DNA from: Dehalococcoidales bacterium
GTDB taxonomy: Bacteria; Chloroflexota; Dehalococcoidia; Dehalococcoidales; E44-bin46
Assembly: GCA_036481135.1 (NCBI GenBank)
Contig: JAZGHN010000037.1
Location: forward strand, 1 to 39,862
Length of the DNA: 39,862 bases
Reading direction: 5' to 3'
Positions within the stretch are counted from its first letter, which is position 1, and each line of letters opens with the position of its first letter. The notes below the pieces were generated by a model that made no database searches, had not been told where the DNA came from, and was given only the letters and a program-made list of their open reading frames with translations. The position numbers and the translations under genes were made by a program. Of this stretch, positions 1 through 39,862 are shown piece by piece.

Positions 1-470
1 AAGAAGAGTGGAAGATGGTGGAAGAAACAAAGAAAATAATGCATGCCGATGATATAGCTATTTCGGCAACTTGTGCCCGAGTGCCGGTATACACCGGGCA
101 TAGCATGGCGGTTAATCTAGAATTCTCTCAGCCTATGTCCCCTGATGAGGCACGGCGCATTCTCGCCCAAGCCCCAGGAGTCAAGGTAGTAGACGAACCT
201 GTTATCAGTCTTTATCCTCAGGCATGGTCAGTAGCCGGCACCGACGAGGTTTTTGTGGGACGTATTCGGGTAGATACCTCCCACCCTAATGGTTTAGTTA
301 TGTGGATTGTTGCCGATAATCTACGCAAGGGAGCTGCTCTAAATACCGTCCAGATTGCTGAGGAGATGATTGAAAGAGAATGGGTACACCCCAGGGAGGC
401 TGCAAATGAAAGAACTAGGGCGATTGTTGACAGCGATGATAACCCCCTTCAACAAAGAAGGGGAGATTGA
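1..470 (+). CDS. asd: Aspartate-semialdehyde dehydrogenase, C-terminal part (the 5' end lies outside the window)
   Basis: The reading frame is open from the window edge (EEWKMVEETKKIM...). Asd-like C-terminal sequence: ISATCARVPV..GHS, VFVGRIR.D, WIVADNLRKGAALNTVQIAE. It sits next to dapA. Confidence 0.8.
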   Translation, partial: EEWKMVEETKKIMHADDIAISATCARVPVYTGHSMAVNLEFSQPMSPDEARRILAQAPGVKVVDEPVISLYPQAWSVAGTDEVFVGRIRVDTSHPNGLVMWIVADNLRKGAALNTVQIAEEMIEREWVHPREAANERTRAIVDSDDNPLQQRRGD

Positions 471-1296
471 CTATGAGCAAACCAAGAAGCTAACCTCAGC
501 CCTGCTTGACTCAGGGAGCGACGGGGTGGTGGTGGCCGCTACCACCGGAGAGTCCCCCACCATCACCTGGGAAGAGGAGTTTCGTCTATTCACCGAGGTA
601 AAATCAGCAGTAGGCAAAAAGGGGACGGTAATAGCCTACACCGGCAGCAATAGCACTGCTGAAGCCATAGAGGCCACTAAAAAGGCCGAGCAGATTGGGG
701 TTGATGCCTGCCTTTTAGTGGTCCCCTACTATAACAAACCCAGTCAAGATGGTTTATACCAGCACTTCAAGGCTATTGCCCAAGAGACCAGCCTGCCCTG
801 TATCCTTTATAATGTGCCGTCACGCACCGTGGTCGGCCTATCCGCCGACACCGCTATCAAACTAAGCCACATTGATAATATTATTGGGGTAAAGGAAGCC
901 AGCGGTAATCTGGATGCAATCTCCAAGATTATCAGTAACACCAGAGAGGATTTTTTGATCTGGAGCGGGAATGATGGTGATACCCTGCCCATCCTAACCC
1001 TGGGTGGCTATGGGGTCATCAGTGTCGCTTCACACCTTGTCGGTAGCCAGATAAAGAAAATGATTGACGCCTTCATCGACGGCAAGATAGACGAGGCAGC
1101 CAACATACACCATCGCCTTCTTCCTCTGATTAACGCCATATTTATTGTCTCCAACCCTGTTCCCCTTAAATACGCCCTTAACCATATCGGCTTCAATGTA
1201 GGCAAGCCACGACTGCCTCTCGTTGAGCCCAATGAAAAATCAGCCGCCGTCATCAAGGACACCCTGAAGAAATACAAGATTGACCTGCCGATATAA
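406..1296 (+). CDS. dapA: 4-hydroxy-tetrahydrodipicolinate synthase
   Basis: N-terminus MKELGRLLTAMITPF is typical of DapA, and there is a GGGAGG SD 6-7 nt upstream of the ATG at 406. The ORF track's TTG at 370 looks like an over-extension. Motifs AATTGES, YNVPSRT and GVKEASG are present. Confidence 0.9.
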   Translation: MKELGRLLTAMITPFNKEGEIDYEQTKKLTSALLDSGSDGVVVAATTGESPTITWEEEFRLFTEVKSAVGKKGTVIAYTGSNSTAEAIEATKKAEQIGVDACLLVVPYYNKPSQDGLYQHFKAIAQETSLPCILYNVPSRTVVGLSADTAIKLSHIDNIIGVKEASGNLDAISKIISNTREDFLIWSGNDGDTLPILTLGGYGVISVASHLVGSQIKKMIDAFIDGKIDEAANIHHRLLPLINAIFIVSNPVPLKYALNHIGFNVGKPRLPLVEPNEKSAAVIKDTLKKYKIDLPI

Positions 1297-1329
1297 GAGG
1301 AAAGCCCATCTTAATAGCTATCAAGCATG

Positions 1330-2628
<1,299 letters not shown>

Positions 2629-2668
2629 TTATACCATATTTAGCACTATAGATAAAGGCAACTGAGAG

Positions 2669-3277
2669 CTACTTGGTCTTTGTTTGCCTTTTTAAATAAA
2701 GTAACCTCTGACCGGCGGTGACAAAGCTAAATACCACTATAACAGCCAAGGCAATAATTAAAGCGTAATCAATAACCCGACTGGCCAAAAGCCCTATTGC
2801 CAGGGCAATTACCCTCTCAGGGCGAGTAAATAGTCCCACCCCACACTCTATACCCAGTGCCTCTCCCTTAGCCCTGAGATAGCTCACCAACGGCGAAGCG
2901 ATTAAAGCGAGACAGACAAATAGTATCCCCAAGGTGGGCCGATTTCCAGAGAGCAAATAGAAGATTAGAACACCTAAAAGCAGCACCGCCTCAGAGACGC
3001 GGTCAAGTGTGGAATCAAGGACAGCACCAAAAGGGGTAACCCGACCGATATGGCGCGCCAGTGCCCCATCCAGCATATCAAAAAAACCGGCAGCAAGCAC
3101 TATAAAGCCGGCAATGAAAGGGTGCCCGGTAGCGATAACGACAGCAGCAACAAGAGCAATAGAGAAGCCCAACCAGGTTAAGGTATTGGGGGTTATATGT
3201 GTCTTAACTAAGAACCGCACTATGGGCTCGGTAAGGCGAGAGGAGGTGGACTTACGCAGTCGGGGCAATTCCGTCAT
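2669..3277 (-). CDS. CDP-alcohol phosphatidyltransferase, probably phosphatidylinositol-phosphate synthase type
   Basis: D-x2-DG-x2-AR-x8-G-x3-D-x3-D motif (DMLDGALARHIGRVTPFGAVLDSTLDRV). Polytopic membrane protein. Operon context with an inositol-1-phosphate synthase and a GT4 transferase. The stop is TAG. Confidence 0.75.
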   Translation of the reverse strand: MTELPRLRKSTSSRLTEPIVRFLVKTHITPNTLTWLGFSIALVAAVVIATGHPFIAGFIVLAAGFFDMLDGALARHIGRVTPFGAVLDSTLDRVSEAVLLLGVLIFYLLSGNRPTLGILFVCLALIASPLVSYLRAKGEALGIECGVGLFTRPERVIALAIGLLASRVIDYALIIALAVIVVFSFVTAGQRLLYLKRQTKTK

Positions 3278-4494
3278 TAAATCCTGCTTCTCTGGGTAGA
3301 CACTCTATTCAATATTTCCTTGACCTTCGGGGGAATTAAGGAAACTTCTTCTCGCCGTACTTCTCGCTTTGTAAACTCACTACGCACTTTAATATAACAA
3401 CCCAGCACTTGCCGAGAGACGTGTTTCCAATCATACTCTGCTGCCCTAACTATCCCATTGGCTCCCAGCTGCCGCCGAAGTGACTCGTCACTCAGAACAG
3501 ATATTAGAGCTTGTGCTAAACTCCTCACATCTTTCGGTGGCACTAAAAGCCCCTCAACCCCATGGGTTATTAGGCTGGCATAGCCTGCTATATTTGAGGC
3601 AACAATGGGCGTCCCCACAGACATAGCCTCAAGCAAAATAATGCCAAAGCTTTCCCAACCAGTAGCTGGCGCACAGAAAACATCGGCTGTCTTATAATAC
3701 CGGGGTAAATCTTTATAGCTGGCATAGCCAACAAAAACGACATCCCTTAATCCGCTCTCCTCAACCTCTTTCTCATACTTAGCCCGCAGGTGGGTGCCAG
3801 GACCAACTATAATAAGCCGCGAATTGGGAATTTCCCGTTTAACCCGTTTATAAGCCTTAAGCAGATATTCCGCTCCTTTTCGTTTCTCCAGGCGACCAAC
3901 AAAGAGGATATTCAATTTCCCATCACAGAATTCATCTATGGGCGATACATCGGGAGAAAAATGCTCCGTATCCACCCCGTTGGGGATAATCTCATAGGAC
4001 CCAGGGAAGTACTTGCTAACAAATTGCATGGCTGGCTGAGACACTGCGATTTTACCATCGAGCCTGGGGAACAACCTACTCAACAGGAAAGTGCTAAGGG
4101 GCTTAAGAAGGCTATATCCTGGACTACCCTCAAAGGCATGAAAGGTTCCTACATTCGCCGTGCATGAAAAACGGAGCACACTGGGACATAACGAAGGCAT
4201 AAACGGCTCGTGAAGGTGGATAATATCAAATTTCTCTTCCTCAAGTACATCCTTTACATTCGGTCTCAATCTGAATGATATTGCCACGCGGGCAATAGAA
4301 CCGCTAGTAGGAAGGGGAAACGGTCTACCTATGCCGATAAACCTATCACCAAAGAGAGTAATCTCTTTAGAAGCAGGGGCAATGACCTTCACCTCGTGAC
4401 CCATCTGGGTTAAGTGACTATCCAGTGAGCAAATGTGATTGGCTACGCCACCAGGATAAGCAAAGTCATAAGGACAGACTAACGCTATCTTCAT
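3277..4494 (-). CDS. GT4-family glycosyltransferase (PimA-like context)
   Basis: MKIALVCPYDF..GGV N-terminus and C-terminal E-x7-E region (GWESFGIILLEAMSVGTPIVAS). Its stop overlaps the start of the downstream phosphatidyltransferase gene. Confidence 0.75.
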   Translation of the reverse strand: MKIALVCPYDFAYPGGVANHICSLDSHLTQMGHEVKVIAPASKEITLFGDRFIGIGRPFPLPTSGSIARVAISFRLRPNVKDVLEEEKFDIIHLHEPFMPSLCPSVLRFSCTANVGTFHAFEGSPGYSLLKPLSTFLLSRLFPRLDGKIAVSQPAMQFVSKYFPGSYEIIPNGVDTEHFSPDVSPIDEFCDGKLNILFVGRLEKRKGAEYLLKAYKRVKREIPNSRLIIVGPGTHLRAKYEKEVEESGLRDVVFVGYASYKDLPRYYKTADVFCAPATGWESFGIILLEAMSVGTPIVASNIAGYASLITHGVEGLLVPPKDVRSLAQALISVLSDESLRRQLGANGIVRAAEYDWKHVSRQVLGCYIKVRSEFTKREVRREEVSLIPPKVKEILNRVSTQRSRI

Positions 4495-4534
4495 TGATAT
4501 AGCCGTCTAACCCTCCACTGATTTACTCAAGATA

Positions 4535-5638
4535 TCACCGAGAAGAACGGCGTTTCTTTCCAGTTGCCGGAGCACCAATGATGAACTCTTCTACCATCCG
4601 ACGAGCTTCATCATCGGTATATTGAACCGGCGGCGATTTCATAAAGTAAGCAGAGGGAGCTATCAGTGCCCCCTTCAATCCACGGTCCAAGGCAAGCTTA
4701 CAGCACCTTATAGCATCGATAACCACCCCGGCTGAGTTCGGGCTATCCCACACCTCGAGTTTCAGCTCCAGATTTAGGGGAACATCACCAAAGGCTCGCC
4801 CTTCCATTCTAATATGACAAAACTTACGGTCCTTAAGCCAGGGAACATAATCACTGGGACCAACATGAATATCATCAGGGTCAAGCTTATAATCCAGCTG
4901 TGAGGTAACTGCGGTGGTCTTAGATATCTTCTTAGACTCCAGACGTTCCCGCTCTAACATATTTAAGAAGTCGGTGTTACCACCAAAATTCAACTGATAG
5001 GTCCGCTCCATCTTAACACCACGGTCTCTAAACAGCCTGGTAAGAACACGATGCACAATGGTGGCGCCAACCTGAGATTTTACATCATCGCCAATAACTG
5101 GCAGACCCCTTTCCTCAAAGCGCCTCTGCCAATACTTCTCTCGAGCGATAAAAACTGGGATACAGTTGACAAAGCCGCAGCCAGCCACCAGCACCTGCTC
5201 TATATACCATTTAGTTGCTTCCTCACTACCCACCGGCAAGTAATTAAGCACCACGTCAGTTTTGGTTTCCTTAAGGATTTTAACGACATCTGCTGTGGAG
5301 CCAGGCGCCCTCATTATCTTTTGAGATAGATACTTGCCTAAACCATCGTGAGTCATGCCGCGCTGAATTTTAACCCCTGTAGCCGGCACCTCAGTAAATT
5401 TAAAAGTGTTATTAGGGGAAGTAAAGATTGCCTCAGCCAGGTCCTTGCCCACCTTGTTCTTATCAATATCAAAGGCAGCGACAAAATTGATATCGCTTAT
5501 ATGATAACCGCCCAGGTTGACATGCATGAGGCCGGGCACCAAATCATTCTCCTTTGCCTCTTTATAGTAGGAAATACCCTGAATCAGGGATGAGGCACAG
5601 TTCCCTACTCCTATTACAGCTACATTTATTTTAGTCAA
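4535..5638 (-). CDS. ino1: myo-Inositol-1-phosphate synthase
   Basis: 367 aa with TTG start. N-terminal Rossmann motif [13 protein letters not shown]. Archaeal/actinobacterial-type MIPS features ([15 protein letters not shown]). Confidence 0.8.
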
Positions 5639-5742
5639 AATCCTGCTTTCTCCTTCCTAACCCCAAAAAGTTACCCAATTTAACAAAGCAAACTAAATCA
5701 CTGCCACAACCACCACACCATCCTCAAAGAAATCGGCTGCTT

Positions 5743-5883
5743 TTAACCCCGACCAATCCTGAATACTTTCGTTCCACAGTTAGGGCAAATTCCCTTATTG
5801 GCTGGTCTCCCATTCTTCAAAGTAACTCGCTCTGCGTTCTTCATCTCTACTTTCTTCCTGCACTTAAAACAATACGCCTGCAT
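5743..5883 (-). CDS. Small zinc-ribbon protein, 46 aa (not in the ORF track)
   Basis: Hand translation: MQAYCFKCRKKVEMKNAERVTLKNGRPANKGICPNCGTKVFRIGRG*. CxxC...CxxC pattern, GAAGGAGG SD and a consensus promoter upstream. Confidence 0.6.
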   Translation of the reverse strand: MQAYCFKCRKKVEMKNAERVTLKNGRPANKGICPNCGTKVFRIGRG

Positions 5884-5927
5884 TTCTTTCTACCTCCTTC
5901 TCTACCCAGCGACTGGGCCCTATCTCT

Positions 5928-5955
5928 ATTATATGTAAGCTATGTAAGCTGTCAA
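5928..5955 (-). promoter_or_regulatory. Sigma70-type promoter, TTGACA-N16-TATAAT
   Basis: On the minus strand, TTGACA lies at 5955-5950 and TATAAT at 5933-5928 with a 16-nt spacer, about 45 nt upstream of the 46-aa zinc-ribbon ORF. Confidence 0.5.
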
Positions 5956-6001
5956 GACTTCTAAGATATCGCTACCAGAATCAGGCCTACCTATAGGCCA
6001 G

Positions 6002-6937
6002 CTACAAAAAAACTTTTTCAGGTTGCCACTGTCCCCTCTCTGGATTGAAGCGTAGCACTCCTAAGAAGCAGCCATCAAGGGTATAAACACGGCAACGGCT
6101 TTCGAGAGAAGGGAGAGTTATGGGAGGTTGTTTGGGACAAGCGGTTTCCCTGCTACTGCCATAGTTCCCTAAAACGAAGGGACGCCCATTCCTTATCAAC
6201 CGCCCGGTCTCATCAGTGACAATCATAGCTGCCCACTGCAACAGCACGATATCTATAGGGTAAATATAGCGCTGCCAATATCCGTAACGAAAGGCGTCCT
6301 CAAGCTGGGGCAGTGAAACAGCATCCTCAATATCAAAAACACCATATCTCAAACGGACCAGGCTCTTTAAATTAGCTCCACAACCCAGGGCTTGCCCTAA
6401 ATCATGAGCTAGTGAACGGATGTAGGTACCCTTGCCACATACCACCTCTATAGTGACCACAGGCGACTGCCAATCTACAAGCTCTAAACCATAGATTCTG
6501 GTCGACCTGCTTTTCCTTTCCACCTCGATGCCAGCTCGCGCCAATTGATAAAGTCGCTTACCACCATACTTCACGGCACTATACATTGGAGGAGTCTGCT
6601 GGATCAAACCACAAAAGGAAGCAAGTGTTGACTTCAATTGTTCCCGGCCGACCCCGGATGGGTCTCCCCTCTGGGTGACCTTGCCACTGGCATCGTAGGT
6701 ATCTGTAGCCACGCCCAATTCAATCTGAGCCCGATAAGCCTTGGTAGCCTCTGTCAAAAACTCAATAACACGTGTCCCCCTACCAAGGCAGACAGGTAAA
6801 ACGCCGGTGGCTTCAGGGTCGAGGGTGCCGGCGTGTCCCACACATCGCTCCCCACTCAGCCACCTCACCCTAGCCACCACGCTGAAAGAGGTCTCACCAC
6901 AAGGTTTATTGATATTCAGTATGCCATCCATCGTCAC
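6002..6937 (-). CDS. truB: tRNA pseudouridine-55 synthase
   Basis: GILNINKP.G.TS and GHAGTLDPEATGVLPVCLG (catalytic Asp motif). Follows rbfA in the infB operon order. The stop is TAG. Confidence 0.9.
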   Translation of the reverse strand: MTMDGILNINKPCGETSFSVVARVRWLSGERCVGHAGTLDPEATGVLPVCLGRGTRVIEFLTEATKAYRAQIELGVATDTYDASGKVTQRGDPSGVGREQLKSTLASFCGLIQQTPPMYSAVKYGGKRLYQLARAGIEVERKSRSTRIYGLELVDWQSPVVTIEVVCGKGTYIRSLAHDLGQALGCGANLKSLVRLRYGVFDIEDAVSLPQLEDAFRYGYWQRYIYPIDIVLLQWAAMIVTDETGRLIRNGRPFVLGNYGSSRETACPKQPPITLPSLESRCRVYTLDGCFLGVLRFNPERGQWQPEKVFL

Positions 6938-7767
6938 TTGTCTTTATCGGTACGGTCAATTAGCCCCTTTATAGCCCGGCTCCACCCCTCCGGACCAACC
7001 CCCTCAATCCGCTTCAGACGGGGTAGGTCTATTTCCTCCCACCGCCCTCCGGGCTTCTGTACCAAGATGGGAGTATCTACCGCTGCCAGCATGGGCAAAT
7101 CGTTAGGGCTATCACCGATACCCACTGCCTCTACCTGACCCAGCTTTTTACGGAATAAATCGGCAAGAATGGTGACAGCCCTGCCTTTATCGTTAGCCCC
7201 CATTACACCGTAGTAGCGCCCACCATGGGTATAATTGAGGCCTGCCTTCTTTATCGCCTTCAATACTCTACCCATCTCCTCAGGATTTTCTAGGGGCTTA
7301 ACCGTCTCATCGTATTCCCTCTCCTTGGCTCTCTGCGCTGCCCCCAGGTCTAAGCCAGCGTCTTTGGCTACCTCTTGGGCACTCATATCACCGAAACCCC
7401 TAAAATTGATGCCAAGCTCAGCTCTAAGTTGTTCCAAAATCCGCCTGATGTCACGGTAAGGACTACCCAGCTCGATTATCTGATATCCACCCCGGGCTTT
7501 ATCATAATCAAAACCAAAGGGGAAATAGCCTTGGGGTATGAAAATAGCACCCCCATTTTCCACTATAAAGGGGTCAGGTATTCCCAGTTCTTGGCGATAC
7601 ACTTCCTGCTCTGCTCTGGTCTTGTGGGAGCAAAACACAATAGGTATGCTCCTTTGCTGGAGACGCTCTATGAAGGGCAGAGCCCTTTCATAGGAATAGG
7701 TAACGGGGTCAAGCAAGGTGCCATCAAGGTCGGTAAAGACAACTAATTTAGGCAAGGAATCGCTCAT
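6934..7767 (-). CDS. mpgP: Mannosyl-3-phosphoglycerate phosphatase (HAD-IIB)
   Basis: VFTDLDGTLL HAD motif I and GIGDSPNDLPML motif IV. 277 aa, downstream of an MPGS-like gene. Confidence 0.7.
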   Translation of the reverse strand: MSDSLPKLVVFTDLDGTLLDPVTYSYERALPFIERLQQRSIPIVFCSHKTRAEQEVYRQELGIPDPFIVENGGAIFIPQGYFPFGFDYDKARGGYQIIELGSPYRDIRRILEQLRAELGINFRGFGDMSAQEVAKDAGLDLGAAQRAKEREYDETVKPLENPEEMGRVLKAIKKAGLNYTHGGRYYGVMGANDKGRAVTILADLFRKKLGQVEAVGIGDSPNDLPMLAAVDTPILVQKPGGRWEEIDLPRLKRIEGVGPEGWSRAIKGLIDRTDKDK

Positions 7768-7887
7768 AATATTTAGAATGACCGCAATATGGCAATACTA
7801 GGTAGGCAACGCCCACCGATGCCATCAGTCAACCTCTTATAGGATTCGCCAAGACCACCCCCTATCCGCGGCAAGAAGGGATACTTT

Positions 7888-9084
7888 TTACTCTTTCTCC
7901 TCCGGGAGAGAGTATGAGCTCATGTGCTCTTGCATAATTTCGGCGAACTTCTGGAGGTCGATCTGCTTCAATGGGGGGTAGAGGCGGGGCTGGGCTGGTT
8001 CCTCTTCCTGTCCAACAGCCTCCTGCTGTCGAAGTTCGCCCAGAATCACCTTCTTGGTTTCCCCTCCGCAGAGTGGAGAGTAATAGATAGCCCCAAGTCC
8101 CAGTGATAACATTCCTTGCCGATGCCGCCAGCCTTTTTCCTCGTGGAAGTGAGGGTTCCTCGTCTCTATCTGGCATATCTCGACGCCATGCTTGGCCGCT
8201 TTGGTGCGGTCAGGAGGCAATATGCCACCATACATCTCCAGGATAGATATGAGCTCCTGAGGCTCCACAGCATAACCTGAGGCATAGGGTAATTCCCTAG
8301 CCAGCTTAAGGGTCATAGCATGCTCACCAGCGCTCCCTGTCTTGATGATCTCACTCTCAAACCCCGTTTTGGCTGAAATAAGGGAGTTCAAACACTTATT
8401 GGTTATTTGGGACACCCGTCCCCATTTCTTGAAATACACGCCTCTTGACATCTTGGGTTTGTAGTGCCATAGAATCCTGACCATGGTATAGGGTGATTTA
8501 GTCATAGCGAAGCCACTCGCATAGCACTTAGCATACTCCCAGACAGCGCCAGGGAAATAGTTATCAGCGTCAATAAACCCTACATACTGCTTCTTCATCA
8601 TCATGGCGATAAGCATTGACACCAACATACCCTCAGCCTTCCCCTCTCGTACCCGCCCATCCTCAGCCAGAAGGTCAGGATAGCCAGCTTCCTCCAAGGC
8701 TTGAGCTAATGAGGGGTCTTTCTGATGGATAATCAAGGCTTGACGCCTAGTGAAGTGGCAGAACTGGTTCAGGGTATCCCTCTCCATCTTGAAGTGGTCA
8801 ACTCGTCTTCTCCGGCTATTGGAGAGTACTATTATCGGGCACTCATGTGGAATTCCGCTGATAACCCCCTCGAAGAGCTTGAGCTTCTCATCCTTGGTAG
8901 GGATAACAATGGCCATCTTCTTTTCAATATCCTTGATAACATCCTGCTCAATTTTCTGAACGGCAATCTTCTCCTCGACAGGTAATTCTTTAGCTCTGCC
9001 GGAGTCCAACTCCAACACCTTTTGCACATCATTGATTGTTACTGAGCCGATACGCTCGGTATTTCTAGAGGTTTCAATACGCAT
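7888..9084 (-). CDS. mpgS: Mannosyl-3-phosphoglycerate synthase (GT55)
   Basis: N-terminus MRIET..ERIGSVTINDVQKVLELDS and AIVIPTKDEKLKLFEGVISGIPHECPIIVLSNS resemble the archaeal/Thermus MPGS that I recall. 398 aa. Confidence 0.7.
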   Translation of the reverse strand: MRIETSRNTERIGSVTINDVQKVLELDSGRAKELPVEEKIAVQKIEQDVIKDIEKKMAIVIPTKDEKLKLFEGVISGIPHECPIIVLSNSRRRRVDHFKMERDTLNQFCHFTRRQALIIHQKDPSLAQALEEAGYPDLLAEDGRVREGKAEGMLVSMLIAMMMKKQYVGFIDADNYFPGAVWEYAKCYASGFAMTKSPYTMVRILWHYKPKMSRGVYFKKWGRVSQITNKCLNSLISAKTGFESEIIKTGSAGEHAMTLKLARELPYASGYAVEPQELISILEMYGGILPPDRTKAAKHGVEICQIETRNPHFHEEKGWRHRQGMLSLGLGAIYYSPLCGGETKKVILGELRQQEAVGQEEEPAQPRLYPPLKQIDLQKFAEIMQEHMSSYSLPEEKE

Positions 9085-9087
9085 ATA

Positions 9088-9435
9088 TTACCTCCTCCCG
9101 CTAACCTTATCGATTAGTTCTAAGAGACGGACCCCCCGTTCAATAGAATCATCCCAATGAAAGCTTAGCTCAGGAATGCGTCGTAACTTCAGACGCTTAG
9201 CTAGTTCCTTACGGAAGAAGCCTGAAGCACCGGCCAATACAGATAGTATCTCTTCCTTCTCTTTCTTATCACCTATACAACTTACGAATGCCTTAGCATG
9301 TCTCAGGTCATGAGAGGTAGCAACCTCGGTTATTGCAACAAAACTGCCAAGTCGAGGGTCCTTGACTTGGCGCTGTAGCAAATCGCTAATTTCCCGACGA
9401 AGGAGCTTATTTACCTGTTCGACACGATGCGTCAT
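9088..9435 (-). CDS. rbfA: Ribosome-binding factor A
   Basis: 115 aa with RVEQVNKLLRREIS and ITEVATSHDLRHAKAFVS. Immediately downstream of infB. Confidence 0.9.
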   Translation of the reverse strand: MTHRVEQVNKLLRREISDLLQRQVKDPRLGSFVAITEVATSHDLRHAKAFVSCIGDKKEKEEILSVLAGASGFFRKELAKRLKLRRIPELSFHWDDSIERGVRLLELIDKVSGRR

Positions 9436-9464
9436 AATTATCTCCCCAATTAGGGGCTCGCCTG

Positions 9465-11297
9465 TTACTTGGCTTCCTCCTTAAAGAACTCCAATATATC
9501 GCCAACCTGAAAATCATTAAAGTCCTTGACGCCAACCCCACACTCATAACCAGCAGCCACTTCCTTAACATCATCTTTAAAGCGCCTGAGACTGCTAACA
9601 GTAGATTCACATACCGATTCCTTCTCACGCCACACCCTAGCCGAGGCACCCATATTCACCATGCCCTCGGTAACATAGACACCGGCTACTTTTGCCTTCT
9701 TAACAGTAGGGAAGATAGCCCGCACCTCAGCCCGCCCCACAACAACCTCCACATACGAAGGCTCTAACATGCCCGTGAGTGCCTTACCCACATCATCCAC
9801 CAAATCGTAGATTACATCATAGGAACGAATGGTTACCCCTTCTACATCAGCCAATCGCCGCGCTCCTGGCTCACAGCCAGCACTGAAGCTAACAATGATG
9901 CCCTTGGAAGCGATAGCTAACATAACATCGCTCTCAGTAACATTACCAGTGCCACTACGGATAACTCTAACCCGCACTTCATCCGTTCCCAACTGCTCTA
10001 AAGAGCTTCTTATCGGCTCAATACTACCCTGAACATCAGTCTTGAGAATAATATTAAGCTCCTTCACTCGGCCGGCGCTTATCTGGTCATACAGATTACC
10101 CAGGTTCACTGATTTTGACTCTTTCTTCGTCTCCTCCTGGCGCTTTTGGATTAAAGCCTGAGCCTGGCGTTCACTAGCCACAGCCGTCAGGACATCCCCC
10201 ACCTGGGGCACAGTGGTTAAGCCGAGGATTTCCACCGGGGCAGCCAGCTCGGTCTTCCTCACCCGTTTACCCTTATCATTAAACATAGCCTTTATCCTAC
10301 CCCAGGTAGTGCCAACTACTATGGTATCGCCAACCTTTAAGATTCCGCTTTGAACTAACGCTGTGGCTAATGGCCCCTTAGTTTTGTCCAGTTTGGCTTC
10401 AATAACTACCCCCACCGCCGGCTGAAGAGGGTCTGCCTTAAGATCCTCCATCTCAGCTACGACCAAAAGATTTTCCAGTAGCTCAGGGATGCCTGTCTTC
10501 TCTTTGGCTGAAACGGAAACAGAGACCACATCGCCTCCCCACTCTTCAATGAGCAAACCAGCATCAGATAGCTGCTGTTTAACCTGGTCGATGTTAGCAT
10601 TGGGCTTATCAATCTTGTTAATAGCCACCATTATAGGAACCCCGGCTGCCCGGGCATGGTCTATCGCTTCCAAAGTCTGTGGCATTACCCCGTCATCAGC
10701 AGCCACCACCAGAATAACGATATCAGTGACCTGGGCCCCACGAGCTCGCATAGCAGTAAAGGCTTCGTGACCCGGCGTATCCAAGAAGGTAATCTTTTGT
10801 CCATTGACCTCCACTTGATAAGCACCAATATGCTGAGTAATACCCCCGGCCTCAGTAGCCATTACATCGGTTTGTCGAATAGCATCCAAAAGTCTAGTCT
10901 TGCCATGATTAACATGTCCCATAATGGTAACCACAGGGGGTCGTGGTTTTAAACCACTAGGCTCTCCACCTGGGAGATGTCGGGGCTTCTTAACCTGGCT
11001 AACAGCACCAGTTAGCTTTTGGCTCGTTCGAGGCTTCAGGCGTGCTTGGTGACCGAATTCTGCCGCTACCTCAGCCGCCACCTCGTAGTTAATGACCTGA
11101 TTAATATTAGCCATAATGCCCTTCCTCATCAGCTGCTTGATAACACTTATGGCACTAACCCCCACCAGGTCAGCCAGCTCCCTCACACTTAAGGTAGGAG
11201 GAAGCTCAAGCGAAGGTGCCTTCGCTGATGAGGAACCGCCACTGAGCTCCTCGCGTTTAGAGTCCGAAGTATTATTTGATTTAGCTACCTCTGCCAC
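9465..11297 (-). CDS. infB: Translation initiation factor IF-2
   Basis: G-domain motifs [13 protein letters not shown] and NKID. 610 aa, in nusA-ylxR-infB order. Confidence 0.95.
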
Positions 11298-11592
11298 TGA
11301 TAGACTCCCCTAAAAGCTCTTCACCATATCCGATAAGCTGTTCTCGATTATCCGGGGTAAGAGTAGTCCGTAGAGCATGCTCCAGCTGATTACCCTTTAG
11401 CCCCACCTCCCAACACTGTGGCGCCTGACATAAATAAGCACCACGCCCCGCCTTCCTTCCCTCGGCATCACCCTCTACTCTACCATCAGAAACACGCACC
11501 AAACGGACTAGCTCTGGTTTGGGTCTTACCTCACGACAAGCCACACAGGTCCGCTGGGGTACATGCCGGTTAATACTATTCAGTCTTCTCAA
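11281..11592 (-). CDS. ylxR: YlxR/DUF448 family RNA-binding protein
   Basis: [19 protein letters not shown] and GRGAYLC motifs. Lies between nusA and infB and overlaps both. Confidence 0.8.
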
Positions 11593-13183
11593 CCTTTTTA
11601 GCCCTTTTAGTCTTCTTAGCCTTCTCGGTCTTCTTAGTCTTCTTAGCCTTCTCGGTCTTCTCGGTCTTCTCGGTCTTCTCAGCCTTCTCGGCCTTCTTAA
11701 CCTCCCCTACCTCCTCTATCTTCTCAACCTCCTCAGGCTGCTCGATCTCCTCAATCTCGTCTATCCTCCCGATATCCTCTATCGCCTCGATATCCTCCTC
11801 ATCAACTTCCACGGTCTTTGACACTCGGCGTCGCTTCTTAATCTTAATGCCATCCTGAACACTTGCCTTACCCCGACTGCTCTTCTTTTTCCTCTTAGAT
11901 TTAGCCGCAGGCTTAACCGCTGGAGGCACCAAAACATCCTCGGCAAACCTAACCTCACCTTTTTCTTCTACTACCGCCGGTTCAAGGGAAACCGGGGTAA
12001 GCGTGGCCTCCTTAGCTGCTACCTCTTCAGCCGTCTCTTCAGGAGCCGAAGCTGGCTCCACAACCGTTGGTACTTCGGCAGGAAGCTCTTCGCTCACTGT
12101 AGCCACCTCTGCCTCCTCCTTGGCTAAAAGCTCGGCTTCTGCCATCCTTGCCGCCTCAGCATCCGAGGCACTCTTGATATCAATTCGCCAGCCGGTTAGT
12201 TTCGCTGCCAGTCTAACGTTCTGCCCCTCTTTACCGATGGCTAATGAAAGCTGTTTATCAGGGACAACTACAGTAGCTACCTCATCATTGAGCCCAACTC
12301 TTAATACCTGGGCTGGACCAAGAGCATTAGTAATAAAAGCAGAGACATCTGGGCTCCAGGCGATAACATCTATCTTTTCACCGTTTAGCTCATTCACGAT
12401 ATTCTGTATCCTGATGCCACGCAGCCCAACACAACAACCAACCGGGTCAACACCCTCCTGATGTGCTGCTACAGCTACTTTACTCCGATAGCCAGCCTCA
12501 CGAGCAATTGCCTTTAACTCTACTATCCCATTAACAACTTCAGGAACCTCCAGCTCAAAAAGCCTCCGCAACATATCGGGGTGAGACCGTGATACCACCA
12601 CCCGAGACCCCCTGCTAGTCCGGCATACCTCCAAAAGGTAAACCTTAAGCCTCTGGCCCACCCGATACTTCTCATTGGGCACCTGCTCCACTGCTGGCAA
12701 TATTGCTTCTGTTCTACCCAAATCAATAAATATCTGCTTGGGCTCGATACGCCGCACCAACCCGGTGATAATATCGCCTTCCTTCCCAGCATATTCCCCA
12801 AATATGGCGCTATGCTCCGCTTCATGAAGCCGCTGGAGAATAACCTGCTTTGCCGTTTGGGCAGCAATGCGCCCAGCATTACGAGGGGTAGCTTCTACTT
12901 CAACAGTATCGTCAACGTCTACATCCGGCTTAATCTGACGTGCCTCATCTAGTGATATCTCACAGCGACTATCTGTCGGTGCTTCGACCACGGTTTTCTT
13001 AGCCCACACCTGAACCCTGCCAGTAGCGGAATCAATCTTAACCGAGATGTCCTGATTAGCAGCAAAGTTATCCTTCCTATAGGCTGATACCAACGCCGCC
13101 TCTACTGCCCCAATAACTACCTCTTTGGGCAGGTTCTTCTCAGCCGAGAGTTGAGTTATAGCAAGCAGAAAATCACTCTTCAC
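11576..13183 (-). CDS. nusA: Transcription termination/antitermination factor NusA with a long low-complexity E/K-rich C-terminal tail
   Basis: GTG start. The N-terminal, S1 and two KH regions are recognisable (GxxG-type motif in SLAIGKEGQNVRLAAKLTGWRIDI). The last ~190 aa are acidic and then KTEK/KAKK repeats. The stop is TAG. Confidence 0.9.
   Translation of the reverse strand: MKSDFLLAITQLSAEKNLPKEVVIGAVEAALVSAYRKDNFAANQDISVKIDSATGRVQVWAKKTVVEAPTDSRCEISLDEARQIKPDVDVDDTVEVEATPRNAGRIAAQTAKQVILQRLHEAEHSAIFGEYAGKEGDIITGLVRRIEPKQIFIDLGRTEAILPAVEQVPNEKYRVGQRLKVYLLEVCRTSRGSRVVVSRSHPDMLRRLFELEVPEVVNGIVELKAIAREAGYRSKVAVAAHQEGVDPVGCCVGLRGIRIQNIVNELNGEKIDVIAWSPDVSAFITNALGPAQVLRVGLNDEVATVVVPDKQLSLAIGKEGQNVRLAAKLTGWRIDIKSASDAEAARMAEAELLAKEEAEVATVSEELPAEVPTVVEPASAPEETAEEVAAKEATLTPVSLEPAVVEEKGEVRFAEDVLVPPAVKPAAKSKRKKKSSRGKASVQDGIKIKKRRRVSKTVEVDEEDIEAIEDIGRIDEIEEIEQPEEVEKIEEVGEVKKAEKAEKTEKTEKTEKAKKTKKTEKAKKTKRAKKVEKTE
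11590..11700. repeat. In-frame tandem repeats (9-nt unit cttctcggt, nested in a ~27-nt unit) encoding the KTEK/KAKKT tail of NusA
   Basis: ggtcttctc occurs three times consecutively, followed by variants (agccttctc, ggccttctt). tcttcttagccttctcggtcttc occurs twice. Confidence 0.8.
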
Positions 13184-13222
13184 CCCAGACTAAAACCTCC
13201 AAATTTAAAATTCCCCGCACAA

Positions 13223-13249
13223 CAAAAAAGTGGGATTAAACCCACTTCA
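13223..13249 (-). terminator. Candidate intrinsic terminator/attenuator in the nusA leader
   Basis: Minus strand: AAGTGGG-TTTAAT-CCCACTT followed by TTTTGTTG. 7-bp stem, 6-nt loop and a U-run, about 40 nt upstream of the nusA GTG. Confidence 0.4.
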
Positions 13250-13273
13250 CAACTTCATTCTTCTCCTAGGCAA

Positions 13274-13302
13274 AGTATAGCAAATTATCTTTTATAATGC
13301 AA
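13274..13302 (-). promoter_or_regulatory. Sigma70-type promoter, TTGCAT-N17-TATACT
   Basis: On the minus strand, -35 lies at 13302-13297 and -10 at 13279-13274. It sits upstream of the hairpin at 13223-13249 and of nusA. Confidence 0.4.
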
Positions 13303-13354
13303 GTTTATGATGCAAATCTTGGTATCATCACTCAATTCTGAGCCTTTCCTCCTC

Positions 13355-13483
13355 TTATTGCACTGTTTGCTTATGAGCTGTCTCTACATGCTTCTGCCAG
13401 CATTTCTCATGCACATAAACAGCACATTTAGCGCAATAGTAGATATGAGCTCTAGCTTCTTTCCCGCAAACAGGGCAATTCAT
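13355..13483 (-). CDS. Small Cys-rich zinc-finger protein, 42 aa (not in the ORF track)
   Basis: Hand translation: MNCPVCGKEARAHIYYCAKCAVYVHEKCWQKHVETAHKQTVQ*. CxxC...CxxC...H..C pattern. Lies 15 nt downstream of the secG stop. Confidence 0.45.
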   Translation of the reverse strand: MNCPVCGKEARAHIYYCAKCAVYVHEKCWQKHVETAHKQTVQ

Positions 13484-13498
13484 TAGTCACCTCAGTGA

Positions 13499-13720
13499 TT
13501 ATAAGCTGAGCCTGAGCGTAAACACTGCGATTACCAGGAATACACTGACCAAGACGATGGTAAGCTGGAACATGATCTTTTCCACGCCCCGTCTAGTCCG
13601 ATAGACGGTGCCAGGCTGACCGAAGATACCTCCCAGCCCCCCGCCACGAACCTGAAACAGAATAATAATTATCAAAGCTATAGCCACCACAATCTGGGCT
13701 ATATTGAGATAAGTTTGCAT
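13499..13720 (-). CDS. secG: Preprotein translocase subunit SecG
   Basis: 73 aa with two TM segments flanking the Gly-rich GGGLGGIFG loop. Confidence 0.8.
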   Translation of the reverse strand: MQTYLNIAQIVVAIALIIIILFQVRGGGLGGIFGQPGTVYRTRRGVEKIMFQLTIVLVSVFLVIAVFTLRLSL

Positions 13721-13721
13721 G

Positions 13722-15215
13722 CTACTCTTCCTCGAGCTTTCGTTTAAGCAATTCGTTTACCACCTGTGGATTGGCACGACCTTTGGTAGCTCTCATTACC
13801 TGCCCAACAAGAAACTTCAGAGCTGTTGCCTTACCCGCCTTATAGTCAGACACAGCCTGATTATTACCATTTATTACGGCGATGACCGCCTTTTCCAGCT
13901 CCTCAGCGTCACTAATCTGACTAAGTCTTTGCTCAGAAATAATTTCATCAGCGCTCTTACTAGTCTTGAACATTTCCTCAAGCACTAATTTGGCAGTGGT
14001 ACCGCTTACACTACCCTTCACTATTAAGTCCGCCAATCTAACAAGTCGTTCAGGACTGACCTTTTTTCTAAAGTCAACAATATCTATGTTATTAGCATTT
14101 GTTATGCGGCTGACCTCGCCTAAGAGCCAGTTACTTATCTCTTTAGCCCCTTTACCTTCCGGCAGTTTACTATACTCATTAGTCCTCAGGCAATCTTCAA
14201 AGTAGTCAGCCATTGCTCTGGAGCTGGTGAGAAGGTTAGCATCATATGTTGACAGGCCGTATTCAGCTACAAATCGGTCGCGCCTGGCTTCGGGCAACTC
14301 GGGGAGCTTTGACCTTACTTCCTCCGCCCACTCTCGGCTAAGAGTCAGCGGGGGGAGGTCCGGCTCAGGGAAGTAACGATAATCATGGGCATATTCCTTG
14401 CTGCGCTGGGAAACGGTTTTCCCCTTCTCCTCCACCCACCCCCTGGTCTCCTGAACCAGCCTCTTGCCCTCAGCTAATACCTTTCTCTGTCGGCTGGCCT
14501 CATACTCCAAAGCACGGTAGACCGCCTTGAAGCTATTCATATTCTTGACCTCAACCTTAGTAGCAGACTTCCGCCTATTCTCAGAACGAACACTGATGTT
14601 AGCATCACACCTGAAGCTCCCCTCCTCCATATTACCGGTGGATACACCCAGGTACTGAAGTATGCTGCGCAGCTTTATCAGATATTGCCTGGCTTCTTCC
14701 GGGGAGCGCAGGTCAGGTTCACCGACAACCTCCATTAGCGGCACGCCAGCCCGATTGACATCCACCAGACTATAAGACCCTGCGCCAGAGGTACAGTGGA
14801 CTAGCTTGGCGACATCCTCCTCAAGGTGGACACGGGTTATACCCACCCTCCTCTTTTCACCATCGACCTCAATAGCGAGCCACCCATGATGCCCGATGGG
14901 GCTATCATATTGAGAAATCTGATACCCCTTCATCAGGTCAGGGTAGGGGTAGTTCTTGCGGTCAAACTTGGTGTAATCAGAGATAGTGCAATGCAGGGCC
15001 AGGGCGGTCATCATAGTATATTCCACCGCCCTCCTATTAATGACAGGCAAGACCCCGGGCATCCCCAGGCACACCGGGCAGACATGGGTATTGGGTGGGG
15101 CACTGGCATAGTCGGCACTGCAACGACAGTACATCTTGCTCTTAGTCAATAATTGGGCATGGACCTCCAAACCGATAATAGTCTCGAAATTCACAGCCTG
15201 TGTTACCCTAATCAA
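13722..15215 (-). CDS. gatB: Asp/Glu-tRNA amidotransferase subunit B
   Basis: [13 protein letters not shown] and PGVLPV motifs, with a C-terminal YqeY/GatB tail ([15 protein letters not shown]). The stop is TAG. Confidence 0.95.
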
Positions 15216-15227
15216 TCAAATAAAACC

Positions 15228-16571
15228 TCAGAGGATAGGCAAATACTTCTTTAATTCATACCCAGTAACCTGAACGCGATACTGTTCCCACTCAATCTTC
15301 TTATTTTGGATAAAACTTTCAAAGACATGGTCGCCAAGAGCCTTTCTCACCAGCGGGCTATTTTCAGTCAGGCTTATGGCATCAATCAGGTTCATGGGTA
15401 AATGGCCTATACCTTTTTGCTTTCTCTCCTCACTGGTCATCTCAAAAACGTTTTCCTCAACGGGGTCAACCAATTCATACTCCTTCTCAATACCCTCCAG
15501 GCCGGCAGCCAGCATTACACTGAAAGCCAGGTAAGGGTTACAGGCGGGGTCAGGAACCCTGAACTCGACTCTGGTAGCGTTTTCCTTCCCTAGTTGATAT
15601 TCAGGAACTCTAATCATATCTGAGCGGTTTCTCCTTGCCCAGGAAAGGTAAACCGGGGCTTCATATCCGGAGACCAAGCGCTTATAGGAATTGAGCCACT
15701 GGCTGACCACCGCGGTAATTTCTGGGGCATGCTTTAGCAGACCGGCAATATAGTGCTTGGCTTCTTTTGATAGGTAGTACGGGTCATTTTTATCATAGAA
15801 GGCATTCCTGCCCCCTTTAAACAGCGATTGATGCACATGCATGCCGCTGCCATTGACACCGAAGATAGGCTTAGGCATAAAGGTGGCGTAGATGCCATTC
15901 TTTAAAGCCACCTCTTTAATTACCAATCGGCAGGTCATAACACTATCAGCCATAGTCAAGGCGTCATCATAGCGCAGGTCTAACTCATGCTGGCTGGTAG
16001 CCACCTCATGATGGACATACTGGACACTGATGCCCATTTGCTCCAGCGTGAGCACGGTCTCCATTCTTAAATCACTACCGATATCAGGTGGGGTTAAATC
16101 AAAGTAGCCCCCCTCATCCAGGATATGCGTCCCCTCAGCATTCTGGAAATAGAAGTATTCCAGTTCCGGTCCTACATTGAAGGTGTAACCCATATCAGAG
16201 GCTCTTTTAAGATTTCTCTTGAGCACATATCGGGGGTCACCTTCAAAGGGCTGCCCGCCGGGTTTTATGATGTCACAAAACATCCTAGCTACAGGGTATT
16301 GCGGCTGGCTCCAGGGCAGGATTTGAAAGGTGGCGGGGTCGGGCAGGGCCAGCATATCACTCTCGTCAATCCTGGCGAAACCCTCAATAGAAGAACCGTC
16401 AAATCCTGCTCCGTGGGCTAATACCTCTTCTAGCTCCCTGGGGGTAATATCAAAATTCTTGAGGAAGCCCAGAATGTCAGCGAACCATAGACTAATTAAT
16501 TTAACATCCTTGTCCTTAACTATTTTGAGAACACGTTGTTTGGCTTCTTCCTTTTTGTTAACCAATTTCAC
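15228..16571 (-). CDS. glnA: Glutamine synthetase type I
   Basis: 447 aa with GTG start. Motifs FDGSSIEGF, GSGMHVHQS and NRSDMIRVP. Confidence 0.95.
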   Translation of the reverse strand: MKLVNKKEEAKQRVLKIVKDKDVKLISLWFADILGFLKNFDITPRELEEVLAHGAGFDGSSIEGFARIDESDMLALPDPATFQILPWSQPQYPVARMFCDIIKPGGQPFEGDPRYVLKRNLKRASDMGYTFNVGPELEYFYFQNAEGTHILDEGGYFDLTPPDIGSDLRMETVLTLEQMGISVQYVHHEVATSQHELDLRYDDALTMADSVMTCRLVIKEVALKNGIYATFMPKPIFGVNGSGMHVHQSLFKGGRNAFYDKNDPYYLSKEAKHYIAGLLKHAPEITAVVSQWLNSYKRLVSGYEAPVYLSWARRNRSDMIRVPEYQLGKENATRVEFRVPDPACNPYLAFSVMLAAGLEGIEKEYELVDPVEENVFEMTSEERKQKGIGHLPMNLIDAISLTENSPLVRKALGDHVFESFIQNKKIEWEQYRVQVTGYELKKYLPIL

Positions 16572-16654
16572 AATCTCCTTGTCGCCTACTCGGCGACAAT
16601 TTTAATTTGGTTAAATATTACCCTACTTTTATTTCCTTGTCTAGCTCGCTGCGC

Positions 16655-16683
16655 TTAATAAAAGAGCTCAGATATGTTATAAT
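16655..16683 (+). promoter_or_regulatory. Candidate promoter with extended -10 (TGtTATAAT) for the tRNA-Ala/tRNA-Arg pair
   Basis: TATAAT at 16678-16683 preceded by TGt, and a weak -35 TTAATA at 16655-16660 (17-nt spacer). The tRNA starts at 16701. Confidence 0.45.
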
Positions 16684-16700
16684 TTTTGTTGCTGAGAGGT

Positions 16701-16776
16701 GGGGATATAGCTCAACTGGGAGAGCGCTGCGTTCGCATCGCAGAGGTCGGGGGTTCGAATCCCCCTATCTCCACCA
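16701..16776 (+). tRNA. tRNA-Ala(CGC)
   Basis: Cloverleaf folded by hand. Acceptor GGGGATA/TATCTCC with G3:U70, anticodon loop TTCGCAT, T-loop TTCGAAT, encoded CCA. Confidence 0.9.
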
Positions 16777-16785
16777 ATATATTAT

Positions 16786-16861
16786 GCCCCTGTAGCTCAG
16801 GTGGATAGAGCAACGGTTTCCTAAACCGTGTGCCCGGGTTCGAGTCCCGGCAGGGGTACCA
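16786..16861 (+). tRNA. tRNA-Arg(CCT)
   Basis: Acceptor GCCCCTG/CAGGGGT (a G1-U72 wobble), anticodon loop TTCCTAA, T-loop TTCGAGT, encoded CCA. Confidence 0.85.
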
Positions 16862-16957
16862 CACAGCTAAATCCCCTTCAGCAGAGGCCTTCACCATTTG
16901 CACCCAACTATGGGTTTTTGCTGCCCTCTTTTGAATATTCTCTCATCTAGTTGAGGG

Positions 16958-16986
16958 TTGACAAACGGCGAAACTGAATGTATACT
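16958..16986 (+). promoter_or_regulatory. Near-consensus sigma70 promoter, TTGACA-N17-TATACT
   Basis: TTGACA at 16958-16963 and TATACT at 16981-16986. Lies ~280 nt upstream of the AOR start codon, implying a long leader. Confidence 0.5.
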
Positions 16987-17262
16987 CCGAATTACTCCGG
17001 GATTTACCCTGAGTATGACTAATGGTTGACCACGTCTCCGTGTTTATATGGCCGGAGGGGTGTAAAAATAGGGGTTGGACTGAGACCAATCCTGTAGACC
17101 TAAACTACTGGGAACTTCAACATTGGGTCATCCCTGAAGATATCTATCCAAAAGAAGGGATAGTGTGACTTTTAAATGATGGGGATGCGCCATTTTTATT
17201 GCAACCCCCAAATGATAAAACTCTTAGTTGAATAAAGACAGACGGTTGGTTTAGGAGAAACA

Positions 17263-19128
17263 ATGCTCCCTCAAAGGGTTGCTTACTTAGATTTAAACAC
17301 AAGGAAGGTCGAACTCAAAGATATCCCCGAGGAAATAACCAAAAAATTTCTAGGCGGTCGGGGAATAAATATGTATCTGCTTTACCAGCATACTAAGCCT
17401 GGGATCGACCCCCTATCCCCGGAAAACCCCCTCATTATAGGGCCGGGACTGCTAACCGGATTAAAGGGAATCAGCGCTTCGAGGTCTAATATCTCGGGGA
17501 AATCTCCTGAGACAGGGCTCCTGGGAGATTCGAATATAGGGGGTGATTTTGGGGCATTCATGAAAAGGACGGGTATCGACTTTCTATTTATTACTGGTGC
17601 TGCTCAAAAGCCTGCTTATATTTATCTGGACGGTGAGAGTATCAGCGTAGAAGATGCCCAGGACTTATGTGGAAAATCCACTATAGAAACTAATACCATA
17701 TTAACCAAGCGCTATGGCCCGTCAAGTCAGTCCATTTCTATCGGGATAGCGGGGGAAAATTTAGTGCGCTTTGCCTGCATTATCAACAAGAGAAAGAATG
17801 CCGCTGCCAGGACAGGCATGGGCTGTCTCATGGGGGCTAAGAAGATAAAGGCCATCGTGGTCAAGGGAAGAAAACAGATAAAGCCCGAGGACAAAGGCAG
17901 ATTTGATGCTTTAGTGAAAGCACTTCAGCAGCGGTTAAATGAAGAGCGTTTGGTGAAGCTATTAGGAGAACTTGGCTCTCCCTACCTTTTTATACTGATC
18001 AATCGAATGATTGGCATGGGACGAGCCTATAATGGGCTTTCTACAAAGTTTCCCGAAAACGAGGATATCTCGCCCCAGATACTAAAGGAAAAATATTATC
18101 AAAGAAAAGAAGGTTGTTTCTCCTGTCCCGTTGCCTGCCATCATGAATACAGGGTGGGTGAAATAAGAAACGAGGGCCCAGACTATACCACTCTTAGCAG
18201 CTTTGGCCCTGTTCTGGGCATAGGAAAATTAGAAACGGTCCTCATTATAAATGACCTGATAAATCGCTACGGGCTGGATGCTAGCTCCACAGCCAACCTC
18301 ATTGCCTGGGCGATTGAATTATTCCAAGAGGGTCTCATCGATGAAAAGGTAACCCACGGCTTGAAGCTCGATTGGGGAGACGGAGAAGCCGTCAAGGAGT
18401 TGATTCACCAGATTGCTCACAGAAAAGGCTTTGGCGACCTCCTGGCCAATGGAGCGAGGGAGGCGGTAGGGCAACTGGGTGGAGAAACCGGCAATCACCT
18501 TATCTGGACCAAGTATTTACCCCAATCAGACCCGGTGGATTTGAGGGTTTTCCCTGCCTACGCCCTAGGAAATTCCGTCGCCTCCAGGGGTTCTGACCAT
18601 CTAAGAAGTCGGCCCACCTGGGAAGGTTACGGCCTCCCCGAAGAAGACCTGAAGACTATTTATGGCGGGTATGTTCCCTCCGACCCCCGCAGTTATCAGG
18701 GAAAAGGCAGGGTAATCTGGTGGAGGGAGACATACCTTTCTTTGTTTGATGCCTTGGGACTATGTAAACAGATTGCCTTAGCCTGTCAACCCGGTGTGTA
18801 TGACTTCGCCTTTTTCTCGGAGCTGATTCGCTGCGCCACAGGTCTTGATTTAACACCAGAGGAAATTTTTGCCGTGGGGGAGCGGATTGTAACCTTGGAA
18901 AGAATGTTTATTGTCAGGGAGGGAGTAAAAAGAGAGGATGACTTCCCGCCCCAGAGGTATTTTGAGCCTTTAGCCTGGCAGGATGGACTCAAACCGGCGG
19001 AGAGGAACCTGAAGCTGGATAGGGCGAATTTTGAGCAAATGCTGGATGAGTATTACCAGCTTCGCGGCTGGAATGGAGAAGGTAGCCCTCTGGAGAAAAC
19101 AAAAATGCGTTTGGGTTTAGGCCAATGA
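17263..19128 (+). CDS. Aldehyde:ferredoxin oxidoreductase family protein (tungstopterin/4Fe-4S type)
   Basis: 621 aa with AGGAG SD. AOR-family layout with the C-x2-C-x3-C motif (CFSCPVACHH) and downstream D..GLC (FDALGLCK). Confidence 0.85.
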   Translation: MLPQRVAYLDLNTRKVELKDIPEEITKKFLGGRGINMYLLYQHTKPGIDPLSPENPLIIGPGLLTGLKGISASRSNISGKSPETGLLGDSNIGGDFGAFMKRTGIDFLFITGAAQKPAYIYLDGESISVEDAQDLCGKSTIETNTILTKRYGPSSQSISIGIAGENLVRFACIINKRKNAAARTGMGCLMGAKKIKAIVVKGRKQIKPEDKGRFDALVKALQQRLNEERLVKLLGELGSPYLFILINRMIGMGRAYNGLSTKFPENEDISPQILKEKYYQRKEGCFSCPVACHHEYRVGEIRNEGPDYTTLSSFGPVLGIGKLETVLIINDLINRYGLDASSTANLIAWAIELFQEGLIDEKVTHGLKLDWGDGEAVKELIHQIAHRKGFGDLLANGAREAVGQLGGETGNHLIWTKYLPQSDPVDLRVFPAYALGNSVASRGSDHLRSRPTWEGYGLPEEDLKTIYGGYVPSDPRSYQGKGRVIWWRETYLSLFDALGLCKQIALACQPGVYDFAFFSELIRCATGLDLTPEEIFAVGERIVTLERMFIVREGVKREDDFPPQRYFEPLAWQDGLKPAERNLKLDRANFEQMLDEYYQLRGWNGEGSPLEKTKMRLGLGQ

Positions 19129-20120
19129 AGATAGCTATTATCGGCGCAGGAGCAATAGGTGCTTTAGTGGCTGGCTACCTCGCCAAAGAGGGCAGCGATG
19201 TCACCTTAGTTGGCAAAAAGAAGAACGTTTCAGCTATCAAAAAGAACGGCCTTATCATAGAAGGGGTGAGAGGAAGAATAGCCGTTCCAGTTAAGGTGAC
19301 AGATAAACTGGAAAAAGGCGCCGATTCGGTTATTTTGGCGGTTAAGACACAAGATATTGCTTCCACAATAAGCGACAATATCCAGGCCTTAAAGGACGTC
19401 CCCGTTCTCACCGTACAGAATGGAGTGCGGGCAGAAGAACGCCTTTCCGAATTTATCCCCAGAGAAAAGATTATCAGCAGTGTTGTCCTGTTTGGGATCA
19501 CATATCTTGAGCCAGGGAAGGTGGTCCATAACTTTGAAGGGGATTGGCTCATCGGCAAGGCATTTGTTCGGAATGATGGAGAGGTGGAGGCGATAAGAAA
19601 CCTTTTAAGCAACGCCTTCACTGTCCATGTCACCGAAGGAATAAGGGGAATGAAGTGGGTGAAGCTCTTCTTAAACTTGAATAATTGCCTTCCTGCGCTA
19701 ACCGGAAAAAGCATGCAGGAAACCTTTTCTCACCCAGAGATTTGTAAGGTAAGCATACGCCTCTTGCATGAAGCGCTGATGATAGTTGACCAAGCAGAGG
19801 TCAAGTTGGAGTCTCTGCCAGATTTCCCTGTGGAAAGGCTGCGGGCATTAACCGACATGCCGCTGGATAAAGCAAGCAAGATATTTTCGCAGACAATGAC
19901 CAATTTAAGCAAGGAGCCACTTTATGGCTCTATTCTTCAAAGTATACAGAGGGGGAGACCCTCTGAAATCGATTATTTCAACGGGGAGATAGTCTATTTG
20001 GGAGGGCAGATAGGGGTAGCAGCCCCTCTAAATGAGAAGTTGGCAAGAATGGTGCACAAAGTGGAAAGAGGGGGCGAGTTTTCCAGCCCAGAAGAAATTT
20101 TGAGCGAAGTTGGGAGGTAA
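19125..20120 (+). CDS. 2-dehydropantoate 2-reductase (ApbA/PanE) family NAD(P)-dependent oxidoreductase
   Basis: N-terminal MKIAIIGAGAIGALVAGYL Rossmann motif. 331 aa. ATGA overlap with the AOR stop. Confidence 0.7.
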   Translation: MKIAIIGAGAIGALVAGYLAKEGSDVTLVGKKKNVSAIKKNGLIIEGVRGRIAVPVKVTDKLEKGADSVILAVKTQDIASTISDNIQALKDVPVLTVQNGVRAEERLSEFIPREKIISSVVLFGITYLEPGKVVHNFEGDWLIGKAFVRNDGEVEAIRNLLSNAFTVHVTEGIRGMKWVKLFLNLNNCLPALTGKSMQETFSHPEICKVSIRLLHEALMIVDQAEVKLESLPDFPVERLRALTDMPLDKASKIFSQTMTNLSKEPLYGSILQSIQRGRPSEIDYFNGEIVYLGGQIGVAAPLNEKLARMVHKVERGGEFSSPEEILSEVGR

Positions 20121-20122
20121 GA

Positions 20123-20728
20123 ATGCCACAGGATTCTTCTAAGAGTACCAAAAGCAGTTCCCACGATATCCCTCTCCTGGTCACGATAACCAAGGTTGTG
20201 GGAAGGTGTTATCGGGGATACAAGGAGGGAGACCAGTTTATCCTTAAGGATTTTACCCATGTTCCTGAAGATTTTTGCCAGGGAGCGGGTACAGTACTCT
20301 TCCCTATCTTTTATGCCCTAAGCTTTGGGGCAGAGTTTCCCTTTGAAGAGAATCCCCGTTCTCTTCATACCTACTGTCCTGATGCCGGGGCGGTAGAGTT
20401 CCTCACCGAGGTACTGACCGAATCAGGAGAAGTGGAAAGGAAGCCGAAGGTAGAAAACGCCAAGCCAAACCCGAAGAAACTGGTCATAAGCGTAGAGGAA
20501 GTAAAAGGGCATTGTGTCTATGATTACAAGGTGGGAGATTCCTTTGAAACAACCGGGCTCAGAACCCCCGCTGGTTTTTGCGGGGCTGCCTATAATGCTA
20601 TCTTCCCTGTTCTTTTTGCCTTAAATTTTGGGGCAAGATTCCCCTTTTCCGAAGATGGCATAAGCAATTCACGAATAACCTGTCCTGATGGGGCAAAGGT
20701 TAGATTTAAGGTAAGGAGGGTTGAATAA
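20123..20728 (+). CDS. Tandem-duplicated TIGR04076-like Cys-rich protein of unknown function
   Basis: Two ~85-aa internal repeats (GRCYRGYKEGDQF...FCQGAGTVLFPIFYALSFGAEFPF...CPDAGAVEF and GHCVYDYKVGDSF...FCGAAYNAIFPVLFALNFGARFPF...CPDGAKVRF). Confidence 0.6.
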   Translation: MPQDSSKSTKSSSHDIPLLVTITKVVGRCYRGYKEGDQFILKDFTHVPEDFCQGAGTVLFPIFYALSFGAEFPFEENPRSLHTYCPDAGAVEFLTEVLTESGEVERKPKVENAKPNPKKLVISVEEVKGHCVYDYKVGDSFETTGLRTPAGFCGAAYNAIFPVLFALNFGARFPFSEDGISNSRITCPDGAKVRFKVRRVE

Positions 20729-20729
20729 G

Positions 20730-21992
20730 ATGAAGAGGCGAGTAGTAGTTACCGGTGTGGGGGTCATTTCCCCCAATGGGGTTGGCAAAGAGGCACTCTG
20801 GGAAGGGATGGCTTCAGGCAAGTCGGGAGTAAGACGTGTCACCGATTTTGATGTATCTCAGTTCCATTCCCAGATAGCAGCCCAAGTAACTGATTTCGAC
20901 CCATTTGCCTTTGGTCTCACCCAAGAGGATGTGGAGAGAATGGACCGCTATGTACAGTTTGGCGTAGCAGCAACACAAACCGCTTTAGATGATGCTAAAC
21001 TCCTTCTAAATGGAGCCAATAGAGGCAGAATGGGCGTTTGCCTGGCCAATGCCATCTGCGGCACGAGATATATGGAAGAGGAATTCCTACGGGTAACCAA
21101 TGGAGGGAGCGACCCTATCGACCCCAGAAAGGCAAGACCCTACCTTTATGACGCCTCGATGTTTAACACCCCCTCCAGTGAGATAGCTGCTCGCCATAGA
21201 CTAAGAGGCATTTGCACCACCGTTTCCACCGGTTGTACCGCCGGTACCGATGCCGTGGGCTTTGCCTATGAAGCTGTCCAGATGGGAGAAGCGGATGTCA
21301 TGATTACCGGTGCTGCTGAGGCACCTCTTTGCCCTATCACCTTTGCCGCCTTTGACGTCATTAATGTTCTCTCTACCAGAAACGATGAGCCAGAGAAGGC
21401 ATCAAGGCCCTTTGACAAGGAAAGGGACGGATTTGTCCTTGCTGAAGGTTGCGGCATTTTGGTCCTGGAGGAATTGGGGCATGCTTTGAGCCGAGGCGCC
21501 CACATCTATTGTGAAATCACTGGTTTTGGCACCTGTTGTAATGCCTACCATATGACAGATTTGCCCCCCGATGGCGATAGCATGGCTGCCTGTATCAAGC
21601 TCGCCTTAAAAGATGCGGAGTTGCCCCACGAAACTATCGACTATATAAATGCTCATGGGAGTTCCACCAAGCAGAATGACATATTTGAGACAAACGGATA
21701 TAAGCAGGTTTTTGGCAAGAGAGCATATGATATTCCAGCAAGTTCCCTGAAATCTATGATTGGTCATCCCCTGGCTGCTGCCAATAGCATAGAGCTGGTA
21801 GCCGATGCCCTTGCTTTCGAACACGATGTTTTACCACCTACCATAAATCAAGAGGTGCCTGACCCTCTATGTGATTTGGACTATATTCCCAATAAGGCTC
21901 GGGAGAAACGAGTTGACCACGTCCTTAAAACCAGCAGCGGTTTCTCTGGTATTCATTCCTCTATGATATTGAGTAGGTGGAATTCAAGGTGA
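20730..21992 (+). CDS. Type II PKS-like ketosynthase alpha (KS-alpha)
   Basis: ATG at 20730 with an AGGAGGG SD. Active-site VSTGCTAGTDAVGFA, plus NAYHMTD and INAHGSSTKQND (Cys-His-His triad), and SLKSMIGHPL. These signatures match aromatic PKS KS-alpha better than FabF. Confidence 0.8.
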   Translation: MKRRVVVTGVGVISPNGVGKEALWEGMASGKSGVRRVTDFDVSQFHSQIAAQVTDFDPFAFGLTQEDVERMDRYVQFGVAATQTALDDAKLLLNGANRGRMGVCLANAICGTRYMEEEFLRVTNGGSDPIDPRKARPYLYDASMFNTPSSEIAARHRLRGICTTVSTGCTAGTDAVGFAYEAVQMGEADVMITGAAEAPLCPITFAAFDVINVLSTRNDEPEKASRPFDKERDGFVLAEGCGILVLEELGHALSRGAHIYCEITGFGTCCNAYHMTDLPPDGDSMAACIKLALKDAELPHETIDYINAHGSSTKQNDIFETNGYKQVFGKRAYDIPASSLKSMIGHPLAAANSIELVADALAFEHDVLPPTINQEVPDPLCDLDYIPNKAREKRVDHVLKTSSGFSGIHSSMILSRWNSR

Positions 21993-23200
21993 AGAAGGTA
22001 GCGCTTACCGGAATAGGCATCGTAGCCCCTCCCGGAATCGGGAAGGAAAGATTCTGGCAAGGCATTAAACAGGGAAAATCCTTCATTTCCCCTATTACCA
22101 GCTTTGACGCCTCGCTCTATCCCTCGCAAGTGGCCGGGCAGGTTGAGGACCTAGATACCAGCCACTTCTCCTTCCGCCTGTTAAAGAAGCTAGATAAATT
22201 CTCGGTGATGGCTTTAGTGGCTACTGAGCATGCCTTAAAAGACGCCCTTATAGATTTAGATAAGGAAGACCCCTATAACATAGGCATCTTTCTGGGAAAT
22301 GCCTTAGGGGGATGGCTCTATGCCGAGACAGAGCTGCGCGACCTTTACGTAGAGGGCAGACAAGGGGTAAGCCCGTATCTGGCTAGCGCCTGGTTTCCCG
22401 CTGCCCCCCAAGGTCAAATCTCTATCTATTATGGCATAAAGGGATACAGCAAGACGATGGTCGCAGACAAGGCGAGCGCTTTAATGGCCATTGGTTATGC
22501 TGCCAAGGTAGTGGGCAACAAAAAAATAGGCATTGCTCTGGCTGGGGGCACCGAGGCACCGGTTACTCCTTATGCCCTGCTTTGCTGTAGCACAGAGGGC
22601 TCACTGTCACAGGGTCCTTACCGACCTTTTGATAAAGAAAGAGACGGGCTTGTTGTTGGTGAAGGGACAGGACTGGTGGTCTTAGAGGAAATGGAATCTG
22701 CCCGGAAAAGGGGGGCAACCATTTACGGGTTGATTACCGGCTATACCACTTGCTGTGATGGTGCTTGCCGTATTGCGCCAGACCCAACTGGCAAGGGACT
22801 GGCTGAGGCGATAAAGACCACCTTAGATATGGCTGGTTATCAGCCCGGCGACATTGATTATATCTGTGCCGATGGGATGGGAACAAAATCGGGAGATGTT
22901 AGCGAGACAAAAGCAATAAAAGAAGTATTTGGCAGTTATGCCCAAAAGATACCGGTTAGCGCCCCAAAGTCCATGTTTGGTCATCTCATGGGGGCATCTA
23001 ATGCCGTTGATGTTATCACTACCCTCCTGGCCATGCAAGAAGGAATTATCCCCCCCACTATAAACTACCAAACCGAAGACCCTGAATGCGATTTAGATTA
23101 TGTGCCTAATAACAGCCGACCCAAAGAGATCAACCGAGCCCTTATTCTCGCCCGCGGTCGCGGAGGAATAAACGCCGTTCTGGCCATAGAAAGGAGCTAA
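21989..23200 (+). CDS. Ketosynthase beta / chain-length-factor-like subunit (catalytic Cys absent)
   Basis: GTG at 21989 overlaps the KS-alpha TGA (GTGA coupling); the alternative GTG at 21977 is the ORF-track start. Thiolase fold, but the active-site position reads MVADKASALMAIGYA and both His motifs are degenerate (CCDGACR, CADGMGTKSGD). Confidence 0.75.
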   Translation: MKKVALTGIGIVAPPGIGKERFWQGIKQGKSFISPITSFDASLYPSQVAGQVEDLDTSHFSFRLLKKLDKFSVMALVATEHALKDALIDLDKEDPYNIGIFLGNALGGWLYAETELRDLYVEGRQGVSPYLASAWFPAAPQGQISIYYGIKGYSKTMVADKASALMAIGYAAKVVGNKKIGIALAGGTEAPVTPYALLCCSTEGSLSQGPYRPFDKERDGLVVGEGTGLVVLEEMESARKRGATIYGLITGYTTCCDGACRIAPDPTGKGLAEAIKTTLDMAGYQPGDIDYICADGMGTKSGDVSETKAIKEVFGSYAQKIPVSAPKSMFGHLMGASNAVDVITTLLAMQEGIIPPTINYQTEDPECDLDYVPNNSRPKEINRALILARGRGGINAVLAIERS

Positions 23201-23202
23201 GA

Positions 23203-23439
23203 TTGGCAGAGGTAGACGAAACGATAAAAGGAATGCTTATGAAGTCCTTTGATATGAAGCCCGAAGAGCTCACCATGGAGGCGAATCTAAAGAAAGACCT
23301 TGAGATGGACTCGCTGGAGATGGTGGAATTGGAGGTGGCTTTAGAGGAGGAGTTCAAGATTGACATTAAGGATGGCGAGATTACCAATAAGAATTGTGTG
23401 GGTGATGTGATCAAAGTTGTACAGGATAAGCTCAAGTAA
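23203..23439 (+). CDS. Acyl carrier protein
   Basis: 78 aa with a DSL phosphopantetheine attachment motif (LEMDSLEMVEL). AGGAG SD, TTG start. Confidence 0.85.
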   Translation: MAEVDETIKGMLMKSFDMKPEELTMEANLKKDLEMDSLEMVELEVALEEEFKIDIKDGEITNKNCVGDVIKVVQDKLK

Positions 23440-24245
23440 TGAGGATTATAGACCTGAGTCTCCCTATTGATGATAGTGTTTCCGAGACTCACCCGGTAGA
23501 AATAGAGAGATGGGAGCACAGGAGTGGTGGAGACCGACTTGGCAAGCTATGGGCTAGGTCTCAGGGGATAAAGGGACGCATGAAACATATCACCGGGAAG
23601 GAGCGGATCACGCGCGATTGCTTTAAGGACGGGCTCTTTTTGTCTCTAGAATGGGTTAGAGCCACGGTGCATAGCGGCACCCATCTTGACGCCCCATATC
23701 ATTACGGGCCGTACTCCGAAGGAAAACCAGCAAAGAAAATAGAGGATATCCCACTGGAGTGGTGCTATGGCGATGGTGTGGTTCTGGATTGCTCTGATAA
23801 AGGCGCGGGAGAGGTTATCACCGAAGCAGACATAAAAAAGGCACTGGGCAAAATAAAGTATAAGATAAAGCCCTTTGATATCGTCCTTATTCACACCGGT
23901 GCCGATAAGCTCTGGGGGACAAAGAAGTATTTTTCTCATTATGTCGCCCTAAGCAGAGATGCGTTAGCCTACATTGTGAACTTCGAGGTAAAGGTTATCG
24001 GGGTTGATATCTTCAGCCTAGACCGTCCCCTTCCGGCTATGGTGAGGGACTTCTTAAAGACCAAGGACAATAGTTATCTCTGGCCTGTCCATTTCTATGG
24101 CAGGGAAAAAGAATATTGTCATATAGAAAGGCTGGCCAATCTGGATAAGATTCCCCAGCCCTACGGCTTTAAGGTGGCTTGCTTCCCCGTAAAGATAAAA
24201 GGGGCTGGTGCCGCCTGGGTAAGGGCGGTGGCTATTATTGAATAA
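23439..24245 (+). CDS. Cyclase-family protein (kynurenine-formamidase/putative cyclase fold)
   Basis: HSGTHLDAPYHY metal-binding motif. 268 aa. TAATG overlap with the ACP stop. Confidence 0.75.
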   Translation: MRIIDLSLPIDDSVSETHPVEIERWEHRSGGDRLGKLWARSQGIKGRMKHITGKERITRDCFKDGLFLSLEWVRATVHSGTHLDAPYHYGPYSEGKPAKKIEDIPLEWCYGDGVVLDCSDKGAGEVITEADIKKALGKIKYKIKPFDIVLIHTGADKLWGTKKYFSHYVALSRDALAYIVNFEVKVIGVDIFSLDRPLPAMVRDFLKTKDNSYLWPVHFYGREKEYCHIERLANLDKIPQPYGFKVACFPVKIKGAGAAWVRAVAIIE

Positions 24246-24258
24246 AAAGGAGTGGAAA

Positions 24259-24702
24259 ATGGGACAGACGGTAAACTCTATCTTGATTAAGGCACCCTAT
24301 GATGCGGTGTTTGACATCTCCAATGACATTGAAAGGTGGACAGAACTATTCGGCGGGGAGTATACGGAGGCGAAGATATTAAAACGGGAGGGGAATAAAC
24401 TTACCTTCAAGCTAACCGACGATGAAGGCAATTCTTGGCAATCCTTCCGTCTCTTATTTAAAGACTACTACTTTGCCTATGCCCAGAAGCTGGAGCCAAC
24501 ATTCCCCTTCGATTATATGAAGATTATCTGGCTTTATACCCCTGTGCCCGAGGGGATACTTATGACCTGGATTCAATTCTTTTCCATGGCGGAGGGGGCA
24601 AAATTCAACGATGAGCAGGTTGAGGGTTTCATCAATAAACATTCCACGGATAACCTGAAGATATTTAAAGAGGTGATAGAGAAAGAGGCGAAAAAGAGGT
24701 GA
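24259..24702 (+). CDS. SRPBCC-superfamily polyketide cyclase/aromatase-like protein
   Basis: ATG at 24259 after an AAGGAG SD (the ORF-track TTG at 24238 is less likely). ~147 aa with N-terminus VNSILIKAPYDAVFDISNDIERW, typical of TcmN/START-like cyclases. Confidence 0.65.
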   Translation: MGQTVNSILIKAPYDAVFDISNDIERWTELFGGEYTEAKILKREGNKLTFKLTDDEGNSWQSFRLLFKDYYFAYAQKLEPTFPFDYMKIIWLYTPVPEGILMTWIQFFSMAEGAKFNDEQVEGFINKHSTDNLKIFKEVIEKEAKKR

Positions 24703-24705
24703 GAG

Positions 24706-25479
24706 ATGAGTGAATTGAGAGGCAAAACCGCCATTGTTACCGGGGCAAGTAGAGGTATCGGGAGGTCGATTGGGGAAGCACTGGCCAAGGAAGGGATGAA
24801 CTTAGCCCTCGCAGCACGAGGTAAAGAGGTGCTGGAGAAGACGGCAAAGGAGCTGTCTGAGCAATATAAGGTGAAGATATTGCCTGTGCCATGCGATGTT
24901 TCCCAACAAAAAGACCTGGAGAATCTGGTAACAGCCGCCATTAAAGAATTCAAGAAGATAGACGCCTTAATCAACAGCGCCGGGGTAAGCAGCCAACACC
25001 CCTTCCAGGACCAACCAGTGGAGGACATCCCCAGGCTTATGTATACCAACTATTTTGGCCCAGTGATGCTTACCCGCTTGATTATCAATCACTTTATCGA
25101 AAATAAAGGCGGAGCCATTATAAATATCACCTCCGGCTCTACCCTGGTAGACCCTCCACCGAGAAACTTCATTGTTTATACCTCTCTTAAACAGGCATTA
25201 AAAGCCTTTGGCAAGGGACTTTTCTGGGAGGTGCGGGATTTTGGCATAAAGGTGACCTCAATCATGCCAGGGGTAACCGATACCGCCCTAACCGGCGGGC
25301 TTAAAGACGTCTCTGTGGACAAGTCTCGTCTCATGCAAACCGGGGTGATAGAGGATGCGGTTAAGTTCGCCCTTACCGTGCCAGCCAACGTCTGCCCCCT
25401 GGAGATTTCAGTTATCAACCAGCGCACCCCCTGGACAAGACCGATAATTCCATATAAACAGGCACATCCGAAAGAATGA
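24706..25479 (+). CDS. Short-chain dehydrogenase/reductase (ketoreductase)
   Basis: TGASRGIG cofactor motif, NSAG, and catalytic Y-x3-K (YTSLKQALK). Confidence 0.85.
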   Translation: MSELRGKTAIVTGASRGIGRSIGEALAKEGMNLALAARGKEVLEKTAKELSEQYKVKILPVPCDVSQQKDLENLVTAAIKEFKKIDALINSAGVSSQHPFQDQPVEDIPRLMYTNYFGPVMLTRLIINHFIENKGGAIINITSGSTLVDPPPRNFIVYTSLKQALKAFGKGLFWEVRDFGIKVTSIMPGVTDTALTGGLKDVSVDKSRLMQTGVIEDAVKFALTVPANVCPLEISVINQRTPWTRPIIPYKQAHPKE

Positions 25480-26384
25480 TGTTTGACGCACATGCTCATT
25501 GGCTACCAAGAGAAATTATTGATAACGCCCACTTTTTCTCCCCTGCCTGGGGTGATATCAAGCGGCAACTGGCACTTATGGATAAATTCCACATTGAGAG
25601 AGCACTCCTCCTCTACCCCACCAGCGATGCCTACCAACAGATGGGCGGCCTGCAGAAAGTAGCCAGGATTTACAACAACAGCATAGCCGAGGTGGTGAAA
25701 CGATATCCGGAGAGATTTATCGGAGCAGCCATCCTGCCCGTAGATGAACCAGAGGCGATGGTCACAGAATTTGACCGTGCCACCGAGGAATTGGGCTTCA
25801 AAGCCATCTCTCTGGCTACAAGCTTTGAGGGCGTCTATCTGGACGATGATAGATTTCATCCGCTCTACGAAAGGGCAGAGGCATCAAATACACCCCTCTT
25901 TGTCCACCCCCAAACCATAAATCCCATAGGTTTTGAACAAGTGAAGGACCCGTTACTTACCCCAGTGATTGAATTTGTCTTTGATACCACCATGTGCATC
26001 GGCAAATTGATGACCGCCGGGACACTGAGAAGATTCCCCAATCTGAAATTTGTCTTTGCCCACTTCGGCGGGGTGATGCCCTTTATCAAGGAGAGATTTG
26101 ATACCGTATATAAGATGCTGAGAGGGAGAAACATAGTGAAAGACCTCTTTGCTCTGCCCAGCGACTATCTGAAGCAGATATATGTGGATACCAGCGGGGC
26201 TACCTCTCCTTCTACCCTGATGAGCACCCTGGAAATGGTGGGGGCGGAACATACTCTATGGGGCAGCGATTACCCCAGCAATCCTGATGTCTCAGCATCA
26301 ATCGCCGCCATAGAGGGGCTGGACATCCCGTCAGAGGATAAGAAAAGGATACTGGGCGCGAATATAGAGCGAGTATTGGGTTAA
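25476..26384 (+). CDS. Amidohydrolase_2 family protein (ACMSD-type metal-dependent decarboxylase/hydrolase)
   Basis: N-terminal DAHAHWLP (HxH) motif, FVHP, AHFGG, and the C-terminal WGSDYP motif typical of this family. ATGA overlap with the SDR stop. Confidence 0.75.
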   Translation: MMFDAHAHWLPREIIDNAHFFSPAWGDIKRQLALMDKFHIERALLLYPTSDAYQQMGGLQKVARIYNNSIAEVVKRYPERFIGAAILPVDEPEAMVTEFDRATEELGFKAISLATSFEGVYLDDDRFHPLYERAEASNTPLFVHPQTINPIGFEQVKDPLLTPVIEFVFDTTMCIGKLMTAGTLRRFPNLKFVFAHFGGVMPFIKERFDTVYKMLRGRNIVKDLFALPSDYLKQIYVDTSGATSPSTLMSTLEMVGAEHTLWGSDYPSNPDVSASIAAIEGLDIPSEDKKRILGANIERVLG

Positions 26385-26444
26385 ACAGTCAAAAGGATAT
26401 CGGTTAATTTTTCCCCAGAGTTATGGTAAAATGGTTACTTGGGT

Positions 26445-26520
26445 AGGAGTGTAGCTCAGTTGGGAGAGCAACGGTCTCCAAAACCGTAGGTCGGGGGTTC
26501 GAGTCCTCCCACTCCTGCCA
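26445..26520 (+). tRNA. tRNA-Trp(CCA)
   Basis: Acceptor AGGAGTG/CACTCCT, anticodon loop CTCCAAA, T-loop TTCGAGT, encoded CCA. Confidence 0.9.
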
Positions 26521-26525
26521 GACAA

Positions 26526-26613
26526 GCCGGGGTGGCGGAAGCAGGTAGACGCGCTAGCTTGAGGGGTTAGTGCCCGCAAGGGCGTGGGAGTTCAAATCTC
26601 CCCTCCGGCACCA
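26526..26613 (+). tRNA. tRNA-Leu(GAG)
   Basis: Acceptor GCCGGGG/CTCCGGC, anticodon loop TTGAGGG, long variable arm, T-loop TTCAAAT, encoded CCA. Confidence 0.85.
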
Positions 26614-26618
26614 AAAGG

Positions 26619-26693
<75 letters not shown>

Positions 26694-26794
26694 ATTCTTT
26701 TTGCTTCGTCCCGAATGCCTTCTCATCGCAAGCCCCCGGTTATGTCACGTCCAGCCGCATCGCCCTTGCTCAAAGCACCGCACATCTTCGTTAC

Positions 26795-26823
26795 TTGACA
26801 CAAAAGAGGGTGTGGGTTATACT
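26795..26823 (+). promoter_or_regulatory. Near-consensus sigma70 promoter, TTGACA-N17-TATACT, upstream of pylSc
   Basis: TTGACA at 26795-26800 and TATACT at 26818-26823. Same hexamers and spacing as the promoter at 16958. Confidence 0.45.
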
Positions 26824-26915
26824 TTTTTCCGTCAGTTGGTAGTGATTGGTAATTAATTGACCCTTAAACCTCCCCTAATCGTTTATATTTGCTATTCTAC
26901 CCATAGCGGGGATTT

Positions 26916-27764
26916 TTGTCCGCAATGTCCATCACACTAACAGAAACCCAAAAACAACGTCTGCGAGAATTGGATGCTGATACCCGCTTGGCGGAGAAGG
27001 TATTCAGCGATGTCCAAGAGCGGGACGCAAGCTTCAAGATGATGGAGAAGAGTTTGATTGAGGGGGAAAAACAGCACTTGCGAAACCTCCGCCGCCATCA
27101 TCGCCGCCCCGCAGTTTGTCAAATAGAGAACACCCTGGTAAATAAACTTACCGAAGAAGGTTTTGTCCAGGTTATTACCCCCCTAATCATAACCAAGGCA
27201 TTTTTAGAGAAGATGACTATCACCGCTAGCAATCCCCTGATAAATCAGGTTTTTTGGCTCAGTAAGAATAAGTGTCTGCGACCAATGCTGGCGCCAAATC
27301 TCTATTATCTTCTGAGGCGGCTTGTCCGCTTATGGAAAAAACCCATCCGTATTTTTGAAGTAGGCCCATGCTTTCGCAAAGACACTCAAGGGAGTGAGCA
27401 CCTAAATGAATTTACCATGCTGAACCTTGTTGAGCTGGGCTTACCCCCGGAAAGCAGGCAGGCACGGTTAAAAGAGTTAGCCTCCCTCCTCATGGGAGTT
27501 ATCGGTATAGATAAGTACCAGTTGGTTTCCAAGCCATGCGAAGTCTATGGCGAAACAGTGGACATCGCGACCGATACCGGTATCGAGCTTGGTTCGGCAG
27601 CAATGGGTCCCCATCCCTTGGATGATGCCTGGAGAATAGTTGACCCGTGGGTAGGGTTAGGAATGGGTTTGGAGAGGCTGGTAATGGCGAAACAGGGGTA
27701 TCAAAATATTCAGAGAGCAGGACGCAGCTTGATATACCTTGATGGGGCAAGACTGAACATCTAG
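26916..27764 (+). CDS. pylSc: Pyrrolysyl-tRNA synthetase, catalytic C-terminal polypeptide (PylSc)
   Basis: Very close to the Desulfitobacterium PylSc sequence I recall: GFVQVITP.IITK, QVFWL..NKCLRPMLAPNLY, IRIFEVGPCFRKDTQGSEHLNEFTMLNL (class II motif 2), IVDPWVGLGMGLERL, YLDGARLNI. The start is TTG 26916 or ATG 26925. The stop is TAG. Confidence 0.9.
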   Translation: MSAMSITLTETQKQRLRELDADTRLAEKVFSDVQERDASFKMMEKSLIEGEKQHLRNLRRHHRRPAVCQIENTLVNKLTEEGFVQVITPLIITKAFLEKMTITASNPLINQVFWLSKNKCLRPMLAPNLYYLLRRLVRLWKKPIRIFEVGPCFRKDTQGSEHLNEFTMLNLVELGLPPESRQARLKELASLLMGVIGIDKYQLVSKPCEVYGETVDIATDTGIELGSAAMGPHPLDDAWRIVDPWVGLGMGLERLVMAKQGYQNIQRAGRSLIYLDGARLNI

Positions 27765-27894
27765 CTAATCGGGTACAAGGAGGGGGAACTATATGATGTA
27801 AATGGCACTCTACAAGTTGGCCTGTCCAATTAAAATAGGCGGGGTGTTGGGCTGAAGAGAAACAAAAAATACAGCAAAGGAGGGTTTAACATTA

Positions 27895-28545
27895 ATGGCA
27901 GGACAGAAAGAGATACTAGAAAAGGCAAAGCAATCAATCATTGACTTCGACAAAGGTAAGGCGGAAGCAACTGCCAAGGAGGGTTTGTCCAGCGGGATTG
28001 GCCCAGCTACAATAATAAATGAGGGATTTGTTCCTGGAATAACTCAGGTGGGTAACCTTTTTGACCGGGGGCAAATATTCCTGCCGGAATTGATGCTGGC
28101 GTCTGAAGCAATGAAGACAGGGTCAGCAATATGTATAGCAGCACTCCCTGCATCAGAGGTTCAGGCAACGAAGAAAGTAGTAATCGGGACCGTGGAAGGA
28201 GATGTCCACGACATCGGAAAATCGATTGTTGTCTCCTTCTTATTAGCCAATGGCTTTGAGGTCTATGATATAGGTAGAGATGTGCCTATTGAGAAATTCG
28301 TGGAGAAGACTCGTGAGGTAAATGCGGATGTGGTTGGGGCAAGCGCTTTATTGACCACCACTATGGAGGGGCAGAGGACGGTAATAGAAGAGCTAAAGAA
28401 AGCTGGGTTGCGGGATAAGGTCAAAGTAATCATAGGTGGAGCGCCAGTCAGCCAACCATGGGCCGACCGCATAGGAGCAGATGCCTATGCTGAAAACGCC
28501 GTAGACGGAGTAAACAAGATAAAGAAATTAACCGGCTTGGCATAA
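27895..28545 (+). CDS. Cobalamin-binding corrinoid protein (MtmC/MtbC/MttC-like)
   Basis: 216 aa with an N-terminal helical cap plus a B12-binding Rossmann domain carrying the D-x-H-x2-G motif (GDVHDIGKSIV), SALLTTT, and GGA. Confidence 0.85.
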   Translation: MAGQKEILEKAKQSIIDFDKGKAEATAKEGLSSGIGPATIINEGFVPGITQVGNLFDRGQIFLPELMLASEAMKTGSAICIAALPASEVQATKKVVIGTVEGDVHDIGKSIVVSFLLANGFEVYDIGRDVPIEKFVEKTREVNADVVGASALLTTTMEGQRTVIEELKKAGLRDKVKVIIGGAPVSQPWADRIGADAYAENAVDGVNKIKKLTGLA

Positions 28546-28564
28546 TAGAGTCGATAATAACATC

Positions 28565-29686
28565 GTGATGAGAGATAATACCTGTTTTGGTATAGAGGGA
28601 ATATTAGCCAAAGCACTGTGCGAGGAGTCTCTAACCAAAGGGGAGGTCCTTTCTTTACTCAGCTTAAAGCAAGCTGACGACATTAAGAAGCTCTTTGAGG
28701 TAGCACGGAGACTAAGAGACCGATATTTTGGCAATAGCATTTTTCTTTACGGGTTCCTCTACTTCTCCACCTGGTGCCGTAATAACTGTGCCTTCTGTTA
28801 TTATCGCGCCTCTAATAGATTGTGCCAGCGATATCGGAAAACTGAGCGCCAGGTTATGGAAGCGGCTCTTGAGACGGCAGACTCCGGGGTTCACCTGCTT
28901 GATTTAACTATGGGAGAAGACCCCTTTTATTACCAAGGGAAAGATGGCTTTGAGCCCCTACTACACCTGATAAAAGAGATTAAACGGCAAACATCTTTAC
29001 CGATAATGATTTCCCCCGGAGCTCTCCCCGACGAAGTTTTAGCGAAGCTATTTGAGACAGGGGCGGAGTGGTACGCCTGCTATCAGGAAACCCACAATAA
29101 AAAACTCTACCACCAGCTCCGGTTGAATCAGAGCTACAGTGATAGGCTCAGGAAGAAGTATAAGGCGGCTCAGTTAGGTGTACTCATTGAGGAAGGGATA
29201 TTAGCTGGGGTGGGGGAATCGTTAGAAGATGTAGCCGACTCTATGGAAGAGATGCGGAGGATGGGGGCTCACCAGGTGCGTGTTATGAATTTTATTCCTC
29301 AAAAGGGAACCCCCATGCATGATTTTCCTCCACCCCCTAAAATGCGTGAACTGCTAATTATTGCTGTTTTGCGTCTACTGTTTCCTCGTCGGTTGATACC
29401 TGCTTCTCTTGATGTATATGGTATTGAGGGGCTCAAGGGAAAGCTAGAAGCTGGAGCTAATGTAGTTACTTCCTTAATTCTCCCCCATTCGGATATGGTA
29501 GGTGTAGCCCAAAGTACCCTGGATATCGCCGAGGGTCACCGGACAGTAGAGGGAATAACCCCGATACTCAATGAATTGGGGCTAACCAAGGCCAGACTTG
29601 ATGATTATATCTCGTGGATTGAGAAGAAAAGAAAGAGCTATATAGATGTAGATAGGTATCGGCTTAGAGAAAAGGTATTGTTGTGA
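28565..29686 (+). CDS. pylB: 3-methylornithine synthase (radical SAM)
   Basis: CRNNCAFCYY (CX3CX2C) in FLYFSTWCRNNCAFC, then LDLTMGEDPFYY, LPIMISPG, YQETH, RLIPASLD and GANVVTS. These are collinear with the Methanosarcina PylB I recall. Confidence 0.9.
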   Translation: MMRDNTCFGIEGILAKALCEESLTKGEVLSLLSLKQADDIKKLFEVARRLRDRYFGNSIFLYGFLYFSTWCRNNCAFCYYRASNRLCQRYRKTERQVMEAALETADSGVHLLDLTMGEDPFYYQGKDGFEPLLHLIKEIKRQTSLPIMISPGALPDEVLAKLFETGAEWYACYQETHNKKLYHQLRLNQSYSDRLRKKYKAAQLGVLIEEGILAGVGESLEDVADSMEEMRRMGAHQVRVMNFIPQKGTPMHDFPPPPKMRELLIIAVLRLLFPRRLIPASLDVYGIEGLKGKLEAGANVVTSLILPHSDMVGVAQSTLDIAEGHRTVEGITPILNELGLTKARLDDYISWIEKKRKSYIDVDRYRLREKVLL

Positions 29687-30858
29687 GAGTGGCAATTGTT
29701 GGGGGGAAATTGCAGGGGGTGGAAGCAGCCTTCCTTGCTCATGAAGCAGGGTGGGAAGTAGTTCTTATCGATAAGAAATCGAGTGTGCCGGCATCAGGAT
29801 TATGCCGGTCTTGTTATCAATGCGACGTTGTTAAAGATGTTTCATCCTTGCGTCGAATTATAGAGAAGGTTGATTTGATTATCCCGGCGCTTGAGGATGT
29901 TACCGCCCTTAGAGCTCTACAGAAATGCGCGGCTGATGCCAATGTCCCTTTAGCTTATGGTACCGGAGCCTATTTTATTACCCATTCCAAAAAGCGTTCC
30001 AATCGCCTCTTTGAAAAGTTGGGTGTTCCCCAGCCACAAAGTTGGCCCCAATGCGGGCTGCCACTGATGGCAAAACTATCAACTTCAAGCGGGAGTCAAG
30101 GGGTATCTAAGATATCTACTGAGAAGGAACTTGATGATTTTATCAAGGGTGCGGGTTCAGAGCTGGGGCGCTGGATTTTACAGGAATATGTGGAGGGCCC
30201 CTCCTATTCCATCGAAGTTCTGGGCTCGGAGGGACATTACACAGCTCTCCAGGTCACAGAGCTGGAAATGGATGAGCTCTACGACTGCCATCGGGTTCTT
30301 GCTCCTGCCCAGATTGCGGAGTCACTGGACAGGCAGATTAAAGAAATGGCGCTCATCATTGCTCGGAGTCTCCATTTGAAGGGGATTATGGATGTTGAGG
30401 TCATCCTTGATAAGGATGTTCCCAAGGTGTTAGAGATTGATGCCAGACTTCCCAGCCAGACTCCTACCGCGGTCTATAAGTCCACGGGAATAAACATGCT
30501 GGAGCTATTGCGGGACATATTTGTCACCGGTACCACGCCGGTAATCCCTAGAGCAAAAGCCTCACGGGGGGTTGTTTATGAGCATGTTAGGTTTTCCCCA
30601 AACGGTTTAGAATTTCCGGGGGAACATATTATGGGAGAAGCTGACTCCCTTGAGGTCGTCCCCGGTTTCTTTGGGGCTGATATAGCGCTGACAAACTTCA
30701 ATTTGTCATCTTTTTCCTGGGTGGCAACGCTGATTATTACCGGGGAGAGCCGAGAACGAGCATGGCTTAAACGCGAGCAAGTTATAGAAAATATCAAAGG
30801 TTTACTGAAGGCTTCCAAAACCAGGTTTACTGGCATACCTTCATTGTCCAGAGGATAA
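29683..30858 (+). CDS. pylC: 3-methylornithine--L-lysine ligase (ATP-grasp)
   Basis: MRVAIVGGKLQGVEA N-terminus with ATP-grasp core (QEYVEGPSYSIEV, MDVEVI, VLEIDARLPSQTP). Position between pylB and pylD. GTGA overlap with pylB. Confidence 0.85.
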   Translation: MRVAIVGGKLQGVEAAFLAHEAGWEVVLIDKKSSVPASGLCRSCYQCDVVKDVSSLRRIIEKVDLIIPALEDVTALRALQKCAADANVPLAYGTGAYFITHSKKRSNRLFEKLGVPQPQSWPQCGLPLMAKLSTSSGSQGVSKISTEKELDDFIKGAGSELGRWILQEYVEGPSYSIEVLGSEGHYTALQVTELEMDELYDCHRVLAPAQIAESLDRQIKEMALIIARSLHLKGIMDVEVILDKDVPKVLEIDARLPSQTPTAVYKSTGINMLELLRDIFVTGTTPVIPRAKASRGVVYEHVRFSPNGLEFPGEHIMGEADSLEVVPGFFGADIALTNFNLSSFSWVATLIITGESRERAWLKREQVIENIKGLLKASKTRFTGIPSLSRG

Positions 30859-30860
30859 AT

Positions 30861-31682
30861 ATGGCAAGGTGTCTCACCAAAGAAGACGTGATAGAGGTAG
30901 TGGAGAAACTTCCTGCCTATGATGCTGAATTGGTTCGAAAAACAGGTTTGTCACTCAAAGATATTGCCACTCGCTCTATGGGGGTCAGCGAGGAGAAGGC
31001 CAAGGCTGCCATTGCTTCCCATAAAGTAGCGGTGGTGCCTATAACCGCGGGGGAGGGAGTCGTTGAATACTTTAGCGAAGCGGTTACCGGCATCTTAAAT
31101 TATCTTGGAGCCGATGTTTTTAAGACCAGCAGTACCGATATAGCTGGAGTAGCAGAGGGGGTTGAGAAAGGCGCAGACATTGTTTTCTTTGCTGATGATA
31201 ATCGCTTTATCGCCCTGAACCTTGCCTTGAGGAAGGTTATCGATAATGCTGAGTCCACAGCAAAAGGGTATGCTACCGCACTGGAAGCCATGGCTGGAGG
31301 CTTAACCCAGCGCAAGGTGCTGGTGATTGGGGGAACGGGGCGGGTAGGCTGGAATGCGGTTTTGTCTCTAAAACACAAGGGGGCAAAGGTAGCAGCTATC
31401 GACCTTAACCAAGATAGAATGGAGTCGCTGGGGAAGGAGCATAAAATTATAGTGGAAAGGAACCTGGAGGAGGCGCTCGGCCGATATACACTATTTTTTG
31501 ATGCTTCAACTTCAGCCAATATCATACAGGCAAAACATATTAAGCCAGAAACGCTTATCGCTGCTCCTGGAATGCCGCTGGGGTTAACTGAAGAGGCTCG
31601 CTCTCTGGTTAAAGAGCGCCTGATTCAGGATGTGCTGGAGATTGGTGTGGCCACCATGTTCATTCAGACCAGTTGTATTTAG
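30861..31682 (+). CDS. pylD: Pyrrolysine synthase (3-methylornithyl-N6-lysine dehydrogenase)
   Basis: 273 aa with a Rossmann motif VLVIGGTGRVG. Position after pylC. Ends with the tandem stops TAG-TGA, 27 nt before pylT. Confidence 0.85.
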   Translation: MARCLTKEDVIEVVEKLPAYDAELVRKTGLSLKDIATRSMGVSEEKAKAAIASHKVAVVPITAGEGVVEYFSEAVTGILNYLGADVFKTSSTDIAGVAEGVEKGADIVFFADDNRFIALNLALRKVIDNAESTAKGYATALEAMAGGLTQRKVLVIGGTGRVGWNAVLSLKHKGAKVAAIDLNQDRMESLGKEHKIIVERNLEEALGRYTLFFDASTSANIIQAKHIKPETLIAAPGMPLGLTEEARSLVKERLIQDVLEIGVATMFIQTSCI

Positions 31683-31709
31683 TGAGGGAGTAGCCTAAAA
31701 TATTAGACA

Positions 31710-31781
31710 GGGGGGTTGATCGGAAAGATCACACAGACTCTAAATTTGTGTAGCCGGGTGTAACTCCCGGACTCCCCGCCA
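31710..31781 (+). tRNA. pylT: tRNA-Pyl (CUA anticodon), amber suppressor
   Basis: Hand fold of GGGGGGT-T-GATC-GGAAA-GATC-A-CACAGA-CTCTAAA-TTTGTG-TAG-CCGGG-TGTAACT-CCCGG-ACTCCCC-G-CCA. One nt separates the acceptor and D stems. 5-nt D-loop without GG, 6-bp anticodon stem, 3-nt variable loop, non-TPsiC T-loop, G73 discriminator. Anticodon CTA at 31740-31742. Confidence 0.9.
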
Positions 31782-31811
31782 TAAGTTGATCGAGATAACA
31801 GGGGAAAAGCA

Positions 31812-32165
31812 TTGACAGATAAGACACACAAAAGAATCTACTGGCAACAGGTCCCCCTCTTTCAAATGATAGATAAGATCAAACTGTGGCCTTCTCGAAA
31901 GGGAGTCCTCCACGGGATCAGAACCTTTGAAACCAAGGGGGGGTCTTGTGCTTATCTGGTCACCCACTGTAATGAGCAGATAACGATACGCAATTCTAAG
32001 AACTGTCGTGCCGCCCGCTGGCTTCGCAATAAATGGTCTGTTAAGCCATGTGAGAAGTGTAAAACCCCTGAATGGAAGCTCGAAAAATATTCAGAGACAG
32101 TTTTCAAGCGTGGCCGGATTCCTGCTTATTTACTGGAGCAGACGCAACAAGCGGAGTCTAAGTAA
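31812..32165 (+). CDS. pylSn: Pyrrolysyl-tRNA synthetase N-terminal tRNA-binding polypeptide (PylSn)
   Basis: KLWPSRKGVLHGIR and IRNSKNCRAARWLRNKWSVKPCEKCK align by eye with the Methanosarcina PylRS N-domain ([39 protein letters not shown]). TTG start at 31812; an alternative ATG at 31866 is possible. Confidence 0.8.
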   Translation: MTDKTHKRIYWQQVPLFQMIDKIKLWPSRKGVLHGIRTFETKGGSCAYLVTHCNEQITIRNSKNCRAARWLRNKWSVKPCEKCKTPEWKLEKYSETVFKRGRIPAYLLEQTQQAESK

Positions 32166-32270
32166 GGTTGCCGGTGTTCACTCTCGGCTGATGAGTTGAT
32201 TCTCAGGCGATAGAGTAAGCTAAAATAGCCAATACCAATAATCACCAATAATCAATAAAGGAGGGATAAA

Positions 32271-33068
32271 GTGATAGTTCTTGGTGAGTTGATAAATTCA
32301 ACGCGAAAATCGGTGCAGAAGGCTCTTGCGGAGAAGGACGAGGCTACTATTCGCCGTCTGGCTCGAGAGCAGCTGGAGGCTGGAGCTGATATTATTGATG
32401 TGAATACTGCTACCAGCATGGAGAAGGAAATTGACGACATGAAGTGGGTGATTGGGCTTGTTTATGATGAGGTAGGAGAAGACGTACGTATAGCCATCGA
32501 TACCCCTAATCCCAAGGCTATGGCGGCAGGACTGAAGCTTTGCAAAGCCCGCCCTCTTCTTAATTCTGTTAACAACGACCCGAGACAGAAAGAGCTGATT
32601 GATATTGCCAAAGGCTCCGAAGGTGATATTGTGGGCCTCCCCATGGGAGGGAAAACGGCAATGCCTAAGACAGTAGAGGAGCGCCTTGAGGAGACCGACA
32701 TACTCGTCTGCACTCTTGAGCAGGCTGGTATAGATTTAAATCGGCTGTATGTAGACACTATAGTGATGACTATCGGCAGTAATCAGGAACAGGGTCGTGC
32801 CGTTATCAATGCTACACGCGAAGTCAAGAGACGCTTCGGCGACAAGGGAGTGAAGACATCGGTAGGGTTATCAAATGTCTCCTTTGGATTACCTAAGCGC
32901 ACCCTGCTTAATCAGGCGTTTTTGGCTATGCTTCTTGAGGCGGGACTGGATATGGCGGTCATCGACCCCAGGGATGAGGGGATGATGGACATACTACGAG
33001 CCTCAGAAGCTATAATAGGGACTGACCAGAACTGTCTTAAATACATGCGGCATGTGAGGAGCAAGTAA
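32271..33068 (+). CDS. Pterin-binding methyltransferase (methylcorrinoid:tetrahydrofolate methyltransferase, MtgA/MtrH-like)
   Basis: 265 aa with GTG start after an AAGGAGGG SD. TIM-barrel pterin-binding features (GADIIDVN, AIDTPNP, LLNSV, SVGLSNVSFGLP). Confidence 0.7.
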   Translation: MIVLGELINSTRKSVQKALAEKDEATIRRLAREQLEAGADIIDVNTATSMEKEIDDMKWVIGLVYDEVGEDVRIAIDTPNPKAMAAGLKLCKARPLLNSVNNDPRQKELIDIAKGSEGDIVGLPMGGKTAMPKTVEERLEETDILVCTLEQAGIDLNRLYVDTIVMTIGSNQEQGRAVINATREVKRRFGDKGVKTSVGLSNVSFGLPKRTLLNQAFLAMLLEAGLDMAVIDPRDEGMMDILRASEAIIGTDQNCLKYMRHVRSK

Positions 33069-33093
33069 GTTAAAGAGAGATAAAGGAGGGGCT

Positions 33094-33843
33094 ATGTTTC
33101 AGATAGTACCTGAGACTGAGTTCTCAAACTTTAAGGTGCCTCCACATGAGGTGTGGCGTTATTTAGGCTATCCTGACTCGTCCCGAGCACGCCCGGAGGT
33201 TCACGAAATCTTTAAGCGGGTGATGGAGATAGGGCCGTCCCTTCTGGCACCAGCAGCGTGTTACGATATTTTCCCCATAAAGAACATAACCTCTTCCTCT
33301 GTGGAGGTGGATGGCGTTTCCTTTGACAGCGGGGACCTGGCACTGCGCCAGCGTGAAGCAAAAGAGCTTGCCCTTTTTATAGTAACCGCCGGACGGCGCA
33401 TTGGAGAGGAGGCAGAAAAGCTTATCCAGAGCGGGGATGCTGTTCTGGGATATATACTGGATATGTTTGCCTCGGCGGCTGTGGATACCCTAGCCTACAA
33501 GGTGAGGGAGATAATCCAGGACGACATCAAATCCAAGGGCTATCAGGCAATAAATCACGGCATCTGTATCGGCAAGAAGTGCCCAGCATATAGAGATTGC
33601 GCCGGGGTAGTAGTCTACTGGTGGAGTCCCGGTTATGGAGATTGGACCGCGCTGGAGAATAAGAAGATATTCTCCCTTGTCGATGCAAACCAAATTGGAG
33701 TCCGGGTAAAAGACAGCGGCATGATGACCCCGCGGAAGTCCTATGCCTGTGCCATGCCCATTGGCCCTGAGGGAGAGAAGCCGACAGAGAAGTGCATTGA
33801 GGGGGAAAGGGAGTGGATACAACGAGGCATTAAGTCTAGATAA
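33094..33843 (+). CDS. MetH activation-domain-like protein (vitamin B12-dependent methionine synthase activation region family)
   Basis: 249 aa. By-eye resemblance to standalone Met_synt_B12-like proteins found in corrinoid methyltransferase operons. Cys-rich segment CIGKKCPAYRDC. The assignment rests on family recall and context. Confidence 0.5.
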   Translation: MFQIVPETEFSNFKVPPHEVWRYLGYPDSSRARPEVHEIFKRVMEIGPSLLAPAACYDIFPIKNITSSSVEVDGVSFDSGDLALRQREAKELALFIVTAGRRIGEEAEKLIQSGDAVLGYILDMFASAAVDTLAYKVREIIQDDIKSKGYQAINHGICIGKKCPAYRDCAGVVVYWWSPGYGDWTALENKKIFSLVDANQIGVRVKDSGMMTPRKSYACAMPIGPEGEKPTEKCIEGEREWIQRGIKSR

Positions 33844-33907
33844 GCTGCTCAGAAAGTAGTAAAGTATCCGCCCAGCTTCTCCGGGTTGTCCAAACAGCGA
33901 AGTAATC

Positions 33908-35863
33908 ATGTCAAAAGGTACAAATAAGCAATCGAAGGTCATCTTCCAGCCATCGGGGCGGAGGGGCTATGTAAACGACGGAGAGACCATCAAGCAGGCA
34001 GCACAGGAGCTGGGTGTAGGTATAGAAGGCATATGTGGCGAAAAGGCTACCTGTGGCAAGTGCAAGGTCAGGATAGAGGAAGGGGTTTTCGCCAAATATA
34101 AAGTTGAGTCCCGGATGGATAACCTCTCTCCGCCGAATAAGGCAGAGAAGAAACAACTCACCCCCCAGCAGCAGCGCGATGGCTACCGGCTTGCCTGTCA
34201 GGCTCGCATCCATGGTGATGTTGCGGTCTTCGTTCCTGAGGAGAGTCGCCTAGGTAAACAGATCATACGCAAAACGGCTCGAGAGATAGCCATCGAGTTA
34301 AAGCCATCTGTACGGAAATACTATGTAGAAATAACCCCGCCCACTCTGGATGACAACCTAGGCTGCTGGGAGCGTCTGCAGGCTGAACTCGACAAAAGCT
34401 TTGGCCTGAATGGTCTTGCTATCGACTATCAGGTGCTCCGTGTCTTACAGAGCGTGATGCGCCGGGATAATTGGAAGGTAACCGTATCGGTATGGATGAA
34501 CGGAGAGGTGGTCAATGTGGAGCCAGGCCCTGTAGAAAAGAGTTACGGTCTGGCGGTAGATATAGGCACCACCACAGTAGCTGCTTATCTCTGTGATCTG
34601 GGCACTGGCGAGATCGTAGCCACCGATTCCATGATGAATCCACAGGTGGCTTACGGCGAAGATGTGATGTCCCGCATCAGCTACTCTATGACCCGTAAAG
34701 ACGGCCTAGCGAGCATGAACCGGGCTATCATAAAGAGCCTCAACCAACTGGCGGGGCGAGCCGCTGCTGCCGCGGGTATCAAGCGGAGTGCCATCATTGA
34801 CATGGCCGTCGTCGGCAATACCTGCATGCACCACATATTCCTCAACGTTGACCCACAGTATATCGGCAGGTCACCGTTTGCTCCAGCCCTGCACCACTCT
34901 GCCGATATTAAAGCACGTGACCTGGGGCTTAAGATATCACCGGGGGCTTACGTTCACGTTCTCCCTATTGAGGCTGGTTTCGTGGGCGCTGACAATGTAG
35001 GGGTACTCATCGCTGAGGAACCATACAATCAGGACGATATGCTGCTGGTAATCGACATCGGCACCAATGGCGAGCTAGTGTTGGGCAACCGAGATAAGCT
35101 CATGTCCTCTTCCTGCGCCACCGGTCCCGCCTTTGAGGGGGCTGAGATAAAATTTGGAATGCGTGCTGCCCCGGGGTCTATCGAAAAGATAAAGATAGAC
35201 CCGGATACCAAGGAGGTGCGCTTCAAGGTTATCGGCAAGGCAGATTGGAATACGGATTTGGAAGATATGGGGGCCAAAGGTATTTGTGGGTCGGGGATAA
35301 TTGATGCCGTAGCCCAATTGTTCGTGGCGGGTATTATAGACCGAACCGGCCGATTTAACACTGATTTGAGCACGCCCCGCTTGCGAGTCAGTGAGAACAG
35401 GCCAGAGTTCGTCATCGCCTGGGCAAAGGAGACCTCCGTTAATCAGGATATCGTGCTCTCCCAGCAGGATGTAAGAAATATACAGCTGGCCAAAGGGGCT
35501 ATGTATACCGGGGCTAAGATAATGATGCGCCATTTGGGTGTGAAGAAATTGGATAAGATTATCCTGGCTGGAGCCTTCGGAAGCTACATTGATAAGGAAT
35601 CAGCGGCGGTCATAGGGCTTTTCCCAGACTGCGCTCGAGAGAACATCTACTCTGTAGGTAATGCCGCTGGCGATGGGGCACGGATAGCTCTCCTCAATGT
35701 GAACAAGAGGGCAGAGGCTGACGAAATGGCGAGGAAGGTGGAATACGTAGAATTAACCGTGGAGCCAGATTTCCAGAAGGTTTTCAGCCAAGCCATGTGG
35801 TTCCCCCACATGAAGGATAGTTTCCCCCACCTAAAGCACCTACTGCCTCAGAGCAAAGACTGA
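33908..35863 (+). CDS. RACE-type reductive activator of corrinoid enzymes (N-terminal 2Fe-2S ferredoxin plus ASKHA ATPase domain)
   Basis: 651 aa. Plant-type ferredoxin Cys pattern (CGEKATCGKCKV...ACQARI). ASKHA phosphate motifs (GLAVDIGTTTV, VIDIGTNGE, GPAFEGA). Confidence 0.8.
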   Translation: MSKGTNKQSKVIFQPSGRRGYVNDGETIKQAAQELGVGIEGICGEKATCGKCKVRIEEGVFAKYKVESRMDNLSPPNKAEKKQLTPQQQRDGYRLACQARIHGDVAVFVPEESRLGKQIIRKTAREIAIELKPSVRKYYVEITPPTLDDNLGCWERLQAELDKSFGLNGLAIDYQVLRVLQSVMRRDNWKVTVSVWMNGEVVNVEPGPVEKSYGLAVDIGTTTVAAYLCDLGTGEIVATDSMMNPQVAYGEDVMSRISYSMTRKDGLASMNRAIIKSLNQLAGRAAAAAGIKRSAIIDMAVVGNTCMHHIFLNVDPQYIGRSPFAPALHHSADIKARDLGLKISPGAYVHVLPIEAGFVGADNVGVLIAEEPYNQDDMLLVIDIGTNGELVLGNRDKLMSSSCATGPAFEGAEIKFGMRAAPGSIEKIKIDPDTKEVRFKVIGKADWNTDLEDMGAKGICGSGIIDAVAQLFVAGIIDRTGRFNTDLSTPRLRVSENRPEFVIAWAKETSVNQDIVLSQQDVRNIQLAKGAMYTGAKIMMRHLGVKKLDKIILAGAFGSYIDKESAAVIGLFPDCARENIYSVGNAAGDGARIALLNVNKRAEADEMARKVEYVELTVEPDFQKVFSQAMWFPHMKDSFPHLKHLLPQSKD

Positions 35864-35985
35864 CAGAGCAGATAGAATACTTTGCGCTTTCCCACGCAAA
35901 AGGGGCTATATGCCCCCCTCCCCATTAAGGATATGCCTTTCCAGACTCCATTCCACAGCGACACCAGTTGACCAGTATAGTGCCT

Positions 35986-36048
35986 GGAGATATAATGCAA
36001 TCGGTAAAGGAGACAGGAGCCACTGGTTCAAATCCAGTGCTGTCTCCT
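35986..36048 (+). other. tRNA-like acceptor/T-arm minihelix or truncated tRNA remnant, abutting tRNA-Leu
   Basis: AGGAGACAG(36008-36016)-GAGC-CACTGG-TTCAAAT-CCAGTG-CTGTCTCCT(36040-36048). An alternative 5' strand GGAGATA at 35986 also pairs with TGTCTCC, but that leaves only 62 nt, with no D or anticodon arm and no CCA. Confidence 0.4.
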
Positions 36049-36050
36049 GT

Positions 36051-36136
36051 GCCGAAGTGGCGGAATGGCAGACGCGCTACGTTCAGGGCGTAGTGTCCGT
36101 AAGGGCGTGTGAGTTCAAATCTCACCTTCGGCACCA
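36051..36136 (+). tRNA. tRNA-Leu(CAG)
   Basis: Acceptor GCCGAAG/CTTCGGC, anticodon loop TTCAGGG, long variable arm, T-loop TTCAAAT, encoded CCA. Confidence 0.85.
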
Positions 36137-36144
36137 TTATTAAG

Positions 36145-36221
36145 GCGCTTGTAGCTCAGTTGGACAGAGCGCAGCCCTGCGAAGGCTGAGGCCGTGGGTT
36201 CAAGCCCCACCAAGCGCACCA
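36145..36221 (+). tRNA. tRNA-Arg(GCG)
   Basis: Acceptor GCGCTTG/CAAGCGC, anticodon stem CAGCC/GGCTG, loop CTGCGAA (G34 C35 G36), T-loop TTCAAGC, encoded CCA. Confidence 0.8.
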
Positions 36222-36225
36222 CTGC

Positions 36226-36302
36226 GGGCGGTTAGCTCAGATGGTTAGAGCACCTGCTTTACACGCAGGGGGTCAGAGGTTCAAGTCCTCTACCGCCCAC
36301 CA
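36226..36302 (+). tRNA. tRNA-Val(TAC)
   Basis: Acceptor GGGCGGT/ACCGCCC, anticodon loop TTTACAC, T-loop TTCAAGT, encoded CCA. Confidence 0.9.
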
Positions 36303-36400
36303 TAGATATGATTTGTGCGCTATATCATCCCTTTGGCTATTCCCAAACAATTGTTGTACTATAAATAATAAAGGACTGTTCTTTTTGATGGGAGGATCTT

Positions 36401-37366
36401 GTGGGGCTTAAAGGCAGGATGTTCCTGTTAATCGCCCTTCTCTTCGCCATCCTTTACGGCGTGGTCACCGGCGTAGGTACCTGGATGGGGGCTGGAAGCG
36501 CCGTGTTCTATATCATTCTGGCTTTCGGCTTCCTTGGTGTCCAGTACCTGGTTGGCCCCGCTATAGTTGCCCGTATAATGAGGGTGAAATGGGTTTCAGA
36601 AAAAGAGGCGCCGCAGCTACACCAAATGGTGACTAAGCTGGCCAAGAAAGCACATGTTCCCAAGCCCAAGGTCGGTATTTCACAATTAGCTATGCCTAAC
36701 GCCTTTGCCTTCGGTCGGACACAGAAGGGCGGGCGAGTCTGTGTTACTCGAGGTATCCTGAACCTGTTGGACAAGGACGAACTCAGGGCTGTCCTCGGAC
36801 ACGAGATATCTCATCTCAAGAACCGTGACATGGTAATCATCACCCTGCTTTCGGGCGTACCGCTGGTGATGTACTGGATTGCCTGGGGTCTCATGCTGGG
36901 AGGGGCTTTTGGAGGTCGCCGGCAGGGAGGTGGTTATGCCGCCCTAATCGGACTCGGTGCCTTTCTCCTCTACTTTCTCACCAATCTCCTGGTGCTCTAC
37001 GGTTCCAGGCTGCGTGAGTACTCCGCCGACCTGGGCAGTGTTAAGCTGGGAAGCATGCCTCACCATCTTGCCTCGGCATTATATAAGCTGGTCTATGGAA
37101 ACGCCCGCTTGAGAGGTAGTGAGGAACTCAAGCGAGTTGAGGCAGTTAAAGCCTTCTTCCTCAATGACCCCTCCCGAGCATGGTATGAGATCAGAGAGCT
37201 ATCCGAGATTGACCGGGATATGAGCGGTACCATCGACTACGACGAACTTATGGAAGTACGTCAAAAGAAGATACGGTTGACCAGAGCTGCCAAGATGATG
37301 GAGCTCTTTAGCAGTCACCCTAATACCCTTAAGAGAATAAAGCACCTATCTACCCTTGGTGTTTAA
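36401..37366 (+). CDS. htpX: M48-family zinc metalloprotease HtpX
   Basis: HEISHLKNRD (HExxH) motif with four predicted TM segments. 321 aa, GTG start. Confidence 0.85.
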   Translation: MGLKGRMFLLIALLFAILYGVVTGVGTWMGAGSAVFYIILAFGFLGVQYLVGPAIVARIMRVKWVSEKEAPQLHQMVTKLAKKAHVPKPKVGISQLAMPNAFAFGRTQKGGRVCVTRGILNLLDKDELRAVLGHEISHLKNRDMVIITLLSGVPLVMYWIAWGLMLGGAFGGRRQGGGYAALIGLGAFLLYFLTNLLVLYGSRLREYSADLGSVKLGSMPHHLASALYKLVYGNARLRGSEELKRVEAVKAFFLNDPSRAWYEIRELSEIDRDMSGTIDYDELMEVRQKKIRLTRAAKMMELFSSHPNTLKRIKHLSTLGV

Positions 37367-37411
37367 TGCCCATCCAGTCGAAATCTGCTAAAATAGACCT
37401 GGAGAACGAGG

Positions 37412-38890
37412 TTGGCAGTAAGGAAAGAGCGAGTCTACTATAGGACAATCCGCCGGGTGGTGTCGCGAATCAGCCCTGATACACCACTGAAAGAGGTCAT
37501 GCTCCCCATCATTCGTGGCACAGCTAGGGCAATGAAAGCTGGTGCCTCACTGGTAATGCTCGACTCCACAGGTAAGAAGCTGGTCCACACCTATTCATGG
37601 GATTTGCCCCAGTCCTACATACGAAAGGGGCTGCTCGATGCCGATAAGAGCCTGGCCGAAGCAGTCACTGGGCAGCCCGTGGCCATCGCCGATGTAGAGC
37701 ATGACAGCCGTGTCCAGTACCCAGAGTTGGCAGCCAAAGCTGGCATTGTCTCCATGCTGGGTGTGCCACTGGTAGTCGGTGACACAGTGGTGGGCAGTCT
37801 CAGGGTTTACGCTAAGGAGCCCACTGAATTCACTAACCAAGATATCAACTTTGTCTCCACCATGGCTCACCTAGCCGCTGTAGCTCTGCGGTGGGATGCA
37901 GTGCGTCAGGAAACAGACAAGGCACAGGAGGCAAAGAGGAGAGTTGCAGCTGATGTGACAGCCCTGCGCCAAGTCCGGACGGCAAACTTCGCCCATCCCA
38001 GCGAGGAGGAGTTCGCCCACATATTGGATTTCTATAACATAGAGTGGGTCTATGAACCCCACTCCTTCCCTCTGAGATGGGAGGGTGACAGGGTAACAGA
38101 GATGTTCACTCCCGATTTTTATCTGGCAGGACTTGACCTCTATGTAGAGCTTACCACTCTCAAGCAGAGCCTGGTCACCGAGAAAAATCGCAAGCTACGG
38201 CGCCTCAGGGAGCTATACCCCGAAATTAAGATAACCCTGCTTTACAAGAGGGATTTCGACCGCCTGCTGGCAAAGTATGGTTATGGTCCGCTGGCCCAAA
38301 CCCGAGGTCGTGGCGTCAATCAGGTACTATATTCTAGCGCAGAAATTAATCGTCGGGTGCAAGAGCTAGCGGAGCAACTATCTAAGGACTATGCTGGTCG
38401 TCACCCTGTCATGGTAGGTGTGCTGAGGGGCGTTTTTTGCTTCATGGCTGACCTGTTTCGCCAGATAACCATCCCCCTTGAACTAAGCTTCATGGCTATA
38501 TCCTACTACGGCGGTGAGGGTAGCGACGTGGTTAAGATCACTAAGGACTTAGACATAAATGTGGCTGGGCGGCACGTGGTTATGGTAGAGGACATCGTTG
38601 ACACTGGCTTGACGCTGAGCTATGTCATGAACCATATCATGGCTAAAGGGGTAGCTAGCATCGCGGTCTGCACCCTACTGGACAAGCGGGCACGCCGCAT
38701 AGTCGATGTACCCCTTCGCTACATTGGCTTCAAGGTGCCAGATGAGTTTGTGGTGGGCTATGGGTTGGACTACAGGGAGGAGTACCGGAATTTACCCTTT
38801 ATCGGTATTCTCAAGCCAAGCGAGCCAGAGACAAAAAAGGAGCGTTCGAAAGCTCGAACGCCGAAGACCAATAAAAAACGCTCCAGGTAA
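37412..38890 (+). CDS. hpt: Fusion protein: N-terminal GAF domain, central domain of unknown function, C-terminal hypoxanthine phosphoribosyltransferase
   Basis: Residues ~310-480 are a canonical HPRT (VMVGVLRGVFCFMADL, PRPP loop VVMVEDIVDTGLTLS, VVGYGLDY.E.YRNLPFIG). Residues ~20-165 are GAF-like (GIVSMLGVPLVVGDTVVGSLRVY). The middle ~110 aa contain a TPDFYL...YVEL motif. Lys-rich tail. TTG start. Confidence 0.8.
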   Translation: MAVRKERVYYRTIRRVVSRISPDTPLKEVMLPIIRGTARAMKAGASLVMLDSTGKKLVHTYSWDLPQSYIRKGLLDADKSLAEAVTGQPVAIADVEHDSRVQYPELAAKAGIVSMLGVPLVVGDTVVGSLRVYAKEPTEFTNQDINFVSTMAHLAAVALRWDAVRQETDKAQEAKRRVAADVTALRQVRTANFAHPSEEEFAHILDFYNIEWVYEPHSFPLRWEGDRVTEMFTPDFYLAGLDLYVELTTLKQSLVTEKNRKLRRLRELYPEIKITLLYKRDFDRLLAKYGYGPLAQTRGRGVNQVLYSSAEINRRVQELAEQLSKDYAGRHPVMVGVLRGVFCFMADLFRQITIPLELSFMAISYYGGEGSDVVKITKDLDINVAGRHVVMVEDIVDTGLTLSYVMNHIMAKGVASIAVCTLLDKRARRIVDVPLRYIGFKVPDEFVVGYGLDYREEYRNLPFIGILKPSEPETKKERSKARTPKTNKKRSR

Positions 38891-39215
38891 CCTTTGCTTC
38901 CCCGGACCCCCTGCCTCCAACACTCCCTTTCAGTTTAACCTTACTCGGCCAGTCCTTCAGCAGTCTGTCCTGATTGCTTCAGTTACCCGGAGCGCGCCAA
39001 GTATGGCACAGCCGCCACTAGTTGTCAAGGCAATTGGTGTCGCTTTATGCAGGGATAGAGATGTTGGGGGTTGAAAAAATGATGGCAACACCCAAAAGAT
39101 CTTTTTGTTTTGTAACTTTTTTGACCACTTTCCCTAGACGCTGTGGTCTTTCAAGGCGGTGTTGGAGTTTGGCGGTGAGCGTCGATTTAGGTAGAATATA
39201 TCGGACGAAATATTA

Positions 39216-39270
39216 TGGTGGAGCTGGGGGGATTCGAACCCCCTACCTTTTGACTGCCAGTCTCGACTGA
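39216..39270 (-). pseudogene. ssrA: Truncated 3' end of tmRNA (ssrA): T-arm plus acceptor 3' strand plus CCA only
   Basis: The minus strand reads ...GTCGAGACTGGCAGTCAAAAGGTA-GGGGG-TTCGAAT-CCCCC-CAGCTCC-A-CCA. CAGCTCCACCA is the conserved tmRNA 3' terminus, which pairs with 5' GGGGCTG including G3:U70. No CAGCCCC (the 5' end) occurs anywhere downstream in the window. Confidence 0.65.
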
Positions 39271-39862
39271 GCTTATTTTTATCATTTTAACCTCCTATAG
39301 AGTTCAATTTCAGCTTAGATTGGATGTCTGGCTAATACCCCTAGCGGTGAGTATATTAATAATTGTCTCTTCATTAATGTATTGACACCAAGCTAGAAAA
39401 AGAGTAAAAAGAATCCAAGACAACTCAATATCTGAATAAACATTGGGAGAATAAAATGCCTTGGAAACAACAAAGGAGGAACTAGATAATGGCTAAAAAA
39501 AGGAGAGCTCCCTTAGTTCTTGCTGCCTTGGGTTTAGCGATGGCAATAATGGGTATGGTTGTTGAAGAATTTCATCTTTTGGAATTGGAAGGGACAGTGT
39601 CGTATATTACGTTTGGATTGTTATTTATTGCCATCGCCGCAATACTGATGTTACGAGAAGCCCGCAAATAGTTAATAAAATATCAATTCCTTTTAGTTCA
39701 TATCAAGGCATTTCATAGTCTTCTACTTCCAGTCTAACGTATCAGCCTATCCACAGGTGACGCTATTTATCCCTTTAACAACAATAGATTCTGATAGACA
39801 TATTCCCCATGCGATAGATTACCTTCATCCTTAATTCTGTTGTCAGATTCCTCGGTAATAAC
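39271..39862. mobile_element. Probable edge of a genomic island integrated at ssrA (AT-rich, extends beyond the window)
   Basis: Base composition becomes visibly AT-rich directly after the tmRNA fragment. No integrase is visible in the ~600 nt available. Confidence 0.35.
39489..39671 (+). CDS. Hypothetical small membrane protein (60 aa, two TM helices)
   Basis: AAGGAGG SD 7 nt upstream of the ATG. Hydrophobic segments LVLAALGLAMAIMGMVV and ITFGLLFIAIAAILML. No recognisable family. Confidence 0.3.
   Translation: MAKKRRAPLVLAALGLAMAIMGMVVEEFHLLELEGTVSYITFGLLFIAIAAILMLREARK

Follow-up and report, generated by a model that had tools for sequence, protein, structure and literature searches.

A probable type II polyketide synthase operon combined with redox genes in an uncultured Dehalococcoidales bacterium, and its syntenic relatives in other phyla

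Does a locus of a Dehalococcoidales bacterium that combines ketosynthase genes with genes for redox enzymes encode an aromatic type II polyketide synthase (PKS), and do the redox genes belong to the same pathway? In the 39,862-nt window (the whole stretch of DNA that was analysed), positions 17263-26384 of the forward strand hold ten ORFs with overlapping or nearly abutting junctions (Table 1). We consider it probable that they constitute a functional-looking type II (dissociated, iterative) PKS operon that is native to this uncultured strict anaerobe. The order AOR, PanE-like reductase, double TIGR04076 protein, KS-alpha, KS-beta, ACP, PF04199 cyclase, SRPBCC aromatase/cyclase-like protein, SDR and amidohydrolase_2 decarboxylase-like enzyme, including the assignment of each family, is that of the initial annotation, with which the ORFs and the family matches agree.

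Table 1. Features of the operon and its boundaries, with family evidence and the junction of each gene with the next
Feature	Coordinates	Strand	Evidence and starts	Junction with next gene
tRNA-Ala(CGC) and tRNA-Arg(CCU)	16701..16861	+	upstream operon boundary; ARAGORN, Rfam	
Candidate promoter-like site, TTGACA-17-TATACT	16958..16986	+	~277 nt 5' of AOR start codon	
AOR-family (tungsto)pterin aldehyde:ferredoxin oxidoreductase, 621 aa	17263..19128	+	AFOR_N 230 bits, AFOR_C 324 bits	4-nt overlap, ATGA
PanE/ApbA-family NAD(P)H-dependent oxidoreductase, 331 aa	19125..20120	+	ApbA, ApbA_C matches	2-nt gap
Tandem double TIGR04076 protein, 201 aa	20123..20728	+	TIGR04076 in two stretches, 96 bits (cut-off 33)	1-nt gap (ATG 20730) or 8-nt overlap (TTG 20721)
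KS-alpha, predicted catalytic ketosynthase, 420 aa	20730..21992	+	ATG 20730; alternative start TTG 20721	GTGA, 4-nt overlap (GTG 21989) or 16-nt overlap (GTG 21977)
KS-beta, chain-length-factor-like partner, 403 aa	21989..23200	+	GTG 21989; alternative start GTG 21977; stop 23198-23200	2-nt gap; earliest possible ACP start TTG 23203
Acyl carrier protein (ACP), 78 aa from TTG	23203..23439	+	PP-binding match; Ser37 in DSL motif	1-nt overlap, TAATG
PF04199 'cyclase'-family metal-dependent hydrolase-fold protein, 268 aa	23439..24245	+	Pfam 113 bits; HxGTHxDxPxH	13-nt gap (ATG 24259) or 8-nt overlap (TTG 24238)
TcmN/WhiE-type aromatase/cyclase, mono-domain SRPBCC, 147 aa	24259..24702	+	ATG 24259; alternative TTG 24238	3-nt gap
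Classical SDR, putative ketoreductase, 257 aa	24706..25479	+	adh_short and KR matches	4-nt overlap, ATGA
Amidohydrolase_2 (AH2) protein, putative non-oxidative aromatic-acid decarboxylase, 302 aa	25476..26384	+	Amidohydro_2, Pfam 116 bits	
tRNA-Trp, tRNA-Leu(GAG), tRNA-Gly(GCC)	26445..26693	+	downstream operon boundary; ARAGORN, Rfam	

The junctions were originally described as ATGA, GTGA or TAATG overlaps or gaps of at most 13 nt, which stands, apart from a 26-nt overlap or 22-nt gap between KS-beta and ACP, which has to be replaced by a 2-nt gap. The TTG at 23203 is preceded by AGGAG 7 nt upstream, ACP models align to the 78-aa form from residue 2, and the orthologue in a Dehalococcoidales relative (L005) is called at 79 aa; starts at the downstream ATGs (23233, 23239) would leave gaps of 32 or 38 nt after KS-beta. 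The candidate promoter agrees with 11 of 12 consensus positions, and such sites are no more numerous in the region than expected by chance; the DNA around it (~16956-17031) is ~78% conserved in the relatives L015 and L005, and the AOR leader matches no Rfam family. The operon is probably native to its host: its flanks are the same in L005 and L014, and its G+C content is that of the flanks. In this lineage, housekeeping genes (glnA, gatB, tRNAs) surround the cluster, which shows no anomaly in composition.

Both ketosynthase-like proteins match ketoacyl-synt and Ketoacyl-synt_C (Pfam). As initially annotated, the translation of KS-alpha contains the Cys-His-His triad (in STGCTAG, YHMTD and NAHGSS). 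Its best solved relatives are the actinorhodin KS-alpha (396 bits) and AntD (392), with no FabF above 350; it scores 608 bits against a KS-alpha profile vs 463 against a FabF profile and falls below the NCBI FabF equivalog cut-off (464.9 < 493.75). In a neighbor-joining (NJ) tree, it is placed within the KS-alpha clade (actinorhodin, AntD, Streptomyces), outside FabF, with 99% bootstrap. By these sequence comparisons, KS-alpha clearly belongs to the aromatic type II PKS kind.

KS-beta, already noted to be devoid of the catalytic Cys, lacks the entire triad: the Cys position is occupied by Lys, and the two His positions by Cys and Asp. All 120 of its 120 closest homologues combine Lys or Arg at the Cys position with Asp at the second His position, so that by sequence they are a coherent inactive family; actinobacterial CLFs, in contrast, have Gln where KS-beta has Lys. 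In the NJ tree, KS-beta groups with the Azospirillum, Streptomyces and act CLFs (99% bootstrap), with which it shares an AWF..GQISI signature, and AWFPAAPQGQISI together with GGW is common to KS-beta and the Azospirillum CLF. The scores are equivocal, 373 (CLF profile) vs 384 (FabF), and 249 (act CLF) vs 303 (FabF) among solved structures in the PDB. Because the FabF scores slightly exceed the CLF scores, the CLF ancestry rests on the small NJ tree and the shared motifs. Thus, the proposal that the KS pair lies outside FabF/FabB is borne out for KS-alpha by both tree and profiles, and for KS-beta by the tree, with profile and PDB scores that do not discriminate. In KS-beta, a bulky invariant Trp and Leu occupy the positions that correspond to F109' and F116' in the gate of the act CLF; by analogy, they argue for a short chain, probably of at most ~C16.

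The previously noticed ACP and cyclase motifs read MDSLEM (whose Ser is residue 37 when TTG 23203 is the start codon) and HSGTHLDAPYH. Among the models that match the ACP, those of housekeeping AcpP are the nearest, and the protein is 42% identical to E. coli AcpP. Solved relatives of the PF04199 protein are weak matches (isatin hydrolase, kynurenine formamidase); its closest plasmid homologues (41-49% identity) adjoin KS/PKS/ACP genes. The SRPBCC protein, a Polyketide_cyc match in Pfam, aligns over its full length with TcmN ARO/CYC (90 bits, E 1.3e-24) and WhiE (84 bits). Among the residues that we take, from the TcmN structure, to form the pocket, the equivalents of Y35, W65, S67, R69, M91, W95, W108, Q110 and N136 are kept, and R82 is replaced by Lys. 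The SDR clearly belongs to its family and appears indistinguishable from generic FabG-like reductases, with ~29-31% identity alike to E. coli FabG, the FabG-like KR of a Streptomyces type II PKS cluster and Azospirillum cluster SDRs. The best solved relatives of the amidohydrolase are LigW 5-carboxyvanillate decarboxylase (106 bits), ACMSD, gamma-resorcylate decarboxylase and 2,3-dihydroxybenzoate decarboxylase. The TcmN/WhiE-type protein, the similarity of the amidohydrolase to aromatic-acid decarboxylases and the PKS-adjacent PF04199 homologues strengthen the aromatic reading and, with the placement of KS-alpha, support the proposed aromatic type II PKS architecture. As proposed, oxygenases appear to be missing: no such family is among the Pfam matches of the ten proteins at E<=0.01.

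Of the three genes upstream of KS-alpha, the first encodes an enzyme whose best solved relative is the P. furiosus AOR (1AOR, 308 bits; BamB reaches only 197). The CxxCxxxC and GLC cysteines and the equivalents of Glu313 and His448 (PfAOR numbering) are aligned and conserved; with these ligands, AOR looks cofactor-competent. The PanE-like protein passes TIGR00745 (177 bits, cut-off 141), yet falls below every equivalog cut-off. The TIGR04076 protein has three invariant Cys per repeat (C29, C52, C85; C131, C153, C187), and its AlphaFold2 model (pLDDT 90.4) has no significant match among PDB folds (best E-value 0.13).

Synteny of the cassette extends over Dehalococcoidales, Omnitrophota (among them Ca. 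Velamenicoccus archaeovorus) and Thermodesulfobacteriota. KS-beta relatives, 60-65% identical between phyla, are encoded in 495 species genomes, such as that of Ca. Velamenicoccus archaeovorus (1.97 Mb) and an Omnitrophota chromosome of 1.55 Mb; both the cross-phylum synteny and this range of relatives are new. By sequence, the operon is one member of a large conserved cluster family that is spread over hundreds of species of uncultured anaerobes, chiefly Omnitrophota. Among 31 related loci with enough flanking DNA, homologues of the PF04199 and SRPBCC genes are present in all 31, PanE and AH2 in 30 each, SDR in 29, ALDH or AOR in 26 and the double TIGR04076 gene in 21; a BchE/HpnJ-like B12-radical-SAM gene occurs in 29, and an MFS transporter gene lies inside the cluster in 23. 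In 30 of the 31, across phyla, PanE directly precedes the KS genes. In most relatives, the AOR slot is occupied by an NAD(P)-type aldehyde dehydrogenase (ALDH), so the two enzymes appear to be interchangeable within the family. The ALDH adjoins genes for a nucleoside phosphorylase, an MtnA-like isomerase, a class II (FucA-like) aldolase and the B12-radical-SAM protein, and an acyl-CoA-ligase-like adenylating enzyme is sometimes present. PNP and IF-2B precede the cluster in Omnitrophota and follow it in Thermodesulfobacteriota and in some Dehalococcoidia, in one relative of which they adjoin it. The synteny across phyla supports the initial proposal that PKS and redox genes are linked, and co-transcription of the PKS genes with those for AOR, the PanE-like reductase and the Cys-rich TIGR04076 protein is predicted from this synteny and the tight coupling. 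In line with the view that this is not a characterised pathway, full-text literature searches did not reveal a characterised counterpart; what comes nearest is a catalogue in which Candidatus Omnitrophica is one of the phyla with KS-CLF pairs in an 'unexplored non-actinobacterial clade' (PMC10132072).

We propose that KS-alpha/KS-beta would add malonyl units to an ACP-bound chain, with malonyl transfer and phosphopantetheinylation provided by enzymes encoded elsewhere in the genome; the window itself has a gene neither for a PPTase nor for a malonyl transferase or a starter-loading enzyme. The SDR might reduce one carbonyl, the TcmN-type enzyme would fold and aromatise the first ring, and the PF04199 protein could catalyse further ring closure or chain release. 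The decarboxylase would then remove a carboxyl group, and we infer a decarboxylated phenolic polyketide as the product, with O2 presumably needed in no step. AOR would most likely convert an aldehyde into a carboxylic acid and pass the electrons to ferredoxin, and the PanE-like and TIGR04076 proteins may carry out or support further reduction. In the relatives, the phosphorylase, isomerase, aldolase and occasional ligase beside the ALDH suggest that the acid is a pathway substrate, e.g., a starter unit. The window contains no PNP, isomerase, aldolase, B12-radical-SAM or ligase genes, and the role of AOR is therefore extrapolated from the relatives. Given the conservation in hundreds of uncultured anaerobic species, the phenolic metabolite is probably widespread.

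The ketosynthases could instead build a non-aromatic acyl chain in a fatty-acid-like pathway (aryl-polyene, highly reducing type II PKS or 'ladderane-type'), with the SRPBCC protein as a dehydratase. The position of KS-beta, about equally near FabF and CLFs, the AcpP-like ACP and the frequent B12-radical-SAM gene would fit, as might the 'ladderane'-type clusters that antiSMASH-based surveys report in Omnitrophota, which may or may not be this locus (PMC9902471). We nevertheless regard this as improbable. Besides its clear placement, KS-alpha aligns with the highly reducing ishigamide KS (6KXD) at only 245 bits. The similarity of the SRPBCC protein to TcmN/WhiE extends along its entire sequence and includes the pocket residues, and the aromatic-acid-type decarboxylase is conserved. 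Among the Pfam matches of the operon, there is neither a dehydratase of the FabZ/FabA type nor an enoyl reductase. A catabolic locus that acts on an aromatic or alicyclic substrate, with ring hydrolysis by the PF04199 protein or the amidohydrolase, thiolytic cleavage by the KS and aldehyde oxidation by AOR, is very improbable, even though the two hydrolase families have ring-cleaving hydrolases and reversible (de)carboxylases among their members and some hosts degrade aromatic compounds (e.g., the benzene-fermenting ORM2a and Syntrophaceae MAGs). The pairing of a decarboxylating Cys-His-His KS with an inactive partner, served by a dedicated ACP, is a biosynthetic arrangement, and we know of no catabolic role for a TcmN-type cyclase. 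Furthermore, the cassette is frequent in Omnitrophota with small genomes, which are described as predators or as dependent on a host (PMC12583861).

It is doubtful, too, that the transcript carries two unrelated modules, with AOR, PanE and TIGR04076 belonging to the general metabolism of aldehydes or keto acids. Many anaerobes have AOR enzymes of broad specificity for housekeeping and the one here has the generic P. furiosus AOR as its nearest solved relative, the neighbours of the ALDH resemble an ordinary 5'-deoxynucleoside/methylthioadenosine salvage shunt, and the double TIGR04076 gene is missing from 10 of the 31 loci; however, all three genes are tightly coupled up to KS-alpha, the PanE and ALDH/AOR linkages recur among the loci, and the association survives the rearrangement of PNP and IF-2B between phyla. 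A single aromatic PKS pathway thus being preferred, its product might still be, as a possibility to be taken seriously, a conserved physiological molecule (a redox-active phenol or quinone, a cofactor part or a lipid head group) and not an antibiotic-like compound. A physiological need would explain the retention of the cassette even in small Omnitrophota genomes and is consistent with the wide distribution of KS-beta relatives, their identity between phyla, the very stable gene order and the housekeeping surroundings in this lineage. Conversely, the MFS transporter suggests export, and the family is patchy across phyla; the 'Syntrophobacter' version (L011) groups with Dehalococcoidales in the NJ tree, a pattern compatible with horizontal transfer or mis-binning.

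All ten consecutive plus-strand ORFs that span positions 17263–26384 (ORF listing) are assigned to families by Pfam and NCBIfam (see the table), which bears out the gene content proposed in the initial annotation. The quoted motifs are also present in the translations, namely, STGCTAG, YHMTD and NAHGSS with the intact Cys-His-His triad of KS-alpha, MDSLEM of the acyl carrier protein (ACP), HSGTHLDAPYH of the PF04199 cyclase, and a lysine in place of the catalytic cysteine of KS-beta. It appears likely that this operon encodes an aromatic type II polyketide synthase (PKS), an interpretation that is supported by the placement of KS-alpha, the TcmN type of the SRPBCC protein, the PKS association of the PF04199 protein and the relatives of the putative decarboxylase.

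The tight coupling noted originally holds for the junctions in general, which are ATGA, GTGA (as between the KS-alpha and KS-beta genes) or TAATG overlaps, or gaps of at most 13 nt. The description of the KS-beta/ACP junction as a 26-nt overlap or a 22-nt gap, however, was wrong: with the last nucleotide of KS-beta at 23200 and no ACP start possible before the TTG at 23203, the gap is 2 nt. This TTG is preceded by AGGAG 7 nt upstream; the alternative starts, ATG 23233 and ATG 23239, would leave gaps of 32 and 38 nt, respectively. Given that the alignments to ACP models begin at residue 2 when the protein is taken as 78 aa and that the orthologue in the Dehalococcoidales relative L005 is called at 79 aa, TTG 23203 is the better start. 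With its 9.1 kb, the ten-gene operon is small enough for synthesis and expression.

Features of the PKS operon (in gene order) and of its surroundings, with coordinates where available
Feature	Coordinates	Strand	Assignment
AOR gene		+	AFOR_N + AFOR_C (Pfam)
PanE-like gene		+	ApbA + ApbA_C (Pfam)
TIGR04076 tandem gene		+	TIGR04076 in two stretches (NCBIfam); no Pfam family
KS-alpha gene		+	ketoacyl-synt/Ketoacyl-synt_C
KS-beta gene		+	ketoacyl-synt/Ketoacyl-synt_C
ACP gene		+	PP-binding (Pfam)
PF04199 gene		+	Cyclase (Pfam)
SRPBCC gene		+	Polyketide_cyc (Pfam)
SDR gene		+	adh_short/KR (Pfam)
AH2 gene		+	Amidohydro_2 (Pfam)
pylSc	26916–27764
Methyltransferase-cognate corrinoid protein gene	27895–28545
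pylB	28565–29686
pylC	29683–30858
pylD	30861–31682
tRNA-Pyl, anticodon CUA	31710–31781
pylSn	31812–32165		TIGR03912, 120 bits
RACo corrinoid activase gene	33908–35863
CDP-alcohol phosphatidyltransferase	2669–3277	-
GT4 glycosyltransferase	3277–4494	-
myo-inositol-1-phosphate synthase	4535–5638	-
HAD phosphatase	6934–7767	-
Mannosyl-3-phosphoglycerate synthase	7888–9084	-

The assignment of KS-alpha to the aromatic type II PKS type is borne out by the tree, the profiles and the scores against solved structures, all of which place it outside FabF. Among solved structures, the actinorhodin (act) KS-alpha ranks first with 396 bits, followed by Photorhabdus AntD with 392 bits, whereas any FabF scores about 45 bits lower (at most 350 bits). 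Among plasmid-encoded proteins, the best match is the KS of a type II PKS of Azospirillum brasilense (54–55% identity), followed by numerous KS-alpha proteins of Streptomyces type II PKSs (49–52%); for the act protein and other Streptomyces aromatic PKSs overall, the identity is 47–51%. In both Streptomyces loci that were opened (L091 and L092), an annotated chain-length factor (CLF) adjoins the KS. In a neighbor-joining tree of 40 sequences (Kimura distances, 200 bootstraps), with a small reference set drawn from PDB alignments, annotated plasmids and E. coli K-12 that leaves out the den and clr sequences, the KS-alpha family of the window clusters with both AntD and its Azospirillum counterpart (94% bootstrap). 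The entire KS-alpha clade (act, Streptomyces, AntD, Azospirillum and the window) is recovered at 99% and includes neither FabF nor the Dehalococcoidia FabF-like gene. Small profiles give the same picture, with 608 bits for KS-alpha vs 463 bits for FabF.

The lack of the active-site cysteine in KS-beta is confirmed; in addition, the second histidine is replaced by Asp. All 120 of the 120 closest homologues lack the cysteine, with Lys or Arg in its place, and have Asp at the second histidine, with the first histidine position varied; KS-beta thus belongs to a coherent inactive family and is no pseudogene-like accident. The affinity of KS-beta to CLFs, the other part of the original claim, is less clear-cut. 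In the tree, KS-beta joins the Azospirillum, Streptomyces and act CLFs at 99% bootstrap, and the AWF...GQISI segment is common to all of these, whereas the scores are equivocal: 373 bits with the CLF profile vs 384 with that of FabF (small profiles), and 249 bits with the act CLF vs 303 with FabF in the PDB. We therefore tentatively read KS-beta as a little-diverged, early-branching CLF. Its identity to actinobacterial CLFs is only 36–38%. The Gln that occupies the position of the KS cysteine in actinobacterial CLFs is absent, being replaced by Lys in the window and by Lys or Arg in its relatives and in the Azospirillum CLF; this Gln marks the actinobacterial subgroup and not all CLFs. At the positions of the act-CLF gate residues Phe109', Thr112' and Phe116', KS-beta has Trp, Ala and Leu, of which Trp and Leu are invariant across the family; the GGW gate is shared with the Azospirillum CLF along with the basic residue at the Gln position. 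A protein near the FabF/CLF split with Lys or Arg in place of Gln bears both on the origin of CLFs and on the role of this residue.

A type II fatty-acid synthase was also considered for the operon. Both KS proteins, however, fall below the cut-off of the FabF equivalog TIGR03150 (493.75 bits), with 464.9 bits for KS-alpha and 376.8 bits for KS-beta, and no dehydratase or enoyl reductase family is found in the operon with Pfam. A separate FabF-like gene is present in a plsY-fabF-degV context in the relatives L012 and L017. A highly reducing or aryl-polyene type KS was rejected as well: in the Iga11-type comparison, KS-alpha matches 6KXD_A with 245 bits vs 396 bits for the act KS-alpha, and here, too, a dehydratase gene is missing from the operon.

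No other single line of evidence speaks as strongly for an aromatic product as the SRPBCC protein, which aligns over its full length with the TcmN/WhiE aromatase/cyclases (PDB 2RER, 3TVR; E-value of 1.3e-24 for TcmN, within a range of 1e-24 to 1e-22) and keeps the pocket residues. Specifically, the equivalents of Y35, W65, S67, R69, M91, W95, W108, Q110 and N136 are retained and R82 is replaced by Lys (residue numbers of the TcmN structure). The protein differs from TcmN/WhiE in its overall sequence (~30% identity), in a 2-residue deletion at W63 and in being a stand-alone domain that is not fused to an O-methyltransferase. The ACP carries the phosphopantetheine-attachment serine (Ser37) within the DSL of its motif.

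The solved relatives of the PF04199 protein, isatin hydrolase and kynurenine formamidase, are weak matches, but the protein retains the HxGTHxDxPxH motif, and its closest plasmid homologues (41–49% identity) are encoded beside KS, PKS or ACP genes. In Staphylococcus haemolyticus, the neighbor is a KS/CLF-like pair, in Crinalium a type I PKS and in Kitasatospora an ACP. The subfamily is therefore PKS-associated. We take OxyN (presumably including that of the dendrubin cluster), DpsY and MtmY to be polyketide cyclases of the PF04199 type. In S. haemolyticus, the cyclase-family protein (44% identical to that of the window; plasmid NZ_CP120084.1, 5826–8821) is preceded by an FAD oxidoreductase gene and three hypothetical genes, and directly behind it come genes for a KS, a "KS N-terminal-like" (CLF-like) protein and a VOC protein. 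This locus has the appearance of a type II PKS-like cassette that has gone unrecognised. Comparable cyclase matches were observed on plasmids of Priestia, Bacillus, Enterococcus, Lactobacillus and Apilactobacillus.

The best solved relatives of the Amidohydro_2 (AH2) protein, with 76–106 bits over nearly the full length, include LigW, ACMSD, gamma-resorcylate decarboxylase and 2,3-dihydroxybenzoate decarboxylase; no equivalog model in NCBIfam matches it. The O2-independent chemistry of these decarboxylases fits the loss of a polyketide carboxyl in the pathway of the window, although the relationship is distant and the family also includes hydratases and hydrolases. The fungal 6-methylsalicylate decarboxylase is likewise a non-oxidative aromatic-acid decarboxylase of the amidohydrolase_2 family. 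The SDR is a classical one with ~29–31% identity to FabG and PKS-cluster reductases alike, so that the identities are uninformative as to whether it is an actIII-type C9 ketoreductase or a FabG.

The AOR aligns end to end with the Pyrococcus furiosus enzyme (1AOR, 308 bits), with conservation of the four [4Fe-4S] cysteine ligands (CxxCxxxC and GLC) and the equivalents of the active-site Glu and His, and is, judging by these features, of the classical AOR type. A benzoyl-CoA reductase of the BamB type was rejected (197 bits vs 308 bits), and no ferredoxin gene was found adjacent to the AOR gene. The difference from 1AOR lies in the context: in the window, the AOR is the first gene of a PKS operon, and in related clusters, an NAD(P)-type aldehyde dehydrogenase (ALDH) takes its place. 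The TIGR04076 tandem protein scores 96.1 bits in its two stretches (NCBIfam cut-off, 33), with three invariant cysteines per repeat. Its predicted model is confident (pLDDT 90), and Foldseek identified no relative in the PDB; the best matches, XdhC-like proteins (E-value 0.13, TM 0.28), were not taken as evidence of a cofactor-chaperone role. The papers that name TIGR04076 only speculate on its function. A 154-aa protein of some Omnitrophota loci was considered as a diverged TIGR04076 and rejected (hhalign probability 0.2%).

Comparison with known systems further defines the cluster. To our knowledge, nearly all aromatic type II PKSs described so far are actinobacterial, and the few known products of anaerobes are clostrubin, dendrubins and wexrubicin. 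With the act minimal PKS (PDB 1TQY) and the Streptomyces aromatic PKSs, the operon shares the Cys-His-His KS-alpha, the inactive partner, the dedicated ACP, the coupled KS/CLF genes and the accessory genes of aromatase/cyclase, ketoreductase and cyclase type. It differs from these in the KS-beta residues at the Gln and gate positions, the lack of any oxygenase gene among the ten, the anaerobic Chloroflexota host, and the attached AOR, PanE and TIGR04076 genes. The grouping of KS-alpha with AntD links the cluster to the AntD/E anthraquinone PKS of Photorhabdus (PDB 6SMO), one of the non-actinobacterial, "ancestral" type II PKSs. These also include the PKSs of anaerobic Firmicutes that are responsible for clostrubin (clr) and dendrubins (den); the den PKS is described as combining KS-CLF-ACP with cyclases of the TcmN type and an "OxyN" cyclase (PMC7693217). 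Like den and clr, the window harbors an anaerobe cluster free of oxygenases; unlike the den, clr and AntD-type PKSs, it encodes one mono-domain TcmN-type protein instead of TcmN-TcmN, adds the Amidohydro_2 decarboxylase, the AOR, the PanE-like reductase and the TIGR04076 tandem, and comes from a different phylum.

The relative of the KS pair that we found to be closest among cultured organisms (KS-alpha, 55% identity) belongs to a type II PKS cluster on plasmid p3 of A. brasilense Sp7 (NZ_CP012917.1, ~132665–145216), a plant-associated alphaproteobacterium, for which we know of no reported product. Its CLF resembles KS-beta in the SWFPAAPQGQ signature, in having Trp as a gate residue and in carrying a basic residue, here Arg, where actinobacterial CLFs have Gln. 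The cluster is aerobic-style, with a di-domain SRPBCC, four ABM monooxygenases, a PPTase and RND efflux genes, and is devoid of PF04199, AH2, PanE, TIGR04076 and AOR genes. It also encodes an SDR, an ACP and a second SDR.

A pattern scan with one genome per species identified a KS-beta relative in 495 species genomes. The best 80 of these 495 come from uncultured anaerobes: Dehalococcoidales, Syntrophaceae/Syntrophobacter MAGs, many Omnitrophota (including the complete genome of the small-genome predator Ca. Velamenicoccus archaeovorus), Thermodesulfobacteriota (including the benzene-culture organism ORM2a), MAGs labelled Planctomycetales and one Patescibacteria-labelled MAG. When the window proteins and the Omnitrophota neighbor proteins were compared to all loci with tblastn, a stable order emerged: an acyl-CoA-ligase-like gene (in some loci), nucleoside phosphorylase, MtnA-like isomerase, class II aldolase, aldehyde dehydrogenase, B12-radical SAM, small proteins, PanE-like, TIGR04076 tandem, KS-alpha, KS-beta, ACP, PF04199, SRPBCC, MFS, SDR, PC4-like and Amidohydro_2. 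Among the 31 loci flanked by 8 kb or more on each side, homologues of PF04199 and SRPBCC are present in all 31, PanE and AH2 in 30 each, SDR and the B12-radical SAM protein in 29 each, ALDH or AOR, the isomerase and the aldolase in 26 each, the phosphorylase in 23 and the TIGR04076 tandem in 21.

The versions of Dehalococcoidales, Syntrophaceae and some Thermodesulfobacteriota have the AOR where others have the aldehyde dehydrogenase. The phosphorylase and isomerase genes are shifted downstream of AH2, though still linked, in Thermodesulfobacteriota and some other loci; in L017 (Dehalococcoidia bacterium UBA5760, 14436–19616), a PNP_UDP_1 phosphorylase and an IF-2B/MtnA-like isomerase are encoded right after AH2, on the opposite strand. 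The window contains the reduced ten-gene form, with no phosphorylase, isomerase, aldolase, B12-radical SAM or ligase gene detected by tblastn within its 39.8 kb. Several loci show further variations. In L017, a 986-aa Eco57I/MmeI-type restriction-modification gene is inserted between the phosphorylase and isomerase genes, and plsY, the FabF-like KS and degV lie upstream of the AOR gene. In two Thermodesulfobacteriota MAGs (L057 and L023), a second, divergent AOR-like gene (32–34% identical to the AOR of the window) is located between SRPBCC and AH2, and no SDR was detected by tblastn. In a MAG labelled uncultured Syntrophobacter sp. (L011), the KS-alpha, the KS-beta (80% identical) and the AOR fall among those of Dehalococcoidales and not with other Thermodesulfobacteriota, which reflects either horizontal transfer or a mis-binned contig.

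Under the aromatic PKS interpretation, KS-alpha and KS-beta would make an ACP-bound poly-beta-keto chain, which is probably short given the invariant Trp and Leu at gate positions 109' and 116', with a predicted length of C16 or less. The chain could optionally be reduced by the SDR and would be cyclised and aromatised by the TcmN-type SRPBCC enzyme; the PF04199 protein might then perform a further cyclisation or the release, and the LigW-like AH2 enzyme might decarboxylate the product to a phenol. Because the AOR is interchangeable with an NAD(P)-type aldehyde dehydrogenase, the shared reaction is expected to be the oxidation of an aldehyde to an acid. The DHAP shunt, which acts on 5'-deoxyadenosine and methylthioadenosine, and the post-fluorinase steps of the fluoroacetate route employ a phosphorylase, an isomerase, an aldolase and an aldehyde dehydrogenase in this order. 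The clusters of the relatives contain the corresponding genes (phosphorylase, MtnA-like isomerase, FucA-like class II aldolase and ALDH) in matching order, with the AOR of the window in the ALDH slot, suggesting that an aldehyde derived from a 5'-deoxynucleoside is converted to an acid used by the pathway. The first three of these genes are, however, absent from the window, and the connection to the PKS is one of conserved neighborhood only. The acid could perhaps serve as the starter after activation by the ligase, a speculative step that, for the window, draws wholly on the relatives.

An extension of this scheme, which we consider rather improbable as a whole, is that the operon represents, for Dehalococcoidales, a widespread anaerobic pathway in which a 5'-deoxynucleoside-derived acid feeds an early-branching type II PKS to yield a phenolic or quinone-like physiological metabolite. 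A C2-aldehyde would then be cut from 5'-deoxyadenosine, methylthioadenosine or a radical-SAM adenosylation adduct by the phosphorylase, the MtnA-like isomerase and the class II aldolase and oxidised by ALDH (in most relatives) or the tungsten AOR (in the window). The metabolite, e.g., a redox carrier or part of a cofactor, might serve Omnitrophota, Dehalococcoidales and Thermodesulfobacteriota.

Whatever the product, a complete TcmN-type aromatic PKS cassette is found here in a family that reaches organohalide-associated Dehalococcoidales. The fixed link to aldehyde-oxidising enzymes, together with the 5'-deoxynucleoside and B12-radical-SAM genes of the relatives, points to chemistry so far undescribed for type II PKSs, and the cassette family as such points to a widespread metabolite in anoxic habitats. 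A characterised equivalent was sought in the open-access literature and none was found, so there the cluster does not prove to be a known pathway; neither did we find a description of the cassette, its AOR/ALDH-PanE-TIGR04076 module or its breadth in that literature, from which subscription papers may be missing. A CLF catalogue, which provides neither products nor an analysis of the gene clusters, counts Candidatus Omnitrophica among the phyla of an unexplored non-actinobacterial clade (PMC10132072). "Ladderane"-type clusters have been reported in Omnitrophota and may or may not represent the same locus (PMC9902471).

The operon is bracketed by tRNA genes, an arrangement reminiscent of a genomic island; a recent insertion was nevertheless rejected, given that the G+C content of the operon is the same as that of its flanks and that glnA/gatB and pyl also flank the cluster in a 76%-identical relative. 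The cluster thus appears to be native and not a recent acquisition. The closest genome-resolved KS-beta relatives are from Dehalococcoidales/Dehalococcoidia MAGs (71–87% identity), and in L005 (identical to L014), glnA-gatB lies upstream and the pyl genes downstream, as in the window. An identical AOR protein with the same neighbors is present on three metagenome assemblies. The window also encodes mannosyl-3-phosphoglycerate synthase, the complete pyrrolysine cassette and the RACo corrinoid activase, and a strictly anaerobic member of Dehalococcoidales is its most likely host.

A promoter-like TTGACA-17-TATACT sequence (11 of 12 matches) is found at 16958–16986, before the PKS operon, and again at 26795–26823, before pylSc, in both cases in an intergenic region just after a tRNA group. 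The segment around the first site is ~78% conserved in the Dehalococcoidales relatives L015 and L005, and only the promoter-proximal 50–76 nt of the ~277-nt leader are conserved in relatives. A riboswitch in this leader was rejected, with no Rfam match at the gathering threshold in the window or at E-values up to 1 in 16850–17300.

Directly downstream of the operon, a complete bacterial-type pyrrolysine cassette occupies 26916–32165. The location of a corrinoid-protein gene between pylSc and pylB in a probable member of Dehalococcoidales is unusual. The pylSn gene is followed by genes for a pterin-binding methyltransferase-like protein, a Met_synt_B12-like protein and the RACo activase. On the minus strand, at 2669–9084, compatible-solute or inositol-lipid genes are interleaved with truB, rbfA, infB and nusA.

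Follow-up and report, generated by a model that had tools for sequence, protein, structure and literature searches.

Pyrrolysine (Pyl) genes of Chloroflexi/Dehalococcoidia were reported from metagenomes in 2017 (Mukai et al., 2017, mBio 8:e00561-17, PMC5424206). These "Chloroflexi-type" genes, with a synthetase split into pylSc and pylSn, came from sediment and subsurface metagenomes and were mentioned briefly, as part of an account of SepRS co-occurrence. A 2022 survey of PylRS covered four bacterial phyla only and omitted Chloroflexota (Guo et al., PMC9630628). Marine Deltaproteobacteria are anaerobic, non-methanogenic Pyl users that pass the methyl groups of methylamines into C1 metabolism and decode Pyl facultatively (Kivenson et al., 2021, PMC8318568). 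Desulfitobacterium hafniense, a member of the Bacillota, likewise has a split bacterial synthetase (2ZNI, 2ZNJ, 3DSQ), carries pylSc, pylB, pylC, pylD and pylSn and keeps UAG as an ordinary stop. Its pylT is located upstream of pylSc. Acetohalobium, reported by Prat et al. in 2012, is likewise an anaerobic, non-methanogenic Pyl user of marine or saline sediments that reportedly feeds its C1 metabolism through Pyl-dependent methylamine methyltransferases and decodes facultatively. Among Pyl-encoding Chloroflexota, to our knowledge, there is neither a cultured member nor one in which proteomics has demonstrated the use of Pyl.

The DNA analysed here is a stretch of 39,862 nucleotides (the window), for which a preliminary description had claimed a complete Pyl cassette at positions 26916-32165. 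All six Pyl components, pylSc, pylB, pylC, pylD, pylT (CUA) and pylSn, are found exactly there on the plus strand and look intact (Table 1). In an NCBIfam profile search PylSc, PylSn, PylB, PylC and PylD (five of five) scored far above the curated cut-offs with E-values of 1e-35 to 1e-146, at which chance is excluded for the predicted proteins. The inventory of six components thus stands, but the preliminary description missed a seventh gene within the interval, encoding an MtbC-like corrinoid protein, as well as the continuation of the same-strand unit past pylSn to 35863 with accessory genes for methyl transfer, namely those for a methyl-corrinoid:tetrahydrofolate methyltransferase, a protein resembling the activation domain of MetH and a RACo/RamA-like activase. 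All of the components are of the textbook kind, and the cluster is real, functional-looking and ordinary. With a probability of roughly 0.85, we regard it as a native, functional operon for Pyl biosynthesis and decoding of uncultured marine (cold-seep) Dehalococcoidales, interleaved with accessory genes for corrinoid-dependent methyl transfer from methylamines to tetrahydrofolate.

Table 1. Features of the Pyl cluster and its boundaries in the window (scores in bits, with model cut-offs).
Feature	Position	Strand	Evidence	Remark
tRNA-Trp(CCA), tRNA-Leu(GAG), tRNA-Gly(GCC)	26445..26693	+	ARAGORN, Rfam	upstream cluster boundary
Promoter-like site TTGACA-17-TATACT, 11/12	26795..26823	+	consensus scan only, weak	~95 nt upstream of pylSc; putative function
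pylSc, PylRS catalytic subunit	26916..27764	+	TIGR02367 341.6 vs 178.15	
MtbC-like corrinoid (B12-binding) protein	27895..28545	+	TIGR02370 241 vs 215	
pylB, radical-SAM methylornithine synthase	28565..29686	+	TIGR03910 487.7 vs 348	
pylC, ATP-grasp 3-methylornithine--L-lysine ligase	29683..30858	+	TIGR03909 425.1 vs 248	
pylD, 3-methylornithyl-N6-lysine dehydrogenase	30861..31682	+	TIGR03911 259.1 vs 150	
pylT, tRNAPyl, anticodon CUA	31710..31781	+	ARAGORN	
pylSn, tRNA-binding N-terminal subunit of PylRS	31812..32165	+	TIGR03912 119.7 vs 51.15	
Pterin-binding methyl-corrinoid:tetrahydrofolate methyltransferase (MT2)	32271..33068	+	NF005719 253.7, just below 259	
249-aa protein, weak likeness to MetH reactivation domain	33094..33843	+	Pfam Met_synt_B12 25.7 vs 25	
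RACo/RamA-like corrinoid-protein reductive activase (2Fe-2S ferredoxin domain + ASKHA ATPase)	33908..35863	+		
tRNA-Leu(CAG), tRNA-Arg(GCG), tRNA-Val(UAC)	36051..36302	+	ARAGORN, Rfam	downstream boundary

The likely start of pylSc is the ATG at 26925, and public gene callers give a product of 279 residues on public contigs. PylSc matches that of D. hafniense (3DSQ/2ZNI) over residues 7-282 with an E-value of about 1e-94 and contains the motif-2 arginine (R154). The Pyl pocket, whose loss the preliminary description had named as a sign against a genuine PylSc, is conserved: alignment to Methanomethylophilus alvus PylRS (6JP2) places Y130, L133, N170, V172, Y211 and W245 at the positions of Y126, M129, N166, V168, Y206 and W239, which we take to correspond to Y306, L309, N346, C348, Y384 and W417 of Methanosarcina mazei. 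The CX3CX2C radical-SAM box that had been claimed for PylB is present in the translation as CRNNCAFC. The start of pylC overlaps the end of pylB by 4 nt, while the TAG stop of pylD is followed immediately by an in-frame TGA, and a protein identical to PylD is found on 14 public metagenome contigs. The second synthetase gene, pylSn, begins with TTG behind an AGGGG ribosome-binding site and was left uncalled by public gene callers on near-identical contigs; its product matches the N-terminal domain of M. mazei PylRS (5UD5) with an E-value of 6e-10, the aligned histidine and three cysteines being conserved. In its minimum-free-energy fold, pylT is predicted to have a 7-bp acceptor stem and, after a single linker base, a 4-bp D stem closing a D loop of 5 nt; the anticodon stem is extended and the variable region short, the discriminator base is G, and CCA is encoded. 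GG is missing from the D loop, and the T loop has no T-psi-C motif. The predicted fold thereby has the hallmark structure of tRNAPyl; the general Rfam tRNA model did not detect the gene.

The corrinoid protein encoded between pylSc and pylB belongs by its TIGR02370 match to the "methyltransferase cognate corrinoid protein" family and scores 238.9 with the MtbC model, below the cut-off of 350 for that model, and is a putative cognate partner of a Pyl-dependent methylamine methyltransferase. Its gene directly follows pylSc also in the related loci L007, L009-L013, L015 and L016. MT2, for which Pfam Pterin_bind is recorded on public contigs, is encoded directly after pylSn in the window, L012 and L013. 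The 249-aa protein, homologues of which adjoin the pyl clusters of L008, L011 and L013, is probably an accessory factor of corrinoid reactivation. For the activase, the AcsV and RamA models give 500.6 and 127.6, both below their cut-offs, and the annotation of public contigs lists the Pfam domains Fer2, RACo_linker, RACo_middle and RACo_C_ter.

Searches with MtbB, MtmB and MttB (tblastn) gave no match, and no UAG-interrupted methyltransferase gene was found, in the window or the additional ~1.8 kb of L001. An mtbB gene with one in-frame TAG lies beside the cluster in the relatives L008, L009, L010, L016 and L087. The MAGs of L012 (CAYLMC01) and L013 (CAZVIZ01), which share the cluster architecture of the window, without mtbB, have their mtbB (TAG as codon 356) and mttB on a second contig, where the L012 MAG also has mtmB; the pyl and client contigs of these MAGs are linked by metagenomic binning. 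We take codon 356 to be the Pyl position of Methanosarcina barkeri MtbB. Read-through verified a single in-frame TAG in each of mtbB, mttB and mtmB of L093 and in mtbB of L095, in which mttB is called as two adjacent fragments. The same second locus (L096) is found in a sample of the cold-seep project, from which a contig sharing more than 99% identity with the window also came.

These genes suggest the following pathway. Two lysines would be converted to pyrrolysine by PylB, PylC and PylD, and the split synthetase would load it onto tRNAPyl(CUA), with PylSc providing catalysis and PylSn binding the tRNA. The charged tRNA is predicted to read the single in-frame UAG of mtbB, mtmB and mttB at a second locus, which in this genome would lie outside the window. 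The resulting methylamine methyltransferases would methylate the Co(I) form of the cluster-encoded MtbC-like protein, and the direction of methyl flow would be onward to tetrahydrofolate via MT2, while oxidised corrinoid would be re-reduced by the RACo/RamA-like activase, probably with help from the protein that resembles the MetH activation domain. Since UAG ends 7 of the 35 genes in the window and is thus not globally reassigned, the insertion of Pyl, like that in other Pyl-encoding bacteria, is probably either facultative or under regulation. TAG is the stop of the housekeeping genes purA, nusA, gatB and truB as well as of pylSc and pylD, so that the costs of read-through must be managed somehow.

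The absence of a client gene from the window could also mean that mtbB has left the cluster and that the machinery, having lost its clients, is decaying and no longer used. An ancestral-looking slot fits this reading, as L009 and L087 have mtbB between pylSn and MT2, where the window has an empty 105-nt spacer, and so does patchy erosion or rearrangement within the clade: pylB and pylC of L012 look frameshifted or split, by decay or assembly error, the L011 locus lacks pylD, and that of L008 lacks pylD, pylT and pylSn. However, all six components are intact in the window, L007 and L013, and the pyl genes are under purifying selection, with dN/dS values against L007 of 0.09-0.25 for every pyl gene and 0.06-0.12 for the flanking genes. 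The pylT genes of the window and L007 are identical, and across eight homologues the stems are preserved, in the farther relatives by compensatory substitutions affecting the T stem and the anticodon stem. Together with the TAG-containing client genes elsewhere in sister MAGs of the same architecture, this makes a disused relic very unlikely.

That a cassette without an adjacent client is under purifying selection could alternatively reflect use of Pyl in proteins other than methylamine methyltransferases, or of free pyrrolysine or desmethylpyrrolysine as a metabolite. In L007, the neighbouring amidohydrolase gene carries an in-frame TAG at a position occupied by GAG in the window, a single instance that sequencing error or a pseudogene would explain equally well. 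Such a role is highly improbable, given that the cluster sits within a set of genes for corrinoid methyl transfer and that canonical clients, with TAG at the canonical position, occur in all informative relatives. Similarly long odds apply to the more far-reaching idea that complete Pyl machinery is selected in a genome truly lacking mtbB, mtmB and mttB, for the sake of unrecognised clients or a free metabolite, and to its milder version, in which these organisms are a major non-methanogenic methylamine sink at cold seeps and the separation of machinery and client loci marks a distinct regulation of UAG read-through.

The placement of the host was assessed with one marker, IF-2; NusA, GatB and PurA were also identified. 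The named IF-2 matches are a Dehalococcoidia bacterium (80% identity) and two Dehalococcoidales bacteria (75% and 73%), with no other phylum among the named matches in the top 120. This agrees with the Dehalococcoidia backbone guessed in the preliminary description, of which the split mannosylglycerate genes (MPGS/MPGP) and the inositol-lipid trio (INO1, GT4 and CDP-alcohol transferase) were also recovered; the supposed "ssrA scar", on the other hand, dissolves into a sub-threshold tmRNA-like match on the minus strand (39216-39427; 24.6 bits, gathering score 47). Among GTDB genomes, the nine with the closest PylSc (88-66% identity) comprise seven MAGs of Dehalococcoidales and two that bear no label beyond "bacterium". 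In a neighbour-joining tree of 81 PylSc sequences, the window and L007-L015 form a clade in 199 of 200 bootstrap replicates, with 88-66% identity within it and at most 63% outside. The order pylSc, mtbC, pylB, pylC, pylD, pylT, pylSn recurs in L007, L009, L010, L012, L013 and L016. Collinearity of L007 with the window extends over 13.4 kb, with 86% nucleotide identity. In the Dehalococcoidales MAG loci L007, L012 and L013, the cluster genes stand in the same order as in the window and have the same flank upstream of pylSc, namely SDR, amidohydrolase, tRNA-Trp and tRNA-Leu; tRNA-Gly comes next in L007 and L013 and is not called in L012. That the Pyl trait is assigned to the wrong taxon, the cluster having been recently and horizontally acquired from Firmicutes or Deltaproteobacteria or joined to a Dehalococcoidia backbone by chimeric assembly, is hardly tenable: Pyl clusters are known to move horizontally (Mukai et al., 2017), tRNA gene arrays of the kind that typically serve as integration sites bracket the cluster, and L016, with the same gene order, is labelled "Deltaproteobacteria", but at least six independent assemblies gave the same junctions, in contigs with 98.9-99.9% identity across the region, GC content is uniform across the window (0.46-0.54), flank and cluster stay together in species with only 72% PylSc identity (L012, L013), every order-named member of the PylSc clade is Dehalococcoidales, and the PylSc of Firmicutes and Deltaproteobacteria reaches 63% identity at most. 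A cluster native to the Dehalococcoidia lineage, and no chimera, is thus supported.

The preliminary description had seen in the window a taxonomic expansion of the 22nd amino acid, taking Firmicutes, Deltaproteobacteria and methanogens to be the sole carriers of Pyl. This premise is outdated, as PylSc is encoded in at least 578 GTDB species of many phyla and groups, including Aminicenantes, Thermoleophilia, Spirochaetota, Aerophobetes and Gemmatimonadota. At least nine GTDB species-level genomes have a PylSc from the clade of the window, five of them with the same gene order, and NCBI already names a "pyrrolysine--tRNA(Pyl) ligase large subunit" for [Chloroflexota bacterium] and [Dehalococcoidales bacterium]; the marker places the contig inside a clade known to encode Pyl, an outcome that the preliminary description had itself named as refuting its claim. 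Because Pyl genes of the group were reported in 2017 and are present in many public genomes, the window is a complete, apparently working Pyl gene set of an already known kind and no taxonomic expansion. Dehalococcoidales are abundant in marine sediments, and therefore, if they use methylamines via Pyl, they would compete with methylotrophic methanogens for the substrate. The conserved architecture, with the machinery locus apart from the mtbB-mtmB-mttB locus, offers concrete targets for metaproteomics and metatranscriptomics.

The closest described genes are those of Mukai et al. (2017), which resemble the window in their split synthetase and origin but were presented together with SepRS, whereas the window has neither SepRS nor SepCysS; what L007-L013, L093 and L095 add here is the order of the genes, the mtbC embedded among them and the distance of the client genes from the cluster. 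Compared with D. hafniense, which belongs to another phylum than the window host, the window differs in having pylT between pylD and pylSn and a corrinoid-protein gene that separates pylSc from pylB. The dimethylamine methyltransferase system of M. barkeri (MtbB/MtbC, with RamA) shares with the window a TIGR02370-family cognate corrinoid protein and an iron-sulfur reductive activase. However, the host is no methanogen, its synthetase is split while M. barkeri PylS is fused, and the predicted methyl acceptor is tetrahydrofolate, reached via the pterin-binding MT2, instead of coenzyme M. In the marine Deltaproteobacteria and Acetohalobium, again of another phylum, mttB usually adjoins the pyl genes (e.g. 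L018, L028, L048, L052), whereas the client genes are at a separate locus in the MAGs of L012 and L013 and probably in the window host as well.

The complete six-component set for pyrrolysine (Pyl) that the preliminary description had placed on the plus strand at 26916–32165 is borne out: all five proteins clearly pass the curated profile cut-offs (see the table), the tRNA gene folds as a tRNAPyl and the pocket residues of the synthetase can be aligned. PylSc matches the sequences of the D. hafniense PylSc crystal structures (3DSQ, 2ZNI) with an E-value of about 1e-94, and its residues Y130, L133, N170, V172, Y211 and W245 align with Y126, M129, N166, V168, Y206 and W239 of M. alvus PylRS (6JP2), known pocket positions of that enzyme. 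In public gene calls PylSc begins at an ATG at 26925, three codons 3′ of the TTG start used here; PylD has an exact match in public data, and PylSc taken from the TTG start has none. PylSn matches the N-terminal domain of M. mazei (5UD5), with the aligned His and three Cys conserved. The pylSn gene also starts with TTG and is missing from the public gene calls for most contigs near-identical to the window (L001–L006), so that automated surveys would score the organism as having no PylSn.

Genes of the pyl array and of the polyketide synthase (PKS)-like set 5′ of it. Protein scores are given in NCBIfam bits, each followed by its curated cut-off.
Feature	Position	Strand	Score or remark
FabF-like ketosynthase (first of two)	20721–21992	+	PKS-like set
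FabF-like ketosynthase (second of two)	21977–23200	+	PKS-like set
Small ACP	about 23239–23439	+	PKS-like set
pylSc	26916–27764	+	PylS_Cterm, 341.6 vs 178
MtbC-like corrinoid protein gene	27895–28545	+	TIGR02370 (“methyltransferase cognate corrinoid protein”), 241 vs 215
pylB	28565–29686	+	TIGR03910, 487.7 vs 348
pylC	29683–30858	+	TIGR03909, 425.1 vs 248
pylD	30861–31682	+	TIGR03911, 259.1 vs 150
pylT	31710–31781	+	between pylD and pylSn
pylSn	31812–32165	+	PylS_Nterm, 119.7 vs 51
MT2, pterin-binding methyl-corrinoid:THF methyltransferase	32271–33068	+	beyond pylSn
249-aa protein, weak likeness to MetH reactivation domain	33094–33843	+	beyond MT2
RACo/RamA-like reductive activase	33908–35863	+	last gene of the array

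The product of pylT adopts the unusual cloverleaf of tRNAPyl, in which a single base separates the acceptor and D stems, the D arm has a 4-bp stem and a 5-nt loop without GG, the anticodon stem is extended, the variable region is very short, the T loop lacks T-psi-C, and the 3′ end carries a discriminator G and an encoded CCA. It has no match to the general Rfam tRNA model, even at E ≤ 1. Across seven related loci the stems of the pylT homologues are kept through compensatory changes, and the observation is thus confirmed by the HMM scores, the matches to structure sequences and the conserved tRNAPyl fold. The system is complete and very probably functional.

Between pylSc and pylB lies a seventh gene, absent from the preliminary description, which encodes a corrinoid protein that scores 238.9 on the MtbC model, under its cut-off of 350. 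The array continues past pylSn with three further genes, co-directional and tightly spaced, to form a unit of roughly 9 kb that is flanked on both sides by tRNA gene arrays; a consensus scan gives a strong promoter-like match 5′ of pylSc, as consensus evidence only. Since the corrinoid, MT2 and activase genes stand in the same array, the cassette is set among the accessory genes of a predicted pathway that moves methyl groups from methylamines to tetrahydrofolate.

The client genes of such a pathway, the methylamine methyltransferase genes mtbB, mtmB and mttB with their in-frame TAG, are absent from the window: it contains no long TAG-interrupted ORF, and tblastn with MtbB, MtmB and MttB finds nothing in it. 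In related loci mtbB, with one in-frame TAG, sits beside pylSn, either between it and MT2 (L009, L087) or directly 3′ of it (L010, L016), and L008 has both mtbB and mtmB; MtbB has only about 112 codons after Pyl and was picked up by a scan relaxed from a minimum of 120 codons on either side of the TAG; MtbB of L009 and L010 scores 564–678 bits on Pfam Dimeth_Pyl. In the window and in the clusters of two sister MAGs (L012 in CAYLMC01, L013 in CAZVIZ01) MT2 follows pylSn directly. The first of these MAGs carries mtbB (TAG at codon 356), mtmB and mttB on another contig (L093, CAYLMC010000017.1), with one in-frame TAG apiece confirmed by read-through, and the second, likewise on another contig (L095, CAZVIZ010000017.1), has mtbB, again with its TAG at codon 356, together with an mttB that is called as two adjoining fragments. 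Genes for a corrinoid protein and an ABC-transporter binding protein lie downstream of the methyltransferase genes on L093 and on two metagenome contigs (L097, L099). Upstream, the client locus has a conserved context (Metallophos, ABM, adenine deaminase, PRTase and, except on L095, SurE). The locus also occurs in another sample (L096) of a cold-seep project from which a contig with more than 99% identity to the window was recovered. The search through MtbB homologues, aimed at the window's own assemblies, placed this locus in both sister MAGs and the cold-seep sample and in no record provably of the window's genome. Most likely, the lineage keeps machinery and clients at two loci, an arrangement that we infer for the window's own genome as well.

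The Dehalococcoidia-like backbone proposed earlier agrees with IF-2 (9465–11297, minus strand), whose named matches among the 120 best all come from Dehalococcoidia (80%) or Dehalococcoidales (75% and 73%), and the mannosylglycerate gene pair and inositol-lipid trio are present as described. Recent horizontal transfer or a chimeric assembly is ruled out by the GC content, which is level along the whole window, by near-identical contigs (98.9–99.9% over the region) from at least six independent assemblies (one such contig belongs to the Site-F cold-seep dataset of the South China Sea, PMC9357000), and by conserved flanking synteny. Indeed, the closest Dehalococcoidales MAG locus (L007, from GTDB) is collinear with the window across 13.4 kb at 86% nucleotide identity. 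The pyl feature is native to a marine Dehalococcoidales population. Near the window end, a sub-threshold tmRNA-like match (39216–39427, minus strand; 24.6 bits, E 3e-6, vs a gathering score of 47) squeezes a model of 374 positions into 212 nt and has no ARAGORN call; it may be what the preliminary description called an ssrA scar, or else a tmRNA that is divergent or partial. A further side observation is an unusual regulatory fusion of a GAF domain to a hypoxanthine phosphoribosyltransferase (37412–38890, plus strand; HGPRTase at residues 305–467).

The order pylSc, mtbC, pylB, pylC, pylD, pylT, pylSn is found again in L007, L009, L010, L012, L013 and L016, and the window, L007, L012 and L013 share an upstream flank made up of genes for an SDR, an amidohydrolase, tRNA-Trp and tRNA-Leu, with tRNA-Gly next in L007 and L013 and uncalled in L012. 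PylSc of L012 and L013 is only about 72% identical, yet the flank is shared, which speaks for a cluster long established at this chromosomal site. Compared with L007, the pyl genes have dN/dS values of 0.09–0.25 and the flanking SDR and amidohydrolase genes 0.06–0.12; the pyl genes are under purifying selection. In L012 (4075–6360) pylB (64 + 274 aa) and pylC (116 + 319 aa) are each broken into two ORFs, through either frameshift decay or a low-coverage assembly error; despite this, its MAG retains the three TAG-containing client genes. In L013 (12741–14723) PylC and PylD are 56% and 52% identical to those of the window, vs 70–78% for PylSc, PylB, MT2 and RACo, which suggests accelerated evolution or replacement of pylCD. 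Just 5′ of the pyl cluster lies a type-II-PKS-like gene set (20721–26384, plus strand), which besides the ketosynthases and ACP comprises a PF04199 cyclase, an SRPBCC polyketide-cyclase-like protein, an SDR ketoreductase and an Amidohydro_2 protein; the last two also adjoin the pyl cluster in L007, L012 and L013.

TAG ends seven of the 35 window genes (purA, nusA, gatB, truB, pylSc, pylD and a CDP-alcohol phosphatidyltransferase gene), and UAG is thus an ordinary stop codon here, as is usual in Pyl-encoding bacteria. Four of the seven have a back-up stop 1–5 codons on, pylD ending in TAG-TGA. In pylSc the next in-frame stop comes 23 codons past the TAG, and gatB (13722–15215, minus strand) and the phosphatidyltransferase gene (2669–3277, minus strand) have no second in-frame stop within 30 codons; Pyl read-through would lengthen these three proteins by long tails. 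Read-through of UAG would presumably be facultative or regulated, by analogy with Acetohalobium and Desulfitobacterium. In L087–L089, from another member of the window's PylSc clade, the pyl cluster lies immediately 3′ of prfA and prmC (e.g. L087 2584–5472); prfA encodes RF1, the factor that reads UAG and competes with tRNAPyl. The L007 orthologue (6737–7642) of the window amidohydrolase (25476–26384) carries an in-frame TAG (GCXQLDH) in place of the window's GAG/Glu (GFEQVKD); a sequencing error, a pseudogene and a read-through site are all conceivable readings.

A PylSc profile scan of GTDB species representatives confirmed at least 578 PylSc-encoding stretches, of which the best nine matches (88–66% identity) are seven Dehalococcoidales MAGs and two MAGs labelled only “bacterium”; among the matches listed, other encoders include Aminicenantes, Thermoleophilia, Spirochaetota, Aerophobetes, Gemmatimonadota and Thermodesulfobacteriota. 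A neighbour-joining tree built on 81 sequences (numpy bootstrap, 200 replicates) unites the window and L007–L015 in one clade (199/200). Three further Chloroflexota genomes (L022, L031, L040; PylSc 57–58% identity) fall outside it, so that the phylum has at least two PylSc lineages. Their layout differs, with a RACo-like gene abutting or overlapping pylSc, and L040 has mtbB and a TAG-containing mttB downstream. L016, from a MAG labelled Deltaproteobacteria (DeMMO6_17; PylSc 63% identity), has the Dehalococcoidales-type order ending in pylSn and mtbB(TAG), owing either to horizontal transfer or to mis-binning or mislabelling of the contig.

The remaining interest is ecological and evolutionary, namely a Pyl-dependent use of methylamines by Dehalococcoidales, which are abundant in sediments, and the separation of machinery and client loci. 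A taxonomic expansion of Pyl, as first proposed, does not hold, being preceded by the GTDB relatives, by NCBI names already in use (pyrrolysine--tRNA(Pyl) ligase large subunit, in Chloroflexota or Dehalococcoidales bacteria) and by a published report of “Chloroflexi-type” Pyl genes (Mukai et al., 2017; PMC5424206). Beyond that report, nothing substantive was found in the literature on pyrrolysine and Dehalococcoidia or Chloroflexota. A later PylRS survey gives four bacterial phyla, Chloroflexi not among them (Guo et al., 2022; PMC9630628), so that Pyl in this lineage is under-publicised, yet not new. The system in the window is a further member of the already reported “Chloroflexi-type” Pyl system.

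Follow-up and report, generated by a model that had tools for sequence, protein, structure and literature searches.

A Predicted tRNA-Pyl Gene between pylD and pylSn in an Uncultured Dehalococcoidales Bacterium

A 39,862-nt stretch of DNA from a Dehalococcoidales bacterium (hereafter the window) carries a set of pyl protein genes, and a first-pass annotation made from sequence alone proposed that the 72 nt between pylD and pylSn are an unannotated pylT gene with the structural peculiarities of tRNA-Pyl, in a position that departs from the canonical pylT-first order. This raises the questions of whether the sequence (31710–31781, plus strand: GGGGGGTTGATCGGAAAGATCACACAGACTCTAAATTTGTGTAGCCGGGTGTAACTCCCGGACTCCCCGCCA) is a genuine and functional tRNA gene, how unusual its place in the cluster is, and which gene its product would serve. 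As judged from sequence, it is a genuine bacterial pylT of the standard kind, predicted to encode an amber-suppressor tRNA that inserts pyrrolysine (Pyl), and we put at about 93% the probability that it is a functional gene for the UAG-decoding tRNA-Pyl of this uncultured member of the Chloroflexota. Biologically it is nothing new: it is a textbook bacterial tRNA-Pyl in a lineage already known to encode Pyl, and Pyl systems had already been described for Chloroflexi in a 2017 study (PMC5424206).

Organization of the pyl Cluster

The order on one strand is pylSc, a corrinoid protein gene, pylB, pylC, pylD, pylT, and pylSn, and three further genes follow on that strand:

26916–27764, plus strand: pylSc, PylRS catalytic subunit (TIGR02367, 341.6 bits against a cut-off of 178); ends in TAG
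27895–28545, plus strand: MtbC-like methyltransferase-cognate corrinoid protein (TIGR02370, 241 bits against a cut-off of 215)
28565–29686, plus strand: pylB, methylornithine synthase (TIGR03910, 487.7 bits against a cut-off of 348)
29683–30858, plus strand: pylC, 3-methylornithine--L-lysine ligase (TIGR03909, 425.1 bits against a cut-off of 248)
30861–31682, plus strand: pylD, 3-methylornithyl-N6-L-lysine dehydrogenase (TIGR03911, 259.1 bits against a cut-off of 150)
31710–31781, plus strand: predicted pylT, tRNA-Pyl (ARAGORN, cloverleaf fold, tRNA-Pyl covariance models, and covariation in 42 homologues)
31812–32165, plus strand: pylSn, tRNA-binding small PylRS subunit, 117 aa (TIGR03912, 119.7 bits against a cut-off of 51)
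32271–33068, plus strand: pterin-binding methyltransferase of the methyl-THF:corrinoid type (NF005719, 253.7 bits, just below the cut-off of 259; Pfam Pterin_bind)
33094–33843, plus strand: conserved protein that weakly matches the methionine-synthase activation domain (PF02965, 25.7 bits against a cut-off of 25)
33908–35863, plus strand: RACo/RamA-like reductive activator of corrinoid proteins (Pfam Fer2, RACo_linker, Raco_middle, and RACo_C_ter)

The five pyl protein ORFs are full length and share one strand, all within 5 kb, and each scores above its NCBIfam equivalog cut-off. PylSc matches the structures of Desulfitobacterium hafniense PylSc (3dsq and 2zni) with an e value of 8e-95, and PylSn matches the N-terminal tRNA-binding domain of Methanosarcina mazei PylRS (5ud5) with an e value of 6e-10. 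The corrinoid protein carries the Pfam domains B12-binding and B12-binding_2, and the RACo/RamA-like protein matches NF040756 with an e value of 6e-150, which is below that model's cut-off. The stop codon of pylD is a TAG with a TGA directly after it (31680–31685), and pylSn starts with a TTG that has a GGGG ribosome-binding site on its 5' side; this TTG and the GGGG are both kept in relatives. The gaps reported in the first-pass annotation are exact, with 27 nt from the pylD stop (31682) to the tRNA and 30 nt from the tRNA to the TTG of pylSn (31812). Many related loci, spread over several phyla, likewise have a corrinoid protein gene between pylSc and pylB, and a counterpart of the conserved protein at 33094–33843 is found at the same position in the related loci L002, L003, and L021.

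Two tRNA clusters flank the pyl and corrinoid cassette of about 9 kb, one of them Trp-Leu(GAG)-Gly on the upstream side (26445–26693) and the other Leu(CAG)-Arg-Val on the downstream side (36051–36302), and the cassette may mark an island-like insertion site. A direct-repeat search for island boundaries returned only the two bracketing tRNA-Leu isoacceptor genes, which share 84% identity over 70 nt. L001, L005, and L021 have the upstream tRNA-Trp/Leu(/Gly) cluster in common with the window. Further upstream, 20721–26384 encodes a type II PKS/FAS-like set with two KS, a small PP-binding ORF, a cyclase, a polyketide-cyclase-like protein, an SDR, and an amidohydrolase, and mannosylglycerate (mpgS/mpgP) and inositol-phosphate genes lie still farther upstream on the minus strand.

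Detection of pylT

Two of the kinds of check suggested for the candidate, a tRNA gene finder and covariance models, were run. ARAGORN, applied to the whole window, called nine tRNA genes in all, one of which is a tRNA-Pyl (cta) at exactly 31710–31781 on the plus strand, in agreement with the proposed coordinates. The general Rfam tRNA model RF00005 behaved differently: cmscan gave no match at 31710–31781 either at gathering thresholds in the whole window or at an e value of up to 10 in a 301-nt slice (31600–31900), and the same model detects the other eight tRNAs of the window at 44–73 bits. Such a miss is expected from the non-canonical core of pylT. Taking a poor covariance score as grounds for rejection, as had been proposed, would through RF00005 produce a false negative, and we therefore built models specific to tRNA-Pyl.

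With the first tRNA-Pyl covariance model, 31710–31781 scored 97.3 bits. Because circularity had to be avoided, a further model, R2, was restricted to other lineages. It comprises 23 tRNA-Pyl sequences from Firmicutes, Actinomycetota, Deltaproteobacteria/Desulfobacterales, Omnitrophota, and other groups together with one archaeon, includes no Dehalococcoidales sequence, and has just one member (L061) from a locus with the order pylD-pylT-pylSn (hereafter D-T-Sn). In a scan of the whole window with filters off, R2 scored 94.4 bits at 31710–31781 (e value 1.7e-21), and its next best matches were the eight ordinary tRNAs, none above 21.9 bits. The covariance-model check thus fails with the general model and succeeds with the specific ones, and since the latter give 94–97 bits, the miss by RF00005 reflects a limit of the general model and is not counter-evidence.

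Cloverleaf Structure and Identity Elements

The minimum free energy (MFE) fold of the sequence is a cloverleaf of −30 kcal/mol, compared with −20.9 ± 3.1 kcal/mol for shuffled sequences (z = −2.9). The elements of the tRNA as read from the sequence, all on the plus strand, are as follows:

31710–31716 with 31771–31777: acceptor stem, 7 bp with one G·U pair (G5·U68)
31717: position 8, a single U between the acceptor and D stems
31718–31721 with 31727–31730: D stem, 4 bp, GAUC/GAUC
31722–31726: D-loop, GGAAA, 5 nt
31731: equivalent of position 26, A
31732–31737 with 31745–31750: anticodon stem, 6 bp
31738–31744: anticodon loop, CUCUAAA, 7 nt with U33 and A37; anticodon CUA at 31740–31742
31751–31753: variable loop, UAG, 3 nt
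31754–31758 with 31766–31770: T stem, 5 bp
31759–31765: T-loop, UGUAACU (U54 G55 U56 A57 A58), lacking T54-Psi55-C56
31778: discriminator, G73
31779–31781: 3' end, encoded CCA

The description given in the first-pass annotation holds at nearly every element: the acceptor stem with its one G:U pair, the single nucleotide between the acceptor and D stems, the loop CUCUAAA with anticodon CUA, the T-loop TGTAACT without T-Psi-C, and G73 with an encoded CCA are all read at the positions above, and the 6-bp anticodon stem and 3-nt variable loop are additionally supported by covariation and by the alignment of homologues. The one correction concerns the D-loop, which has the stated 5 nt but does not lack a GG dinucleotide, as GGAAA opens with a literal GG; what appears to be missing is the canonical G18G19 placement and context of a normal D-loop of 8–11 nt. 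The MFE fold itself contains an extra A:U pair (equivalent to A26-U44) that would give a 7-bp anticodon stem and a 2-nt variable loop. This version was rejected, as the seventh pair shows no covariation; because that pair is often mismatched in homologues, a 6-bp stem with a 3-nt variable loop is the right description.

The known hallmarks of tRNA-Pyl are a single base joining the acceptor and D stems, a D-loop of 5 nt, an anticodon stem of 6 bp, a variable loop of 3 nt, and the absence of G18G19 and of T-Psi-C (Herring et al. 2007, PMC1851642). The features above correspond to them, those of the D-loop by its size. In D. hafniense, the major identity elements for PylRS are G73 and G1:C72, G10:C25, A11:U24, and G8 contribute moderately, and the set further includes an essential A58, a U54·A58 contact, and a purine at position 57 (Herring et al. 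2007, PMC1851642). Read from its sequence, the window pylT has G73, G1:C72, G10:C25, A11:U24, U54/A58, and the purine at 57. The sole D. hafniense identity element that it lacks is at position 8, which is U in the window and G in D. hafniense, and a G8U change in the D. hafniense tRNA has merely a 4.6-fold effect (PMC1851642). The resemblance to D. hafniense tRNA-Pyl, known in complex with PylSc (PDB 2ZNI; PMC1851642), extends beyond these positions, as the two share the compact architecture with G1:C72 and G73, the G5·U68 wobble, the D stem G10-A11-U12-C13, U54 and A58 in the T-loop, a G·U pair in the anticodon stem, and the encoded CCA, and both organisms have a split PylRS (PylSc and PylSn).

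The Methanosarcina pylTSBCD cassette and the window share a tRNA-Pyl with anticodon CUA, PylRS, and PylBCD, and the tRNA hallmarks are common to both. The archaeal (Methanosarcina) cassette differs in that it begins with pylT and has one fused gene for PylRS. Our alignment includes a single archaeal tRNA-Pyl, that of Ca. Hydrothermarchaeum (L071), which shares 68% identity with the window's.

Covariation and Conservation

Homologues were collected by a PylD profile scan of one genome per species (GTDB representatives), which yielded 80 pylD loci; the best PylD relatives are Dehalococcoidales/Dehalococcoidia MAGs, and ARAGORN found a tRNA-Pyl in most of the 80 loci. The resulting alignment contains 42 distinct tRNA-Pyl sequences that are 68–96% identical to that of the window. 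Standard pairs occupy 99.7% of its 924 stem cells, and compensatory changes, in which both sides of a pair differ, occur in 12 of the 22 pairs (79 cells), including five of the six pairs of the anticodon stem. None of 500 shuffles reached the observed covariation values, and when the 3' partner was slid by 1–3 columns, pairing dropped to 30–61% of cells.

The Dehalococcoidales MAG L001 has a tRNA 100% identical to that of the window and a PylD that is just 82% identical, which indicates purifying selection on the tRNA. In an alignment of the pylD-pylT-pylSn junction from five relatives the tRNA stands out as an island of near-identity amid indel-rich spacers, and the T-stem changes in relatives are compensatory (G52:C62 to A:U). 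Structure, the R2 score of 94.4 bits, covariation, and the flanking pyl genes together bear out the proposed identity as pylT.

Several of the collected loci carry variants of their own. A U73 in place of G73 is found in the tRNA-Pyl of L050 (7956–8028, minus strand) and L061 (3791–3862), whose hosts are a Phycisphaerales MAG and Ca. Acetocimmeria pyornia; a U73 class of tRNA-Pyl that includes a Phycisphaeraceae bacterium has been described (PMC9630628). The uncultured bacterium of L040 has two identical pylT copies 2.5 kb apart (1340–1411 and 3848–3919) upstream of a RACo-pylSc-pylBCD-pylSn cluster.

Gene Order across Bacteria

Published bacterial orders are given as pylTScBCDSn or pylSnScBCD (Borrel et al. 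2014, PMC3941956), compared with Sc-corrinoid-B-C-D-T-Sn in the window, and a 2024 review describes the bacterial configuration as variable but compact (PMC11467909). We sorted the 80 species-representative pylD loci using ARAGORN, model R1, and tblastn with the window proteins, in a sample biased in favour of the query's relatives:

pylD-pylT-pylSn, as in the window: 26 of 80 loci
pylD-pylT with pylSn elsewhere: 14 of 80 loci (Thermoleophilia/Actinomycetes, Syntrophomonadaceae, Paradesulfitobacterium)
pylT-pylSn with pylT not immediately 3' of pylD: 3 of 80 loci
classical pylT-pylSc: 10 of 80 loci
pylT elsewhere, mostly pylT-RACo-pylSc: 12 of 80 loci (Sporomusa and relatives)
no same-strand pylT scored in the available DNA: 15 of 80 loci (many of them on short contigs; in L050 a pylT is found on the opposite strand)

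The placement of pylT after pylD and before pylSn was thus correctly noted in the first-pass annotation; its reading as a departure worth remark was not, since pylT lies directly after pylD in half of the loci and the full D-T-Sn order, found in 26, is not unusual. Hosts with this order include Dehalococcoidales, Aminicenantes, Aerophobetes, Thermodesulfobacteriota/Syntrophobacterales, Spirochaetota, and others, so that the arrangement is widespread despite the biased sample. In the literature text we found no explicit prior statement of the D-T-Sn order, which may appear in a figure. The point is a modest one: pylD-pylT(-pylSn) is a major bacterial arrangement, at 40 of 80 species-level loci, that the reviews consulted do not make explicit.

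In the pylSc-cor-pylBCD-pylT-pylSn clusters among L001–L042, which come from MAGs of uncultured Dehalococcoidales, Aminicenantes, Aerophobetes, Thermodesulfobacteriota, and Spirochaetota, the gene order and the short spacers are the same as in the window, and the tRNA-Pyl sequences are 82–100% identical to the window's. The clusters differ in what follows: many have mtbB directly 3' of pylSn, whereas in the window, L002, L003, L005, and L021 the pterin-binding methyltransferase gene comes next. In a second Dehalococcoidia/Chloroflexota group, with PylD 50–55% identical to that of the window, a gap of about 30 nt that contains no pylT separates pylD from pylSn (L009 5003–5035, L014 5641–5670); in L017, pylT is at 13566–13637, after mtbB and a corrinoid gene.

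Proposed Function and Alternative Readings

A scan for promoters and terminators around pylT found nothing above chance as a promoter near the gene and no terminator-like site after pylD or pylT. The best sigma-70-like match is upstream of the cluster:

26795–26823, plus strand: candidate operon promoter, TTGACA-17-TATACT, 11 of 12 positions (consensus match only)

As the 27-nt gap cannot accommodate a promoter and the surrounding sequence offers no convincing promoter or terminator, pylT is likely co-transcribed with the cluster. RNase P would then cut the 5' end of the tRNA, and trimming at the 3' end would stop at the encoded CCA. PylSn is predicted to bind the tRNA and PylSc to attach to it the pyrrolysine that PylBCD produce. 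Once charged, the tRNA would decode an in-frame UAG in the mRNA of a methylamine methyltransferase, most likely mtbB as in close relatives, a gene that would have to lie outside the window. The methyl group would reach the pterin-binding methyltransferase by way of the corrinoid protein of the cluster, and the RACo-like protein would reactivate the corrinoid.

A target of this kind was sought in the available sequence. Searches by tblastn with MtbB from L004 and an MttB-family protein from L018 found no MtbB/MttB homologue in the 39.9-kb window, and a six-frame scan of the window for TAG-interrupted ORFs gave no credible case, only three antisense artefacts. There is no methylamine methyltransferase among the called genes of L081, a stretch that ends about 0.9 kb short of the 3' end of a 47-kb metagenome contig (JAZHCI010819009.1, 47,195 nt) on which the window sequence lies. 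Since neither the window nor the called genes of L081 hold one, no Pyl-using gene is seen for this organism; the conserved in-frame-TAG gene (mtmB, mtbB, or mttB) that forms part of a complete Pyl-decoding trait is absent from both. The window pylSn is instead followed, after a 105-nt spacer (32166–32270), by the pterin-binding methyltransferase gene. In many D-T-Sn loci an mtbB homologue stands immediately 3' of pylSn (L004, L006, L007, L012, others within L018–L025, and beyond). That of L004, a Dehalococcoidales-like MAG, is directly 3' of pylSn at 10481–11899 and has 472 codons with one in-frame TAG (...KADGL-TAG-VGIGDA...); among the relatives, L004 is the only one in which the TAG was read. 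The D-T-Sn-MeTr-RACo layout of the window recurs in L002, whose mtbB is retained about 6.5 kb downstream of pylT, which makes an unlinked methyltransferase gene elsewhere in the genome the simplest explanation for the window. TAG is used as the stop codon of seven of the 35 window genes, including pylSc (27762–27764) and pylD, so it is not avoided as a stop, and the spacing of back-up stops after the TAG-terminated genes of the window is no different from that after genes ending in TAA or TGA.

Two alternatives deny the sequence a working role in Pyl insertion. One would have it be a chance set of tRNA-like hairpins or an amber-suppressor tRNA that does not carry pyrrolysine, for which the missing match to the general Rfam model could be cited; we assign this a negligible probability, as a model built independently of the lineage scores it at 94.4 bits, 41 other distinct tRNA-Pyl sequences, all beside pyl genes, are 68–96% identical to it, and its compact core (one base for positions 8/9, 5-nt D-loop, 6-bp anticodon stem, 3-nt variable loop) is foreign to canonical suppressors. 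The covariation and the R2 score effectively refute it. The other would make the cassette a relic that is intact but unused, its linked mtbB lost and pylT non-functional or decaying. The window's lack of an mtbB/mttB homologue and of a TAG-interrupted ORF fits such a history, as does the pterin-binding methyltransferase gene in the place that mtbB holds in relatives, and a degraded second pylT in the related MAG L002 indicates that decay occurs in the group. Against it, however, all stem positions of the window tRNA pair, its identity elements are intact, the five pyl ORFs are full length and above their equivalog cut-offs, the tRNA is identical in L001 at a PylD identity of 82%, and L002 retains its distant mtbB with the same layout. 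Given that every gene, and the tRNA as well, is both intact and conserved, we consider a relic very unlikely.

The remaining alternatives accept a functional tRNA and differ over its expression or use. Transcription of pylT alone from a promoter inside the 3' end of pylD, as opposed to processing from a polycistronic transcript, appears unlikely. In its favour, a weak sigma-70-like match (TTGATG-16-TATCAT, 9 of 12 positions) is present at 31498–31525, about 185 nt upstream of the tRNA. Such matches are, however, near chance (20 found in the region against 11.5 ± 3.3 expected), and the sigma-70 consensus may not fit Dehalococcoidia promoters at all. Moreover, a promoter would not fit between pylD and pylT in most D-T-Sn loci, where the spacer is 12–35 nt, and there is no terminator-like site 3' of pylD or pylT. 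Also improbable is a scheme in which, with the linked mtbB lost and TAG a common stop, excision of a tRNA from the middle of the operon would cut the mRNA and so set the ratio of pylBCD to pylSn, the pterin-binding methyltransferase, and RACo. A further improbable reading is that Pyl is placed in proteins other than methylamine methyltransferases, or that UAG is decoded ambiguously. We retain as the preferred reading a functional pylT, probably co-transcribed with the cluster.

Annotation of Related Loci

The practical value of the locus is one of annotation. In all eight public contigs with this locus pylSn is absent from the called genes, so that the pterin-binding methyltransferase is listed as the next gene after pylD. 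As RF00005 misses pylT, ARAGORN misses variants, and pylSn goes uncalled, the Pyl capacity of Dehalococcoidales MAGs can be under-reported, and TAG-containing methyltransferase genes can likewise be mis-split. Copies of pylT between pylD and pylSn that ARAGORN did not call are found in the Dehalococcoidales loci L002 (10829–10900) and L003 (3234–3305). The degraded second pylT of L002 (19687–19751, minus strand) scores 51.6 bits, has deletions in both arms of the acceptor stem, and adjoins an inverted pylC, a corrinoid protein gene, and mtbB, which points to a rearrangement or duplication of the pyl cluster there.
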